A program made the position numbers and the translations under genes. From positions 9,280 through 73,279 of the forward strand of contig BGZN01000005.1 of the NCBI GenBank assembly GCA_003864455.1: a stretch of 64,000 nucleotides of DNA. The letters are read 5' to 3'. The DNA comes from Candidatus Termititenax aidoneus (GTDB lineage: Bacteria > Margulisbacteria > Termititenacia > Termititenacales > Termititenacaceae). Numbering within the stretch: position 1 is the stretch's first letter; each line of letters starts with the position of its first letter. Below the pieces are notes generated by a model, which was not told where the DNA came from, did not search any database, and saw only the letters and a list, made by a program, of their open reading frames with translations. Below are positions 1-64,000 of the stretch, piece after piece.

Positions 1-313
1 TCCAGAAAATAAAAAAGCTGTGTTGTTGGCTTATTTGAAACAAATAAAATATGAAACAGTTGTGGCCAATGATAAGGCTATGGAGGTGGCAGAGCGTTTT
101 GTTGACCTCAAGGTGTTGAAACAAAAAAGTTTTGATGACTGCCAGCATATCGCTGTGGCAATAATCAGTGGTTGTGATGTGATTGTGTCTTGGAATTTTA
201 AGCATATTGTCAATCATAAAACTATTGCAGGTGTTAAAGCAGTAACAGCATTGGAGGGTTATAATGATATTTTAATTTATGACCCGTCTGTTTTGGTTGG
301 AGGTGTGGATTAA
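1..313 (+). CDS. PIN-domain (VapC-like) protein, 5'-truncated by window edge
   Basis: The ORF is open to position 1. Its C-terminal motifs (D..HIAVAI..G.D.IVSWNFKHI) resemble the PIN fold. Confidence 0.45.
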   Translation, partial: PENKKAVLLAYLKQIKYETVVANDKAMEVAERFVDLKVLKQKSFDDCQHIAVAIISGCDVIVSWNFKHIVNHKTIAGVKAVTALEGYNDILIYDPSVLVGGVD

Positions 314-492
314 TGATACATGATGTCCCAAGACCTAAAATAAGTCCTAAATTTACCATAGAAGATATTCATAAACTCCGTGAATGGAATTATGAAAGAT
401 TAAAAGACGCAACGCCGGAAGAACGCTTGGCGGATAGTCGTGAAGAAATTGAAAAGTTTAACGCCGCGCTGTTGGCAATCCCGGCATTGTAA
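313..492 (+). CDS. small hypothetical protein (59 aa), ATG overlaps the PIN gene stop
   Basis: An ATGA start/stop overlap at 311-315 gives a 59-aa ORF (MIHDVPRPKISPKFTIEDIHKLREWNYERLKDATPEERLADSREEIEKFNAALLAIPAL). It falls below the ORF-track cutoff. Confidence 0.2.
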   Translation: MIHDVPRPKISPKFTIEDIHKLREWNYERLKDATPEERLADSREEIEKFNAALLAIPAL

Positions 493-514
493 TCGGCTGA
501 TTGTGGGTTCAAAT

Positions 515-1528
515 ATGTTGCGCAAAATAAATGAAAACGAAACCGCGCGGTACAACGCCTTTGTCGCGCAGGCCGCGCAGGGACATTTCATGCAGACGAC
601 TTACTGGCGCGATTTGAAATGCGCTTTTGGCTGGCAGGATGCCGGACAGTATATTCTGGAAAAAGACGGCCAAATAATTGCCGGTTTTTCGCTTCTGCTG
701 CGCGCCAAATTTGGTCTAAAAATTCTCTATGCGCCGCGCGGTGCGCTGTGGGATATCGCAGATGAGGCGGTCACGGCAGAAACTTTGAATTTTCTGAAAG
801 ATTTGGCTAAAAAACAGCGCGCTTTTTTTATCCGTATTTCGCCAGATTATCTGGAAACGGACACAACAGCCAGGCAAATATTAACCAAGCATAATTTTCA
901 CTTTTCTAGAAAACAATTGCAGACCAAAGCCACTATGCTTGTTAATTTACAGTGTTCCGAAGATGAATTATTGGCCTCATTTCACGAAAAAACTCGTTAT
1001 AATATCCGTCTGGCCGAACGCAAAGGCGTGACGGTAGGTGAATTGCAAAATGAGGCGGAACTTCAGGATTTTTACCGCATAATGGAGCAAATGGCCGCGC
1101 GGCAGGATTATAATTTGCAATCTTACGATTATTATAAGTACATCTGGCAAAGATTGCCCATCGCTAAAATTTATCTGGCCAAATACGACCGCAAAATTAT
1201 CGGCGGCGTGGTGGTTTTTTCATTCAAGGATACGGCTTATTATATGTACGGCGGCTTTGACAGCGAGTACCGCAAGGTGATGGGCAATTATCTTATTCAC
1301 CGGGAAATAATGCGGCAGGGTCAGGCCGCTGGATTGAAATATTATGACCTGCAGGGTGTGCCGTTAAGCAAAGACGAAAATCACCCGATGCACGGTTTTT
1401 ACCGTTTCAAAAAAGGCTTCAACGGACAAGAAGTGGAGTTTATTGGCGAGTATGACTTTGCGCCGCTGGGCTGGCCGTATCAGCTCTGGCAAAATTGGCC
1501 TTTTGACCGGCGGCAATATTTACAGTAG
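515..1528 (+). CDS. FemAB-family peptidoglycan bridge aminoacyltransferase (FemX-like)
   Basis: The protein is about 338 aa from the internal ATG at 515 (MLRKINENETARYNAFV...). It shows FemAB-like features (HxxxYNIRLAERKGV, YYMYGG). The upstream part of the listed ORF is probably non-coding. Confidence 0.7.
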   Translation: MLRKINENETARYNAFVAQAAQGHFMQTTYWRDLKCAFGWQDAGQYILEKDGQIIAGFSLLLRAKFGLKILYAPRGALWDIADEAVTAETLNFLKDLAKKQRAFFIRISPDYLETDTTARQILTKHNFHFSRKQLQTKATMLVNLQCSEDELLASFHEKTRYNIRLAERKGVTVGELQNEAELQDFYRIMEQMAARQDYNLQSYDYYKYIWQRLPIAKIYLAKYDRKIIGGVVVFSFKDTAYYMYGGFDSEYRKVMGNYLIHREIMRQGQAAGLKYYDLQGVPLSKDENHPMHGFYRFKKGFNGQEVEFIGEYDFAPLGWPYQLWQNWPFDRRQYLQ

Positions 1529-1551
1529 TTAATATTCCCGGCGACGATTTT

Positions 1552-1800
1552 TTAAAAATCGATCAGCTCACGTACTTTAATGTTTAAAGTTTCACAGAGT
1601 TTCATCAATTGAAGCAAAGAAATATTAGCCGTACCTTTGATCATTCGATAGTAATAATAAATGCTGATGCCGGAAGTGTAAGCCAAACTTTCTTTAGTGG
1701 GGAAACCTTTGGCTGTTCGGAATTTCTCGATCCGCTTGCCTAGCCGTTTAAATTTAGGGTTGATAATTTCCCAATAACGTTCTTTTGGCGTTCTTTCCAT
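1552..1800 (-). CDS. XRE-family helix-turn-helix transcriptional regulator
   Basis: The 82-aa protein has a typical HTH_XRE core (ISIYYYYRMIKGTANISLLQLMKLCETLNIKV). It is divergent from the Cys-rich gene and has paired palindromic operators in the shared intergenic region. Confidence 0.7.
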   Translation of the reverse strand: MERTPKERYWEIINPKFKRLGKRIEKFRTAKGFPTKESLAYTSGISIYYYYRMIKGTANISLLQLMKLCETLNIKVRELIDF

Positions 1801-1817
1801 GATAGCCCATCCTTAAT

Positions 1818-1837
1818 CCTACTTAATTGAGTAAGTT
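1818..1837. promoter_or_regulatory. operator-like palindromic site 1 (CCTACTTAATTGAGTAAGTT)
   Basis: This is the first of two 20-bp near-identical copies. Its ACTTA-N6-TAAGT dyad overlaps the -35 element. Confidence 0.5.
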
Positions 1838-1839
1838 GC

Positions 1840-1868
1840 TTGACATCTTATAAACAGCGGCTTATAAT
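1840..1868 (+). promoter_or_regulatory. sigma70-type promoter (TTGACA-17 bp-TATAAT) for the Cys-rich gene
   Basis: A consensus -35 TTGACA lies at 1840-1845. A 17-bp spacer follows, then a consensus -10 TATAAT at 1863-1868. Confidence 0.6.
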
Positions 1869-1871
1869 TAA

Positions 1872-1891
1872 CCTACTCAATTGAGTAAGTT
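1872..1891. promoter_or_regulatory. operator-like palindromic site 2 (CCTACTCAATTGAGTAAGTT)
   Basis: This second copy has a perfect ACTCAATTGAGT palindrome. It lies just downstream of the -10, at the expected transcription start. Confidence 0.5.
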
Positions 1892-1926
1892 AATTTTAAG
1901 TAACAAATATCTAAGGGGGTATGTAT

Positions 1927-3930
1927 ATGGCGCGTTACAAATATAACCTGCCGGACGGAGAGACAGCGGTTGCCGGCGGGACACCAACAACGAGTACGGG
2001 ACTAGCTGAAACGGCTGAAAATAAAACGCAGAATTATTTATCCGGCCATGAAGCTTACGCGGCGGATTACAATCAAACAGTAGCAAATCTTAAAAAAGAA
2101 TATGAACACAGGTTAGCTCCTGAAATATCCGGCACAAACACTAGTCAGGATACCGCGAAAGCGGTGGCTGCAAATACAAAGACGAATCTGGATCTGCTGA
2201 GGGATGCGGTATCCGGACAGACCAGGATAGAAGCCAGCCAGATCACGACTTTGCGTGATGCGACAATTGGTCTGGTCAACTATAACAACAGCGCTGTTTT
2301 TCCCTGGGGTGAAAATATATCAGCCCTGTCTACCAAACTTAGAGCTAAGCATCTGGAAGAAGTGCGGCAGGTCATAGACGACGCGCTAAATAACGCGCGC
2401 TGTGTGGGCGGCTGCACATCGACTTGCGGGAGAGTCTGCGGCAATGACTGTGTGGCGGACTGCAAAGCCAGCTGCGGCGCGGCCAGCTGTACCAGCGAGT
2501 GCGGCGTGGCCTGTGCCACAACCTGCGGAGACGGGTGTAAAGAAGTTTGCGGTAAAACGTGCGCGTCATCTTGCGATGACGGATGTATAGGTTCTTGCGG
2601 GACTATATGCGCGGATGCCTGTGGTTCGGTTTGCGCTACAGGCTGCGGCATAGCGTGCGCATCTACTTGCGGAGACGGGTGTAAAGACGTTTGTGGGACT
2701 ACTTGTGCCACTGCCTGTGGAACGGCTTGCACGGATGGCTGCGGCGCAGCGTGTGCAACAACTTGTGGCGACGGCTGTAAAGATGCCTGCGGTGCGATTT
2801 GCTCATCTGCCTGTGGAACGGCTTGTACGGACGGTTGCGGCACAGCATGTGCGACAACCTGCGGTGACGGTTGTAAAAATGTTTGCGGTACTATCTGCAC
2901 GACTGCTTGTGGCGACAGCTGTACAGGTAATTGTGGCAGTGTTTGTGCTGCTGATTGCGGCGCAATCTGTACAAGTGGTTGCGGCTCTGCTTGTGCGGCT
3001 TGCGGTTCAGCTTGTCAGTTTAATACCTGTAGTAATACTTGTAATGCTACAAATTACCATTATTGTAAAGATGGTTGCGGAAAATCTTGTGGTGGTCATG
3101 CCAAAACAAATATAGGAAGTTGTTTAGGAACTTGCGGCGCTGGCTGCGGTAGCGGTTGTGCTAGTTGTACTGATACATGTAACAATACTTGCGGCGGCGG
3201 TTGTGTAGACGTTTGTAGTGTTTGTGGCACAAGCTGTGCGTCTGCTTGCGGTAGCGCTTGTGGCAGTGCTTGTGGCGCAGCTTGTATGTTTGCTTGCGGC
3301 ACAATCTGCGCGGATGGCTGCGGACAAAAATGCGCGTCCACCTGTGGTGACGGGTGTAAAGAAGTTTGCGGGGCTACCTGTGCCACTGCCTGTGGAACGG
3401 CTTGTACAGACGGCTGCGGACAAAAATGCGCGTCCACCTGCGGAGACGGGTGTAAAGATGTTTGCGGTACTACCTGTGCCATTGCTTGCGGCTCGGCTTG
3501 TACAGACGGCTGCGGACAAAAATGCGCGTCCACTTGCGGCGATGGCTGTAGAGGAGCTTGCGGCGAAGCCTGTAAGTCTGCCTGTGGAACGGCTTGTACA
3601 GACGGCTGCGGGGCGGCCTGCACCTCTGCTTGTGACGAGAACTGTACAAACGACTGCAGCGGGATTTGCGCGTCCACCTGCGGAGATGGTTGTGCCGGCA
3701 GCTGCGGCAAGGCTTGTGCTTTGGGCTGCGGGGTGAGCTGCGCGGTGGGCTGTTCGCAGACCTGCGATGCGGCGTGTAATATAAATTGTAATACAGACTG
3801 CCGGAATAATTGTTATGACGGCTGTGTCAGCAGTTGTTTTAATGGCTGTGCGGAAACAAGCCGATATGAACCCTATCCGTCTGTTGTAAAAACTCCGGGC
3901 AGTAAAGCCAATCGCGCGGCGGGGACGTAG
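1927..3930 (+). CDS. Cys-tetrad repeat protein (about 125 Cys at CxxxCGxx periodicity in 32-aa super-repeats), no signal peptide
   Basis: The ORF is 669 aa. An SD (AAGGGGG) at 1913-1919 favours the ATG at 1927 over the one at 1921. The N-terminal roughly 160 aa are non-repetitive. Then come about 500 aa with a cysteine every 4th residue (e.g. CGQKCASTCGDGCKEVCGATCATACGTACTDG repeated). Antisense ORFs over this region are repeat artefacts. Confidence 0.8.
   Translation: MARYKYNLPDGETAVAGGTPTTSTGLAETAENKTQNYLSGHEAYAADYNQTVANLKKEYEHRLAPEISGTNTSQDTAKAVAANTKTNLDLLRDAVSGQTRIEASQITTLRDATIGLVNYNNSAVFPWGENISALSTKLRAKHLEEVRQVIDDALNNARCVGGCTSTCGRVCGNDCVADCKASCGAASCTSECGVACATTCGDGCKEVCGKTCASSCDDGCIGSCGTICADACGSVCATGCGIACASTCGDGCKDVCGTTCATACGTACTDGCGAACATTCGDGCKDACGAICSSACGTACTDGCGTACATTCGDGCKNVCGTICTTACGDSCTGNCGSVCAADCGAICTSGCGSACAACGSACQFNTCSNTCNATNYHYCKDGCGKSCGGHAKTNIGSCLGTCGAGCGSGCASCTDTCNNTCGGGCVDVCSVCGTSCASACGSACGSACGAACMFACGTICADGCGQKCASTCGDGCKEVCGATCATACGTACTDGCGQKCASTCGDGCKDVCGTTCAIACGSACTDGCGQKCASTCGDGCRGACGEACKSACGTACTDGCGAACTSACDENCTNDCSGICASTCGDGCAGSCGKACALGCGVSCAVGCSQTCDAACNINCNTDCRNNCYDGCVSSCFNGCAETSRYEPYPSVVKTPGSKANRAAGT
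2400..3800. repeat. in-frame tandem DNA repeats (about 12-nt tetrad period, 96-nt super-repeat) encoding the Cys-tetrad array
   Basis: The motif ggacaaaaatgcgcgtccacctgYggWgacgggtgtaaagaWgtttgcgg recurs at about 3316, 3415 and 3511. TGY-GGN codon periodicity is visible throughout the region. Confidence 0.7.
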
Positions 3931-3932
3931 GT

Positions 3933-4220
3933 ATGAAAACTCTCGCTGTGCTGACCCGCGATGATATACGCAGTCTGGAGATTGCCATAAATAAAACAAC
4001 CTGCGCTCAACAAGCGCTGCGCGCGAACGCTATACCTGCGAACGCGCCAAAAACCGCGGCGGATAGATTTTTCCGCGAGGCGATCTTTGCGTATGCGGAC
4101 GCGCAATATTTGCAGGGGTATTTCTGGCGGGATCTGGCGCGGCGGTACGGAGTGGAGCAAAAATATATGGACAGGCTACATGTGGATTTTAATACGAACA
4201 AGTTGCTTATGAATGAATAG
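3933..4220 (+). CDS. hypothetical protein (95 aa), apparently translationally coupled to the Cys-rich gene
   Basis: The start codon lies 3 nt after the upstream stop. There is no recognisable domain. Confidence 0.4.
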   Translation: MKTLAVLTRDDIRSLEIAINKTTCAQQALRANAIPANAPKTAADRFFREAIFAYADAQYLQGYFWRDLARRYGVEQKYMDRLHVDFNTNKLLMNE

Positions 4221-4586
4221 TTGGATTATTGCGCCGGAAATATTTTGTCGGACAATGTAAAACAAAGGGAGAACATGTTGTGTCGCTTCGACGCAGCTCA
4301 GCGACCGGTTGTTGTGATGCGCGAGGGCGAATATTTTGCCGGAGTAAAAAGGGCTTTAACAAGCGGATAATACGGAATGAAAAATATAGACTAACAAATT
4401 ATGTTTACAGGAAGCAAAAGCAAAAGCGCCTAACCTGTAGAGCGGAGAAATTTAGTAAATCACAGAGTTGCGCGCTGGAGGCGAACAGAAAAAATATAAG
4501 TTGCTGTACCAGAGCTTTTGCGGTTAAGAAGTTCTGGCCAGTTGCGGGTGCAGGGCGGCTTTGGAGTCCGGCGGGCATTTTCTTTG

Positions 4587-4622
4587 GATACTTTCTTTTT
4601 TGCTCGTGAAAAAGAAAGTATC
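4587..4622. promoter_or_regulatory. 14-bp-stem hairpin (GATACTTTCTTTTT-N8-AAAAAGAAAGTATC) immediately upstream of the radical SAM RBS
   Basis: A perfect inverted repeat ends 26 nt before the ATG at 4648. It could be an attenuator or processing structure. Confidence 0.35.
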
Positions 4623-4647
4623 AATTAAGGCAGAAAAGGAATAGTTT

Positions 4648-5847
4648 ATGATACCAGCTATCAAGAATTATGAGGGATTGAGTGTTACGTTCCAGGTAAC
4701 GGAGGATTGTAATTTAAGGTGTAAGTATTGTTATGAAGTGGATAAGAAGCCCGGAGATTTGCCATTTGAATATGCCAAAAAGTTTGTAGACATAATCTTA
4801 GAGGATGAAGACCCGATCAACGCCAAAGGCACGGATAGCGAGTGGATACTCCAACAAGGATTAATAATAGATTTTATCGGCGGAGACGCATTAATGACGC
4901 CGGAATTGCTGGATAAAATACTGACGTATTATCAGTACAAGGCAATAACAATGAATCACAAATGGGCGTACCGCTGGAGAGCCTCTATTTCCAGCAATGG
5001 GACATTGTTTGAAGACCAGAAAGTAAGGGATTTTATGATGAAGTATAAAGATAATCTTTCGATAGGCGTATCGGTAGATGGTTGTCCGGAGATACACGAT
5101 AAGAACCGCATACATAAAGACGGCCGGGGGACAATGAAAGATATACAGAAATGGTGGGATTGGTATTTGGAGTGGCACGGAATAGATAGCGTGGCGACCA
5201 AAGCTACGTGTAATAAAGATATGATACCTTATTTAGCCAAATCGATAAAATTCTTGCATGAGGAGATGAGATTAAAGCATATAAACATAAACTTTATCTT
5301 TGAGGATATGCACTTAACAGAGGACGACCTAAAACAACTAGACGAGGAAATGGAGAAGTCTACAACGTACATATTGGAGCACAGAAACGATTTACATGTA
5401 AGTATGTTCGATAAAGGCTTTGGCATAGGCGAGCCGCTGAAAGACCCGGACAAGGGTTGGTGCGGCTCAGGATCAATGCCGTGCCTGAGTATCAACGGCA
5501 AGATATACCCGTGTTTCAGATTTAGCCCGAACACGATGCACAGCAGGAAGTTAGATTTTTATGTAGGGGACATTTGGAATGGACTAAACCATAAAGAACG
5601 GTTTGAGATAGTCCGAAGTCAGACTAGAAAGAAAATTTCTCCTGAAAAATGTCTGACCTGTAATGTAGAGTCCACCTGCGCGTGGTGTATAGGTGGAGCA
5701 TTCGCGGAGAAGGGGGAATTTTACCGGCAGACGAATATTTGCGAGGTGCACAAACTGCAGAGCAAGTGGAGCAGGAGATACTGGGAGGAGTACGATAAAT
5801 TAGAGGGCACTAAGTCTTTCGACGAAAACGGGAAAGTGATTTTGTGA
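4648..5847 (+). CDS. radical SAM/SPASM-domain maturase (anaerobic sulfatase maturase-like)
   Basis: An N-terminal CNLRCKYC (CX3CX2C) motif is followed by GGDALMTPE. The C-terminal region has extra Cys, including CLTCNVESTCAWC, which is an exact CX2CX5CX3C SPASM signature. Confidence 0.85.
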   Translation: MIPAIKNYEGLSVTFQVTEDCNLRCKYCYEVDKKPGDLPFEYAKKFVDIILEDEDPINAKGTDSEWILQQGLIIDFIGGDALMTPELLDKILTYYQYKAITMNHKWAYRWRASISSNGTLFEDQKVRDFMMKYKDNLSIGVSVDGCPEIHDKNRIHKDGRGTMKDIQKWWDWYLEWHGIDSVATKATCNKDMIPYLAKSIKFLHEEMRLKHININFIFEDMHLTEDDLKQLDEEMEKSTTYILEHRNDLHVSMFDKGFGIGEPLKDPDKGWCGSGSMPCLSINGKIYPCFRFSPNTMHSRKLDFYVGDIWNGLNHKERFEIVRSQTRKKISPEKCLTCNVESTCAWCIGGAFAEKGEFYRQTNICEVHKLQSKWSRRYWEEYDKLEGTKSFDENGKVIL

Positions 5848-6346
5848 TTTAGTCCGGCAAATATATTTACCCTCGCGAACACGGCATAGCACTGAAGGTT
5901 ACGTTCGCTACGGGTAAAATATTTGCCGGACTGAATTTGGTGAATATTTAGCAGAGCGAATATTTTGCCGTAAGCGCGTCTGGCTCGAACTTAACAAGCA
6001 AAGCGAAGTTAAGTGAGAGTCCACCACGCGCGGCGGTAAAGATATTCGCTCTGCGGAAGGGACGGAGTGTTTAGGTAAAGTCGCTTCGACGGTTCGACAT
6101 CTCGACTTCGCTCCCTTCGGGGCTACGCTCGATGACCGCAAGCTCACCGTCCCAAGCTCAGCGACCGGTTGTTGCGATGCGCTGGCAAAGGTATTTGCCG
6201 GACGTGAATGGCCTCCCCTTGGCAAGGGGAGGCGGCTAAAAATTTGCCACAGGCAAATTTTTGGCGGAGGGGTGTTTTGCGGAGCAAAACATTGGTTCAT
6301 GTAAGGTTATTATACGAGGAACAAAAAATAAAAAGGAGGAAAAATT

Positions 6347-6721
6347 ATGACAAAGAGCAATAACGAGGAAGCAAAAGAGACGAAGCCGGAGGTGTGCCCG
6401 ATCTGCGGGAAAGTGCATCCGCAAAGAGAGGACTTGAATATTAAAGCGACACGGGACGAGGTAGAGAGCTTGATACTCATAAACAACCGGGTAAATGTGG
6501 CGGAGCAGGCGGCGCGTCCGACGGCCTTGCAGCAGGGGGTTACGCAGGAGCAGGTGCAGGTGTTCGTGAATGCGGCGCTCAATGCTAAGGCAGAGGCCAT
6601 GAATTTACAGCGGCAATGGTGGAATGAAATATTCGCCAAGTATCCGCAATTACCGAGAGACAAAAATGTGTTTGTGGATTTTGATACTTGTGATTTCTAC
6701 TTGAACTTAACGAGCAGCTAG
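6347..6721 (+). CDS. hypothetical small protein with N-terminal CPICGK zinc-ribbon-like motif
   Basis: A strong RBS (AGGAGG) lies at 6333-6338. The 124-aa ORF sits between the two radical SAM genes. Confidence 0.5.
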   Translation: MTKSNNEEAKETKPEVCPICGKVHPQREDLNIKATRDEVESLILINNRVNVAEQAARPTALQQGVTQEQVQVFVNAALNAKAEAMNLQRQWWNEIFAKYPQLPRDKNVFVDFDTCDFYLNLTSS

Positions 6722-6890
6722 GCTGCGAAGTTAAGTGAAAGTCACAAGCCGCTGAAAGCGGCGAAGTGCTAGTGCAAATAGAGCGATAGCGAAGTTACTT
6801 GTTGCTCTCACTTCACTTCGCTAACGCTTGTGAAGTTCGAGGCGGTCGCAAGGCCGCTGGAAGCGGCGAAGTGTTAGGACAGATAGCGCA
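6722..6890. repeat. REP/MITE-like dispersed repeat copy between the two radical SAM-locus genes
   Basis: The copy reads gcgaagttaagtgaaagtcacaagccgctgaaagcggcgaagtg ... cgaagttacttgttgctctcacttcacttcgc. It has internal inverted symmetry and shares words with the tRNA-flanking repeats. Confidence 0.55.
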
Positions 6891-8123
6891 GTGATAAAAC
6901 AACCATTGTATGAAACTGTTAATAAAGAATTAGGGGATTATCCCCCTGAGTATTTTTGTGAGCGATTGAGAATTTGCAGTGTGTCGCTGCAAGTAACCGA
7001 AAAATGCACGAATCACTGCCGGCATTGCGCTAATTACGGTTCTCCGCAAAACACAGCCAGTTTAGATTTTGCTGTAATTAAAAAAGTTATCGTTGAAATG
7101 CTTGAGCAAAAATATTCTCTGCTCTTACTTTGGGGCGGTGAGCCTTTTTTGTATAAGTATTTTTATGAGACTATAAAATTTGCCTTTGCTAGCGGGATAA
7201 AAGATATTGGCGTAAATACCAATTGTTTTTGGGCTGTGTCAGAAAAAGCTGTGGAGGGATTTATAAAAAAAGTAGCATCTTGGCAGAACAATGACCAAAG
7301 GCTTACCTTGTCGATTAGTTGTGATAGATTTCATCAAGAGCAAGAAGCAAGCACGCCTGTAAAAAATATTGTAAATCTAATAGCTGTGTTGGAAAGAGAG
7401 GGGCTTGATTATGATATACAGTCAATATACACCGAGAACGATACTGTTTTTGAATCAGTCTTAACAGCTCTGCGGGAAAGAAATGTGCCTGTGGATAATG
7501 TTAAAAAACGCCGAAGAGTTCTTCCTTTGGAATACATTGGCCGCGCGGCACAATTATCTCATAAGACTGATTTTGCAGCGGAATATAACTGCGCTTTTTT
7601 AAATAAAAATCCAGAAATATTGCTTTTTGTTACGGCTGGCGGGCAAGCTGTTTTTGCTGAAAATTTTGTGGGAGATAAGCTGCTGCCTTTTGGCAATATC
7701 AAAAATCAATCGCTGGCCGATATCGAAAACGAAATGAATTCTTGCAAGATCTTAAAATTGATCCGCCTCTGGCCGAAAAAATTCTTCTTTTACCCGTTTC
7801 GTAAATATTTAGATTTACAGGATTTTTGCTGCGACTTATCCGATGGTAAAATTAAAAATGCGTTTTATGTACGGGATAAAGTGACGGAAATATTACAAAT
7901 TAAAGAAAAACAATTCGACATGTCAGACAAACTGCAAGCTGCCAGACGAATATACAGCGGTGTGAATGAGCTGCCGGAACAAGAGTGTCTGGATATTATT
8001 GAGCGTTACGGTGATCTTTCCGATGTTTTTTATCTGCGGGAATTAAACGGAAAAATTACCACTGAGCAAAAAATTCAAACAATTTTAGCCACAACATTTT
8101 CTATGAGCGGAAATCAAATATAA
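6891..8123 (+). CDS. radical SAM protein (no SPASM domain), GTG start
   Basis: A CTNHCRHC (CX3CX2C) motif sits near the N-terminus, followed by LLLWGGEPFLY. The C-terminal half is not recognisable. Confidence 0.7.
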   Translation: MIKQPLYETVNKELGDYPPEYFCERLRICSVSLQVTEKCTNHCRHCANYGSPQNTASLDFAVIKKVIVEMLEQKYSLLLLWGGEPFLYKYFYETIKFAFASGIKDIGVNTNCFWAVSEKAVEGFIKKVASWQNNDQRLTLSISCDRFHQEQEASTPVKNIVNLIAVLEREGLDYDIQSIYTENDTVFESVLTALRERNVPVDNVKKRRRVLPLEYIGRAAQLSHKTDFAAEYNCAFLNKNPEILLFVTAGGQAVFAENFVGDKLLPFGNIKNQSLADIENEMNSCKILKLIRLWPKKFFFYPFRKYLDLQDFCCDLSDGKIKNAFYVRDKVTEILQIKEKQFDMSDKLQAARRIYSGVNELPEQECLDIIERYGDLSDVFYLRELNGKITTEQKIQTILATTFSMSGNQI

Positions 8124-8306
8124 ACACAGACTGCTTATAATCCGCCTGTCCAGTGGTGTCCGGCACGGTTTTCTAGGTGCGGCCGGCGATCTCCAGTTTT
8201 TTGCGGAAGCGTGTTACCAGAGCCATCGGCAGGTGAATAAAATGGTCATTGCGGCGTGATTTTCTCGCTGGGATAACGCCGGACAAAATGTTAAGATTTC
8301 CGCTGT

Positions 8307-10103
8307 ATGCAAATAGACCTGATCCGCAATTTTTCGATTATTGCCCATATCGACCACGGTAAATCCACGCTGGCCGACCGTCTGCTGGAACTGACCGGCG
8401 CGGTGTCCGCGCGGGACATGCGCGCCCAACTGCTGGACTCTATGGACATCGAACGCGAACGCGGCATCACGATCAAGCTCAACAACGCGCGTTTGAGTTA
8501 TCAGGCTTTGGACGGCAAAGTTTATGAATTAAATCTGATCGACACGCCCGGCCATGTGGATTTTAGTTATGAAGTGTCGCGTTCGCTGGCGGCCTGCGAG
8601 GGCGCGCTGCTGGTCGTGGACGCTTCGCAAGGCATCGAGGCGCAGACGCTGGCCAATGTCGGTCTGGCGCGCGAACTGGGCTTGCAAATAATTCCGGTGA
8701 TCAACAAGATCGACTTGCCGGCCGCCGATGTAAATATGGCGCAGGAAGAATTGCTCGATGTCCTGGGTATAGACCCCGATGAATGTATTTTGGCTTCGGC
8801 CAAAGAAGGCCTCGGCATACAGGATATTTTGGAAGCGATAGTGCGGCGCATACCCTGTCCGCAAAACAATAACAAGCCCCTGCAGGCGCTGATTTTTGAT
8901 TCTTATTTTGACGAGTACCGCGGCGTGGTCGCGCAGATCCGGATCAAAGAAGGCCGGATGCGCAAAGGCATGAAAATGCAGACTATGCAGACCGGCCAAG
9001 AACATGAAGTGCTGGAACTCGGCGTCAAAACTCCGGCGCTGAAACCGGTGGACGAGCTGTCGACCGGCGAGGTGGGTTATGTCATTGCCAATATCAAGGC
9101 CATTGAAGACGCGACTGTCGGCGATACTATTACCGACGCTTCCGCTCCGGCCGCCGAGCCATTGCCCGGCTACAAACCGGCCAAGTCCATGGTTTTTTGC
9201 GGACTTTTTCCGGTGGACGGCGAGCAATTTGAGGCTTTGCGCGAAGCCCTGGGCAAGATGAAACTCAATGACGCGGCGCTGCAATACGAGCCGGAAACTT
9301 CGACCGCGCTGGGTTTTGGTTTTCGCTGCGGTTTTTTGGGTTTGCTGCATATGGAAATAGTGCAGGAGAGACTGGAGCGCGAGTATGATCTCAATCTACT
9401 GGCCACCACGCCTGCGGTGGAAGTGGAAGTTGTCAAAACCAACCGCGAAATAGAATTGATCGATTCTCCGGCCAAACTGCCGCCGGTCTCCAGCATCGAG
9501 GCTATCCGCGAGCCTTTGGTCAAAGCGGTAATCATCACGCCCAACACTTACACTGGCGCGATCATGGAGCTGTGCCAGAAACGCCGCGGAATATTTCGCG
9601 ATATGGAATATCTGGACAAGACGCGCGTGCGCCTAAATTACGAACTGCCGCTTATCGAAATAGTCACCGATTTTTTCAATAAATTAAAATCTGTCTCGCA
9701 GGGTTACGCTTCTTTTGACTATGAGTTTATCGAATTTCGCGAGTCGGACATGATCAAGCTGGATATTTTGCTCAACGGCGAGCCGGTGGACGCGCTGGCG
9801 GTCATCATTCACCGCTCCACGGCGGAATCCCGCGGCCGCAAACTCTGTGAAAAACTCAAGGAGCTGATCCCCCGGCACATGTTCGAGATACCTATACAAG
9901 CGGCGATTGGCGGCAAAGTTATCGCCCGTGAAACTATCCGTGCCAACCGCAAGGACGTTACGGCCAAATGCTACGGCGGTGACGTGACGCGCAAACGCAA
10001 ACTTCTCGAAAAACAAAAAGAGGGCAAAAAGCGCCTGAAATCCGTCGGTTCTGTGGACATACCGCAGGAAGCGTTTTTGGCGATGCTGAAAATTGAAGAA
10101 TGA
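8307..10103 (+). CDS. lepA: translation elongation factor 4 (LepA)
   Basis: The N-terminus reads [22 protein letters not shown], with a GTPase G-domain. The 598-aa length is typical. Confidence 0.95.
10064..10096. repeat. 33-bp direct repeat, copy 1 (lepA 3' end), flanking the MntA/HepT cassette
   Basis: The sequence tttttggcgatgctgaaaattgaagaatgattt recurs at 10796-10828 with one mismatch. Confidence 0.8.
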
Positions 10104-10137
10104 TTTTTTAACGCAAATAAAATGATATAATAAGCGC

Positions 10138-10437
10138 ATGAGTAATTTTTTGTATAGCGTGGACGATATCAAATCCCGTGTTGCTGGTGTGGCCGATAAA
10201 TACGGTATTGGACGGGCTTTTTTGTTCGGTTCTTACGCCAGAGGCGAGGCCACTCCGCAGAGCGACATTGATATTTGCATTGAAAAAGGCCAACTCCGCA
10301 CCTTGCTGGAATTATCAGGGTTTTATCAGGATTTGGAAAAAACTTTACAGCATAAGGTCGATGTTGTGACTATGGACGGCCTGGATAATAATTTTAAGGC
10401 CGAAATAAAAAAAGAATTTGTGCTTATTTATGAATAA
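10138..10437 (+). CDS. mntA: nucleotidyltransferase-domain antitoxin (MntA-like)
   Basis: It carries the minimal nucleotidyltransferase signature LFGSYARGEATPQSDIDI. It overlaps the HepT start by 8 nt. Confidence 0.8.
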   Translation: MSNFLYSVDDIKSRVAGVADKYGIGRAFLFGSYARGEATPQSDIDICIEKGQLRTLLELSGFYQDLEKTLQHKVDVVTMDGLDNNFKAEIKKEFVLIYE

Positions 10438-10780
10438 TTCAAAAGACGCTAGTTTGCTCAAACATATTCTCAAGCATTGCGAGGCGATCATTGCCGCGCA
10501 AAAAAGATTTGGCCAGGATTTTGAAGTGTTTGCCAAAGATACAGATTATTTTAATTCTGTTTGTATGAGTTTATTGCAGATTGGTGAATTGGCCAATCAT
10601 TTATCAGCGGAGTTTCGGACTAAACACAATGTGCTGTCATGGCCGGAGATTATTGGACTGCGTAATGTTGTCGTGCATGGATATGGACAGTTGGACGCCG
10701 CTATTGTTTGGGCGACGCTTAATGAGGATGTGCCAAAACTTCTTCAGTATTGTGCTAAATTGCTGTTCTCAAGCGAATAA
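10430..10780 (+). CDS. hepT: HepT-like HEPN toxin (DUF86)
   Basis: An R-x4-HxY HEPN motif (LRNVVVHGYG) is present. The start is likely the ATG at 10430, overlapping the mntA stop. Confidence 0.8.
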   Translation: MNNSKDASLLKHILKHCEAIIAAQKRFGQDFEVFAKDTDYFNSVCMSLLQIGELANHLSAEFRTKHNVLSWPEIIGLRNVVVHGYGQLDAAIVWATLNEDVPKLLQYCAKLLFSSE

Positions 10781-10795
10781 ACAAAGCCAGAAACA

Positions 10796-10828
10796 TTTTT
10801 GGCGATGCTGAAAATTGAGGAATGATTT
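10796..10828. repeat. 33-bp direct repeat, copy 2 (duplicate of the lepA 3' end)
   Basis: It matches 10064-10096 except for one substitution (gaa to gag). Confidence 0.8.
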
Positions 10829-10922
10829 CAAATAATTTTGACGAAAAAATAATTAAAAAATTACTATAATATCCGCCCGGTTTAAGTTATAATCCTTACA
10901 CAAATTAAGTGGAGGAGATTTT

Positions 10923-11684
10923 ATGCAATTTCTCATTTTGATATTGATCGTTGCGGCGGTGGTCGTTTTGGCTTCGGTCAAGCAGATCAATCAATATGAG
11001 CGCGGTCTGCTTTTTTCTTTTGGCCGGTTTACGAAAATTTTGGAACCGGGCTGGCGGCTGGCGCTGCCGGTAATCCAGTCTTTTGAGAAAGTGGACATTC
11101 GCACCAAGGCTGTCGATGTGCCGCCGCAGGACGCCATCACACGCGACAATGTTTCGATCAAGATCAACGCCGTGATTTATTACAAAGTTTTTGACGCGGG
11201 CAAGGCGATCATCGAAGTCGAGAATTTTTATTACGCCGTGAGCCAACTGGCGCAGACTACCATGCGCAACACTGTCGGCTCGGTAACGCTGGACGAACTG
11301 CTGACCGACCGCGAAAAAGTTTCCAGAGAAATCTGTTCGATCATCGACAAGCTGACTGACCCGTGGGGCATCAAAGTTGAGAATGTCGAGTTGAAAGATA
11401 TTGCTTTGTCCGAAGAAATGAAACGCGTCATCGCCAAAGTCGCCGAAGCTGAACGCGAAAAACGCGCGGTCATCACCAAAGCGGCCGGCGAAGTCGAGGC
11501 TGCGGAAAATCTGGCCAAAGCCGCTTCGCTCATGGGACAGACACCGGGCGCACTGCATTTACGCACGCTCTCCACGCTCAATGATTTGAGTTCCGACCAG
11601 TCCAACACAGTAATTTTTGCCGTGCCGGTCGAAGCTTTGCGCGCGCTGGAAGGCCTGGCTAAACTGGCGGAGAAAAAAGCCTAA
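10923..11684 (+). CDS. SPFH/band-7 (stomatin/HflC-like) membrane protein
   Basis: An N-terminal TM helix is followed by an SPFH core (YERGLLFSFGRF...ITRDNVSIKINAVIYYKV). The RBS is GGAGGAG. Confidence 0.85.
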   Translation: MQFLILILIVAAVVVLASVKQINQYERGLLFSFGRFTKILEPGWRLALPVIQSFEKVDIRTKAVDVPPQDAITRDNVSIKINAVIYYKVFDAGKAIIEVENFYYAVSQLAQTTMRNTVGSVTLDELLTDREKVSREICSIIDKLTDPWGIKVENVELKDIALSEEMKRVIAKVAEAEREKRAVITKAAGEVEAAENLAKAASLMGQTPGALHLRTLSTLNDLSSDQSNTVIFAVPVEALRALEGLAKLAEKKA

Positions 11685-11715
11685 ACGCATCAAAAAAAGC
11701 GGGGTAAGCGGGGGC

Positions 11716-12813
11716 ATGTTCGGGCTCTATATTCACATTCCGTACTGCCTGCAAAAATGCCGCTACTGCGATTTCGTGAGTTTTCCGGTAAATTCTGTCC
11801 CTGACGCTTACATCGACACTTTGTGTTTTGAAATTAATGGGTATTTTTCTGCTGATAGTGGGTATAAATATAGTGATAATATAATATCGACAATATATGT
11901 CGGAGGGGGGACGCCGAGTTTGCTGTCCGCCGGGCAGCTAGCCCGGATAATCGCAAGCGTGAAAAATATTTTTGCGGTGGCGGACGGCGCGGAATTTACG
12001 CTGGAAGCCAATCCGGAAACTTACGCGAAAGAAAAATTCGCGGCCTATCGAGCGCTGGGCGTAAACCGGATTTCTTGGGGCGTACAGTCTTTTCAGCCGG
12101 AATATTTGCGGTATTTAGGACGGGCGCATTCGCGGGAAAAAGCGGCCGAGGCTTTGCGGGGCGCGCGGGAAATTTTCGACAATGTCAGCGTGGATTTGTT
12201 GAACAATTTGCCCGGGCAGACTCTGGAGCAAAGCGCGGCGGATTTGCGGACGGCGGTGGATTTTCAGCCGCGGCATATTTCCTGCTACGAGCTGACTGTG
12301 GAGCGCGGCACGCCGCTGGCTGCAGAAGGCGGCACGCCGCTGGCCGCGGAAAAAACCGTCCGCAGCGAATTGGAGGCCGAAATGTATTTGCAGACAAAAA
12401 AAATTTTGGCGGAAAACGGCTACGCGCAATATGAGATTTCCAATTACGCGCAGGCCGGTTATGAGTCCAAACACAATTTAGCCTATTGGTCAGATGAGCC
12501 GTATCTCGGCGTGGGGTTGGCCGCGCATAGTTATGACAAAGCCGGTGGTCGGCGCTGGGCGAACACGCGCAATCTCCAGGATTATCTCCGCAGGATTTTT
12601 CACCGCGAGACAGAGACGGAAAATGCTTTTAACAAAATCCTAATGGGCTTGCGCAAAAACAGCGGCATTCCCGAATCCTATCTCAACGCGCGCCAAAAAG
12701 CCGCTGCCCAAAAATTAGTTTCCGAGGAATTGCTGGCCTGGCAAAATAATAATTTGTGCGCGACCAACCGCGGACGCTTGGTTTTAAATCAAATACTGCT
12801 GGAGTTAATGTGA
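11716..12813 (+). CDS. hemW: radical SAM heme chaperone HemW (HemN-like, oxygen-independent coproporphyrinogen oxidase family)
   Basis: The protein begins MFGLYIHIPYCLQKCRYCDF at the internal ATG at 11716. It is HemN-like throughout. Confidence 0.85.
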   Translation: MFGLYIHIPYCLQKCRYCDFVSFPVNSVPDAYIDTLCFEINGYFSADSGYKYSDNIISTIYVGGGTPSLLSAGQLARIIASVKNIFAVADGAEFTLEANPETYAKEKFAAYRALGVNRISWGVQSFQPEYLRYLGRAHSREKAAEALRGAREIFDNVSVDLLNNLPGQTLEQSAADLRTAVDFQPRHISCYELTVERGTPLAAEGGTPLAAEKTVRSELEAEMYLQTKKILAENGYAQYEISNYAQAGYESKHNLAYWSDEPYLGVGLAAHSYDKAGGRRWANTRNLQDYLRRIFHRETETENAFNKILMGLRKNSGIPESYLNARQKAAAQKLVSEELLAWQNNNLCATNRGRLVLNQILLELM

Positions 12814-15800
12814 GAAAACTTTGGACAATTTTGTTGATCTTGCTGCTGCTGCCAGCGGCAGCCAAAGACCCGATGAAGCGCGGCAAGTCCGCTTTTCAGC
12901 CCGGCCGCGCCTATCCGCAGGTGGATATTTCCGGCTATGAAGAATTGGAATTTAATACTTTAGAGCAGTCCGGCGATCCGCAAAAATACCAAAACACAGC
13001 TGAATATTTAGGTCTGCCGGCTTCGGTTAAAGTTTACGACGGTTTGCGCCACCGCCGCTTGATCGACCTTGAAGGCCAGATCAACGAAAAACTTTACGTG
13101 CGCTACAAGATTACCCAGGACCCCGACCTGCCGCAAGAAACGGACATTTATGTCGAGTATGATAAATTCTCAGTGTATTTTGGCAAGTATGACGCCGCTT
13201 TGGTCAACGGCGATATGTTTTCGCTGGGCAAAGGCATTGACGGACTGCACGCCGATTATCTGGACAAGGATTTTGAACTGGAGGCGATTTACGGCGAGGA
13301 GCGTTCGCATGAGCGCGAGTTTTCTTTTCAGGGTTCGGGCAAACGCGAGTACAGCCTCGGCCAGACAAATATTGTGGAAGGCACGCTTAAGATCCGTCTG
13401 AACGGCAATGAGCTTTCGGAAAACGACTACCGCGTGGATTATTTTGACGGCATAATCGTTTTTGACAAAATCCTTTCCGTGCTGGACAAGATCGAAGGCA
13501 CATACGAATATCTGGACCCAATCGAAGATTTTTTGCCGATCTCTTCCAAAATTCGTTTGAGCGGCGTCCAGCACCGCTACAAAGCTTATCGCGGCTCTGA
13601 ACCGATAATTATTACGGCGGACGCGCTGTATCAATACGAGCCGGCGCTCAATGAGCCGGTGGCTGCGCCGCCGGACGCTTTGCGCGCGGCGACGAGTTTT
13701 GCTTATCAAGACGGCGAATTAAATATCGCGGTGCAGCGCGGCGCGGAGCAGGCGGTTTATTTACACTATCTTAACGAGCGTATTCCTTTGCAGCCAGCAG
13801 AAGATACCGGCGCCTGGACTTTGACTATGCCGCTCACGCAGGGCGGACAAGAAGCGTCCCTGGATTATGAATTTGCGGATTATACTTTGCGGCAGGAATA
13901 CCGGCTTTATTTGGAAAAACCGGATATTTGCGATTACCGCGTGTCCGCCGGTTATCAAGTCCTTTTGCCGGAAGGCGTGGTTAATTTTACGCGCGACAAG
14001 TTTACCCAAAACGAAACACTGCATTTTATTTTCCGCGCGTCTGACAGCCTGCCCGAAAAAATCCTGGTCAATTTTCAAAATGACGCGCAGGAATTGCAGC
14101 TCTCCAACGGAGAGTTTGTTTTCGACCGCCGCTTACTTGAGGAAACGGCCGGCGTGAAAAATTTTTATTTAATATTCAATCACGGCGCTGCAGACGAAAA
14201 GGCGCGCAAAGTGCCTTTTGCGGTGGACTACGCGCCGGTCGAGACCGGAGTTTTAGAAAAAATCCAACTGGCGGATTTTCCGGTGATCTCTTTTACGGAA
14301 AAAGTTTATTTTGAAGGCAGGCTGCTGACTGCCAATCAGGATTATAAATTAAACTACGCGACCGGCCTGCTGACTTTTTTGCGGCCGCTGCCGGCGGATA
14401 CTTATGCCTTGAAAGTTGAGTATGTGTACAATCAGACCCGCGCGGCGCAGGAAATCATCAAAGGCCGCGACTCGCAGGGGCCGTATGCTTTGGCGCACAG
14501 TTTGCTGGTGCCGGGCAGCGCGGTGATCATGGTCAATAATCTCAATATGATCGAAGGCGTGGACTACACTTTGGATCCGCGCACCGGCGCGCTCAGTTTT
14601 CCGCGGCGCATCAATTCGGTCGACGCTATACAGGTCAATTACCGTTATTTTGATTCACTGCTGCCGGCAGAGCTGCAGAAAAAAGAGCAGTTCACAATCA
14701 GCAGTTATTATGTGCAGGAGCAGGCCAAGTCCGCGGAAGGCGAGGGGTTGGAGTCGCATACGCTTTCCGGCGGAGACCTCAGCGTAACCAGCAGCTATGA
14801 CGCAGTCAGCCAAAACTGGCTTACGCTGATCACTATCTCAACTAAATATTTGCCGATTACCAAATTCGGCGAAGTGCAGGTTGACGGCAGTAAAGTCGAT
14901 ATTCTGGCCAAGTCTGAATATAACGGGCGGCTGGTCATTTCCGGCAATTACACGGACGCCAATCGTATCAAGGTTTCTTTTGACCAAGGCCAGGCTGCGC
15001 AGGCGCCGCAAATTTATTTTCGGAATAACGCTATGTTAACAGAAATAGTTCTTGACGAGATAACTTCTTTTGCCAGGCCGATCCTTTACGGCTCGGTTGT
15101 TTTAGAAGTGCGGCGGAAAAATGATCCTTTTTATATTCCCCTGGTGCAGAACCGCGATTATATTATGGGACGGGGAAGTGATTTGCTGTCCGGATACGCC
15201 GGCAATGGCGATGCGCTTGTTTCGGATAATGCGGAGGTTTGGCAGCGCGGCATTATTACTTTTATTACGGGCAATGCTTATACTCCTTACTATGCGTACA
15301 ATGGTTTCGGTCCGGACGATGATTTCCGCCTGACTTACAAAATTTCCAACGCCGAAAGCACCGACCCGGGCGATGTTCTGCATCAGACTTACGGCACAAA
15401 ATTCGCTTACTCGCCGACGGACTGGCTGCGCGCCGATGTGGAATACAATGAAAGCCGCAAGCGTTATCAGCGTGCTTCCGCGCAGGAATCGGTTACAAGC
15501 AACGGCTCCGGTTACGCCGGACAGGAAATCAATATTTTGAATTTATTAAAAAATAGAAGTTCGGCCTACAACAGCTTGACTAATTTGGAAATCGTCGAAG
15601 ACAGCGAAAAAGTTTATATCAATGACCGGCTGCAGACCAAAAACGATGGGTACACGCTGGCTTACAACGGCGGAGTTTTGCGTTTTCATTCCGGTCTGGC
15701 GTTGTCGCCAGCCGATATAGTACGGGTTGATTTTAGTTATTACAGCAGCGGTGTCGGCGAGCAGGAGCAGTTTGACGAAAAAGCCAAGGCTGCCAAAGTC

Positions 15801-18119
15801 GACCTGCGCCTGCGGCTGGGCGACACGGATATTTCCGCCGGTTATGTTACTGTGGATTCCAAATACGATCCGGTGGGCAATCAACCGGCGAGTTATCCGC
15901 GCGGCACCGAGGCCAAAAATATTATTATTAATTCCAAGCCTCTGGACAGACTGACTGTATATTCGCGCCTTGAACAGCAGGACACGCTGGCCGGCGTTTA
16001 CGACGATGAAACTATAAACCGTTTCCGCAGCACGACTTATCAAAATTACAGCGCGTCCTACGGCTTTAACACCAATGACAATATCGCGCTGGCTTACAAT
16101 CGCACGGATGTCAACGAGCCGGCGCCCAGTTTGACCACGGCGAGTTATTTGGTGGATACGCGGCAGCAGGATTATCAGATGGATTTAAATGTCGGCCCCG
16201 ACGCTTTCCGTACCGGGGTTTTCCTGCGCAACGCTGAGTCTTTTACCGACGAGTTGGATAAAGACAGCCCCGAAAAAACTTTTAACCGCAACGCCCGCTT
16301 GACGAATTTCTTCCGGCCTTTGAGCAATCTCACTTTTTCCAGTTCACTGGCGCGGAATATTGACGAGCAGCACAAAGCAGTTTTTAGTTACAGCGAGTCG
16401 CAGGCTTACTCAGAACTGGTCCGCTACAATCCCTGGACTATTGATAGCAGTTTTGAATACGCCGGCGCGGATTATCTCACCGAGCAGCAGGCCGCGGCAA
16501 ACACCAAAACCATCGGCAACGACCGCAAACAGGTTTTCAACTTTTCTTTCCGCCGTCCGCCGGAATTTTCCAGCAAATTTTTTGAGGAATTTTATCTGCA
16601 TTATGACAACACTTATGCCAGCACTGCCACGGATCTTTATCAGCAAATGCCCAATATCGCGCGGCAGCAAAATTTCAACGGCACGCTGCGGCCTTACGAT
16701 ATTATTTCTTTTAGTTATGATGACCGTTACAACCGCGGTTTGCTGGAAAATCATAACCGTACGGATTTGTATCAGGAAAATGTTTATAAATTTTCACGTT
16801 TTTATCCGACCAAGTATATTGGTTTTTTGCCAGCGGATTTTTTGATCGTCAACAAAGTAGAGTTTACGCGCCGGACTAATCAAAACGCGCGCGACCTGGG
16901 CAGCGGTACTACGCGCCGCACCTACACTCTGGATCATTACAACGCCTTGCTGCAAAGTTATGCGCTGAATCCGCTGGACCGGCTGACCTTAAATTTGGAT
17001 TTCAGCAGCAAAATGGCTGAGCGTTTGAGCGAGACTTTATACCAGGACGGCGGCTTGGCCGCGGCGGAGAGTGTCGAACCGGAAGATACGCAGACTGTAA
17101 AATTAAATTACGCCCTGGCCGAATTTTCTTTTTTGAAAAATCTTAATTATACCTGGCAGATGGATTTAGCGCAGCGCCGCATTAACCGGCGCAACACTTA
17201 TCAGGACGGGCAGGTCAGCGTCAACCGCGACGATCTGGACAGCGGCACGAGCCGCATGAATTTGAATTACAATTATTTTACATCGTTTACCAACACGCAT
17301 TATTTGACCATGCTGGAAGAATTTCGGCGCAACACCGGAGACAACAGCGGCACGCGTTATTCCTACGGCCAGACCGATGAGATTAACGTGCGCTATGATG
17401 TGCCGAATACGCGGCTGGGGCTGACTTATGGTTTTAACCGGGTTTTTAACAAACAGTTTGACATCAGCGGCGAAGTGATCGGCAAAAATACTTTGATCGA
17501 CCGCGACTACCGCGGCCGTCTGCTGCGTTACGATGACACCAACCGCCTGGCCGCCGATTATACGCCCTGGCAGGAACTGGTGCTCGATGCTTCTATGTAT
17601 TTTCGGCATATCGCGCAGAATATTCAAACCGGACGACGTACGCCGACCTATAGTAATATTCATGACGAGATCGGCGCGCGCTCTTATGAAGTTGGCGCGA
17701 CTTACAAGCCGCTGGCCGATCTGTCGATACGCTACGGCTGGCGGCAAAATATTTTTGAGCAGGGGCGCGGCACGGAAGAAAGGCTGACCGCTAAATACAC
17801 GCCGCTCAATTTTGATTTTGGCGAATTGAGCTACAGTTACGAAAATCTCTACACAGTCGGCCAGGGCACAAATGATCCGCAGCAAAACGACAGCTTAAAC
17901 ACTTTGAGCGGATTTGTGCAGACGACAGTGGTCGAACGCGACGATATTAAGGTAACTAACACGCTGACTTTTAAATTGAATAAAGATATTTCCAACGTCA
18001 TTATCGACAATATGATCGTGGACATTAATTTGACGCGTCTGCATTTTTGGGACAGAGAAAATTCCGAATATTCTTATTCTTTAAACGCCTTTTACGCGAA
18101 GGGCACAATAAACTTTTAG
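12810..18119 (+). CDS. very large (about 1,770 aa) secreted outer-membrane beta-barrel-like protein
   Basis: The likely GTG start at 12810 gives an N-terminal signal peptide (RKLWTILLILLLLPAAA). Composition is Y/N/T/D-rich. The C-terminus reads ...NAFYAKGTINF, with alternating hydrophobics and a terminal Phe typical of OMP barrels. Confidence 0.55.
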   Translation: MRKLWTILLILLLLPAAAKDPMKRGKSAFQPGRAYPQVDISGYEELEFNTLEQSGDPQKYQNTAEYLGLPASVKVYDGLRHRRLIDLEGQINEKLYVRYKITQDPDLPQETDIYVEYDKFSVYFGKYDAALVNGDMFSLGKGIDGLHADYLDKDFELEAIYGEERSHEREFSFQGSGKREYSLGQTNIVEGTLKIRLNGNELSENDYRVDYFDGIIVFDKILSVLDKIEGTYEYLDPIEDFLPISSKIRLSGVQHRYKAYRGSEPIIITADALYQYEPALNEPVAAPPDALRAATSFAYQDGELNIAVQRGAEQAVYLHYLNERIPLQPAEDTGAWTLTMPLTQGGQEASLDYEFADYTLRQEYRLYLEKPDICDYRVSAGYQVLLPEGVVNFTRDKFTQNETLHFIFRASDSLPEKILVNFQNDAQELQLSNGEFVFDRRLLEETAGVKNFYLIFNHGAADEKARKVPFAVDYAPVETGVLEKIQLADFPVISFTEKVYFEGRLLTANQDYKLNYATGLLTFLRPLPADTYALKVEYVYNQTRAAQEIIKGRDSQGPYALAHSLLVPGSAVIMVNNLNMIEGVDYTLDPRTGALSFPRRINSVDAIQVNYRYFDSLLPAELQKKEQFTISSYYVQEQAKSAEGEGLESHTLSGGDLSVTSSYDAVSQNWLTLITISTKYLPITKFGEVQVDGSKVDILAKSEYNGRLVISGNYTDANRIKVSFDQGQAAQAPQIYFRNNAMLTEIVLDEITSFARPILYGSVVLEVRRKNDPFYIPLVQNRDYIMGRGSDLLSGYAGNGDALVSDNAEVWQRGIITFITGNAYTPYYAYNGFGPDDDFRLTYKISNAESTDPGDVLHQTYGTKFAYSPTDWLRADVEYNESRKRYQRASAQESVTSNGSGYAGQEINILNLLKNRSSAYNSLTNLEIVEDSEKVYINDRLQTKNDGYTLAYNGGVLRFHSGLALSPADIVRVDFSYYSSGVGEQEQFDEKAKAAKVDLRLRLGDTDISAGYVTVDSKYDPVGNQPASYPRGTEAKNIIINSKPLDRLTVYSRLEQQDTLAGVYDDETINRFRSTTYQNYSASYGFNTNDNIALAYNRTDVNEPAPSLTTASYLVDTRQQDYQMDLNVGPDAFRTGVFLRNAESFTDELDKDSPEKTFNRNARLTNFFRPLSNLTFSSSLARNIDEQHKAVFSYSESQAYSELVRYNPWTIDSSFEYAGADYLTEQQAAANTKTIGNDRKQVFNFSFRRPPEFSSKFFEEFYLHYDNTYASTATDLYQQMPNIARQQNFNGTLRPYDIISFSYDDRYNRGLLENHNRTDLYQENVYKFSRFYPTKYIGFLPADFLIVNKVEFTRRTNQNARDLGSGTTRRTYTLDHYNALLQSYALNPLDRLTLNLDFSSKMAERLSETLYQDGGLAAAESVEPEDTQTVKLNYALAEFSFLKNLNYTWQMDLAQRRINRRNTYQDGQVSVNRDDLDSGTSRMNLNYNYFTSFTNTHYLTMLEEFRRNTGDNSGTRYSYGQTDEINVRYDVPNTRLGLTYGFNRVFNKQFDISGEVIGKNTLIDRDYRGRLLRYDDTNRLAADYTPWQELVLDASMYFRHIAQNIQTGRRTPTYSNIHDEIGARSYEVGATYKPLADLSIRYGWRQNIFEQGRGTEERLTAKYTPLNFDFGELSYSYENLYTVGQGTNDPQQNDSLNTLSGFVQTTVVERDDIKVTNTLTFKLNKDISNVIIDNMIVDINLTRLHFWDRENSEYSYSLNAFYAKGTINF

Positions 18120-18166
18120 AATTTAAGCGAGCGCGCTTCACCAAAATAAGTTAAAATCATGTTCTG

Positions 18167-19939
18167 ATGTTTATGCGGCGTGTTTTTTTACTGGGCTTGT
18201 GTTTGAGCACTCTGTTGAGCGCCGCCAATCTTGACTATGCGCAGGCCAAAAAATATTTGCAGGACGGCCATTACGATGAAGCTTACCGCGTGTTTGGCTA
18301 TGTCGGCGCTAACCGCCGGCATTTGCGGCCGTACTGCGATTATTACCGCGCGCTGGCTTCGTATCAGGCCGGCCAGACCGCGCGCGCCGCGGCAATACTG
18401 GAGAGATACATAACACAGGAAAATATTCCTTATCTCGACGGGGCTTTAGAGTTGCTGAATGATTGTTATTTGGCGCTGGACAGACCCCAAGAAATTCATC
18501 CGCTGGCTGCCTACAAAAAAGTCGGCAAACTTTTCGCCAAAAGCCAGTATCCCGAAGCGCTGCGTTTGCTGGACGCTGTTTCGGCCAATGAACAGTTGGA
18601 TGATTTGCCGGAAGATGTCTACTACTATCAGGCGCGCGCTTATATGTACTGCGCCGAGCCGGACCAGGCGCGGCGGATTTTGCTGGCGCATCCGGGCGCC
18701 GGGTCGGTTTATTATCTGGGCGTGCTGGCTCTGCATACCCGCCAGACCGCGCCGGCCTTGCAGAGATTTAATGAAGTTGTCCAGAAATATCCGGCTGCGG
18801 AGTACGCGCCGCTGGCTCTTTACAATCTGGCGCGGTATACCCGTGGCGAAAATAGTCTGCGTTATTATCAGCGTTTGTACAGGGATTATCCGGCTTCGCG
18901 TTATGCGGACGACGCGGCCTGGGAAGTCGGCTCGGTTTATTTCCGGCAAAAAAATTATCAGCGCGCCGCGGCGGTTTTTTTAGAGGGCTACGGCCTGAAT
19001 AGATATTCGGACAACGCGGATTCCCTGTTGTACTGGGCCGGCAAGTGTTATCAAAAATTGCGGCGTCCTAAAGACGCCGAAGTGATTTTCCAGCAGGCCG
19101 CGCGGGAATTTCCGGCGCGTTTTTACGGCTGGCGCGCTGCGCAGCAGCTTGGTATAACTCCGGTTATACCTTCCGACAATGTGCAGCTCGCGGACCTCAA
19201 ACCGCAGACTGACCGCGCTTTGCTGGAGCTGGTCAAGCTGGGCGAATATGACGACGCTCTGGCCGAAGCTGGATTATTGACCGACCGCAACAAACAGGAA
19301 AGAATTTCCACCGCTTTGCGCATCTATTTGGCGCATTCCGCTTACCGCTCCGGCAGTTATTTGGACGCGATCAATTTGAGCGCCGGAGTTTTGGCCGATG
19401 CGGAAAAAACTCATGACCATACTGTGCTCGCGCCGCCGGAATTGTGGCGGATTTGTTATCCGCAGGCGCAGGCCGGTCTGGTCCGTGCCAACGCTGCCAA
19501 AAACCGGCTGCCGGCCAATTATGTCTACGCGCTGATCCGTGAAGAGTCGCGTTTTGACGAAAAAGCGCTGTCGCCGGCCAACGCTTACGGCCTGATGCAG
19601 CTGATACCGGCCACGGCTTTGCAGGTCATGCGTCAGGAGCAGATTTTGACCGACGAATTTACGCCGGAGATTTTGCATCGGCCGGATCTGAATATTTTGC
19701 TGGGTACAGTCTATCTGCGGCAAATGTTGGAACAATTTGGCGGCAATCAGTATTTGGCGCTGGCGGCTTACAATGCCGGCCCCACGGCGGCGGCGCGCTG
19801 GCTGCGCCAGCACGGCGGTTTGAAAAATTTTGACATTGACATTTTTGTCGAAAGCATCTCCTACACGGAAACCCGTAATTATGTTAAAAGGGTGATGCGG
19901 GGGTATTGGCTGTACGATTTGATTTATGGAGCGCTGTAA
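18167..19939 (+). CDS. TPR-repeat soluble lytic murein transglycosylase (Slt family)
   Basis: A signal peptide is followed by a TPR-rich N-terminal domain and a C-terminal SLT domain (EESRFDEKALSPANAYGLMQLIPATA). Confidence 0.8.
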   Translation: MFMRRVFLLGLCLSTLLSAANLDYAQAKKYLQDGHYDEAYRVFGYVGANRRHLRPYCDYYRALASYQAGQTARAAAILERYITQENIPYLDGALELLNDCYLALDRPQEIHPLAAYKKVGKLFAKSQYPEALRLLDAVSANEQLDDLPEDVYYYQARAYMYCAEPDQARRILLAHPGAGSVYYLGVLALHTRQTAPALQRFNEVVQKYPAAEYAPLALYNLARYTRGENSLRYYQRLYRDYPASRYADDAAWEVGSVYFRQKNYQRAAAVFLEGYGLNRYSDNADSLLYWAGKCYQKLRRPKDAEVIFQQAAREFPARFYGWRAAQQLGITPVIPSDNVQLADLKPQTDRALLELVKLGEYDDALAEAGLLTDRNKQERISTALRIYLAHSAYRSGSYLDAINLSAGVLADAEKTHDHTVLAPPELWRICYPQAQAGLVRANAAKNRLPANYVYALIREESRFDEKALSPANAYGLMQLIPATALQVMRQEQILTDEFTPEILHRPDLNILLGTVYLRQMLEQFGGNQYLALAAYNAGPTAAARWLRQHGGLKNFDIDIFVESISYTETRNYVKRVMRGYWLYDLIYGAL

Positions 19940-21936
19940 AACACCTGAATTTCAGATAATTGCAGCCCAAAAATTTTGCTGATCTCTCGAATTATCACTG
20001 AGCCGTCGGGTTGTTCCACAATATCTATATGATCCACCAGCGGCCCACCTAGATTGAAATAACCGCGATCTTCCAGCTTTTGCTCCGGCGTGTTGGGATT
20101 ATGAATTGCTTGTGCTTGTTTGGCGTATTCTATATGGATCAAATTATTGGGGTTTTTCTCGTCAACTTTGGCGCTGATTTTTAGGCCGAGTTTTTCCAAA
20201 ATAGCTGTAGATGACATATATAAAACGCATTGTGCCGCGGCTTCCGCGTCAAGAATATGCGCGGCGGCGTTTTCTGGTTTCAGGATCGGCGGCAGATTAG
20301 AATTTTGGACGACATAAGTGTCCTCGGGGTTGTCTGAATAACGCATGCCGCTAAAGTTTTGATTTTCATCAAACAGCATCCGGCAATTTTGGCTTCGAGC
20401 TATAATTGTAGACGCATAGACTGTTTGTTCTGTAAAAGTTCTGGCTATGGAATTGCTCATGCTGGGGGTATTTTCTTTGCCCAGGCCATTCAAACAAGCA
20501 AACGCCACAACAGAGCCTCCGGCAGCGCAATAACGGCTGCATTTTTGCATTTCGGCATTGTCCGTAGTATCCAGCATTTTGGCGTCCAACTGCTGGACAA
20601 AGGTGTTAAGTTTAGCCAGCAGTTTAGGATTAGCTTCATTAAAATATAGCTGCTGTATCTCTTCTTCAGAAAAAGGCGGCAGAGACAGCCGTTCTGCCAG
20701 ACTGTTGGCCAGCTGGGTTAAATTTAAATTCTCGGAATCAGCAGTAATGTTGCCTAGAGAAAAAGAAATACCGGTCGGCAGGCCGTGTCCGCCCAAGTAC
20801 ACTAGGTCGATAGGATGTTGTTTATCGCCATTAAGAGTATTGCAATTATAAGTATTGGCAAAAATATTTTCTAATTCTTGATCGCTTTCGACTTCGTAAT
20901 AACAAACTTGATACCCATTGGCAATTAATTCCGAAATATCGTTATTTCCAAAAGCGCCGTTAGGATCATCTTTGTTAAAAATAACCAGGGCTGTTTTTTG
21001 GTCAGGGTCAAGGGGCTGCCGGCGAAAATCCACGATTTTTTGCAATTCAGCGGCGTTGGCAAAACGCTCCAAATAAGTGATTGGCGCTGGCTTGGCCGGC
21101 GGCGGCGGATTTAGATTGGGAACGGTTAAATTTTGACATTCCTGCCGTAAAGTTTCTAAAGCGGTTTTTTCTCCATCCGTTACAGGCAGCCTTGCCAAAT
21201 CTTCGGCGGAATAAAACTCTCGAAAAAAAAGATAAGCAAGACCAGGCATTGGCTGCCGCGAAAAATTTAATAAATGCAAGAAGTCTTCTTTTAAATCCGC
21301 GTTGGACAGCATAAAGCGCATGTCTGAATAGGTTGTATTTCCGCAAAAGGCTTTCCATAGCTCATTGGTACTTTCAGCATCTTGCGGTGGAATTTGAATG
21401 TATAATTCGTTAAATTTGGCACGGATTTTATCGGTCATAACGCTGCTGGGATTATGCAAGAGATATATAATCGACAGCATAGCGCGCCTGTCCCGCGCTA
21501 TTTCAGCCAGCAACTTTTTATCGGCCTGTTCAAAAACAGCCAGCGACGCTTCTTCTCCAGGGTAATAAGTTTGAGCTTCTTTTAGCAGTTGAACGAAAGA
21601 ATCTTTGCCGTTTAGTTCCTGCGGCAGATAAATATTGATGAAATCAAATTTTCGCAGTTCTTTTTTATCAATATTCAGCTGGGATTTATAGGCCAAAGTG
21701 TAATGAAATTCTGCGGGGGAAATTTGGCCATCTCGGTCTGCGTCAAAATCTGCAAATTTTTGTGATTTAAATTCTGGATTGTCGCGCTGCAAATTGGCAA
21801 ACTCGCGTTGGTTTAATTTATTATTTTTTAAATTAAACCAGCCGGGGCCGTCATATTTATGAAACAAAGAATTTAAGTTTATGCTCATATTTTCCTCAAA
21901 CAAAAAACTTTGTAATATATTGCCCAGATTTGACAA
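19924..21936 (-). CDS. hypothetical 670-aa protein with N-terminal EF-hand motif and a possible clan CD (caspase-like) His/Cys dyad
   Basis: An EF-hand-like loop (DFDADRDGQISPAEF) is present. The C-terminal half carries hhhFNKDD ... YLGGHG ... AFACLNG, which resembles a caspase-fold His-Gly / Ala-Cys arrangement. No signal peptide is present. Confidence 0.45.
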   Translation of the reverse strand: MSNLGNILQSFLFEENMSINLNSLFHKYDGPGWFNLKNNKLNQREFANLQRDNPEFKSQKFADFDADRDGQISPAEFHYTLAYKSQLNIDKKELRKFDFINIYLPQELNGKDSFVQLLKEAQTYYPGEEASLAVFEQADKKLLAEIARDRRAMLSIIYLLHNPSSVMTDKIRAKFNELYIQIPPQDAESTNELWKAFCGNTTYSDMRFMLSNADLKEDFLHLLNFSRQPMPGLAYLFFREFYSAEDLARLPVTDGEKTALETLRQECQNLTVPNLNPPPPAKPAPITYLERFANAAELQKIVDFRRQPLDPDQKTALVIFNKDDPNGAFGNNDISELIANGYQVCYYEVESDQELENIFANTYNCNTLNGDKQHPIDLVYLGGHGLPTGISFSLGNITADSENLNLTQLANSLAERLSLPPFSEEEIQQLYFNEANPKLLAKLNTFVQQLDAKMLDTTDNAEMQKCSRYCAAGGSVVAFACLNGLGKENTPSMSNSIARTFTEQTVYASTIIARSQNCRMLFDENQNFSGMRYSDNPEDTYVVQNSNLPPILKPENAAAHILDAEAAAQCVLYMSSTAILEKLGLKISAKVDEKNPNNLIHIEYAKQAQAIHNPNTPEQKLEDRGYFNLGGPLVDHIDIVEQPDGSVIIREISKIFGLQLSEIQVFYSAP

Positions 21937-22002
21937 AAATATACCTGACCTTTATTGAGAAGTTTTGTTATATAATTTCTTAAAACTAAAAGGATATTTT
22001 TA

Positions 22003-23079
22003 ATGAAAGAAAAAAAATTAGAAAATACTGGCCAGGCCGATCCCGGGCGTCTTATTGGCCGGGAGACTCAAACCGAGGACACCCTCTCCGAATCTATCCG
22101 TCCGCGCACGCTGGACGAGTACATCGGCCAGGAGACGCTGAAAGACAATCTGCGCGTTTATATCAAAGCCGCGTCCGCGCGCGGCGAGCCGCTGGAGCAT
22201 TTGATCTTTTACGGGCCGCCGGGTTTGGGCAAAACGACGCTGGCCAATGTCATTGCCAATGAAATGGGCGTGGCGATCAAGGTTACTTCCGGTCCGGCGG
22301 TCGAGCGGCCGGGCGATCTGGCCGCGCTGCTCACCAATTTGCAGGAGGGCGATGTTTTTTTTATCGACGAGATTCACCGCCTCAATCACGCGGTCGAGGA
22401 AGTGCTTTACGCGGCTATGGAGGATTTTGAGCTGGACATCATGATCGGCAAAGGTCCTTCGGCGCGCTCGCTGCGCCTGACTCTGCCGAAATTTACCTTA
22501 ATTGGCGCGACGACGAGAGTCGGTCTGCTTTCCGCGCCGCTGCGCGACCGTTTTGGCATTCTCAATAAACTGGAGTTTTACACCGACGCGGAGTTGAGCC
22601 GGATTATTCAGCGTTCCGCGCGGCTGCTAGGTGTGGCGGTGGATACGGACAGCGCTCTGGCCATAGCCAGCCGCAGCCGCGCTACGCCGCGCATCGCCAA
22701 CCGCCTGATCCGGCGGATTCGCGATTGGGCGCAGGTCAAAAACCAGGGTGTGATTACACCGGCAGTGGTAGACGCGGCTTTGCAGGCTCTGGCGATAGAC
22801 CGGCTCGGCCTCGACCCTGTCGACCGCAAAATCCTGACCGCGATTATCGAGAAATTCAACGGCGGGCCGGTGGGTCTGGACACGCTGGCGGCCATGACCA
22901 ATGAAGACGCGCTGACGCTGGAGGACGTTTACGAGCCGTATTTGCTGCAGCTGGGGTTTATCGATAGAACGCCCCGTGGTAGAATTTGCACATCAGCCGC
23001 TTATGCGCATTTGGGCAAACCCCAGCCGGACAGCCTCAATGTGCCGGGCGGTTTATTTGAAGGGACAGCAAATGCGTAA
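22003..23079 (+). CDS. ruvB: Holliday junction branch migration helicase RuvB
   Basis: It carries the Walker A motif [15 protein letters not shown] and AAA+ motifs. Confidence 0.95.
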
Positions 23080-23656
23080 AACGCAAAAAAGCCGCCAAAC
23101 CAAAGAAACTCAAATCGCGCTGGAATTAAATCTCGACGGCCAGGGGCAGTCGGAGATCAGTACCGGCATTGCTTTTTTTGACCACATGCTCACTCTGCTG
23201 GCCAAGCACGGCAATTTTGACCTCAATATTCAGGCGCAGGGTGATTTGGCGGTCGACGCGCATCATACGGTGGAGGATGTCGGTCTGGTTTTGGGCGACG
23301 CTTTCAAGACCGCTCTAGGTGACAAAACCGGCATCAACCGTTACGGTTTTTTTGTTTTGCCGATGGACGAAGCTCTGGCGGAATGCGCGCTGGATATTTC
23401 CGGCCGGCCTTTTTTGCAGTTTTCCGCCGAGTTTGCCAAAGCCAAAGTCGGTGAGTTTGACGCGGAATTAGTCGAGGAATTTTGGCGGGCTTTTGCGGCG
23501 CAGGCCGGCATCACGGCGCATATTCGTTTACTGTCGGGGTCCAATCTGCATCACGCAGCTGAGGCGATTTTCAAAGGCATGGCGCGGGCTTTGCGCGCGG
23601 CCGTGAGCGTTGATCCGCGCACGCAGGGCGTGCCGTCCACCAAAGGAATTTTATAA
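23072..23656 (+). CDS. hisB: imidazoleglycerol-phosphate dehydratase
   Basis: It begins at the internal ATG at 23072 ([17 protein letters not shown]...), with IGPD motifs ([21 protein letters not shown]). It overlaps the ruvB stop by 8 nt. Confidence 0.8.
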
Positions 23657-23659
23657 AAA

Positions 23660-25552
23660 ATGGCCGAAGAAAAAAAGACAGAGCAAAAAACGGACAAACC
23701 GTCCAAATTGAAACCGCGCAAAAATCCCCGTCCCGAGGATAATCCGCTTTGGCGGCAGTTGATTCTGCTGATTTTAGTCGGTTTGCTGATCCTTTCTTTT
23801 GTGAAGCCGCTGGTGGAGAAACAATCCGCCGCGGTTGCGGCCAAGCCGCGCGCGGTAACTTTTTCAGAATTGAACACGCTGATCGAGAGCGGACAGATCG
23901 GCAGGCTGACGATCAATCCGGTGGATTATTCGGTCGAGGCGGAATTAAAAACCGACAAGCAAAAAGTGCAGACTTATATAGTAATGTATCCGGGCTTTAT
24001 TCCGCTGCTGGAGAGTAAAGGCATTGACGTCAAAATTACTTCGCCCAATCAGAATTGGCTGGCTTCTTTTTTCGGCACAGTTGTTTTGCCTCTGGCGCTT
24101 TTTGCCGGCCTGTGGTTTTTTATTTTCCGGCAGGCGCAGGGCGTCAACAATCAGGCGATTTCTTTCGGCAAATCCAAGGCCAAAAGTTGGATCAAGGACG
24201 GCAAGACCACAACGACTTTTAAAAATATCGCCGGCGCTGACGAAGCGGTCGAGGAATTGCAGGAAATCGTCGATTTTTTGAAGAATCCGAAAAAATATCA
24301 GGAGCTTGGCGCAAAAATTCCCCATGGCGTGCTGCTGATGGGGCCGCCCGGCTGCGGCAAAACTTTGCTGGCCAGAGCGGTGGCTGGCGAGGCTGGCGTG
24401 GCTTTTATGCATATCAGCGGTTCGGATTTTGTGGAAATGTTCGTCGGCGTGGGCGCGTCGCGAGTGCGTGATCTTTTCAATCAGGCCAAACGCGCGCAGC
24501 CTTCTATAATATTTGTCGATGAGATTGACGCGGTCGGCCGGCATCGCGGCGCGGGCTTGGGCGGCGGACACGATGAGCGCGAGCAGACGCTTAATCAGAT
24601 ACTGGTGGAAATGGACGGCTTCGACGACAAAGCTTCGGTTATCGTCATTGCCGCGACCAACCGCCCCGATGTGCTCGACCCAGCTCTGCTGCGGCCGGGA
24701 CGTTTTGACCGGCAGGTGGTTTTAGACCGGCCGGACGTCAAAGGCCGCGAGGCTATACTCAAGATCCATGTGGAAAAAGTCAAGCTGGAAAAAGATGTTG
24801 ATTTGAGCATTTTGGCCAAGCGCACGCCCGGCTTTACCGGCGCGGATCTGGCCAATCTGGTCAATGAGTCCGCGCTGCTGGCCGCGCGGCGCAATAAAAA
24901 ACAAGTCGGTTTGGACGACCTCGAAGCGGCAATTGACCGCGTGGTGGCCGGCCCGGAAAAAAAGAGCAAAGTCATGTCCAAAGAAGAAAAAGAAATTATC
25001 GCGTATCACGAGGTCGGCCATGCTTTGGTTGCCAAAATGACGCCCAACGCCGATCCGGTGCATAAAATTTCCATACTGCCGCGCGGTCTGGCTTTGGGTT
25101 ATACCTTGCAACTGCCGCTGGAAGACCGCTATCTGGTTTCCCGTCAAAAAATGCTCGACGAAATCACAATACTTTTGGGAGGCCGCGCCGCCGAGTCTGT
25201 CAGATTTAAAGAGATCACCACCGGCGCGGCCAATGATCTCGAACGCGCGACTAAAATGGCGCATCAAATTGTCTGCAAATATGGCATGTCCGCTCTGGGC
25301 AACCGCACTTTTGGCCGCGCGCAGGAAAATGTTTTTTTAGGCCGGGATTTTGTCCAGCATGACCGCGACTTCAGCGAAAAAACGGCGGACAGCATCGACA
25401 AAGAAATGAACGCGCTGCTGGCCGACGCTTACAAGCGCGCGCAGGATATTCTGCAAAAGCACAAAACCGTCATGGAAAAACTGGCGCAGGAATTAATGAA
25501 AAAAGAAGTGCTCGAAGGCAAAGAGTTTGACGAGTTTTTGCAGACCGTATAA
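23660..25552 (+). CDS. ftsH: ATP-dependent zinc metalloprotease FtsH
   Basis: An N-terminal TM region is followed by an AAA domain ([14 protein letters not shown]) and an HEVGH zinc motif. Confidence 0.95.
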
Positions 25553-25627
25553 CGGACACTGAGCTGTGTCGAAGTGTCCGTATGCGGTGGCTTCGACAAG
25601 CTCAGCCACCGATGTCTGTAAAACACA

Positions 25628-25656
25628 TTGACGATTTTAGAAAAATTAAGTAATCT
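25628..25656 (+). promoter_or_regulatory. sigma70-like promoter (TTGACG-17 bp-TAATCT) upstream of fabI
   Basis: The motif was seen directly in the sequence. An AGGGAGG RBS precedes the ATG at 25714. Confidence 0.4.
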
Positions 25657-25713
25657 CTGATTTTAGTTTTTCGCCTTTTTGCAGGCCAAAAATAATCAGG
25701 GAGGTTACTATAA

Positions 25714-26487
25714 ATGAAGTTACTGGAAGGCAAGACAGCTTTGGTTACCGGCGTGGCCAATGATTACAGCATCGCCTGGGGCATCGCGCAGGCTTTGCGC
25801 GAGCATGGCGCGGAAGTTGCGTTCACTTATCAAAACGAGCGCCTCAAAGAAAAAATGAGCGATTTGGTCAAGCCGTTCAATCCAAAGCTGCTCACCGAAC
25901 TGGACGTAACCAAAGACGCGGACATCGCCAGAGTAGGGCAGGAAGTTTTTGCGGTATACGGCAAGCTGGATATTTTTGTTCATTCGCTGGCCTTCGTGCC
26001 CAAAGAAGATTTGCACGGCGATTTTTACAAAGCCAGCCGCGCCGGTTTTGCAATGGCCAATGACATCAGTTCTTACAGTCTGATTGCTGTGACCAACGCT
26101 TTGCTGCCGGCTTTTGAGGCGGCTGGCGGCGGCAGTGTGATGTACCTGACTTATATCGGCGGCGAATATGCAATCTCCACTTATGGTCTGGCCGGCGTGA
26201 CCAAAGCCGCTCTGGAAATTTCCGGCAAATATTTGGCGCAGTCCCTCGGCGATAAAAAAATCCGCGTCAACGGCATTTCGGCAGGACCGATCAAAACTCT
26301 GGCGGCACGCGGCATTAAAAATTTTTCCGGCCTGCAGCAAAAAGCGCAGGATTTTATGCCGCTCAAAGGCGAAATGACTCCGGCGGACGTGGCTGGCACG
26401 GCGGTTTTTCTGGGCAGCGACCTGTCCAAATCTATCACCGGCGAGATTATTCACGTCGACAACGGTTTTCATTGTGTCCGCGGCTGA
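25714..26487 (+). CDS. fabI: enoyl-[acyl-carrier-protein] reductase (NADH) FabI
   Basis: The N-terminus KTALVTGVANDYSIAWGIA is typical of FabI. The protein is SDR-like. Confidence 0.9.
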   Translation: MKLLEGKTALVTGVANDYSIAWGIAQALREHGAEVAFTYQNERLKEKMSDLVKPFNPKLLTELDVTKDADIARVGQEVFAVYGKLDIFVHSLAFVPKEDLHGDFYKASRAGFAMANDISSYSLIAVTNALLPAFEAAGGGSVMYLTYIGGEYAISTYGLAGVTKAALEISGKYLAQSLGDKKIRVNGISAGPIKTLAARGIKNFSGLQQKAQDFMPLKGEMTPADVAGTAVFLGSDLSKSITGEIIHVDNGFHCVRG

Positions 26488-27265
26488 CAAAACGCTAACC
26501 AGCATTGCCAATCCGCTGGTCAAAGAAGTTTTGCGCCTGCACGGCAAACAAGGCCGCCTCGAGACAGGACTTTTTCTTATTGAAGGCCGCCGTGAACTGG
26601 ACATTGCCGCACAGCGCGGTGTCGAAATCGTGCGATTTTTATACAATCCAGAAAAATGCAGTTTTTCCGTGAATTTAGGCCAGAATTTTGGTGAAAAAAT
26701 AAAAGTTTCCAATAGAGTTTTAGAACGTATTTCTTATCGCGGCAGTACAGAAGGTTTTATCGCCGTGGCCAAAGCGCGGCAAAAAGATTTGCGCGCTTTT
26801 AAATTACCAGCTAGTCCTCTAATTGTGGTTCTGGATAAGCTGGAAAAACCCGGGAATATTGGCGCTATACTGCGCACTGCCGCGGCCGCCGGAATAGACG
26901 CTGTTTTGCTTAGCGATACGCCTGGCGATTTGTACAATCCCAATCTTATCCGCGCCAGTCTGGGGGCGATTTTTTCTCTGCCGGTCTTTAATGTTTCCGC
27001 AAATGAAGCTTTAAATTGGTTAAATTCACATAAAATCAAGATTATAACTGCTTCGCCATACGCTAAGAAAACACATTTCGATTATGATTTTTCCGCGTCA
27101 GCGGCGTTGATTATCGGCAGCGAGGCTGACGGGGTGTCAGAAATTTGGGCGAAAAATGCCGCGGACAGCGTTCTTATCCCCATGTCCAGCGCGGTCGATT
27201 CGCTCAACGCTTCGGTTTCCGTGGCTGTGTTGATATATGAAGCATTGAGACAAAGGCGGAAGTGA
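26474..27265 (+). CDS. SpoU/TrmH-family RNA 2'-O-methyltransferase
   Basis: It carries the SPOUT motifs LDKLEKPGNIGAILRTAAAAG and LIIGSEADGVS. Confidence 0.8.
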   Translation: MSAADKTLTSIANPLVKEVLRLHGKQGRLETGLFLIEGRRELDIAAQRGVEIVRFLYNPEKCSFSVNLGQNFGEKIKVSNRVLERISYRGSTEGFIAVAKARQKDLRAFKLPASPLIVVLDKLEKPGNIGAILRTAAAAGIDAVLLSDTPGDLYNPNLIRASLGAIFSLPVFNVSANEALNWLNSHKIKIITASPYAKKTHFDYDFSASAALIIGSEADGVSEIWAKNAADSVLIPMSSAVDSLNASVSVAVLIYEALRQRRK

Positions 27266-27292
27266 GGGTATTAAAATTATTAAGAGGTTGTA

Positions 27293-27943
27293 ATGAAAAC
27301 AGGCAGGCAAGCGGTTAAGGAATTAGAATTACTCGAAAAAGAGTATCCCAAGTGGCGGGCGGCCGTTCTAGACTTGCTGGCTGTGGAAACAGAGAGCCCG
27401 TTCAAGATTTTGATCAGCACAGTGCTTTCCCTGCGCACCAAGGATCAGACCACGGCGCAGGCCAGCGAGCGTCTGTATGCTGTGGCGGATACTCCGCAAA
27501 AAATCCTGAAATTAAGCGAAAAACAATTGGAGAAATTGATTTATCCGGTCGGTTTTTATCATACTAAAGCTAAACAAATATTACAAATTTGTAACATTTT
27601 GCTGACGAAACATCACGGCCAAGTGCCGGCTGATTTTGACACTTTGTTGTCTTTTCCAGGCGTGGGACGCAAGACCGCCAATCTGGTGCTGGCTCTGGGA
27701 TTCGACATACCGGCTGTTTGCGTGGACACGCATGTGCACCGCATCAGCAACCGCTTGGGCTGGGCGCAGACCAAGACGCCGGAAGAAACAGAATTTGCCC
27801 TGCGGAAAATTTTTCCTGAAAATAAATGGTCGGCGATCAATAAAATTATTGTGGCTTTTGGCCAGACTATTTGCCGGCCAATCGGCCCCAAATGCGCGCT
27901 CTGTGTTTTAACGGATTGCGCGGCGCGCGCCAACCATGTATAA
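27293..27943 (+). CDS. nth: endonuclease III (HhH-GPD DNA glycosylase with [4Fe-4S] cluster)
   Basis: An HhH-GPD motif (LLSFPGVGRKTANLVL) is present, with a C-terminal Cys cluster (CRPIGPKCALCVLTDC). Confidence 0.9.
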   Translation: MKTGRQAVKELELLEKEYPKWRAAVLDLLAVETESPFKILISTVLSLRTKDQTTAQASERLYAVADTPQKILKLSEKQLEKLIYPVGFYHTKAKQILQICNILLTKHHGQVPADFDTLLSFPGVGRKTANLVLALGFDIPAVCVDTHVHRISNRLGWAQTKTPEETEFALRKIFPENKWSAINKIIVAFGQTICRPIGPKCALCVLTDCAARANHV

Positions 27944-27988
27944 TCGTTTATATGCTGGCAGAAAATATTTGAGAAAGGAAGTGATTAA

Positions 27989-28141
27989 ATGAAAAAATTA
28001 CTGGCAATCGCGGCTTTGTCTTTGACCTTGGCAGTAATGCTGGCCGGCTGCGGCGGCACTGCTGAACAGGTTTCTACATCGGCCAAAAGCGGTAACAAAT
28101 ACAGCGGCTATTACAACATAACTCCTACGGATAGTAAGTAA
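27989..28141 (+). CDS. small lipoprotein (50 aa), below the ORF-track cutoff
   Basis: An RBS (AAGGAAG) is present. The peptide MKKLLAIAALSLTLAVMLAGC carries a LAGC lipobox. Confidence 0.45.
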   Translation: MKKLLAIAALSLTLAVMLAGCGGTAEQVSTSAKSGNKYSGYYNITPTDSK

Positions 28142-28204
28142 TTGTTTTTACTCAAAGATAGAGGTGTTGTATGCAACGCCTCTATCTTTGTTACAATACC
28201 TGCG

Positions 28205-30271
28205 ATGACCGATCTCCACACCGATATTCAGTATTTAAAAGGCGTCGGCCCGGCGTTGGCTAAAAAATTCCAGAAACTCGGCCTGACCAAAGTAGGCGAC
28301 CTGCTTTATTATTTTCCGCGCAGTTACGTTGACCGCAGCAAGATCCAGCGTTCCGGCGAACTGGCCGCTTACGCCGGACAGCCGATTCTTTTGCGCGGCA
28401 GGATCACGCGGGTAAATATCAATCAGCCGCGGCCGCGTTTTTATGTGCTGCAGGCGGAAATCCAGGACGGCGACGGAATTTTTTGCGCCGTTTGGTTCAA
28501 TCAAAAATTTTTGGCCAAAACTTTGGCCGAGGGCACGGAAATTTTGGTGTCCGGTAAAGTTGTTTACAATAATTACAGCCGGCGCTGGCAGGTCGAAACT
28601 GACGATTACGAAATTATCACGCCGGCTTACCGCGCCGGCATCACGCCTTTTTACGCGCTGACCGAGGGTCTGACCCAAAAAAAACTCCGGCAAACCGTCC
28701 GTTTGGCGCTGGAATACTTGCCGTTTTTGGCCGATCCTCTGCCGCCAGCGCTGAAAACAAAATATACGCAGGCCGATTTGCCGGCGGCTGTGCGCGAACT
28801 GCATTTTCCCGTGAAACGCGACGCCTGGCGGCAGGCGCATAAACGTCTGGTCTTTGACGAGTTTTTTTACGTGGAGTTAGGCGCGGCCTTGCGTTACGCC
28901 CGCAGCAAAACGGAATTAAACGGCATTCGTTTTCAAGCGTCCGGCGCGCTGCTGGAAACTTATTACCGGAGTTTGCCGTACCAGTTTACCGCCGCGCAAA
29001 AACGCGTCATCGCCGAGGTGCTGGACGATATGGCCGCGCCTAAACCCATGAACCGCCTGGTGCAGGGCGATGTCGGCTCGGGTAAAACCGACGTAGCTAT
29101 CGCCGCTTTGCTTTGCGCCGTGCAGTCCGGCTATCAGGCCGCGCTCATGGTGCCGACGGAAGTGCTGGCCGAGCAGCATCTGGCCAAAATCGCCGCGCGT
29201 CTGGCCGCGCTTGGCGTCAAAGTCGGCGCTTTGCTCGGCAAACACACATCTTCCGAAAAAAAAGAAATTTACCGCCAGTTGGCTTCCGGTGAATGCCAGA
29301 TCGTTATCGGCACGCAGGCAGTCATTCAGGAAAAAGTGGTTTTTCAAAAACTGGGTTTTGTCATTATCGACGAACAGCACCGTTTCGGCGTGGTGCAGCG
29401 GCAATTATTAAAAACCAAGAGCGCGGAAAATATCGATTTGCTGGTCATGACCGCCACGCCGATACCGCGCAGCCTGGCTTTGACGATTTACGGTGATCTC
29501 GACCGGTCGGTCATCGACGAAATGCCGCCGGGACGCACACCGGTTAAAACTTATCATGTGCCGCCGCGCGACCGCCGGCGTGTGCTGGAATTTTTGCGCC
29601 AGCATCTGCGGCAGGGCGAGCAGGCCTACATTATTTATCCGCTGGTCGAGGAGTCGGAAAAGATCGATCTGCAGGCCGCGGCCGAATCCTACGCGCAATT
29701 GGTGAAAATTTTTCCCGAATACCGGCTCGGACTTTTGCACGGCCGCCTGAAAAGTGCGGAAAAAGAAGAGATTATGCGCCGTTTTCGGGCTCAAGAGTTG
29801 CAGGTTTTAGTCTCAACTACAGTGATCGAAGTCGGCGTTGATGTGCCCAATGCGACAGTGATGATCATCGAAAACGCCGAGCGTTTTGGCCTGGCGCAGC
29901 TGCATCAGCTCCGCGGCCGGGTGGGGCGCGGCCGGCAGGAAGCGTTTTGTTTTTTAGTCGCTGCGCTCAAATCCGCGGACAGCAGGAAAAGGATTAACGC
30001 CATGGTCGAAACGACGGACGGCTTCAAGCTGGCGGAAATCGATTTGCAGATCCGCGGTCCGGGTGATTTTACCGGCGTGGCGCAATCCGGTTTTCCCGAC
30101 TTGCTTTTGGCTGATTTAGTCAAAGATGAGGCGTTGCTGCAAACCGCGCGCGCCGCGGCTTTCGCGCTGATCGAGCAGGACGCGCGTCTATCCCGGCCGG
30201 AGCATGCTTTGCTCCGCGCCGAGCTGCGCCGCCGCAGCCGCGGGCTGATCGACTATATTTTGCTGAATTAA
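28205..30271 (+). CDS. recG: ATP-dependent DNA helicase RecG
   Basis: It begins at the internal ATG at 28205 (MTDLHTDIQYLKGVGP). Helicase motifs (GDVGSGKT, DEQHRFG) and a wedge domain are present. Confidence 0.9.
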   Translation: MTDLHTDIQYLKGVGPALAKKFQKLGLTKVGDLLYYFPRSYVDRSKIQRSGELAAYAGQPILLRGRITRVNINQPRPRFYVLQAEIQDGDGIFCAVWFNQKFLAKTLAEGTEILVSGKVVYNNYSRRWQVETDDYEIITPAYRAGITPFYALTEGLTQKKLRQTVRLALEYLPFLADPLPPALKTKYTQADLPAAVRELHFPVKRDAWRQAHKRLVFDEFFYVELGAALRYARSKTELNGIRFQASGALLETYYRSLPYQFTAAQKRVIAEVLDDMAAPKPMNRLVQGDVGSGKTDVAIAALLCAVQSGYQAALMVPTEVLAEQHLAKIAARLAALGVKVGALLGKHTSSEKKEIYRQLASGECQIVIGTQAVIQEKVVFQKLGFVIIDEQHRFGVVQRQLLKTKSAENIDLLVMTATPIPRSLALTIYGDLDRSVIDEMPPGRTPVKTYHVPPRDRRRVLEFLRQHLRQGEQAYIIYPLVEESEKIDLQAAAESYAQLVKIFPEYRLGLLHGRLKSAEKEEIMRRFRAQELQVLVSTTVIEVGVDVPNATVMIIENAERFGLAQLHQLRGRVGRGRQEAFCFLVAALKSADSRKRINAMVETTDGFKLAEIDLQIRGPGDFTGVAQSGFPDLLLADLVKDEALLQTARAAAFALIEQDARLSRPEHALLRAELRRRSRGLIDYILLN

Positions 30272-30286
30272 GGAGATTATTTATAT

Positions 30287-30817
30287 ATGAGAATTATCGC
30301 CGGACAATACAAACGCCGTCTGCTGGATTTTCCGAAAAACAATCCGGACTTGCGCCCGACCAAAGATCTGGTCAAGGAAGCATTGTTTTCGATCATCGGC
30401 GCGCGTGTCGTCGGCGCGCAGTTTTTGGATCTTTATGCTGGCGTCGGTTCGATCGGTTTGGAAGCGGTCAGCCGCGGCGCGCGCGAAGTGGTTTTTATTG
30501 ACCGGGACACGCGGTATATTCAGGCCAATATTAAAAAACTCGGCTGTGAAAATACACGGGTCTACCGCAATGACGTGCCGCGCGCGCTTCAGATTTTGGC
30601 GGCCAGAAAAGAAAATTTTGAGATTATTTTTCTTGACCCGCCGTATCAGCAGGGACTGCTTGCGGTTTCCGCCTGCTTTGCTATACTAAAACCCGCTGGT
30701 TTGCTGATTGCCGAAACCGCGGCAGTCCGCACACCGGAATTGCCGCCGGACGCGCGTATCACGGACGAACGGTGTTACGGCTCGGCTAAAATATTATTTT
30801 TGGAGAAAAACTTTTGA
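30287..30817 (+). CDS. rsmD: 16S rRNA (guanine966-N2)-methyltransferase RsmD
   Basis: It carries RsmD motifs (LDLYAGVGSIGLEAVSRGA, IFLDPPY). Confidence 0.85.
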   Translation: MRIIAGQYKRRLLDFPKNNPDLRPTKDLVKEALFSIIGARVVGAQFLDLYAGVGSIGLEAVSRGAREVVFIDRDTRYIQANIKKLGCENTRVYRNDVPRALQILAARKENFEIIFLDPPYQQGLLAVSACFAILKPAGLLIAETAAVRTPELPPDARITDERCYGSAKILFLEKNF

Positions 30818-31290
30818 GAAAAGCGATTTACCCGGGGTCTTTTGACCCGATTACCAACGGCCATCTCGACATTATTGCGCGCGCTGCCAAGATTTTTGAT
30901 GAAATAATTGTCGCGGTGCTGCACAATGATGACAAGCATCATTTGTTCCCGATAGAGGAGCGTCTGCGTATCCTGCAGGAAACCCTGGCGCATATTCCCA
31001 ATGTATCGCTCCGCACTTTCAATGGCTTGCTGGTCGATTTTGCCGCGGAGTGCGGTACTAATTTGGTTATTCGCGGCCTGCGTATGGTGTCCGATTTTGA
31101 CTACGAATTTCAAATGACGCTGACCAATCGCCAACTCAAAAGCGATCTGGAAACAGTTTTTCTGATGACCGATGCGGTGTATTCATTTTTGTCGTCGAGC
31201 GTGGTGCGGCAAATTGCTGGCTATCACGGCAAGATCGAGCATTTGGTGCCGCCGGCTTCGGCGCTGGCTTTGCGCCAAAAATTTGCTTGA
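30814..31290 (+). CDS. coaD: phosphopantetheine adenylyltransferase
   Basis: The N-terminus AIYPGSFDPITNGHLDII is typical of CoaD. It overlaps the rsmD stop. Confidence 0.9.
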   Translation: MRKAIYPGSFDPITNGHLDIIARAAKIFDEIIVAVLHNDDKHHLFPIEERLRILQETLAHIPNVSLRTFNGLLVDFAAECGTNLVIRGLRMVSDFDYEFQMTLTNRQLKSDLETVFLMTDAVYSFLSSSVVRQIAGYHGKIEHLVPPASALALRQKFA

Positions 31291-31330
31291 ACTGCCAGTT
31301 TGGTGTTATGATTGACCTCGGGGGTATTTC

Positions 31331-31732
31331 ATGGAAACATTGGGCTTGATCGAGGAAATTGTCGCGTACATTTCCAACGCGCCCAAAGCGCCTTTTTCTA
31401 AAAATAAAATTATTGCGGAAGAACAGCGTTTGCTGGATTTTCTGGAAAAGCTTAAACTATTGGTGCAAACCGAAGGCCAGGCCGCGCGGCGGGCGGTAAA
31501 TGTGCCGCAATTGAAACCGTTGCGCAAAGAGCAGTACGACCCCAAAGCTTTTGGCGCGGAAGGCGAACCGCTGATCCGCCAGGCCAAACAAAAAGCTGAC
31601 GCGCTGACCCACGAGGCTGACGATTACGCCGATCAGGTTTTGGCGCATTTACAGGTCGTGATTGCCAAATGGGAGCGCACTTTACGCAATGGCCGGGAAG
31701 TACTAAAAAAACGGCGGGAGGACAGTAAATAA
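31331..31732 (+). CDS. hypothetical coiled-coil protein (133 aa)
   Basis: The ORF sits in an operon context between coaD and rph. No domain was recognised. Confidence 0.4.
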
Positions 31733-32439
31733 TGCGGCCGGATAAACGTCAAAATAATGAAATGCGCAAGGCGGAAATTACGCCTAACTTCACAAAAAAT
31801 GCTACTGGTTCGGCGCTTGTCGTGATGGGAGATACGAAAGTTATTTGCACGGCTTCGGTCGAGGAAAAAGTCCCGTCTTTTCTGCGCGGACAGGGCCAGG
31901 GCTGGCTGACCGCCGAATACGGCATGCTGCCCGGTGCGGCAAATGAGCGGGTAGCCCGCGACAGATACAAGGTCGGCGGCCGGACTATGGAAATACAGCG
32001 TTTGATTGGCCGGGCTTTGCGAGCGGCGATAGATCTGCAAAAACTCGGCGAGCGGACGCTTACTCTGGACTGCGATGTGCTGCAGGCGGACGGCGGTACG
32101 CGCACCGCTTCGATCACTGGCGCTTTTGTGGCTTTGCGTCTGGCGGTCAATAAATTGCTAGCTGAAGGCAAAGTCCTGGTTGATCCTATTATCGACAGCG
32201 TGGCGGCGATTTCGGCCGGTATTGTGGACGGCGAAGCGCGGCTGGATTTAATGTATCTTGAGGACAGCGCCGCGGAAGTTGACCTGAATGTTGTCATGAC
32301 CGGCTCCGGTCAATTGGTGGAAGTGCAGGGCACCGGCGAGCACGGCACATTTACACGTGAGCAATTAAATCAACTGCTCGATCTCGGCGCCCAAGGCGTG
32401 GCGGAACTGACCAAATTACAGAAAAAAACGCTGGCTTAA
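31732..32439 (+). CDS. rph: ribonuclease PH
   Basis: RNase PH features are present ([18 protein letters not shown]...LTAEYGMLP). Confidence 0.9.
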
Positions 32440-32506
32440 TTAGCGTCAAATTAATTACGCCGCAATTGAATGCTAAAAAAATAAAGCGCCTTAAACAAAT
32501 TTAAAA

Positions 32507-32536
32507 AACGCCGGAATTTACTCCGGCGTTTCTTTG
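32507..32536. terminator. bidirectional intrinsic terminator between convergent rph and glnN
   Basis: A 9-bp stem AACGCCGGA / TCCGGCGTT with a 6-nt loop is preceded by an A-run and followed by TCTTT. Confidence 0.5.
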
Positions 32537-32559
32537 GCGGCGCATTTAACGCAGCCTGT

Positions 32560-34677
32560 TTAGAGCTTAAAAAGCATGTCGCCGTAAGTCGGCACCGGCC
32601 AGAGCGCGGCTGGAGTGATAATTTCCAGCGCGTCCACATCTTCACGCAAAGCAGCCAGAGCCGCGAACACTTCGTCACGGGCGATGGTGGCCTGATCCGT
32701 GGCATCGCCAGCGGCTTTGGCTTTGGCGGCGGCGGTTTCCAGAACCGAGGTTTTTTTGTCGATGGCCTCCAGCAGTTTGCTGACCTTGCCCAGCAAGGCT
32801 TCTTGTACTTTGGAGGAAACCCCGGCTTCTTTGACAACCTTGATCTGTTTGGCTAATTTAGCGGCAAGTTTCAGCGCGGTCGGTATATACAGCGTCCGGC
32901 TCATCTTGCTGGCGCACAGTGCTTCGATATTGATGTGTTTGTAATACTGCTCGACATATATTTCGTAACGGGAATGCAGTTCCTCTTTGGTTAGCACGCC
33001 GTATTTTTCGAACAATTTTTGCGCTTTGGGTGTCAGATAGGCTTTCAAAGCGTCGACCGAATTTTTCACATTGGGCAGGCCGCGCTTCCCGGCTTCTTGC
33101 GGCCATTCTTCAGTGTAGCCGTTGCCGTTAAAAATCACGCGGCCGTGTTTTTCGATGACTTCCTTGACGTAAGCGGCGACTTCCGTGTTCACGTCTTTGG
33201 CTTTTTCCAGACGGTTGGCCAATTCGTCCAGCGCTTCAGCCACAATGGTGTTCAGAGCCACATTGGGACCGGAAATCGAGGCCGAAGAACCGACCATACG
33301 AAACTCAAATTTATTGCCGGTGAAAGCAAAAGGCGAAGTGCGGTTGCGGTCAGAGTTATCCAGCGGCAGAGCCGGCAAAGTGTCCACGCCGATTTTTAAA
33401 AATTCTTTGCCGCCGGTTTTTACTTTTTTGCCGGAAGCGATGCCAAATAAAACTTCCGTCAGCAACTCGCCCAAGAAAATCGAGATGATTCCGGGAGGCG
33501 CTTCATTAGCGCCCAGACGATGATCATTGCCACTGGTGGCGCAGGTCGCGCGCAGTATATCGGCGTGCGTGTCGACGGCTTTGATGACCGCGGCGCAAAA
33601 AGCCAAAAACTGCTCGTTTTCTTCCGGCGTCTTGCCCGGCTCCAGCAGATTTTGGCCGTCGTCCGTGGACAGCGACCAGTTGTTGTGCTTGCCGTTGCCG
33701 TTGATGCCGGCGTAAGGTTTTTCGTGGAGCAGGCAGACCATCTCGTGGCGCAGGGCGATTTTTTGAATAGTCTCCATCAGGAGTTGATTGTGGTCGGCGG
33801 CGATATTGGTCGTAGAAAACACCGGCGCGATTTCGAACTGGCTGGGCGCTACTTCATTGTGTTTGGTCTTGGCGAGAATGCCCATTTTCCAGAGTTCAAT
33901 GTCCAGGTCTTTCATGAATGCGGACACGCGGTCTTTGATCGAGCCAAAATATTGGTCTTCCAGTTCCTGGCCTTTGGGCGACGGCGCGCCGAATAAAGTG
34001 CGTCCAGACATGATCAGGTCGAGGCGCTCCAGATAATATTTTTTGTCCACGAGAAAATATTCCTGCTCCGGACCGACGGTCGAAAGCACGGCAGACGCGG
34101 TCTTATTGCCAAAAGTTTTCAGCACGCGCAAAGCCTGTTTGGACACGGCGCTCATGGAGCGCAGCAGCGGAGTTTTTTTGTCCAGCGCGTGGCCGGTGTA
34201 GGAACAGAACGCCGTCGGTATGCACAGCGTAACATCGCCGGCCGCATCGGTCTTCAAGAAAACCGGCGAGGTAACGTCCCAGGCCGTGTAACCGCGTGCC
34301 TCAAATGTCGCGCGCAAACCGCCGCTGGGAAAAGACGAAGCGTCCGGCTCACCTTTGATGAGTTGTTTGCCGGAAAATTCCATAATAATACCGCCGTCCT
34401 CGGTCGGGTTGATGAATGAATCGTGTTTCTCCGCGGTGATATTGGTCAGCGGCTGAAACCAATGCGTGTAATGCGACGCGCCTTTTTCGATAGCCCAGTC
34501 TTTGATCGCGTTGGCGACAACATCGGCGACGTCAGCCGTCAGCTCGGACTGTCCGGCCAGCACTTTTTTCAACGCCTTGTAAGTGTCTTTGGGCAGACGC
34601 TCTTTCATCACCTTGTCATTGAACACGTTAGAGCCGAATAACTCCGTAATATCTGGTTTTTTTTCGCAGCAGCCCAT
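32560..34677 (-). CDS. glnN: glutamine synthetase type III
   Basis: The 705-aa length and GSIII-like sequence (N-terminal [21 protein letters not shown], catalytic-domain motifs) support the call. Confidence 0.85.
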
Positions 34678-34920
34678 GATTACCTCCTAAAATTTTTTAA
34701 ATACCAAATCCTGCCTCAAGTTTAACACGCTTTATGCCAAGCCTAAAAAATGGTTTAAATAAGCCAAAAATAGTAAAAAATAGAGTTTTGGCATAACAAA
34801 AATGTATGTTTTTTTAGAAAAAAGATACAGAAATGTTGGGCAATCTGGTAAATTTTTGCAATTTTCCGGTCAAACTAGCGATAACTTAATATAAATAAAC
34901 CAGGCAAGGAACAGGTAACT

Positions 34921-36972
34921 ATGTATAGGAAAATTATCATCGAAAAAGAAAATGTGGCTGTCGGCGCGCAATGGCAGCCGGACGCGCCGCTGAAGCGAAG
35001 AGAGTATTGGCCACCCGAAAGTACATTGTATGCCCTGCGCGAGTATGTACAAGCCGGCAATACGAACCTATTATCAAGATACAGCGATAAAGAATTTGAT
35101 ATTGATGGTAAAGAAAAAACAATAATGCACAAAGAATTGTATAAAAAATGTAGTGGATTTTTGGAAAGTTACGAAAATCGTAGCAAGGACTATCAGGAAC
35201 GATACAAAGATGAGTATATAGACATGTTAAATCTCTGGAATACTCTGGAGGGCAACAAAGGAGAAGATTGGCCACCCGAAAAGACATTGTATGCCCTGCG
35301 CGAGTATGTACAAGCCGGTAATACGAACGTGCTATCACAAAATAGAGATAAAGAATTTTCATATACAGATATTGATGGTAAAGAAAAAACAATAGCGCAC
35401 GGAAAATTGCGTAATAAATGTGATAGTTTTTTGAAAAACTACGAAAAATCTAGTAAGGACTATCAGGAACGATACAAAGATATATATGTAGATATGCTGA
35501 ATCTCTGGAATAATCTGAGAGGCAACAAAGGAGAAAGTTGGCCGTCCAAAAGAACATTGTATGTTCTGCGCGAGTATATACAAGCCGGCAATGCGAAAAT
35601 ACCACTACAACACAGCAACAAAAATTTTTCATATACAGATATTGATAGTAAAGAAAAAACAATAACACACGGAAAATTGTATGAAAAATGTACTACTTTT
35701 TTGATAGGCTACAGAAAATACAGTAAGGATTATCAGGAGAAATACAAAAAAGATGAGTATGTATATATAGATATGTTGAATCTCTGGAATACTCTGGAGG
35801 GCAACAAAGGAGAAGATTGGCCACCCGAAAAGACATTGTATGCCCTGCGCGAGTATCTACAGGCCGGCAATACGAACAGGCCATTAAAATCCAGCGACAA
35901 AGAATTTTCATATACGGATATTGATGATAAAGAAAAAACACTAACGCACAAAGAATTGTATGGAAAATGTTATACATTTTTGAGAAACTACAAAAAAAAT
36001 AATAGTAAGGACTATCAGGAACGATACAAAGAGATATATATAGATATGCTGAATCTCTGGAATAGTCTAAAAAGCAAGAAGCGGCTAGAGCAAAATAGTA
36101 ATGCCAGAGCCGCTTACCCCCACGCCAAGAAATCCAAAAATTCTCGTCATCTCGGCTCAGCCAAATACACCGGCCAAAAGCGTGTCCTGTTGTCCCATGA
36201 ACCCCGCCGGATAATTAATTATGCCAATCCGTTATCCGTCGGTACAGCCATATTGAACGGCAGATTTGAAAAAGACCGGACAAATATCGCCAACCCCCGC
36301 GGGCTGGACACGGATACCACGCCAAAGCATGACCTGCAGTACCCATCGGAGCGGAGCTTTACGGATCAAGAGGCGGTAGAGACGACAGTTTATGCCGACA
36401 TCCGTGATCTGCTCCGTTGTGTAGAGAGCAAAACCAATTTCCATAAAACTCCCTCTCGGCGTAAAACTCCGCGTGATCCAGAAATACATAACGCCGTGCC
36501 GAAATTACACAAAATAACTGAAGCGGAGGATTTGATCTTGAAATTGTCTGAAAAAACCGGCAAGGAAGACAGCGATTTACTGCTGGCTGCTTATGAAGTT
36601 TCCGCTGCAGAGCCGTATAATATCGAAAAGGCTAAAGCGCTGATGGACATACTGAAAGATTTGAAAATTAAATACGATGAAGATTTGCGTGTAGCGTACT
36701 GGTTAGTTTTTAATGCCAAATACAAAGATATTTCTAATTGCCTAAATGAATTGCTGGACGCTGCGGACTCAAAATCTGAACGTTATTCTCTGATAAAAGA
36801 GACCGCGCATAGACTTGATGTTTTAAAAATGTGCGATAGGTATCATATTACCAGGGATACGGGTGACTATTTTAGCAGGTCAGTGCGGTTTATTCGGATC
36901 AATCTGTTAAAGCTTTTACCGGAGCTTCAGCAAACTATTGCCAGTGAAGCGGAAAAGCTAATCAATGATTAA
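34921..36972 (+). CDS. tandem-repeat protein, paralog A (4 x roughly 88-aa WPPEKTLYALREYVQAGNTN... repeats plus a unique C-terminal domain)
   Basis: The repeats run from about 35000 to 36080. The N-terminal 25 aa and the 5' leader are conserved with the gene at 38412. Confidence 0.65.
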   Translation: MYRKIIIEKENVAVGAQWQPDAPLKRREYWPPESTLYALREYVQAGNTNLLSRYSDKEFDIDGKEKTIMHKELYKKCSGFLESYENRSKDYQERYKDEYIDMLNLWNTLEGNKGEDWPPEKTLYALREYVQAGNTNVLSQNRDKEFSYTDIDGKEKTIAHGKLRNKCDSFLKNYEKSSKDYQERYKDIYVDMLNLWNNLRGNKGESWPSKRTLYVLREYIQAGNAKIPLQHSNKNFSYTDIDSKEKTITHGKLYEKCTTFLIGYRKYSKDYQEKYKKDEYVYIDMLNLWNTLEGNKGEDWPPEKTLYALREYLQAGNTNRPLKSSDKEFSYTDIDDKEKTLTHKELYGKCYTFLRNYKKNNSKDYQERYKEIYIDMLNLWNSLKSKKRLEQNSNARAAYPHAKKSKNSRHLGSAKYTGQKRVLLSHEPRRIINYANPLSVGTAILNGRFEKDRTNIANPRGLDTDTTPKHDLQYPSERSFTDQEAVETTVYADIRDLLRCVESKTNFHKTPSRRKTPRDPEIHNAVPKLHKITEAEDLILKLSEKTGKEDSDLLLAAYEVSAAEPYNIEKAKALMDILKDLKIKYDEDLRVAYWLVFNAKYKDISNCLNELLDAADSKSERYSLIKETAHRLDVLKMCDRYHITRDTGDYFSRSVRFIRINLLKLLPELQQTIASEAEKLIND

Positions 36973-37020
36973 TTTCACACCCCCCAATCCCTGGGATACC
37001 TAAACTCGCGCTCAGAGGAT

Positions 37021-37296
37021 TTGCTGGAGGATAAAATCGAAATAAAACGTTTGAGCGCTTTGGTAAATGAGGCTCTGACTTTACTGCCCGATCAGAGGAG
37101 AGAGATTGTCGGTTTTTCTTTTGGTCTGGAAGGCCGCCCGAAAATTCCCATGACAGAAATTGCGGAGCATTTGCATATCAACATTGACCAGGCCAATAAG
37201 GAATTAGCCGAGGCTCTAAAAACAGTAGGCGGAATTGTGGAGTTTAATTTAAATTATTCAGAGAACGCTTTGCCAAATCCGGGACAATTCTTTTAA
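37021..37296 (+). CDS. sigma-70 region-4-like HTH fragment (possible gene remnant), TTG start
   Basis: LPDQRREIVGFSFGLEGRPKIPMTEIAEHLHINIDQANKELAEAL resembles sigma region 4. There is no region 2 and no ATG start. It overlaps the convergent CN-hydrolase 3' end. Confidence 0.3.
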   Translation: MLEDKIEIKRLSALVNEALTLLPDQRREIVGFSFGLEGRPKIPMTEIAEHLHINIDQANKELAEALKTVGGIVEFNLNYSENALPNPGQFF

Positions 37297-38067
37297 GACA
37301 ACTTCCGGCCGCTCGTCGCGGACGAAAACCGACTGCTGTCTAGCCTCGCGATTTTCCGGCAGATCGAGGAGCAGTGTTTCGGGTTTTAATTCTGCCGCGC
37401 GGCCGAGCGGCTGTCCGTCATCGGTGTAAACCACGCTGCCGCCCCAAAAAGTCACACCGTCTTCCACGCCAGCGCGATTGCAGTAAAGCACATTCACGGC
37501 CAGATTTTCCGCGATGCCACTCTGGATGTTCTGCCACTGTTTCTCAATGCCGGCGCGGTAAGGCGACGAGGAGATAATCACGACATTTTCCGCGCCGGCG
37601 CTCGCCGCCAGATACGCGCTGGAAAAATGCCAGGCGTCTTCGCAGATCAATATGGCGGTTGGGCCTAAGACTGACGCAAAAGTCTGGAACTGGCTGCCGG
37701 CGCTGAAGTAGCGTTTTTCGTCAAACATGCCGTAAGTCGGCAGATAAACTTTGCGGTGCGTGTGGACAAGCTCTCCGCCGCTCAAGTAAAACGCGGCATT
37801 GTAGGCGCGCGAATTTTGGCTTTCGATCGACCCCAGGATTATATCGATGCCGGCGCTTAATTTTTTGAGTTTGGGCAGATATTCGTCCGCGCCGGGCAGC
37901 AGGTCAAACACTTGATCTTTGAGCAAATAGCCGGTCAGCGCCAGCTCGGGGAAAATTATCAAACGCGCGCCGTTTTGTCGCGCCGCCAGGATTTCTTTTT
38001 CCAGCAAAGCGTAATTGGCGGCCAGATTGCCAAGCGTGGGATAGATCTGCGCCAGCGCGATTTTCAT
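37258..38067 (-). CDS. carbon-nitrogen hydrolase (nitrilase-superfamily amidohydrolase)
   Basis: It begins MKIALAQIYPTLGNL and carries CN-hydrolase motifs (FPELALTGY, ILICEDAWH). Confidence 0.85.
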   Translation of the reverse strand: MKIALAQIYPTLGNLAANYALLEKEILAARQNGARLIIFPELALTGYLLKDQVFDLLPGADEYLPKLKKLSAGIDIILGSIESQNSRAYNAAFYLSGGELVHTHRKVYLPTYGMFDEKRYFSAGSQFQTFASVLGPTAILICEDAWHFSSAYLAASAGAENVVIISSSPYRAGIEKQWQNIQSGIAENLAVNVLYCNRAGVEDGVTFWGGSVVYTDDGQPLGRAAELKPETLLLDLPENREARQQSVFVRDERPEVVLKELSRIWQSVL

Positions 38068-38411
38068 GACGTTAGTTTAGCGCATCGCGCTTTTATTTGC
38101 CATGCGGTGCGCAAAAGAGGCCGGTTTATCCGGCCTCTTCTTCCAGTTTTATCAGGGCAGTAAAACGGAATTGCCAGTTAACAAACAATTTTCTGGCCAG
38201 GTTGAAATGATTTGAAAAATAGGGTAATTTAGCCAAAAATCAGCCGGTTTCTGTGGCAATATATTACAATAATGTAATATATTATATATAATCACGCAAA
38301 AATGTAGTATTTGTTATTTGGACAAAATTTTGTGCAAATAAAAAATCTGCACCATTCCAACCGAACTGACGATAACTTAACATAGATAAACCAAGCAAGG
38401 AGTAAGTAACT

Positions 38412-40439
38412 ATGTATAGAAAAGTTATCGCTAAAAAGGAGAACGCGGCTGTCAGCGCACAGCGACAGCCGGACGCGCCGCTGAAAAGTGTAGCTCTGAA
38501 ATTTATAAATAGCGTGGCAGAACTGTACAGAAAAACAGGCAGGATGCACAGTTCGAATGTGCCGGAAGAGAAAGATCTTTATCAGCAATGGCATACCCGG
38601 TATAAATATGATCCGGAAGTCAGGCGGGAGTTAGAGAAAAGAGGCGTGGATGTAAACAGGACGCTGGAAATTGTGCAGGAGGAAGAAACGCAGGCGGATT
38701 TCATAGACAATATGGAAAAGATATACAAGGAAACAGGCAGGATGCCCAGTTCGAATGTGCCGGGAGAGAAAAATCTTTATTGGCAATGGCATACCCGGTA
38801 TAAATATGATCCGGAAGTCAGGCGGGAGTTAGAGAAAAGAGGCGTGGATGTAAACAGGACGCTGGAAATTGTGCAGGAGGAAAAAGCGCAGGCGAATTTC
38901 ATAGACAATGTGGAAAAGATATACAAGAAAACAGGCAGAATGCCCGATCAGAGAGTGCCGGAAGAAGTGAATATTTATCATCAATGGATTAGGACGTATA
39001 AATATAATCCGGAAGTCAGACAGCAATTAAAAGCGAGAGGTCTTTGTATTCCAGAAATTACCTGGAATGAACAGAAATATGTAAAGTTCATAGATAGTGT
39101 GGCAGAACTGTACAGAAAAACAGGCAGGATGCCCAGTTCGAATGTGCCGGAAGAAGTAAGCCTTTATCAGCAATGGCATAACAAGTATAAATATAATCCA
39201 GAAGTCAGACGGGAGTTAGAGAAAAGAGGCGTGGACGTAAACAGGACGCTGAGAATTGTGCAGGAGGAAGAAACGCAGGCGGATTTCATAGACAATGTGG
39301 AAAAGATATACAAGGAAACAGGCAGAGTATCCAATTATAGCATGCCGGGAGAGAAAAATCTTTATTGGCAATGGTATACCCGGTATAAATATGATCCGGA
39401 AGTCAGGCGGGAGTTAGAGAAAAGAGGCGTGGATGTAAACAGGACGCTGAGAATTGTGCAGGAGGAAGAAACGCAGGCGGATTTCATAGACAATGTGGAA
39501 AAGATATACAAGGAAACAGGCAGAATATCCAATTATAGCATGCCGGGAGAGAAAAATCTTTATTGGCAATGGCATAACAGGTATAAATATGATCCGGAAG
39601 TCAGGCGGGAGTTAGAGAAAAGAGGCGTGGACGTAAACAGGACGCTGAGAATTGTGCAGGAGGAAGAAACGCAGGCGGATTTCATAGACAATATGGAAAA
39701 GATATACAAGGAAACAGGCAGAATGCCCAATTATAGCGTGCCGGGAGAGAAAAATCTTTATTGGCAATGGCATAACAGGTATAAATATGATCCGGAAGTC
39801 AGGCGGGAGTTAGAGAAAAGAGGCGTGGACGTAAACAGGACGCTGAGAATTGTGCAGGAGGAAGAAACGCAGGCGGATTTCATAGACAATATGGAAAAGA
39901 TATACAAGGAAACAGGCAGAATGCCCAATTATAGCGTGCCGGGAGAGAAAAATCTTTATTGGCAATGGCATAACAGGTATAAATATGATCCGGAAGTCAG
40001 GCGGGAGTTAGAGAAAAGAGGCGTGGACGTAAACAGGACGCTGAGAATTGTGCAGGAGGAAGAAACGCAGGCGGATTTCATAGACAATATGGAAAAGATA
40101 TACAAGGAAACAGGCAGAATGCCCAATTATAGCGTGCCGGGAGAGAAAAATCTTTATTGGCAATGGCATAACAGGTATAAATATGATCCGGAAGTCAGGC
40201 GGGAGTTAGAGAAAAGAGGCGTGGACGTAAACAGGACGCTGAGAATTGTGCAGGAGGAAGAAACGCAGGCGGATTTCATAGACAATGTGGAAAAGATATA
40301 CAAGGAAACAGGCAGAATGCCTAATTATAGCATGCCGGGAGAGAAAAATCTTTATCAGCAATGGCATAACAAGTATAAATATGATCTAGAAGTCAGACGG
40401 GAGTTAGAGAAAAGAGGTGTTGCGCTGCTCAAGGCCTGA
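38412..40439 (+). CDS. tandem-repeat protein, paralog B (about 10 x 66-aa YKETGRMP...LYWQWHNRYKYDPEVRRELEKRGVDVNRTL repeats)
   Basis: The repeats from about 39600 are identical at the DNA level with a 198-bp period. The leader and first 25 aa are shared with the gene at 34921. Confidence 0.65.
   Translation: MYRKVIAKKENAAVSAQRQPDAPLKSVALKFINSVAELYRKTGRMHSSNVPEEKDLYQQWHTRYKYDPEVRRELEKRGVDVNRTLEIVQEEETQADFIDNMEKIYKETGRMPSSNVPGEKNLYWQWHTRYKYDPEVRRELEKRGVDVNRTLEIVQEEKAQANFIDNVEKIYKKTGRMPDQRVPEEVNIYHQWIRTYKYNPEVRQQLKARGLCIPEITWNEQKYVKFIDSVAELYRKTGRMPSSNVPEEVSLYQQWHNKYKYNPEVRRELEKRGVDVNRTLRIVQEEETQADFIDNVEKIYKETGRVSNYSMPGEKNLYWQWYTRYKYDPEVRRELEKRGVDVNRTLRIVQEEETQADFIDNVEKIYKETGRISNYSMPGEKNLYWQWHNRYKYDPEVRRELEKRGVDVNRTLRIVQEEETQADFIDNMEKIYKETGRMPNYSVPGEKNLYWQWHNRYKYDPEVRRELEKRGVDVNRTLRIVQEEETQADFIDNMEKIYKETGRMPNYSVPGEKNLYWQWHNRYKYDPEVRRELEKRGVDVNRTLRIVQEEETQADFIDNMEKIYKETGRMPNYSVPGEKNLYWQWHNRYKYDPEVRRELEKRGVDVNRTLRIVQEEETQADFIDNVEKIYKETGRMPNYSMPGEKNLYQQWHNKYKYDLEVRRELEKRGVALLKA
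38560..40420. repeat. near-perfect 198-bp in-frame tandem repeat array
   Basis: The unit ggcgtggacgtaaacaggacgctgagaattgtgcaggaggaagaaacgcaggcggatttcatagacaat... recurs at about 39617, 39815 and 40013 without mismatches. Confidence 0.8.
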
Positions 40440-40580
40440 GTAGAGGTGTTGAAGAGCAACTCTGCGGAACTGGAAAATCTATATACCGGCGAGCGGATTA
40501 ATACCGGCCGTTTGGCCGGAAGCGGAGCGAAAAATCATTGAGCCGAGATTTTCTAATCCGGCGGAGCAAGTACCTATTAT

Positions 40581-41372
40581 TTAACGCAAAACTAATAGCA
40601 CAATAATACCAAGAATAATACGGTAAACTCCGAACGGCACGAAATTATATTTGCGCAGATAACGCAGGAAAAATTGAATGACCAGCATGGCCGTCCAAAA
40701 AGCAAAATAAAACGCCGCGATTAGCATGAACCATTCCGGCGCGGTGAAAGACAGAGCGGTGTCATACAGGGTCAGCGCCGCCGCGCCCAGCATAGTCGGC
40801 ACGGCCAGAAAAAACGAAAATTCCACCGCGGCTGTCCGGCTCAAACCCAGGAGCAAGCCGCCGATAATCGTTACCGCCGAACGCGATGTGCCCGGCACCA
40901 TGGCCAGGCATTGAAAAAAACCAAGCGCCAGAGCGGTCAGCCAGCCGGTGTCGGACATGACAGATGTTTTGGCCGGCCGGTTGCGCAGCGCAAACTCCAG
41001 GACTATCATCAGCGCTCCGTAAAAGATCAAAGCCGCGGCCACGACGCGCGGCTCAAAAAGAGTTTTTATTTCCGCTCTGTACAGAAAACCTAAAACCGCC
41101 GCCGGCAAAAAAGCGACCAGGATTTTGAGCCAGATCGGTAGGACTTTGGTGTAAAATTCCCGGCGAAAAGGCCAGAACATCGTGCCGTACAGTTTGACCA
41201 CGGCCATGATCGCGCCCAGTTGAATAATCACCTCAAACGCGCTGCTGAATTTGGGATTGCCGGAAAGCCCGTGCAAAAGGCGCTCGGCCAAGATCAAATG
41301 CCCCGTACTGCTGATTGGCAGAAATTCGGTGAGACCTTCAATAATGCCGAGAAAAATGGCTTTCCAGAACAT
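40581..41372 (-). CDS. uppP: undecaprenyl-diphosphatase (BacA/UppP)
   Basis: It begins MFWKAIFLGIIEGLTEFLPISSTGHLIL at the internal ATG at 41372. It is multi-TM. Confidence 0.9.
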   Translation of the reverse strand: MFWKAIFLGIIEGLTEFLPISSTGHLILAERLLHGLSGNPKFSSAFEVIIQLGAIMAVVKLYGTMFWPFRREFYTKVLPIWLKILVAFLPAAVLGFLYRAEIKTLFEPRVVAAALIFYGALMIVLEFALRNRPAKTSVMSDTGWLTALALGFFQCLAMVPGTSRSAVTIIGGLLLGLSRTAAVEFSFFLAVPTMLGAAALTLYDTALSFTAPEWFMLIAAFYFAFWTAMLVIQFFLRYLRKYNFVPFGVYRIILGIIVLLVLR

Positions 41373-41471
41373 GAATTTATTATAACATAATTTGCCGGAC
41401 ACGCTGGCGCGCTGACTTCCGCGCTTGCGTAACAGTAGAGTATCTAGGTAAAATCCCTTGGAGTAATAGTA

Positions 41472-42047
41472 ATGAATATTAAAAAACTTTTGAAACTGTG
41501 CCCGACTTTTGGCCTGCTGCTGGGTTTTTGTCCCTCGCTGGCGGTTACGACGGCGCTGGTCAACGCTTTGGGCATGGGTGTGGCTTTTACTTTTGTCCTG
41601 GTGTTTTCCAATTTTTTTGTTTCTTTGCTGCGGCGTTTTATTCCGCAGGAAATACGCATACCGCTCTTCATTATTATTGTGGTAACTTTTGTAACGATTA
41701 TCGACATGCTGCTGGCCGGTTTCACGCCAGAACTGTACAAAGCCCTGGGGATTTTCGTGCCGCTCATCGTCGTCAATTGCATTATTCTGGGACGCGCCGA
41801 AGCTTTTGCTTACAAAAACAATGTTTGGGCGTCAATCAAAGACGGCTTGCTGAACGGTTTTTGGTTTACGGTAGGGTTGGCTATACTGGCCGCGGCGCGC
41901 GAGCTGCTCGGCGCCGGCACGCTGCTTGGCGCTCCGGTTTTTTCCGCGAATTTTACGCCGGTGCTGCTGTTTATTTTGCCGCCGGGCGGATTTTTGCTGC
42001 TGGGCTTTATCCTGGCCTACATCAACGAGGATACCGGTGTACAATGA
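41472..42047 (+). CDS. rnfE: Rnf electron transport complex subunit E (RnfA/E family)
   Basis: RnfE-like features are present (GFCPSLAVTTALVNALGMG, QEIRIPLFIIIV, ILGRAEAFA). It is a polytopic membrane protein. Confidence 0.75.
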   Translation: MNIKKLLKLCPTFGLLLGFCPSLAVTTALVNALGMGVAFTFVLVFSNFFVSLLRRFIPQEIRIPLFIIIVVTFVTIIDMLLAGFTPELYKALGIFVPLIVVNCIILGRAEAFAYKNNVWASIKDGLLNGFWFTVGLAILAAARELLGAGTLLGAPVFSANFTPVLLFILPPGGFLLLGFILAYINEDTGVQ

Positions 42048-43269
42048 CTATAAATCTTTGACGCACGACAAAGCGCTTACGGCTTTGCCTGCGCCGGAAT
42101 ATCTCTATGTGCCGTTGTCCCAGCATATCGGCGCTCCGGCGGTGAGTCTGGTCAAAAAAGGCGACCGCATCTGGCGCGGCCAGTTGATCGGCTCGGCGGA
42201 CGCTTTCGTTACAGCCAATGTGCATTCTCCGGTATCCGGCGAAGTGGCAGACCTGGTCAGGATCAGAAATCCGCAGGGCAAATTGGTCGAGGCTGTGAAA
42301 ATCAAAAACGATTTTCAGGACGCTGTCGACCCCAATCTCAAACGATATCCGCCGCTGGCCGAGCTGGACACAGAAAATCTCCGTGAAATAATCCGCGAGA
42401 TCGGCCTGGTGGGACTGGGCGGCGCGGCTTTTCCCACGCATGTCAAAGTATCGCCGCCCAAGGATAAAAAAGTCGACACGCTGATTCTCAATGCCGCGGA
42501 ATGCGAGCCGTATCTCAACGCGGATTACCGGCTGCTGCTCGAATATCCTAATGAAGTGGTGCAGGGTCTGCGCCTGCTGGCCAAAGCCGCCTGCGCGGTC
42601 TGGGTGGTCGTGGCAATCGAGGACAATAAAAAAGACGTCATTGCCGGTTTGAAAAATTGCGGCGTGGAGGAATTTGCCCGCATCGCGCTAATGCCCTCGG
42701 TCTATCCGGCCGGCGCGGAAAAAGTGCTGGTCAAAAAAACAGTTGGCCGCAGAATACCAAATAAAGGCCTGCCAATCGATGTGGGCGTGGTCGTGGTCAA
42801 TGTCGGCACAGCTTATCAACTGGCGCGCAGCGTGCAGACCGGCCTGCCGCTGACTGAACGCGCGGTCACGATTTCCGGCGAATTTGCCAACCCGGGCAAT
42901 TACTGGATCAGGGTCGGGACTTTGTATCAAGACGCGGTCAAATTGCCGGAAAATTTTGAGAAAGAAGATTTTCGCGTGGTTTCCGGCGGACCGATGATGG
43001 GTTTTGCTCTGGCCGCGCTCGATGTGCCGGTGGCCAAAGGCACTTCGGGGATTATCCTGCTGCGTTCGCAGGTCTTCACCGAAACGAACTGTATTCGCTG
43101 CGCGCGCTGCGTCAATGTCTGTCCGCTGGGGCTGCTGCCGTATAGAGACAGGGGTTTGGAGGACTGCATGGAATGCGGACTTTGCGCTTTTGTCTGTCCG
43201 GCGCGCAAATATCTGGTGCAAAAAGTCCGGCAGGATAAAATCGCCAAACACAAGGAGTTGAGCAAATGA
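42037..43269 (+). CDS. rnfC: Rnf electron transport complex subunit C
   Basis: The likely GTG start at 42037 (MYNDYKSL...PLSQHIGAP) overlaps the rnfE stop. An NADH/FMN site (GLVGLGGAAFPTHVK) and two 4Fe-4S ferredoxin motifs (CIRCARCVNVCP, CMECGLCAFVCP) are present. Confidence 0.85.
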   Translation: MYNDYKSLTHDKALTALPAPEYLYVPLSQHIGAPAVSLVKKGDRIWRGQLIGSADAFVTANVHSPVSGEVADLVRIRNPQGKLVEAVKIKNDFQDAVDPNLKRYPPLAELDTENLREIIREIGLVGLGGAAFPTHVKVSPPKDKKVDTLILNAAECEPYLNADYRLLLEYPNEVVQGLRLLAKAACAVWVVVAIEDNKKDVIAGLKNCGVEEFARIALMPSVYPAGAEKVLVKKTVGRRIPNKGLPIDVGVVVVNVGTAYQLARSVQTGLPLTERAVTISGEFANPGNYWIRVGTLYQDAVKLPENFEKEDFRVVSGGPMMGFALAALDVPVAKGTSGIILLRSQVFTETNCIRCARCVNVCPLGLLPYRDRGLEDCMECGLCAFVCPARKYLVQKVRQDKIAKHKELSK

Positions 43270-44147
43270 AAATTTTAGCCGTCTCGCCGCATTTGCATTC
43301 GGGAGAAACCACGCCGGTTTTAATGCACGCGGTTTTGCTGGCACTGACGCCGGCGCTGCTCGCGGCGCTTATTTTTTTCGGCTGGAGAGCGTTTTGGCTG
43401 ACGGCGGTCTGCGTCGGCGCGGCAGTCTTGACCGAATATTTGGCCGCGCTGTTTTTTCACAAAAAAAATTGCCTAAATGATTACTCAGCAGTTGTGACCG
43501 GCCTGCTGCTGGCTTTTGTCCTGCCGCCGTCTCTGCCGCTGTGGATAGCCGCGCTGGGCGCGGTGTTTGCTGTTTTGATAGTCAAGGAATTATTCGGCGG
43601 ACTGGGGCAGAATATTTTTAATCCGGCGCTGTCCGGCCGCGCCTTTTTGCTGGCCTCGTTTCCGGTGTTTATGACGAGCTGGACTGCGCCTTTTGACGCG
43701 TTGACCGCCGCCACGCCGCTGGCCGCAGGCTTAAAAATAGATGAGTGGAGCATGTTCCTCGGCAATATCCCCGGCTCGCTGGGCGAAACTTCCGCGCTGG
43801 CCTTGCTGCTGGGCGCGGCTTATTTGCTCTGCCGCAAAATCATTGACTGGCGCATACCGCTGGGTTATCTCGGCACAGTCGCCTTATTTATGTACCTGGC
43901 CGGCCAAAATGTGGCTTTTCATTTACTGGCCGGCGGCTTGCTGCTCGGCGCATTTTTCATGGCGACCGATTACACGACTTCACCAATGGCGCGGCGCGGC
44001 AAGTGGATTTTCGCTATAGGCTGCGGTATACTAACGTCCGTTATTCGGCTTTGGGGCGGCTATCCCGAAGGCGTGTGTTACTCGATACTGATTATGAATA
44101 TGTTTGTGCCGTTGATCGACAGACTGGACGAAGCCAAAAGCAAATAG
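43266..44147 (+). CDS. rnfD: Rnf electron transport complex subunit D (NqrB/RnfD family)
   Basis: It is a polytopic membrane protein with RnfD-like motifs (GGLGQNIFNPALSGRAFL, ATPLA). It overlaps the rnfC stop. Confidence 0.85.
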   Translation: MKILAVSPHLHSGETTPVLMHAVLLALTPALLAALIFFGWRAFWLTAVCVGAAVLTEYLAALFFHKKNCLNDYSAVVTGLLLAFVLPPSLPLWIAALGAVFAVLIVKELFGGLGQNIFNPALSGRAFLLASFPVFMTSWTAPFDALTAATPLAAGLKIDEWSMFLGNIPGSLGETSALALLLGAAYLLCRKIIDWRIPLGYLGTVALFMYLAGQNVAFHLLAGGLLLGAFFMATDYTTSPMARRGKWIFAIGCGILTSVIRLWGGYPEGVCYSILIMNMFVPLIDRLDEAKSK

Positions 44148-44185
44148 TGTATTTATAAAATATAGGGAGACATGTACTTTACTAT

Positions 44186-44908
44186 ATGAAATTCGGCGTG
44201 ATACTTTTCCCCGGCAGCAATTGCGAGCACGATTGTTATTATGCGGCGACTAAAATTTCCGGCGAAAAAGCCGCGGTGATCTGGAGCGGCGCTGCGGATT
44301 TGCCGGCGGATTTTCAAGACCCGCAGGGCGCGAATTGTTTGATAATCCCGGGCGGTTTTTCTTACGGTGATTATTTGCGCTGCGGAGCGATCGCCAGATT
44401 TGCGCCGATCATGAACAAAGTGCGGGATTATGCAGAACGCGGCGGCCGCGTTATCGGCATTTGCAACGGCTTTCAGATTTTGGTCGAGGCCGGTTTGCTG
44501 CCCGGTGTTTTGCACCGCAACCGCGATTTGAATTTTATTTGCCAAGATATTTTTCTCAAGGTCGAAAACCGGAAAACGATTTTTACGCAGAAAGTCAGCA
44601 AAGATGTGCTCCGCGTGCCGATCGCGCACGGCGAGGGCAATTATTACTGCGACGACGCGGCACTGGAAAAACTGGAAAAGAACGGCCAAATAGTTTTTCG
44701 TTACTGCGACGCGGCGGGTAATGTCTCGCCGGAAAGCAACCCCAACGGGTCACGGCATAATATCGCCGGCCTTTGCAATGCGCAGGGCAATGTGCTGGGT
44801 ATGATGCCGCACCCCGAGCGCTGCGCCGAAGCAGCGCTGGGCAATACCGACGGGCGAATGATTTTTGAGTCGATTATCGCTGCGGTGAAGGAGAAAGTAG
44901 CGGCCTAG
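44186..44908 (+). CDS. purQ: phosphoribosylformylglycinamidine synthase subunit PurQ (glutaminase)
   Basis: It begins [20 protein letters not shown] and has a GATase1 catalytic triad context ([16 protein letters not shown]). Confidence 0.9.
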
Positions 44909-44942
44909 AGAGCGTTTTTAAAGCAGGTAAAAGGAGTAAGCC

Positions 44943-45659
44943 ATGAAAGGCGTAGTATTGGCCGGAGGCACCGGCTCGCGTTTGTATCCGCTGACCAAAG
45001 TGACGAATAAACATTTGCTGCCGGTGGGACGCAAACCGATGATTTATTATCCGATCGAGCGTTTGCTGCAGGCCGGCATCAAAGAAATTTTGATCGTAAC
45101 CGGCACCGAGCATGTCGGCGCGGTGGTCAATTTGCTTGGCTCGGGCAAAGATTTTAACTGCCGGTTTACTTACAAAGTGCAGGACGAAGCCGGCGGCATC
45201 GCGCAGGCTCTGGGTCTGGCCGAAAATTTCGCCGGCGGTGATGCTGTGACGGTGATACTCGGCGACAATATTTTTCAGGACGATCTCACGCCGTATCTGC
45301 AGGAATATGCCGGGCAGGGCGGCGGCGCGAAATTGCTGCTCAAAGAAGTGACCGATCCGCAGCGTTTTGGCGTGGCGGAAATTCAAGACGGCCTGATCGT
45401 CGGCATTGAGGAAAAACCCAAGCGGCCGAAATCCAACAATGCTGTAACCGGCATTTATATTTATGACGCGCAGGTTTTTGACTATATTCGGACGCTGAAG
45501 CCGTCGGGACGCGGCGAACTGGAAATCACCGATGTGAATAACAAATACATCGCCGGCCGCAAATGCACGTACAATATTTTCCAGGGTTTTTGGACGGACG
45601 CCGGCACGCCGGAGTCTTTGCGTCACGCGGCGATTTTGGCGGAGTCGGCCGGTCTATGA
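44943..45659 (+). CDS. sugar-phosphate nucleotidyltransferase (RmlA/GlmU-N-like)
   Basis: The nucleotidyltransferase signature GVVLAGGTGSRLYPLT is present, with a KPMIYYPIE motif. Confidence 0.8.
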   Translation: MKGVVLAGGTGSRLYPLTKVTNKHLLPVGRKPMIYYPIERLLQAGIKEILIVTGTEHVGAVVNLLGSGKDFNCRFTYKVQDEAGGIAQALGLAENFAGGDAVTVILGDNIFQDDLTPYLQEYAGQGGGAKLLLKEVTDPQRFGVAEIQDGLIVGIEEKPKRPKSNNAVTGIYIYDAQVFDYIRTLKPSGRGELEITDVNNKYIAGRKCTYNIFQGFWTDAGTPESLRHAAILAESAGL

Positions 45660-46855
45660 GCCTGGTTTTAGCGGAAACGATTGCCGGGGTGAAGCCCTCG
45701 AAAACGCTGGCTGTTTCGGCCAAGGCCGCCGAGCTGCGCGCTCAAGGTTTTGATGTGATAAATTTCGGCGCTGGCGAGCCGGATTTTGACACGCCGGAGA
45801 ATATCAAGGACGCGGCGGTCAAGGCTATCCGGGACGGGCAGACCAAATATACCGCCGCGTCCGGGACAATCCAGCTCAAATCTGCCGTGCAAAATAAATT
45901 GCAGCGCGAGAACGGCCTGCATTACGAGTTGAATCAGTTGATTATCAATGCCGGCGCCAAACACACGCTCTTTACTTTATTTCAAACTATTTTAAACGCC
46001 GGCGATGAAGTGCTAATCCCGGCGCCGTACTGGGTAAGTTATCCAGATATGGTGGCGCTTTTGCGCGGACGGCCGGTGATTGTCCCGACGACGGCGGAAA
46101 ATAATTTTGAGATCACAGTCGCCGATTTGCAAAAATATATCACGCCCAAGACCAAAGCTCTGGTGCTCAACTCTCCCTCCAATCCTACGGGCAGCGTTTA
46201 CAGCCGCGAAAAACTGCAGGCTATCGCGGACTTTTTGGCGTATAAGGATCTGTACATTATTTCCGACGAGATTTATGAGCACTTTTTGTATGACGGCGCG
46301 CGGTTTTGTTCTATCGCGCAGTTGTCGGAGAAAATCCGCGCCAAAACGATTATAGTCAACGGCGTTTCCAAAGCCTACTCAATGACCGGCTGGCGCATCG
46401 GCTATGCCGCCGGGCCGGAAGCCGTGATCCAGGCCATGACTATGATCCAATCGCAGTCGCTTTCCAATCCGACGTCTATCGCTCAAGCTGCGGCTGTCGA
46501 AGCGCTAAACGGCGCTCAAACTTCGGTTGCCAAAATGCTCGCGGCTTTTCAAGAACGGCGCGATCTGATTTGCCAGGCTTTTCAAGAGATCGACGGTGTT
46601 GCCTGCCGCTGTCCGCAAGGCGCTTTTTATGTTTTTCCCGAGGTCAGCGCATTGTACGAAAAATCTTTTCAAGGCCAAAAAATCCGCAATTCCGAAGATC
46701 TGGCCGCCGCTTTGCTGGAAAACGCGCATATCGCGGTGGTGCCGGGCGGCAGTTTTGGCGCGGAAAATTATATTCGCCTGTCCTATGCCTGCGCGCCGGA
46801 AAATATTCAGCGCGGCCTGGCGCGTTTTAAGGAATTTGTGCAAAATCTCCGCTAA
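45656..46855 (+). CDS. aspartate/aromatic aminotransferase (class I PLP-dependent)
   Basis: It begins at the internal ATG at 45656 (MSLVLAETIAG). A PLP-lysine context (SKAYSMTGWRIGY) and LNSPSNPTG are present. Confidence 0.85.
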   Translation: MSLVLAETIAGVKPSKTLAVSAKAAELRAQGFDVINFGAGEPDFDTPENIKDAAVKAIRDGQTKYTAASGTIQLKSAVQNKLQRENGLHYELNQLIINAGAKHTLFTLFQTILNAGDEVLIPAPYWVSYPDMVALLRGRPVIVPTTAENNFEITVADLQKYITPKTKALVLNSPSNPTGSVYSREKLQAIADFLAYKDLYIISDEIYEHFLYDGARFCSIAQLSEKIRAKTIIVNGVSKAYSMTGWRIGYAAGPEAVIQAMTMIQSQSLSNPTSIAQAAAVEALNGAQTSVAKMLAAFQERRDLICQAFQEIDGVACRCPQGAFYVFPEVSALYEKSFQGQKIRNSEDLAAALLENAHIAVVPGGSFGAENYIRLSYACAPENIQRGLARFKEFVQNLR

Positions 46856-46859
46856 AACA

Positions 46860-47035
46860 GTGCCAAGCCGACGGCTGGCTCTCGTGCGTAACGTAAATTA
46901 TTTTCGTGTTGTAAACTCGTCACTTCGGCGGCTGCGCCGCCTTGTGGCTCTCACTTAACTTCGCGGCCGCGCCGCTCGTTAAGTTCGAGTGACAATTTGC
47001 GCGTTTCTCAATGCGCGCAAATTGATACCAAGCGC
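46860..47035. repeat. REP/MITE-like dispersed repeat copy between aspartate aminotransferase and tRNA-Lys
   Basis: It shares words with the repeats at 5990-6130, 6722-6890, 25556-25625 and 63365-64000. Examples are ctctcacttaacttcgcg (reverse complement of cgcgaagttaagtgagag) and an agccgacggct hairpin. Confidence 0.55.
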
Positions 47036-47044
47036 ATGGGCGCT

Positions 47045-47120
47045 TGGTGATCCCGGCGCGATTCGAACGCGCGACCGCTACATTAAAAGTGTATCGCTCT
47101 ACCGACTGAGCTACGGGACC
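47045..47120 (-). tRNA. tRNA-Lys (anticodon UUU), CCA encoded
   Basis: The reverse complement folds as a cloverleaf. The acceptor stem is GGTCCCG/CGGGATC, the anticodon loop is CUUUUAA and the T-loop is TTCGAAT. Confidence 0.8.
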
Positions 47121-47239
47121 ACAAAAATGGCCTGTAAATATACCAAGTAAACGGGCTTTTTGGCAATAAGAGCTTGAAAAATAAGGCTTAATTCAACCAA
47201 CTAATTTTCTATATGTGAAAGAAAGAATTAAATAAAAAT

Positions 47240-47434
47240 TTATCCTAACGAATATGCGTTTTTCTTGAAGATAAGATTGCGCGGTTCTCTAACGCCAGCA
47301 TTCTGTATTTTTAATGAACTGTATTCTTTCGCGGTTAAAGGCCTGCCTAATTTTTGGGACAATTCAATAGCTTTGCGATTATCATGACTTGAGATGTTTC
47401 TTTTTGATTTAACTAAAGCTAAATTTTTAGACAT
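47240..47434 (-). CDS. hypothetical small protein (64 aa) in AT-rich islet
   Basis: It overlaps the upstream ORF by 8 nt. Composition is AT-rich relative to the neighbourhood. Confidence 0.35.
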   Translation of the reverse strand: MSKNLALVKSKRNISSHDNRKAIELSQKLGRPLTAKEYSSLKIQNAGVREPRNLIFKKNAYSLG

Positions 47435-47873
47435 GATATTTTCCTTTCAAGTATTTAGCAACTAAAGTTTTGCTGGCTTTAGTGTCAAAATACAACCGGT
47501 CTCCATATAATATTTTCGCTCCATATTTTCTGACATAGTGTTCTTTCAAAATAGTCTTGCTGTCAAAAACCACAAAACCGTCAAACCCGGCATCTAAAGA
47601 ATCTTTAGCAACATAGGCAAATAATACACCAGCCACATTGTCAATTTTTTTATTTTTACCAATATTTGCCGGCGCTAACTCTAGGCGGTATATAATATTG
47701 TAGCGTGAACTTGGCACTTCCTCAAATTCTGTCAAGCCCTGAATTGTATCATTGTCAAAATAAGCGATTTTTTGTGATACCGCTCCGAAAGATTTATCCC
47801 AATCAAATTTCCAACCGTCCTTTTTTAACTGTTTAGCTGTTGAAATTAAAATATTTACAGATATTAATTTCAT
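47427..47873 (-). CDS. hypothetical protein (148 aa) in AT-rich islet adjacent to tRNA-Lys
   Basis: The ORF has atypical AT-rich composition. No recognisable domain was found. Confidence 0.4.
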   Translation of the reverse strand: MKLISVNILISTAKQLKKDGWKFDWDKSFGAVSQKIAYFDNDTIQGLTEFEEVPSSRYNIIYRLELAPANIGKNKKIDNVAGVLFAYVAKDSLDAGFDGFVVFDSKTILKEHYVRKYGAKILYGDRLYFDTKASKTLVAKYLKGKYHV

Positions 47874-47930
47874 AATGAGTATTATATCATAAACAACTGC
47901 GCTATCATTTAGACGCGTATAACACGCTTC

Positions 47931-50900
47931 CTAATTCAACACCGCAAATTTAGATTTGATGATGTGTTTTTCGCCGGTGACTTGGTCGGTCAGTGTGAGC
48001 AATACTATATACACGCCGTTGCCGATCTGGTCATTGAAATCATTTTCGCCGCTCCAGATAAATTCCGCCGGAAAATCATTTGTGGCCGGCAGGTCTTTGG
48101 TTGTCTTATATAGCAGCCGGCCGCTGATCGTGTAAATCCGCAGCTCCGCACTGCAATTATTTGGCGCGCGGTAAACAAAATGCAGCGGACCGTCGGTCAG
48201 CTTGACCGGATTGGGCGCGATGATTACATTGTAATTTTCCACTATAGTTGCGTTCCTATTGAGCGCCGAGCCGAGCGTGTACATTCCTGGCTTGTTCGTG
48301 GTAAAACTGACCGCGCCGTTCGCGGCCAGCTGCGCTGCGTTGCCGGTAAACATTTTCCATTTGTATTCCTGCGCGTCAAAATAATAAACAGCCAAATTGT
48401 TGTAAGACGCGGCGTCCGGCGTCAGCGGTATAGTAACTTCGATGCCCTTGTTTGCCGCGCCGCTAAAGTTTAATTCCCAGACGCTGGAAATCCACAGCGT
48501 TTCATTGGCGTTTGGATAATAATTGCTGTATGTAACATCGTTCAGCGTTACGGTTTCATCGTCGTCAAATGTACCAGCCAGCGCCAGGACGCTGACATTG
48601 GGACTATTGCCTTCCTGATAAAAGTCCACAAAATTAAAAGTTACGGCATTGGCAGTGGCAGTGTTCTTGGCTTGGTCTTGCGCGACTATGATAATATCGA
48701 TATTGCCTGATGACCGATCACTGAAATTCAAAGTCAGAGCAAAAGTTGTCTGGCTGTAACTGTCTCTGTCAATCATCTCCAGTTCGCCGTTTACGTAAAC
48801 CAAAATTTCACTCTTAATTTCTTTGTTGCCGGTGATGCGGATCAACGCGCGGCTGGTGTCTGTGTAGCCGAGCGGCGAAATATCCGGTGTAGCCGGCGGG
48901 AAAGTGTCGGGGATAGTCCGAAAAACATAAGCCAGCACGCTGATATTGCCGCTGCTGCCGTTATAATTATTATTGTCGCGCGCTGTAACGGTTACTCTGT
49001 ATTCCGTGTCGTACTCCAGTTCCGGCGGCTGATAATTGAGCTGGTAACTCTTGCCGTCGCTGCTGGGCGTCAGACTGCCGCTCAGGTCAATGAAATACCG
49101 CGTCTCGTTGTTTATCTGCAGAATTGTATATATCGGATTGACGCCGCTCATCGTGTCGATAAGATCGACGATTATTCGAGAATCGATACTGACTGAATAA
49201 TTATTGTTTACCGGTTCGACCGGCTGAATACTCGGCATGGACAAATCGGGCGCGGTCAAGAAATGCTGCGTGCTATTGGCCGTATTCCCGAAAACATCGG
49301 CAATATTTAAAGTGATCTGTAAATTTTTGTTGTAGCCAATATTCGTTAGCAATAATTCCGCGGTCAATTGTTTATTGGCGGTGGTTATAGACAAGACCTG
49401 CATTGTGGCCAGCGGATTATTGATAGAAATACTGATGCTGTCCGGATCGAGGTCTGAATAATTGTCTTCAACAAAAATATTGATTACGGCGTTGTCCGTA
49501 TTTGGATTGCCCTGCGTGATGGTAAAGGTATTAACTGTCGGCGGCCGGAAATCCGTGATGACGACAAAATTATAGGCCAATTCTCGCTGATGTCCCAGAT
49601 TATCCTCAATATTAATCGTTACGGAAACCGTGCTGCCTAGTTCAAAAAAGTCCGGCGGCGTGTAAATAATTTGCGCGTTGTAAATGTCGCTGGCATCTAT
49701 AGTGTAGTCTGCCGCACTGATTACATTGCCGCTGACTTCCAGCGTCAAAGTATTGAGACTGAGACCGGATTCCAAATCCTGGATATTAAAACTGAGCGGC
49801 GTGTCTTGCGGCGTTCTGGTTTGGCCTGGCGCTGGATAGGCCAGGATAGCCGGCGGATCGGTGTCGGCCTTGGTTTGGAAAACAAAAACTTGAGCAGTTA
49901 CCAGTTCGACATTATTGGCGGCGTTGATCGTAATAGTATACGGCTGGTTCAATTCTAAACGGCCGGCGTAAATATAAATGTTGTTCGCGCTGGCCCGCAA
50001 TTCGGCGGTGCGGTCAATATCATTCAAAATAAAATTAAATGTGGCGATCTCGCTTTCATTATCCGTAACCAAGAAAACAATATTTTGCGTAATGGCAACG
50101 CCGGTCAGGGCGAGCGGCTCGATCAGGTTAATAGTCGGAGCGGTTTTGTCATTGATCGTGCGTACCGAGATCGTCACGGTCAGCTCGGCATAATTTCCTG
50201 TAATTACTGCGGACAATTCTTCCTGCGGCGGGTGATTGAAAATTATGCTGCTGGTAGCGCTCGCCGGATTTGCGGAGTTGTCGCCAAAAGAACCGGCGCC
50301 GTCTGTGCTCAGAGTTACCGGCACTTCCTGCAGCGGTGTGCCGTATTTATCCTGCACGGAAATATTGATGGTCGAAGTCTGGCTAAAATTCTTGACGATC
50401 AGAGCCGGCGCTAGATTCAGCACAGCCGGATGCACCAGCTCAAATTTGCCGATATGCAGTGCTTGAGCGCTGAGCGTGTAGCCGCCCTTGAGGTTTGGTG
50501 AGATCACGGCGTTGCCGGTCAAATAAATATTGTCGGTCATATTCCCGTAATAATCGCTCAAAACTTTTCCGTCTGCTGAGATGAATGGATATTTGTCCGG
50601 CGAATACATTTCCAGCCAATAGGTTTTGCCGTTTAAGGACGCGACCGCGGAAGTGTCAAGATAATTCGCGTTGAGGCTCAGGCTGCGAAAATCGGCGCGT
50701 TCATAATCTATTTGATTGCTGGACGGCAAGGTGAGCGCGCCCAGCCATTGACCATCTATTTCGCGGTAAATAGTTACTGTCGAATCCGCGGTAAATTCAT
50801 TCATATCGCCGTTCTCATTTTCAGCGTAGTAACCGGCGTCAATCGGCAGCAAAATGCTCGGCCGGTATTCCAGCGCGCCGATATCGTAAGGCTCACTGCG

Positions 50901-53900
50901 GCTTTTGTTTTTGTAGTCTGTGTCCGAAATCCAGTAAGTATTGCGGCTGTTTTCATTGTCCACGATTTCTTTCGCCGTGGCTTTCGGCACATAGTCATAT
51001 TTGTCTATGGCGCTTAGATTAGCCGAAACACCGGCTGTGTTAATATCAGCCGGATAACAATTATACAGATTGGGCTTGTTGGCGTTTGTATTAACATGCG
51101 CGGTCTTGCCCGCGGCTGTGTTTTCAATGAATAAAGAATTGTAAATATTGGGCTTGATGCTGTTAATATTGTATATAGCGCCGTAATAATTTGCAGCCGT
51201 GTTTCTGATAAATGAGGATTGATAAATATTGTTTGCTTGAGCGGAAGAATAATATATTGCGCCGGCATTATTTGCGGCTTTGTTATAATCAAAAATATTA
51301 TTTATTAGATTTGATTTGCTGTTAATTATATAGATAGCGCCGCCATTTTGAGTGGCGGTATTGCCGCGGAATAAACTTCTTTCTAAGTAAAGATCACCAT
51401 TGCTGACGCAAATACTTCCGCCGTTGTTGGCAGAATTTCCGGAAATCGTTAGATCAGCGCCGTATAAGACGCCTTTGTTATAAATAGCGCCGCCGGCGCC
51501 ATTGCCGGATTTAGCGAGTCGATTGCCTATAAAAATTGTTTTGTTAAGAGTCGTGCTGCCGTTATTGAAAATCGCGCCGCCGCCGCTGTTCGTGCTGTAT
51601 CCGTCAGCGCTATTATTTTGGAAGATCGTTTGATCGACCGTAAGCAGGCTGTTATTGAAAATAGCGCCGCCGCCTTCATTGGCGCTATAGCTGGTGTTAT
51701 TGTCTCGGAGAGTAAGATTATTTAAGACCAGAGCCGCATTATTCAGAATAGCGCCGCCGGAGACAGAACGCCCTTTGACCAGCGTGAGATTTTGCAGAGT
51801 TATGTTATAGCCTTTGCCAAAATTAAAAATGCGGCTTTTTTCCTGCGCATCCAGCGTCGCGCCTTGTTCGGAGACAATGACTATGCCGACTGTGGCGGAG
51901 TTGTTTTCCGGCAAATTGATTTCCGCGGCTAAGTCATAATAGTCGTTGACCAGATTTATAGTGATACTGGACAATTCTTTATGCAAGGCATGGTTTAAAG
52001 CGTTCTGAATATTGCGGAAAGGATAATCGGCAAAACCCAGTTCATGGCCGGTGTAGTCCTTGTCGACATAAATATCCTGCGGCGCTGCTAGCGTGCTCAG
52101 AGTTACGACCAGTTGAGCAATATTGCCGCTGGCGTTTTCCGCGGTGATAATCAGATTGTAAGTCATGGCGGTGTCGAAATAATTGAGGCTTGGCGCGGTT
52201 GTTAAAACATATCCCGTGCTTTGCAGGGTAAACAAAGAATTATCCACAGGCAGATTGAGACTGATCTGCGCCGTGCTGATTTTATCCGGAGTTTCTATAA
52301 TAGATATTTTAAAATCGTTAGTAACCAGCACATTGTTGTAATCAGCGGCGGCTGGCTGTAGCAAAATGATATTTGGCTTATCGGATTCCCAGGCGCCAAT
52401 ATCCGGCTGGTGATGCTCCGGTCTGGCCAGACCGCGCATGTCGCGCGAGACCGTCCAGGCGCTGTCCGAATCGTCCGCCGCGTCCACCGCCGGCGAGTTA
52501 AAAGCGATTTCCGTAAAGGTGTCATCTGTAAAGAGCGGAGCGCTGTCTGCTAAATTGTGGTGCGCGGTAATTGTTCCTGCACCGAACGGACTGTTGTCCA
52601 GAATTGAATTGGCTACAACGGCCGCGCCGTTAGAGCCGTCAAATATTTTTAAATTGTTAACCAGATTGGAATGAATAATTTCTGTTCTCGCGCCATAATC
52701 GTTATACACCGCTTGAGTTATGCCAGCCAGCACAGAATTTTGAAGGCGCGCGTATGCCGCGGGCTGATTGAATATCAAGCGCTCAAGATTGTAGCTGCGC
52801 AGAGCTTCAATATATAACCGGCCTGGATTATTAATTTCGCCGCGATAAACAAAGTTTTTTAAATTAACAGTAACCGGCTGCGCAATATCAATATTTCCGC
52901 TGACAATCGTGTTAGTTGTGCCGATTAAAGAGATATTCGTGTTGTTATTCCAAAGAATATTTTCCGCGTAAGTTTCCCCGAGTAAAAATATTTCACTGTC
53001 ATGTCCGGCGATAGACATAGCCTTGGCGATGGTTTGGAAAGGCAGCTCTGCTGAACCGTCATTGGCGTCATCTCCGTTGAGAGCCGACACATACATTTCT
53101 TTGGGATTGAGCGTGCGGAATTGATAGGCGTGCTTGACGCTGGCCGCGTTTACCACAATGTTGATGCTGGCGCTGAAGCGGAAACTGGGGCTGGGTGTAA
53201 AGGTGAGGTAAAAATCTGTCAAATCCGCGGCGCTAGCGTTTAGGCTGATTGTGATCTGCGCGGTTGGCTGAATGTACTCAACGCCGTTGACCAGCAAAAC
53301 AACAGTTGACGGATCGATATTCTGCCGGTGATCACGTATCCGAAAAGTAACCGGACTATTTACAGAAATATCCTGCGCGCCAGCGGTAGGCTGATATTCA
53401 TTCAGATAAGTTCCGTCATATTCGTAAATGCCTATATCCAACCCGTCGTAAATATAAACGGCGGCATTGGGCGAGCCGCTGTCGATCAGCGGGGAATTAT
53501 AACTGACGCGATAATCGTTGGCGTCTGGATTAATAAAACGCGGAGCGTCTATTTTTAAGTTAGTGCCGCTGTTATTTGTAAATTTATCGCCAGCGGAATA
53601 ATTAATAACAACACTGCTGCCTGAAAAATCCTCTTTGTTGATGTCGCCGTTGGCCCAAAAAACGCTGTTATCTATCGAGCCTTGAACGCGATAAGCTATA
53701 TTGCCGGGATTAGTTGAGTTTGGGCCGGTGTTGTTGTGAAAAACGGAGTGCTTTATATTGATCGGGGTTCGCGCGGGATTTGTTGACGGATAAACGCTAA
53801 AAACGCCGCCGTGAAGCCCTGCGGTGTTATTTTTAAACAAACAATGCTCGGCCAGGATCTCGACACAGTCGAGAAAAACTCCGCCTTCTAGACCACTGTG

Positions 53901-56900
53901 TCCGTTGCTAAAAATAGACCAGTAAGCGGAGACTTTGCTCTCAACAAAAGCGCCACCAGCAAATGTAGCGGTCGCGTTGTTAATTGTTACGTATTCCAGC
54001 ACGGCGTTTACTCTGACCGCCACGCCGCCGAAAGTAGCAGATGTGGAATCGAGCACAGTGTTGCTGATCTGCAGCGGGGACAAGTCATTAGTCGCCTGGG
54101 TGTAAAATAATCCGCCGTCTTTGTTGGCGCTATTGCCGCTGACCAACGTATTCAGCACGGTGATGCGCGCCGCCTTGCTGGTGTTGACCACGGCGCCGTA
54201 GAGCGCGCCGTTTTCTCCCGCGTCATTTACCGCGTGATTGTCCAGGATCAGCAAATTATTCAGTGTGATGCTGTTTAAAATAGTATTTTGCTGATTGATC
54301 ACATTGTTAAAAGAAACAATAGTCAGATCCGCCAATTGAATATCGCCGTTGCCAGTGCTGACGATCATAGCGGTTTGTCTATTGCCCTGGATTTTATTTG
54401 TTTGGAATAAACCTTTGAGAGTAATATTTTTGCTTGGCCAGGACAAAGGCGCGCTGAGCGTGATTTTAGAAGCTATGACGATAATAGTGTCGTTGTTGTC
54501 TGCGGCGTCCAGCGCGTCTTGTAAATTGGCATAATAATCTTTGCCGTCGATATAAGCGACAGAACCACCTGGGTCAAACTCCAGCGCGCCAAGATCGTAG
54601 CCGCCGAGGATCGGCCGGCTGTCGCCGGCATAGTCTGTATTTAGCGCGTAATTAGCCGAAGCTTTATTGAAAGCCGGCGAATCTGTCGAGATTAGACGGT
54701 AAGCGGCGTCCAATTGCGGATCAGCGCTGAGATTATCCGGACCGTCCAGCAGAGTTTGCGCCAAAGTATTGACGCCGTAAAGCGCGCCGCTTCCAGAAGC
54801 CAGCTGCGTACTGTTGTCCCAAATAATGCTGTTCAGGAGCGACAGTGTTTTGTTTGACGAAAAAGAGAAAGCCGTTGCGTTTCCAACTATAGTATTGAAA
54901 TTAAGCGTGGCGCCGCTGAAATTCGACAAACGCAAAGCCGAACTTTTATTGTTGACCAAGAGCGAGTTTTCCACCAACAGATTGGCATTGGCGGCTTCTA
55001 AAGATAAAGCCGAGCCGTTGCCGTTTAACACGCTATTTTCGCTGAAGCTGGACTGTCCAATATAGACTGTTTGCAAGGACGAACTGTTGAGGTAAAGCGC
55101 ACCGCCATTATATTGGGAGGTGTTGTTGTGGAAATGCGAACGTTGAATGTTTACTTTCAAACCGTTGTAATAATACAAAGCTCCTCCCTCGTTGCCTTGA
55201 TTGTTGCTGAATGTGCTGTTTTCGATCTTTAAATACTTTACGCTGGCGTTTATGGCCTGGCCGCTGTTGTCGCTAAAAATGCTATTGACGATATTTACTG
55301 TGCCGCTTTCGTTTTCGATTCTTAACGGATTGCTTAGGCCGTGAAAAATCAGGCTGTCCAGGGTGGCGGTCAGATCGGAGCTGCTCTTGATCTGGATTTT
55401 AAAATTGGTGGTTACGTTGTTGCCTTTTAAAGTCAGATTATTTTTATTAGGCCAGTTCAGCTCGGCTTCTTTTTGGCCGGCCTCGGCCAGCGCGTAATTG
55501 CTGGAGATCTCCAGCGTGTGTCCGTCGGCGAGCGACGGGTCTTCGAAGGCCGCGCGCAGGCTGATGTATTGCTGGCCTAGATCAATATTTTTGACAATGC
55601 GCAGCAGCGGATTTATGGTAACAGTTAGGACATTGGAAGAAATACCTTCCGACCAGGCCTGAATTTCCAAAACAACATTTTCGTTGTTTCCGCTTTTGAG
55701 TTTGGTTTGGGCATAACCGTTGCCGCCGCTGAGCGCTGTAACCGGCTCAAAGCTGGCGCCGCCGCTGTTGGCGGATTTAAAATTAAAACTGATTTCCTGT
55801 CCGGCGACTGTATTTCTGTTGTCGTCCAGCGCCAGGACATTGAGCATTAGATCATAGCCGATCTGCACGCTGGCGGTCGGCGGGTCAAAAACTAAATACT
55901 TAAATGAAGCTCGGCGCGTGTAAAATTCACTCTCCGGCACACTGTATTCGCCGCCGGAAGAATTTTTTACAGCGATGCTAAAATTTACAGTTTGACTGGT
56001 GCCGATATAACCCAGATCAAGCTCGGCCTGAAGCGTGTCATTGATCGTGGCAATGACCAGGTCTTCCCGCTGATACACTTTGGTATTGCCGGTGATGTTT
56101 ATAGTTAAGATGATGTCCGTAATGTCGGTGAGCCCCGTGCTTTGATTGTAAATCACGAAGCTAAGAATTGGGTTGGCTTGATTGCCCTGGCTGCCCGCCG
56201 CCGGCTGAATCCCGTTGATAAACAAACCGTCATATTCATAGCTGCCCAGGTCAAAATATTCATAATATTTTCCGTCGGTCAAAGTAACATTATTTGTGCC
56301 GCGGTCAATGCCCGGATCGGCGCTGGTCAGATGAAAATCACCATTGGCCGCGTCCGCAAAACTCGGCGCGGCGCTGAGACAGTTGATGTTGGCCGCCGAA
56401 TTGTCCGGCGGCAGATTGCTGTGAATTATTGTGGTGTTTTGATTATTCGGCGCGAACATAGGCGCGCTGTTGTCCCAGAGAATAGAGTTGATCGCGGTGA
56501 AAGAAGCTAAATATGCAGAGTCGTTGGCGGCGGCAGAGTAAACACTTGGCTCGCCGCTGCCCAGCGCGGTATTGCCGTAAACTGTGCAGTTTTCCAGCTC
56601 GATCTTGCCGCGGTAAAACAAACCTGTTGACCGCACGCTTTGATTGTAAAAGAAATCGCTGCGCGAGGCGCGCAAATTGCCAGAATTATAAAAAAGGCCG
56701 TAATCTTCAACCTGGTGGCGCGCAAATCTGCTGTTCTTAATTAGAACTGTGCCATAGCCGTCTCCCGCTTCAAACGCGCCAATATTGGCTTGATTGCCGT
56801 AAGCCTGCACATTGTGCAGCTCTAAATTGCTGTTTTCTTTGTAAATTGCGCCGCCGAAACTCAAAGCCCTGTTGCCGCTGATCACTGAGTCGTAAATTTT

Positions 56901-59900
56901 TAAAGTAGAGTTATTATGTAGCCCAATACTTCCGCCGTTTCCGGACTGGCCGTTTAACAAGTGAATACGGTTCAGCGTAACTTGCGCGCCGCTGATAACA
57001 AAATGATTCCCTTGCTTTTGCGCATTCAGCGTTACATTGCCGGAAATGGTTATGTTTTTAGTTATGTTTATGCCTGTCTCGGTGTATTCCCCCGGATCGA
57101 TTTCCAGCGTCTGATCCGGCGCGGCGCGGGACACGGCTTGCTGTATGCTGCCATAATAGCTGTCGCTCTCCAAAATATGAAAAGCGGTTTTTTTAGTTGT
57201 AAAATTTAGGGTCGCGTTTTGCGTGTTGCCGCTTTTGTCCGCGACATTAATGGTTAGATAATGTTCGGCATTAAAACTCACGTCCAGCAGCAGTTTGATC
57301 TGAATGCCGTCGGCGATATAACTGAGGCTGCCGGTGTAATTCACCGGCGTGCCGTTCAGCAGTATCTCCAGCAAATTTAAACTGAGGCCGGAATCAAAAT
57401 CCTGCGCTGTGAAATTCAAAGTCAGCGGCGAGTCCAGATCGCTGTCGCCATTATTTGGCGAGATGATCTGAATTTCTGGTTTGGTGTCGTCTGCCTGAGT
57501 TGTAAAAGAATAAGTTACGCTAAGCTGATTGCCCGCATAATCTTCAGCGTTGATCGTGATGCGCAGGTTCTCTTTATAATTAAAAAAAGGCGCAGGGTTA
57601 GTGTAAACATAATCGTTGGAGTCAGTACGAACGGCGATATACTTGTATTGGTCGTTTATGTACAGAGAGATGTAGCTGAGCGGGCTGTCCTGATCAAAAA
57701 GCTCGAAACTAATATCCGCGGTTATAGACACATTGACACTGCCGGGCTGCGGCGTGAGCGTACTCATATTGAGCGTTGGCGCGGTGCGGTCGGCTAGCTC
57801 CAGCGCCGAAGACCAGGGACTGTACGGCGAATAAACATCTGTGTCCGCGTCCCGCCAGCGCAGCCTAACCGCTATTGTTTGATTGTCAGACACGCTGATC
57901 TCGACATTTTCCGAGGCCGCAGGATAAAGCCGGGTATAAATAATTTCGCCGTTGCCGGAAACGCTCAGCTCCCATTCTTCCAAATAATTATTGATCGTCG
58001 CCGGCCGGTTAATTTTCAGGCGCTGATCGTCCGCGGTGTTTCTGCTGTCTTTATTGGTCCAATTGATGTTGTAGATCAAGCCCGGCGTCGGCGGTATTTC
58101 TGTGGTATAAGAAAAAGTACAAACCGCTGTGTTGCCGCTGTAGTCCGCCACGCTGATGGTTACAAAAATCGCTTCGCCGTAATACAGCGGGTTGGGACTG
58201 GGAATGACTTGGACATAAGCAGTGTTGTCTTGATGGACTATATTTAAACTGTGCTCATTGACGGAAACCCGCAGCGTGTCAAAATTTACTTGGCTCTCAG
58301 TGTCCGCAGCATAAAAAGTTATCTTGCTGTTGATATTGTTGCCGGTAACAATATTATAGATGGTGGGCGGCGTGATGTCCGACAAAGTGCTAAAAGAAAA
58401 ATTATAAGTGGCGCTGTTGCCGGCTGCGTCCAGCGCGGCGACCTGAATATTTACAGTGTTGTCATACTGCAGATTTTGGCCGAGAACCAGCCGGCCTTGG
58501 TAAGTTTTTGAAAAATCGCTTTCAGATTTGTAAAGAGATAAACTCTCCAAATAACTACCCTCGACCGCTTGTTCGTTAATTGTAACCGCCAAGCTGATCT
58601 TATAGTCCGGGATTTCGGAATGATCTGTAAAATAAAGACAAATAGGGGCTGTAATAGGTATATTGGCCGAACTGTTCCCCGGCTCGCTGTAGATGATCGG
58701 CGGCGTGCGGTCGGCCAATTGAATAGAATTTTCCGGCGACCAGGCCATAATATCGCTGCCGGGCAGCAGCCAGTACACATAAGCCGTAACATTTTGATTG
58801 TCGCTGACCGTGATCTCGACATGCTCCGTCAAGATCGAAATGCTGGTTATTTCAGAATAATCAGAGTTGCTGCCCAGGCGGTATTTTATATTCCATTCCG
58901 AAATAGCGTTATTTTGGGTCGGCGGACGATGAACCAGCACTATTTGATTATCCGTAGTGTTGTAATTTTTACTGTTGACCCAGGTCAAAGCTGGCGCTTC
59001 CGGCATGGACAGTTCCGCAGTGGTCAGCCAGCTGCGGGTCAGAACAACGCTGTTGCCGGCTGTGTCGAAGGCGTTTATAGTGGCGGAAATTTTAGTGCCG
59101 ATAGCGCTTGTATTGTCCAGTATAAACAAAATATACTCCAGACCTCCCCCGGCGTTGATAGTTACGACGCCGGTCAGCGACTCGGGCGTACCGTAAGCTG
59201 TTTGGCCGGCATTATTGACGAGACGCTGGGTTTCCGCTTCTATGGTCAGGACGCTGTGATTGTCGGTCAGGCCGGTTTCGTCAGAAAAGCCCAGGCCAAA
59301 ACTTGGCGTTACACCGGCCTGTATTTCCAGGACTTGAGCCGGGTAAACATCCCGCATTTCCGGCGGGGTGCGGTCGCCGATATATAACTCCATGCTTGCC
59401 GACTTTTCCGATTCTATGGTGTCGCTGACCCAGGCGATTTGCAGACTGACGGAGGTATTGTCCGGGAGCTCGGTGAACACATAATGATCTATATTAATGT
59501 CTACAGTGGCAATTGCTTCCATATCGCCGGGTTTATAGATTTTCCAATGGGTGATGCCGATGTCGGGCCGGACAATTTGATCGAGCGAAATAGTGATCTG
59601 CTGATTGTCCGTAGTGTTGCGTTCGGTTTCATTGTCCCAGATCAGCAGCGGCGCGGCAGGCTGCGGCAGTTGCACCCGAAAACTAAAAGCGGCATTGGCG
59701 GTATTGCCGGCGTTGTCCGCAAAATTGAGCGTAACAAAGACCAGATCATTATAATTAAACTGATTGTTGAGTAAGAGATATATATTATTTGGAAAAGGAG
59801 TCATTAGCGTATGAGGAATAGAATTTATATTATCGGTCGATATTTCTACATCATAAGAAGCGGCGTTTATTCCGCTATGATTATCCGTAACGGTAATTGC

Positions 59901-62876
59901 CACATAAGATGTAGTATAAGACACATTTGAAGATGACGCTTCTGGAATTGAGCTGACAAATGTCGGCGGCGTGCGGTCGCTGATGTACAGCGGAGCGCTT
60001 TCCGGCGACAGGCCGGATTCCTCGTCTTCGACGCTGACCCAGCTGATCTTTGCCGCGATCGTCAGATCATCCGGCATGTCGTAAATAGTGTAACTGTTCA
60101 CATTAATATCGACTGTCGCGACTAGTTCGTCGTCAACATAGATGCGCCACTCTTTAGTCTCATTTGGCGCGGGTTGATCGAGCCAAATGGTTATTTGCTG
60201 ATGATCCATAGAATTGCGCTCAGTTTCATTGTCCCAGGTCAACCGCGGCGCGGCGGGCGGCGGCAATTCTGTTTTGAAGCTAAAAGCAACACTGGCGGTA
60301 TTGCCGGCATTGTCTGTAACATTAAAAGTAACAAAAACATGCTCATTGTAGCCAAAAGCATTGTCCGGAGTGAACTCATACAGATCATCGTTAAAAGTAC
60401 TCGTGCCGGTCAGAACGTTGATATTGTCCGTGGAAACTTCAATAGAAGCGTCCATTGTTCCCATATTGTTATTTGTTACATTAATGAGAATGGCGCTGTC
60501 GGGCGGCACGCGGGTTGCGCCGTTGGCCGGCAGATGATCCAAAATTTCCGGCGGCGTGCGATTGCCGATGCTCAGCGGAGCGCTCTCCGGCGACAGGCCG
60601 GATTCCTCGTCTTCGATGCTGATCCAGCTGATCTGCGCTGTGATCGTCAGATTATCCGGAATATCGTAAAAAGTGTGGCTGTCCGCGCTGATATTCACTG
60701 TCGCGGCAGGTTCGCCATTGATGTAAATACGCCAAAATTTAGTCTCATTTGGCACAGTTTGATTAAGCAGGACAGTGATCTGCTGATTGTCTGTAGTGTT
60801 GCGCTCGGTTTCATTGTCCCAGGTCAACTGCGGCGCGGCGGGCGGCGGTAATTCTGTTTTGAAACTAAAAGTAACGCTGGCGGTGTTACCGTCATTGTCC
60901 GTAACATTAAAAGTAACAAAAACATGTTCATTGTAATCAAAAGGCTTGTTTGGAGTAAACTGAAATATGTCAGTTGCGTTAAAAATATTCTGACCGTCTA
61001 GGGCATTGATATTGTCTGTGGAAATTTCCGCGAAAGCATTCATTCCTATATTGTTATTTGTTACATTAACGAGAATAACACTGTCGACCGGCACACGGGT
61101 GGCGTTATTGGCCGGCGTGTGGCCTAAAATTTGCGGCGGCGTGCGATTGCCGAGAGTTAAGCTGGCCTCCGGAGAGAAAGGCGAAGCGGCGCCGGTTAAT
61201 TCGTCGATCCAAAAAATACTGGCCGATATAGTTTGATTATCCGTAATATTGTTTAGCGTGCAAACTGCGTCAGCCGAGGGAATATCAGTTCTGATAATTT
61301 CACCGTTGAGAACCAAGCCCCAGTAGCCGATAAGCTCGTCCGATATTTCCGGCCTGCTTACTTCGATAATTTGATTTGTGGAAGTGTTGCGCTCGTCTGC
61401 ATTGAACCAATTCAAGTTCGGTATATTGGGCGTGGGCGGATTTTCTGTAGTGTAAGAAAAATTGACGCTGACTGTATTGCCGTGCCGGTCTGCCGCCGCG
61501 ATCTCTACATCCAGGGTAGCGCCGTAATGCTGTTTTTCCGGCAGATCAACAGTGATAGTGTCATCTGTAATACTAAAATTACCCTGCATATTTTCGCCGT
61601 TTATGGTTATGGACAGGCTGTCCCAATCCACACCGATATTTTTGTAATCTGCGGCGGCATTGTCGGTTACACTGAATTGAATATTGACGCTGACTGAATT
61701 GCTGGTTACGACGTCAAAGATCACCGGCGACGTGGTGTCGCGCACCGCGGCGTAAGCGTTGACCACACCATAGCCGTAGCGCGGGTCTTTGCCGGTCTGG
61801 GCGTCCACCTGATCGCCGTATTGAACGGCGGTTTTTTGTAAGATTTCCCGAATTTCATTGGCGCTTAAATACGGATACGTGCCTTTGACCAGCGCGGCCA
61901 CGCCGCTAACCACTGGCGTGGCGTAACTAGTGCCTTGGCCTACCATCGTATATTCGCTGTTTGGCGAGGTTGTCATCATATAAAAATAAGGCGCGGCCAG
62001 TTCCGTAGTCTTGTCGCCGCTGCCCACCAGCGAGCCGCCGCCGATAGCGTTGTTCTCACTGACGCCGGCCACGCCGATCACTTCCGGAAAACCGGCCGGT
62101 ATAGAAGTGATAGACTGCGGCAGTATTAAATGAACTGTGCCGTAGCTTCCTCCTAGGTTTGCGCCGACTTCCGTGTTGCCCATAGCGGCCACCAGCAGCA
62201 CGTTGTTGGTGGAGGCATACTGCACGGCATCATAGAGTTCATTTTCACTGACACTGGATTCAAAATAAGTCTTAGCTAGAGTTTCTATGATGATATCAGG
62301 CACAAATTTTAGTTGTGGTATGCCTGTTCTGATTTGCTCTATTAAATTTGCCTTGATTACCGGATTGCTGGATATATCCTCCCAGCTCGGCATGCCGAGA
62401 CTCAGATTAATAATATCCGCGCCATTATCCACCGCCCAGCGTATGCCGTCAGCTATTCTGGTACTGGCGGTTGTTGTGTCATCACGCAGCACTTTTACCG
62501 GAATTATTTCAGCGTTCCAGGCCACGCCGGTCGTGCCGATGCCGTTATTGCCCTTGGCCGCGGCGATGCCGGCCACTGCCGTGCCGTGATAGTAAATACT
62601 TGAACTGAACGGATCGGGATTGGCGGTATCGTCATTATCGACAAAATCCCAGCCGGGCAGCACGCTCAGATCGGGGTGATCGCTTTGCACGCCGCTGTCC
62701 ACCACGGCGATCTTCACTGTGTAAGTGCCGGTGCTCAATGCCCAGGCATAGTTAGCGCTGATTTGCCACAAGTAGTCTTGTTGCGGGTAGTACTCATCAT
62801 TCGGTAATACGGACGCGACAGCCGCTCCCGCCGCGGTCAGCAGTAAAAATAAAAGCAAAAAATATTTACGCAGCAT
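47931..62876 (-). CDS. giant (about 4,980 aa) secreted subtilisin-like (S8) protease / beta-helix and Ig-like repeat adhesin with T9SS-type C-terminal sorting domain
   Basis: The likely start is the ATG at 62876, giving a signal peptide (MLRKYFLLLFLLLTAAGAAVASV). An S8 domain (VAVVDSG...HGT...GTSYATPVVSGVAALV) is followed by about 225-aa repeated modules (FSFKTELPPPAAPQLTWDNETERN...) and many GGAIYN/NNTA parallel beta-helix-like repeats. The C-terminus (IYTISGRLLYKT...GVYIVLLT...KSKFAVLN) resembles a Por/T9SS tail. Confidence 0.8.
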   Translation of the reverse strand: MLRKYFLLLFLLLTAAGAAVASVLPNDEYYPQQDYLWQISANYAWALSTGTYTVKIAVVDSGVQSDHPDLSVLPGWDFVDNDDTANPDPFSSSIYYHGTAVAGIAAAKGNNGIGTTGVAWNAEIIPVKVLRDDTTTASTRIADGIRWAVDNGADIINLSLGMPSWEDISSNPVIKANLIEQIRTGIPQLKFVPDIIIETLAKTYFESSVSENELYDAVQYASTNNVLLVAAMGNTEVGANLGGSYGTVHLILPQSITSIPAGFPEVIGVAGVSENNAIGGGSLVGSGDKTTELAAPYFYMMTTSPNSEYTMVGQGTSYATPVVSGVAALVKGTYPYLSANEIREILQKTAVQYGDQVDAQTGKDPRYGYGVVNAYAAVRDTTSPVIFDVVTSNSVSVNIQFSVTDNAAADYKNIGVDWDSLSITINGENMQGNFSITDDTITVDLPEKQHYGATLDVEIAAADRHGNTVSVNFSYTTENPPTPNIPNLNWFNADERNTSTNQIIEVSRPEISDELIGYWGLVLNGEIIRTDIPSADAVCTLNNITDNQTISASIFWIDELTGAASPFSPEASLTLGNRTPPQILGHTPANNATRVPVDSVILVNVTNNNIGMNAFAEISTDNINALDGQNIFNATDIFQFTPNKPFDYNEHVFVTFNVTDNDGNTASVTFSFKTELPPPAAPQLTWDNETERNTTDNQQITVLLNQTVPNETKFWRIYINGEPAATVNISADSHTFYDIPDNLTITAQISWISIEDEESGLSPESAPLSIGNRTPPEILDHLPANGATRVPPDSAILINVTNNNMGTMDASIEVSTDNINVLTGTSTFNDDLYEFTPDNAFGYNEHVFVTFNVTDNAGNTASVAFSFKTELPPPAAPRLTWDNETERNSMDHQQITIWLDQPAPNETKEWRIYVDDELVATVDINVNSYTIYDMPDDLTIAAKISWVSVEDEESGLSPESAPLYISDRTPPTFVSSIPEASSSNVSYTTSYVAITVTDNHSGINAASYDVEISTDNINSIPHTLMTPFPNNIYLLLNNQFNYNDLVFVTLNFADNAGNTANAAFSFRVQLPQPAAPLLIWDNETERNTTDNQQITISLDQIVRPDIGITHWKIYKPGDMEAIATVDINIDHYVFTELPDNTSVSLQIAWVSDTIESEKSASMELYIGDRTPPEMRDVYPAQVLEIQAGVTPSFGLGFSDETGLTDNHSVLTIEAETQRLVNNAGQTAYGTPESLTGVVTINAGGGLEYILFILDNTSAIGTKISATINAFDTAGNSVVLTRSWLTTAELSMPEAPALTWVNSKNYNTTDNQIVLVHRPPTQNNAISEWNIKYRLGSNSDYSEITSISILTEHVEITVSDNQNVTAYVYWLLPGSDIMAWSPENSIQLADRTPPIIYSEPGNSSANIPITAPICLYFTDHSEIPDYKISLAVTINEQAVEGSYLESLSLYKSESDFSKTYQGRLVLGQNLQYDNTVNIQVAALDAAGNSATYNFSFSTLSDITPPTIYNIVTGNNINSKITFYAADTESQVNFDTLRVSVNEHSLNIVHQDNTAYVQVIPSPNPLYYGEAIFVTISVADYSGNTAVCTFSYTTEIPPTPGLIYNINWTNKDSRNTADDQRLKINRPATINNYLEEWELSVSGNGEIIYTRLYPAASENVEISVSDNQTIAVRLRWRDADTDVYSPYSPWSSALELADRTAPTLNMSTLTPQPGSVNVSITADISFELFDQDSPLSYISLYINDQYKYIAVRTDSNDYVYTNPAPFFNYKENLRITINAEDYAGNQLSVTYSFTTQADDTKPEIQIISPNNGDSDLDSPLTLNFTAQDFDSGLSLNLLEILLNGTPVNYTGSLSYIADGIQIKLLLDVSFNAEHYLTINVADKSGNTQNATLNFTTKKTAFHILESDSYYGSIQQAVSRAAPDQTLEIDPGEYTETGINITKNITISGNVTLNAQKQGNHFVISGAQVTLNRIHLLNGQSGNGGSIGLHNNSTLKIYDSVISGNRALSFGGAIYKENSNLELHNVQAYGNQANIGAFEAGDGYGTVLIKNSRFARHQVEDYGLFYNSGNLRASRSDFFYNQSVRSTGLFYRGKIELENCTVYGNTALGSGEPSVYSAAANDSAYLASFTAINSILWDNSAPMFAPNNQNTTIIHSNLPPDNSAANINCLSAAPSFADAANGDFHLTSADPGIDRGTNNVTLTDGKYYEYFDLGSYEYDGLFINGIQPAAGSQGNQANPILSFVIYNQSTGLTDITDIILTINITGNTKVYQREDLVIATINDTLQAELDLGYIGTSQTVNFSIAVKNSSGGEYSVPESEFYTRRASFKYLVFDPPTASVQIGYDLMLNVLALDDNRNTVAGQEISFNFKSANSGGASFEPVTALSGGNGYAQTKLKSGNNENVVLEIQAWSEGISSNVLTVTINPLLRIVKNIDLGQQYISLRAAFEDPSLADGHTLEISSNYALAEAGQKEAELNWPNKNNLTLKGNNVTTNFKIQIKSSSDLTATLDSLIFHGLSNPLRIENESGTVNIVNSIFSDNSGQAINASVKYLKIENSTFSNNQGNEGGALYYYNGLKVNIQRSHFHNNTSQYNGGALYLNSSSLQTVYIGQSSFSENSVLNGNGSALSLEAANANLLVENSLLVNNKSSALRLSNFSGATLNFNTIVGNATAFSFSSNKTLSLLNSIIWDNSTQLASGSGALYGVNTLAQTLLDGPDNLSADPQLDAAYRLISTDSPAFNKASANYALNTDYAGDSRPILGGYDLGALEFDPGGSVAYIDGKDYYANLQDALDAADNNDTIIVIASKITLSAPLSWPSKNITLKGLFQTNKIQGNRQTAMIVSTGNGDIQLADLTIVSFNNVINQQNTILNSITLNNLLILDNHAVNDAGENGALYGAVVNTSKAARITVLNTLVSGNSANKDGGLFYTQATNDLSPLQISNTVLDSTSATFGGVAVRVNAVLEYVTINNATATFAGGAFVESKVSAYWSIFSNGHSGLEGGVFLDCVEILAEHCLFKNNTAGLHGGVFSVYPSTNPARTPINIKHSVFHNNTGPNSTNPGNIAYRVQGSIDNSVFWANGDINKEDFSGSSVVINYSAGDKFTNNSGTNLKIDAPRFINPDANDYRVSYNSPLIDSGSPNAAVYIYDGLDIGIYEYDGTYLNEYQPTAGAQDISVNSPVTFRIRDHRQNIDPSTVVLLVNGVEYIQPTAQITISLNASAADLTDFYLTFTPSPSFRFSASINIVVNAASVKHAYQFRTLNPKEMYVSALNGDDANDGSAELPFQTIAKAMSIAGHDSEIFLLGETYAENILWNNNTNISLIGTTNTIVSGNIDIAQPVTVNLKNFVYRGEINNPGRLYIEALRSYNLERLIFNQPAAYARLQNSVLAGITQAVYNDYGARTEIIHSNLVNNLKIFDGSNGAAVVANSILDNSPFGAGTITAHHNLADSAPLFTDDTFTEIAFNSPAVDAADDSDSAWTVSRDMRGLARPEHHQPDIGAWESDKPNIILLQPAAADYNNVLVTNDFKISIIETPDKISTAQISLNLPVDNSLFTLQSTGYVLTTAPSLNYFDTAMTYNLIITAENASGNIAQLVVTLSTLAAPQDIYVDKDYTGHELGFADYPFRNIQNALNHALHKELSSITINLVNDYYDLAAEINLPENNSATVGIVIVSEQGATLDAQEKSRIFNFGKGYNITLQNLTLVKGRSVSGGAILNNAALVLNNLTLRDNNTSYSANEGGGAIFNNSLLTVDQTIFQNNSADGYSTNSGGGAIFNNGSTTLNKTIFIGNRLAKSGNGAGGAIYNKGVLYGADLTISGNSANNGGSICVSNGDLYLERSLFRGNTATQNGGAIYIINSKSNLINNIFDYNKAANNAGAIYYSSAQANNIYQSSFIRNTAANYYGAIYNINSIKPNIYNSLFIENTAAGKTAHVNTNANKPNLYNCYPADINTAGVSANLSAIDKYDYVPKATAKEIVDNENSRNTYWISDTDYKNKSRSEPYDIGALEYRPSILLPIDAGYYAENENGDMNEFTADSTVTIYREIDGQWLGALTLPSSNQIDYERADFRSLSLNANYLDTSAVASLNGKTYWLEMYSPDKYPFISADGKVLSDYYGNMTDNIYLTGNAVISPNLKGGYTLSAQALHIGKFELVHPAVLNLAPALIVKNFSQTSTINISVQDKYGTPLQEVPVTLSTDGAGSFGDNSANPASATSSIIFNHPPQEELSAVITGNYAELTVTISVRTINDKTAPTINLIEPLALTGVAITQNIVFLVTDNESEIATFNFILNDIDRTAELRASANNIYIYAGRLELNQPYTITINAANNVELVTAQVFVFQTKADTDPPAILAYPAPGQTRTPQDTPLSFNIQDLESGLSLNTLTLEVSGNVISAADYTIDASDIYNAQIIYTPPDFFELGSTVSVTINIEDNLGHQRELAYNFVVITDFRPPTVNTFTITQGNPNTDNAVINIFVEDNYSDLDPDSISISINNPLATMQVLSITTANKQLTAELLLTNIGYNKNLQITLNIADVFGNTANSTQHFLTAPDLSMPSIQPVEPVNNNYSVSIDSRIIVDLIDTMSGVNPIYTILQINNETRYFIDLSGSLTPSSDGKSYQLNYQPPELEYDTEYRVTVTARDNNNYNGSSGNISVLAYVFRTIPDTFPPATPDISPLGYTDTSRALIRITGNKEIKSEILVYVNGELEMIDRDSYSQTTFALTLNFSDRSSGNIDIIIVAQDQAKNTATANAVTFNFVDFYQEGNSPNVSVLALAGTFDDDETVTLNDVTYSNYYPNANETLWISSVWELNFSGAANKGIEVTIPLTPDAASYNNLAVYYFDAQEYKWKMFTGNAAQLAANGAVSFTTNKPGMYTLGSALNRNATIVENYNVIIAPNPVKLTDGPLHFVYRAPNNCSAELRIYTISGRLLYKTTKDLPATNDFPAEFIWSGENDFNDQIGNGVYIVLLTLTDQVTGEKHIIKSKFAVLN
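59400..61400. repeat. large in-frame tandem repeats (about 675-bp unit, at least 2.5 copies) inside the giant gene
   Basis: Near-identical blocks run around 59560-60230 and 60230-60900. One example is cattgtcccaggtcaaSYgcggcgcggcgggcggcggYaattctgttttgaaRctaaaag... Confidence 0.7.
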
Positions 62877-63173
62877 CGCTTGAAACTCTCCCTCGTCTAA
62901 ATTCATACCCATTTTCCGGTAAAATATACCTGACGCCCCTGCGTCAGGTACTTCCGCGCGCGCATTGTGAGACGCGCGCGGTCGTACCATAATAGTAGTA
63001 TTTATTTTTGCCGCCCCTGCGATCCGGTCGCTGAGCCTGGGACGGTGAGCTTGTATCCTGCGGATACGCTGGCGAACCGTCGAAGCGTCGGTCGTATCAT
63101 GCTGATTTTTATATCGACATATATGGTAGATATATGTATTGATTTTTTCTGGGGCTTATTTGTAATTAGCCTC

Positions 63174-63202
63174 TTGCGCAAAAAAAACTACTATGATAAT
63201 AT
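63174..63202 (+). promoter_or_regulatory. sigma70-like promoter (TTGCGC-17 bp-TAATAT) upstream of the tRNA-Ile/tRNA-Ala unit
   Basis: The motif was seen directly in the sequence, about 90 nt upstream of tRNA-Ile. Confidence 0.35.
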
Positions 63203-63290
63203 GCGCTCCCTTTTGCGTGATTTTTTGGTCATGCAGGCGGAATTATGGCTTTATGCCTGAGAACATTTGCATAAAACGAAACCTGAATTT

Positions 63291-63364
<74 letters not shown>

Positions 63365-63417
63365 CTCGAGCTTAACAAGCGTGCGCAGCACGCGCCGTTA
63401 AGCGAGAGCCACAAGCG

Positions 63418-63690
63418 GCGTAGCCGCGAAGTGACAAGGGCCAGAAAACAACAAGTGATGTAAAGACAGTCACTTGTGAAGTTCGACGCGAACTTAACAA
63501 GCGAGCGCAGCGAGTGAGGTTAAGTGAGAGCCAGCCGTCGGCTCGGTCAGCCGACGACACTTCTGCGGCGACTTGAGGTCGCTCGCAGTCGCAAGGAGGC
63601 GTAGCCGCGAAGTGACAAGGGCCAGAAAACAACAAGTGATGTAAAGACAGTCACTTGCGAAGTTCGACGCGAACTTAACAAGCGAGCATT
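63418..63690. repeat. two copies of a roughly 90-bp element (gcgtagccgcgaagtgacaagggccagaaaacaacaagtgatgtaaagacagtcacttgYgaagttcgacgcgaacttaacaagcgagc) between tRNA-Ile and tRNA-Ala
   Basis: The copies at about 63418-63510 and 63599-63690 are nearly identical. A third partial copy follows tRNA-Ala at about 63930-64000. The unit contains a CAAGTGA-N11-TCACTTG hairpin. Confidence 0.75.
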
Positions 63691-63737
63691 GTCGTGTTGG
63701 TGGCGCTCAATTAACAAAACGAACGCGAAGATTACCT

Positions 63738-63810
63738 GGGGGCGTAGCTCAGTTGGTAGAGCGCCTGCTTTGCAAGCAGGATGTCGTGGGTTCGATTCCT
63801 GTCGCCTCCA
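63738..63810 (+). tRNA. tRNA-Ala (anticodon UGC) with G3:U70, CCA not encoded
   Basis: The acceptor stem GGGGGCG/CGCCTCC includes a G:U at position 3:70. The anticodon loop is CTTTGCA and the T-loop is GGTTCGATTCC. Confidence 0.85.
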
Positions 63811-64000
63811 CTCGAGCTTCACAAGCGAGCATGTGCGAGCGACGTGAAGCGAGAGCCACAAGGCCGCGTAGCGGCCGAAGTGACAAGTTTGCGACACGAA
63901 AGCCACTTGCGTTAACGACGAGAGCCACAAGCACGCGAAGCGTGCGAAGTGACAAGGGACAGAAAACAACAAGTGATATAAAGACAGTCACTTGCAAAGC

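Follow-up and report, generated by a model that had tools for sequence, protein, structure and literature searches.

A giant subtilase-headed gene of Candidatus Termititenax aidoneus with a C-terminal tail related to type IX sorting domains

Introduction

Type IX secretion (T9SS) has been described as limited to the Bacteroidota and a few other phyla of the FCB group, and its genes are stated to be absent outside the FCB phyla (PMC11285876). Type A C-terminal domains (CTDs) are carried by PorV, while those of type B are both carried and anchored by PorP-like carriers (PMC10994853). PorA, PorU, and PorZ retain their CTDs (PMC11285876). In a different part of the bacterial tree, an excess of very large genes has been reported in Margulisbacteria (bioRxiv 10.1101/2023.11.21.568195).

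The gene described here, referred to below as the giant, provides an annotated example of that excess. It lies within a 64-kb stretch of DNA (64,000 nucleotides; the window) from the termite-gut bacterium Candidatus Termititenax aidoneus, which the taxonomy record assigns to the phylum Margulisiibacteriota in the Cyanobacteriota/Melainabacteria group. This diderm phylum is sister to the Cyanobacteria, and the host thus stands outside the Bacteroidota and the FCB group, membership of which is expected of hosts of T9SS type A CTD cargo. An earlier note, made from the sequence of this DNA, had called a T9SS-type tail outside the Bacteroidota notable, and the description is apt for a host of this phylum. 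The 2019 work of Utami et al. reportedly describes the bacterium as attached to spirochetes. We read the giant as a Sec-exported, fast-evolving surface adhesin-protease fibre of T. aidoneus whose tail would dock on a PorV-like barrel, a reading to which we give a probability of roughly 55%.

Gene, Start Site, and Domain Architecture

An uninterrupted ORF occupies 47931..62990 on the minus strand, with 5,019 codons from its first ATG. The ATG at 62876 was chosen as the start because a Shine-Dalgarno-like motif (GAGGGAGAG) lies 9 nt 5' of it and a signal peptide (MLRKYFLLLFLLLTAAGAAVA, with cleavage before SV) follows it directly. The resulting protein has 4,981 aa and no internal stop, bearing out both the single minus-strand frame of about 4,980 aa and the end coordinate of 62876 that had been given for it. 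The GenBank entry (GBR73062.1 / NO1_0514, "hypothetical protein") is 12 codons longer, at 4,993 aa. The features of the gene are as follows:

47931..62876, minus strand: entire gene of 4,981 codons and a stop (ORF and GenBank record)
62886..62894, minus strand: Shine-Dalgarno-like GAGGGAGAG (sequence reading)
62814..62876, minus strand: predicted Sec signal peptide, aa 1-21, with MLRK, a hydrophobic core, cleavage between AVA and SV, and no lipobox Cys (sequence reading)
61722..62807, minus strand: S8 subtilase catalytic domain, aa 24-385, with D58/H97/S315 (PF00082 and motifs)
57195..61763, minus strand: N-terminal stalk, aa 372-1894, in which 9 Big_5-type Ig units alternate with 6 FN3-like ones (Pfam and iterated HMMs)
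59673..61421, minus strand: three best-conserved FN3+Big_5 modules, aa 486-1068 (DNA repeat and protein comparison)
56226..57182, minus strand: beta-helix domain 1, aa 1899-2217, with a PMP-type repeat and DUF5123; last motif DLGSYEYDG (Pfam)
55638..55844, minus strand: Big_1-like Ig unit between helices 1 and 2, aa 2345-2413 (match under the curated threshold)
54570..55604, minus strand: beta-helix domain 2, aa 2425-2769, with Beta_helix at 2550-2689 and choice-of-anchor Q at 2730-2767 (Pfam/NCBIfam)
53412..54560, minus strand: beta-helix domain 3, aa 2773-3155, with GGxI repeats at 2921-3023; last motif DIGIYEYDG (motif positions)
53112..53393, minus strand: Big_5-like Ig unit, aa 3162-3255 (iterated HMM)
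52377..53102, minus strand: beta-helix domain 4, aa 3259-3500, with an N-terminal DUF1565 and choice-of-anchor Q at 3459-3498 (Pfam/NCBIfam)
50859..52079, minus strand: beta-helix domain 5, aa 3600-4006, with a GGAIYN/Chlam_PMP/POMP run at 3707-3850 (Pfam and DNA repeat family D6)
48600..50417, minus strand: C-terminal stalk, aa 4154-4759, one Invasin_D3/Big_1-like unit, four Big_5-like units, and further Ig-like units (Pfam and HMMs)
48237..48599, minus strand: conserved pre-tail domain, aa 4760-4880 (...AVYYFDAQEYKWK...), a segment shared with relatives (alignment)
47934..48221, minus strand: C-terminal sorting-type domain, aa 4886-4981 (profile searches and fold model)

The downstream neighbour of the giant in the window is a 148-aa ORF and not a barrel. 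A match to a BB0259-like lytic transglycosylase also falls within the window; the spirochete origin that it suggested was rejected on the identity of the giant's protein record, which belongs to T. aidoneus. Finally, a 1,787-aa putative outer-membrane protein (12756-18119) was considered as an SprA-like translocon and dropped, since it had neither an NCBIfam/Pfam SprA match nor a similar solved chain.

At the N-terminus, Pfam PF00082 matched aa 54-370 with 156.2 bits (cutoff 21.8), and the closest solved relatives of this head were thermitase (E 2.4e-30) and subtilisin. Alignment with thermitase located VVDSG (58), HGTAV (97), the NLSLG oxyanion segment (157), and GTSYATP (315), with about 60 additional residues between the oxyanion and Ser segments, in full agreement with the subtilase domain, D/H/S motifs, and GTSYATP seen previously. 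The mature-type N-terminus of the S8 domain begins 3 residues past the signal peptide, and a Pfam scan found no match before it to the I9 propeptide, which is usual, although not universal, in S8 enzymes. For a head with no propeptide, autonomous folding and activity are therefore only predicted, and the subtilase is probably active. At least one relative of full length (P0009) lacks the head, and the sole match in a metagenome scan with it was a 968-aa subtilase, unrelated, with 30% identity.

Iterated HMMs identified 6 FN3-like and at least 14 Big_5-like units in the whole protein. Each repeated module consists of one FN3-like unit and one Big_5 Ig unit, and the repeat period at 59.4-61.4 kb is 585-597 nt, or 195-199 aa. 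DNA identity among these repeats is 74-84% across the best 88-300 nt, the pairwise protein identities of the three best modules are 63-66%, 55%, and 42-48%, and Tandem Repeats Finder reported no arrays. The three repeated modules of the earlier note thus exist, as FN3+Big_5 modules of about 195 aa and 42-66% identity and not as near-identical copies of about 225 aa.

The GGAIYN-type beta-helix tracts described previously were also recovered and fall into five domains. Pfam Beta_helix scored 37 bits on a 600-aa piece of the giant, and the tracts contain further matches to Chlam_PMP/POMP repeats, DUF1565, and DUF5123. The choice-of-anchor Q model (NF041518) scored 51.9 bits on the whole protein, its two copies (27.5 and 35.6-39.7 bits; cutoff 25) each closing a beta-helix domain. 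No curated family model matched inside domain 3, for which the limits were taken from motif positions.

Orthologues and Integrity of the Gene

A gene of this size could be an artefact: paralogous repeat genes may have been joined into a chimera or collapsed during assembly, or the frame may be a pseudogene in decay. The DNA comes from a 77-kb contig of a draft genome obtained from a single cell or low input, and this source, like the internal repeats of the gene, would be compatible with an artefact. However, repeats with only 74-84% DNA identity and 42-66% protein identity are too diverged for collapse, making a chimeric assembly unlikely and removing the basis of an assembly worry that had presumed near-identical copies. 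The 4,981 codons are free of stops, and the giant is collinear, across 3,500 aa, with its T. persephonae orthologue, which aligns with aa 1497-4981 at 34% identity (78% for aspC). Such collinearity with orthologues speaks against the chimera that the earlier note had allowed for. Moreover, the C-terminus and its flanks are syntenic in three further metagenome-assembled genomes (MAGs), and relatives of 3,800-4,900 aa occur on independent assemblies. An artefact is consequently very improbable.

The order giant, aspC, rmlA, purQ, rnfDCE is common to three termite-gut Margulisiibacteriota MAGs. In the closest of these, the C-terminal 600 aa of the giant are 78% identical, relative to 77-93% for the neighbours, and in two MAGs the same segment is only 32-34% identical, relative to 58-86% for the neighbours there. 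Such fast divergence of the giant relative to its neighbours fits a protein that interacts with a partner.

The C-Terminal Tail

The tail carries the motifs APNPV...IYTISGRLL...W.G.N...NGVY...K.AVLN and is preceded by the conserved pre-tail domain (aa 4760-4880), a putative beta-sandwich. Scored alone, the tail reached 26.5 bits over the full TIGR04183 profile (cutoff 23); in context, it fell below the cutoff, with 18.8 bits in the whole protein and 18.2 bits in a 598-aa piece. There was no Pfam match of any kind in the tail, PF18962 included. Among the families that the earlier note had named, Peptidase_S8, Beta_helix, and, for the tail alone, TIGR04183 were therefore found, and the Por secretion tail of Pfam was not; the proposed Por/T9SS-like domain survives as a homologous tail that passes its curated model only in isolation.

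Profile comparisons place the tail more closely. The CTD part of a PorU model matched the tail alone with 37.5 bits (E 5.8e-10), and a profile scan also matched it to the PorZ CTD. With a profile built from nine tails of the giant's family, the top solved chain was the PorU CTD (6za2; E 2.1e-5), aligned from end to end. A broader tail profile matched PorU (4e-14), PorZ (5e-7), and the FlgD Ig domain (1e-6), as well as a translocon-bound substrate CTD (8glj_D), and solved FlgD Ig domains were matched by both profiles. A single-sequence structure model of the tail had seven strands at a low pLDDT (63.8), and its top two Foldseek matches were PorZ (E 4e-4) and PorU (E 1e-3), with generic beta-sandwiches nearly equal. 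Judged from these comparisons, the tail is homologous to the T9SS type A CTDs, most closely to the uncleaved ones of PorU and PorZ, and to the Ig-like domain of FlgD.

Given that FlgD has the same fold, homology alone is no proof of a sorting role. The tail might be merely a terminal FlgD-type Ig domain with a structural or ligand-binding function, on a protein that is periplasmic or exported by different means, and the barrels described below might be ordinary FadL-type transporters. A word-indexed homologue search with the tail gave no matches, and an exhaustive search gave 287 relatives. Pfam FlgD_ig matched 79 of 90 related tails at E <= 0.01, about as often as TIGR04183 (81 of 90); together with the matched FlgD structures and the borderline curated scores of the tail, this would favour a FlgD-type domain. 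The position of the domain argues otherwise, as it is strictly terminal in 128 of the best 150 of the 287 relatives, with a conserved ending of the form (A/V)(V/I)(L/I)(K/R/N). Likewise, the giant shows no autotransporter barrel, TPS domain, or RTX/T1SS features that would mark another exit route, and it has an N-terminal signal peptide.

A PorV-Like Barrel and Its Gene Pairing

UniRef places the T. aidoneus protein NO1_2086 in the PorV/PorQ family, and the protein matches NF033709 with an E of 1.8e-19 and 70.5 bits, under the curated cutoff of 90. Its structure model (pLDDT 83.6) found its best fold match in chain F (367 residues) of 8gl6, an F. johnsoniae T9SS substrate complex, with an E of 1.5e-11 and a TM of 0.71; FadL/TbuX followed at 2e-7. 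We take chain F to be PorV. Sequence and model together identify NO1_2086 as a PorV/PorQ-family outer-membrane barrel encoded in the same genome as the giant, and the concern that this genome might hold no CTD-dependent machinery is thereby answered.

One termite-gut Margulisbacteria MAG encodes a barrel with 85% identity to NO1_2086. The cargo that precedes this barrel is a different one, with CarboxypepD_reg repeats; 768 residues of it are present on a contig that is cut short, and its counterparts on other contigs are about 1,300 aa long. In all 12 cases fetched, homologues of the giant (L005 and L007) among them, a tail-bearing gene lies directly upstream of a PorV-like gene. The gaps are 0-48 bp, apart from a pair from Electryonea with 261 bp, in which the tail-bearing gene encodes 1,299 aa and is PorU-sized by length alone. 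One PorV/PorQ-family paralogue is fused to SLH domains. Overlap of the barrel family with FadL, UPF0164, and TraF_2 models would suit ordinary transporters, yet the pairing in 12 of 12 cases and a best fold match four orders of magnitude ahead of FadL count against them, and we consider a FlgD-type tail with such transporters unlikely.

The same barrel would be expected if the giant were canonical T9SS cargo, served by an SprA translocon, a GldKLMN/PorKLMN motor, and a PorU sortase, with its tail cleaved and the fibre released or linked to LPS in the manner of the gingipains. The tail alone passes TIGR04183 and is homologous to bona fide CTDs, the pre-tail domain sits where known cargo has an Ig-like domain, and PGAP calls the relative MDR1998303.1 a "T9SS type A sorting domain-containing protein". 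However, SprA, GldK-N, and PorU were found neither in the 64-kb window nor within 10 kb of any PorV-like gene, across about 200 kb of related loci. Those PorU-like proteins sharing the tail that could be placed are from WOR-3 or bacteroidotal-looking, and not from Margulisiibacteriota. The tail itself is nearest to the uncleaved PorU/PorZ class, our literature search found no paper linking Margulisbacteria with T9SS or type IX secretion, and reviews hold the genes to be absent beyond the FCB phyla (PMC11285876). Canonical T9SS export of the giant is accordingly doubtful.

Proposed Role and Significance

In the reading that we prefer, that of a surface fibre docked on a barrel, the signal peptide read from the sequence would be cleaved and the protein would cross the inner membrane via Sec. 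The last 95 or so residues would form a seven-strand beta-sandwich that targets the protein to the outer membrane and anchors it by docking on a PorV/PorQ-family (FadL-like) barrel, as suggested by the strict gene pairing in relatives and by the action of PorV, PorQ, and PorP-like carriers in Bacteroidota. Because the tail resembles the non-cleaved tails of PorU and PorZ, its retention and non-covalent anchoring are favoured over PorU-type cleavage and LPS attachment. Passage across the outer membrane may rely on a complete T9SS or on a simpler route built around PorV.

From the C-terminal anchor, a stalk of about 25 Ig/FN3-like and five beta-helix domains would extend outward, and the observed order of domains would put the subtilase, probably active, at its distal tip. 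The fibre could then bind a partner surface, perhaps processing the partner proteolytically, the candidates being the protist or a Treponema ectosymbiont. The broad proposal of the earlier note, a surface protease-adhesin serving an attached lifestyle, holds for a host that is reportedly spirochete-attached, and the giant becomes a fast-evolving, surface-directed candidate adhesin of Termititenax on spirochetes that in turn attach to a protist.

More speculatively, the Margulisiibacteriota may possess a form of surface display assembled from T9SS-type CTDs and dedicated PorV/PorQ barrels, each behind its own cargo, that represents a minimal relative of T9SS, a precursor, or an ancient lateral acquisition. 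The giant would be the largest cargo and the molecule that holds the spirochete. We offer this as a possibility and hold it only tentatively. Its interest lies in a conserved gene pair, with a T9SS-type tail on one product and a PorV-type barrel as the other, in a phylum at the far side of the bacterial tree from the FCB phyla to which the system is described as confined. If the pairing is functional, either the range of T9SS is widened or a simpler module of tail plus carrier barrel is revealed, and the latter could be the origin of the cargo-handling branch of T9SS.

Comparison with Known Systems

Several described surface proteins share part of this architecture. Two cell-envelope S8 proteinases, lactococcal PrtP and the streptococcal C5a peptidase ScpA, likewise combine an N-terminal subtilase, Ig/FN3-like spacers, and a C-terminal surface anchor, and the Ig-like domains of C5a peptidase were weakly matched by the broader tail profile. 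They differ in their LPXTG/sortase anchor, monoderm hosts, propeptide, and length of 1,100-1,900 aa. Beta-helix adhesins, the chlamydial polymorphic membrane proteins among them, resemble the giant in passengers built from GGA(I/L/V) / FxxN repeats. No Pfam/NCBIfam match to a C-terminal 12-strand translocator barrel or a TPS domain was found in the giant and, lacking such an autotransporter barrel, it is not a type V system. It also differs from the type I secreted RTX giant adhesins in having a signal peptide and no match to RTX repeats. With its two copies above the cutoff, the giant resembles choice-of-anchor Q proteins (NF041518) as well; this domain occurs with alternative anchors and is uninformative on that of the giant.

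In both sequence and fold, the tail is nearest to PorU and PorZ of Porphyromonas gingivalis, two surface components of the T9SS. Both proteins are located on the cell surface, bound to PorV and PorQ in the attachment complex. Their CTDs are not removed (PMC11285876). In contrast to both, the giant has no C25 peptidase or beta-propeller, is cargo-like, and is about four times longer.

Finally, the giant can be set beside SprB and RemA, very large surface adhesins that Flavobacterium johnsoniae exports by T9SS. For the type B cargo to which this comparison refers, the carrier gene adjoins the cargo gene (PMC10994853 and references cited there). The tail of the giant is type A-like, of the PorU/PorZ subtype, and not type B, and the barrel of the pair is of the PorV/PorQ family and not PorP/SprF. 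Unlike SprB and RemA, the giant bears a protease head and beta-helix domains, and its host, outside the FCB group, is not known to glide or to have a T9SS motor. Shared with them are a repetitive stalk of great length behind a Sec signal peptide, a predicted C-terminal beta-sandwich domain of the sorting type and, as proposed here, anchoring at the cell surface through an outer-membrane carrier barrel.

The Giant Gene and Its Product

The giant gene lies within a single unbroken minus-strand frame (47931..62990; 5,019 codons counted from the first ATG), with a GAGGGAGAG motif 9 nt upstream of the Met at 62876. This Met opens an N-terminus, MLRKYFLLLFLLLTAAGAAVA|SV, that has the features of a classical Sec signal peptide but no lipobox, and as judged from these signals it is the best start of the gene, giving a product of 4,981 residues; the end coordinate of 62876 and the length of about 4,980 aa proposed in the earlier note thus stand. 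By exact-sequence match, the protein is GBR73062.1 (“hypothetical protein NO1_0514”, Candidatus Termititenax aidoneus), whose GenBank version, on a contig of 76,962 bp, is 12 codons longer than the one preferred here. T. aidoneus is classified in Candidatus Margulisiibacteriota (Cyanobacteriota/Melainabacteria group), and therefore outside Bacteroidota and the FCB group. Margulisbacteria are reported to be rich in very large genes (bioRxiv 10.1101/2023.11.21.568195).

The giant is flanked by ordinary housekeeping genes (lepA, hemW, ftsH, recG, rnfECD, purQ, rmlA, aspC, and tRNAs), and LepA, FtsH, RuvB, and glutamine synthetase III, all encoded in the window, come from the same GenBank record as the giant. 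A 148-aa ORF (47427-47873, minus strand) lies 57 bp downstream on the same strand; it has no family match in Pfam or NCBIfam and is 93% identical in L001, the contig of a syntenic metagenome-assembled genome (MAG).

The subtilase head that had been read from the sequence is borne out by Pfam Peptidase_S8 (156 bits, aa 54-370), with the VVDSG, HGTAV, NLSLG, and GTSYATP motifs all in place and about 60 extra residues inserted. Among solved structures, thermitase and the subtilisins come closest to it, and since the alignment to them begins directly after the signal peptide, the giant has no propeptide. In the N-terminal stalk that follows, FN3-like units alternate with Big_5 Ig-like units; iterated HMMs, seeded from the clearest copies of those units, count 6 FN3-like and 14 Big_5-like units in the whole protein. 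What had been described as three near-identical 225-aa modules are really FN3+Big_5 pairs with a period of 585-597 nt, a DNA identity of 74-84%, and a protein identity of 42-66%, and Tandem Repeats Finder detected no array. The reported beta-helix tracts were recovered as five right-handed domains.

Right-handed beta-helix domains of the giant (limits partly by motif)
aa 1899-2217: first domain
aa 2425-2769: second domain
aa 2773-3155: third domain, recognized only by its GGxI repeat and boundary motifs
aa 3259-3500: fourth domain
aa 3600-4006: fifth domain

Each domain is closed by a D[IL]G..E motif, and four of the five are backed by Beta_helix, Chlam_PMP/POMP, DUF1565, or DUF5123 matches, together with two choice-of-anchor Q domains above cutoff. 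Beyond the helices, the chain continues with another Ig array and then a conserved domain that precedes the tail.

Orthologues, Synteny, and Rate of Change

Searches with the C-terminal 600 residues recovered orthologues at the corresponding position in Candidatus Termititenax persephonae and in three Margulisiibacteriota MAGs from termite guts, and the gene order giant-aspC-rmlA-purQ-rnfDCE is kept in the orthologous loci. The T. persephonae protein is collinear with giant residues 1497-4981 at 34% identity, and relatives of 3,300-4,900 residues occur on independent assemblies. Together, these observations argue against a chimeric assembly, the concern raised in the earlier note, and make an artefact behind the giant ORF highly improbable. 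P0009, a full-length relative (4,184 aa), lacks the S8 head, which is therefore a variable module.

In the four genomes, the housekeeping neighbours are 58-93% identical to their counterparts, whereas the C-terminal part of the giant is 32-35% identical in three and reaches 78% only in the closest. The gene is thus changing at a far higher rate than the genes around it, a pattern frequent among surface proteins that come into contact with a partner. On L007, a Logan contig carrying a homologue of the giant and its barrel, a second giant gene (L007:18012-21462, minus strand; 4,904 aa called) is found a few kb away, so these genomes may hold several such fibres.

The C-Terminal Tail

The suggestion of a T9SS-type tail holds as regards homology but is borderline by curated models. 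TIGR04183 (T9SS type A sorting domain), with a cutoff of 23 bits, covers its full length on the whole giant at 18.8 bits, reaches 18.2 bits on a 598-aa piece, and passes at 26.5 bits on the isolated 105-residue tail, whereas Pfam has no match on the tail itself. The isolated tail matches the PorU model best, in its CTD part (37.5 bits, E 5.8e-10), with PorZ second. Among 1.8 billion representative proteins, exhaustive searching with HMMER yielded 287 relatives, including about 19 PorU homologues; among the best 150, the domain stands at the very C-terminus in 128 and ends in (A/V)(V/I)(L/I)(K/R/N). At E <= 0.01, TIGR04183, FlgD_ig, and PF18962 match 81, 79, and 49 of 90 such tails, respectively.

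A profile of nine tails from the giant family only, built to avoid circularity, has as its top solved chain the P. gingivalis PorU CTD, aligned end to end (E 2.1e-5), with FlgD Ig-like domains next. The tail modelled from its single sequence has seven strands (pLDDT 63.8, a modest confidence); PorZ and PorU lead its fold matches, with weak E-values. We conclude that the tail is truly homologous to T9SS C-terminal domains, is nearest the class that is not cleaved (PMC11285876), and is divergent enough to sit at the edge of TIGR04183.

Barrels Paired with Tail-Bearing Genes

No T9SS component was found among the genes of the 64-kb window; results from other loci point to a PorV-type partner elsewhere. 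On L005, the contig of the tail-bearing homologue P0005, a PorV/PorQ-family barrel (NF033709, E 1e-16) starts 8 bp after the stop of that homologue. A search with a related barrel led to the hypothetical protein NO1_2086 of T. aidoneus, named PorV/PorQ family protein in UniRef (NF033709, E 1.8e-19; 70.5 bits against a cutoff of 90). Its model, built with 23 homologues (pLDDT 83.6), has as its best fold match in the PDB 8gl6 chain F (367 residues; F. johnsoniae T9SS complex with the RemA CTD; E 1.5e-11, TM 0.71), which we take to be PorV, the match output giving no chain name; FadL and TbuX match at 2e-7.

Across all fetched loci, the gene directly upstream of a PorV-like gene ends in the tail in 12 of 12 cases, with gaps of 0-48 bp, or 261 bp in Candidatus Electryonea clarkiae, where the 1,299-aa upstream product is PorU-sized by length, with no PorU family assignment implied. 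The commonest pair joins a protein of about 1,300 aa bearing CarboxypepD_reg repeats to a barrel, and the barrel of one such pair, on L009 from a termite-gut MAG, shares 85% identity with NO1_2086. P0029, the only tail-bearing protein of this size scanned, has no NCBIfam match. T. aidoneus encodes a PorV-family barrel, and the pairing of cargo and barrel genes is strict in the lineage.

A purely structural role for the tail, as a FlgD-like terminal domain with FadL-type barrels unrelated to it, is unlikely, being hard to square with its terminal placement, its conserved final motif, and a pairing seen in 12 of 12 cases. SprA, GldK-N, and PorU were all absent within 10 kb of these barrels; a full canonical T9SS that cleaves the tail is conceivable but lacks support, and we would likewise give it poor odds.

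Further observations on these contigs concern the barrels and their neighbours:
L008-L014 (e.g., L010:6056-11137, L012:6106-11362, L014:6052-11398, L009:3-3258): conserved two-gene module on Margulisiibacteriota-type contigs, in which a CarboxypepD_reg/transthyretin-like repeat protein of about 1,300 aa ending in the tail is followed, 0-48 bp on, by a PorV/PorQ-family barrel
L005:13600-16461 and L007:11482-14364 (both minus strand): PorV/PorQ-family barrels fused at the C-terminus to SLH (S-layer homology) domains; in both cases the gene before the barrel encodes a 652-aa protein with a CHU_C/FlgD-like tail

On L005, this second barrel is the next gene after the first, on the other strand, and the 652-aa protein before it ends in the tail. 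A PorV-like protein tethered via SLH would be unusual.

Other Features of the Window

1921-8123, plus strand: possible RiPP-like cluster, with a 669-aa ORF that ends in successive Cys-rich repeats of the CxxxC type, a radical SAM/SPASM maturase from the CXXX-repeat target family (4648-5847; 275 bits, cutoff 350), and another radical SAM gene at 6891-8123
12756-18119, plus strand: protein of 1,787 aa that has a signal peptide, N-terminal repeats of Ig-like type, an extended C-terminal region resembling a beta-barrel, and Phe as its last residue
19924-21936, minus strand: ORF of 670 aa in which a weak EF-hand calcium-binding motif is the sole recognizable domain
34921-36972 and 38412-40439, plus strand: two paralogous ORFs of about 680 aa flanking a nitrilase-like gene
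63291-63811, plus strand: adjacent tRNA-Ile(GAT) and tRNA-Ala(TGC), arranged like those of an rRNA operon spacer

The 1,787-aa protein has no credible family or PDB match and may represent an outer-membrane protein of very large size and unassigned type. Both 680-aa paralogues open with MYRK(I/V)I..KEN.AV and carry tandem repeats on the recurring motif ETGRMPNYS.PGEKNLYQQWHN.YKYDPEV; their many Pfam matches, with zero significant stretches, seem spurious. No 16S gene lies upstream of the tRNA pair because the start of the giant gene is there, and the arrangement points to either an rRNA operon that is split or a 23S gene past the window end.

A Possible Mode of Action and Comparison with Known Systems

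The giant joins a Sec signal peptide and an N-terminal subtilase, its catalytic motifs intact, to a very long stalk of many modules and a C-terminal T9SS-type tail. The tail would dock on a PorV-family barrel, as type A CTDs dock on PorV and type B CTDs on PorP-like carriers, which anchor them (PMC10994853). Since it resembles the retained tails of PorU and PorZ, it would probably stay attached, tethering the fibre non-covalently, with the protease held at the distal end of a stalk that comprises about 25 Ig/FN3-like domains plus five beta-helices. Cells of T. aidoneus reportedly attach to spirochetes that are themselves ectosymbionts of termite-gut protists; for this reason, the most plausible role of the giant would be binding of the partner spirochete, perhaps with proteolytic processing of its surface.

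According to reviews, T9SS genes are absent outside the FCB phyla (PMC11285876), and our literature search found no paper linking Margulisbacteria with T9SS. Automatic annotation already names one relative “T9SS type A sorting domain-containing protein” and NO1_2086 “PorV/PorQ family”. The giant is a candidate T9SS cargo that cannot be filed as confirmed, given a phylum outside those recognized and a borderline model score. Its closest functional analogues are SprB and RemA, the giant T9SS adhesins, and the closest relatives of its tail are PorU and PorZ. A similar head-stalk-anchor logic is seen in the cell-envelope S8 proteinases of Gram-positive bacteria, while its beta-helix repeats are like those of the chlamydial Pmps, whose autotransporter barrel it lacks.
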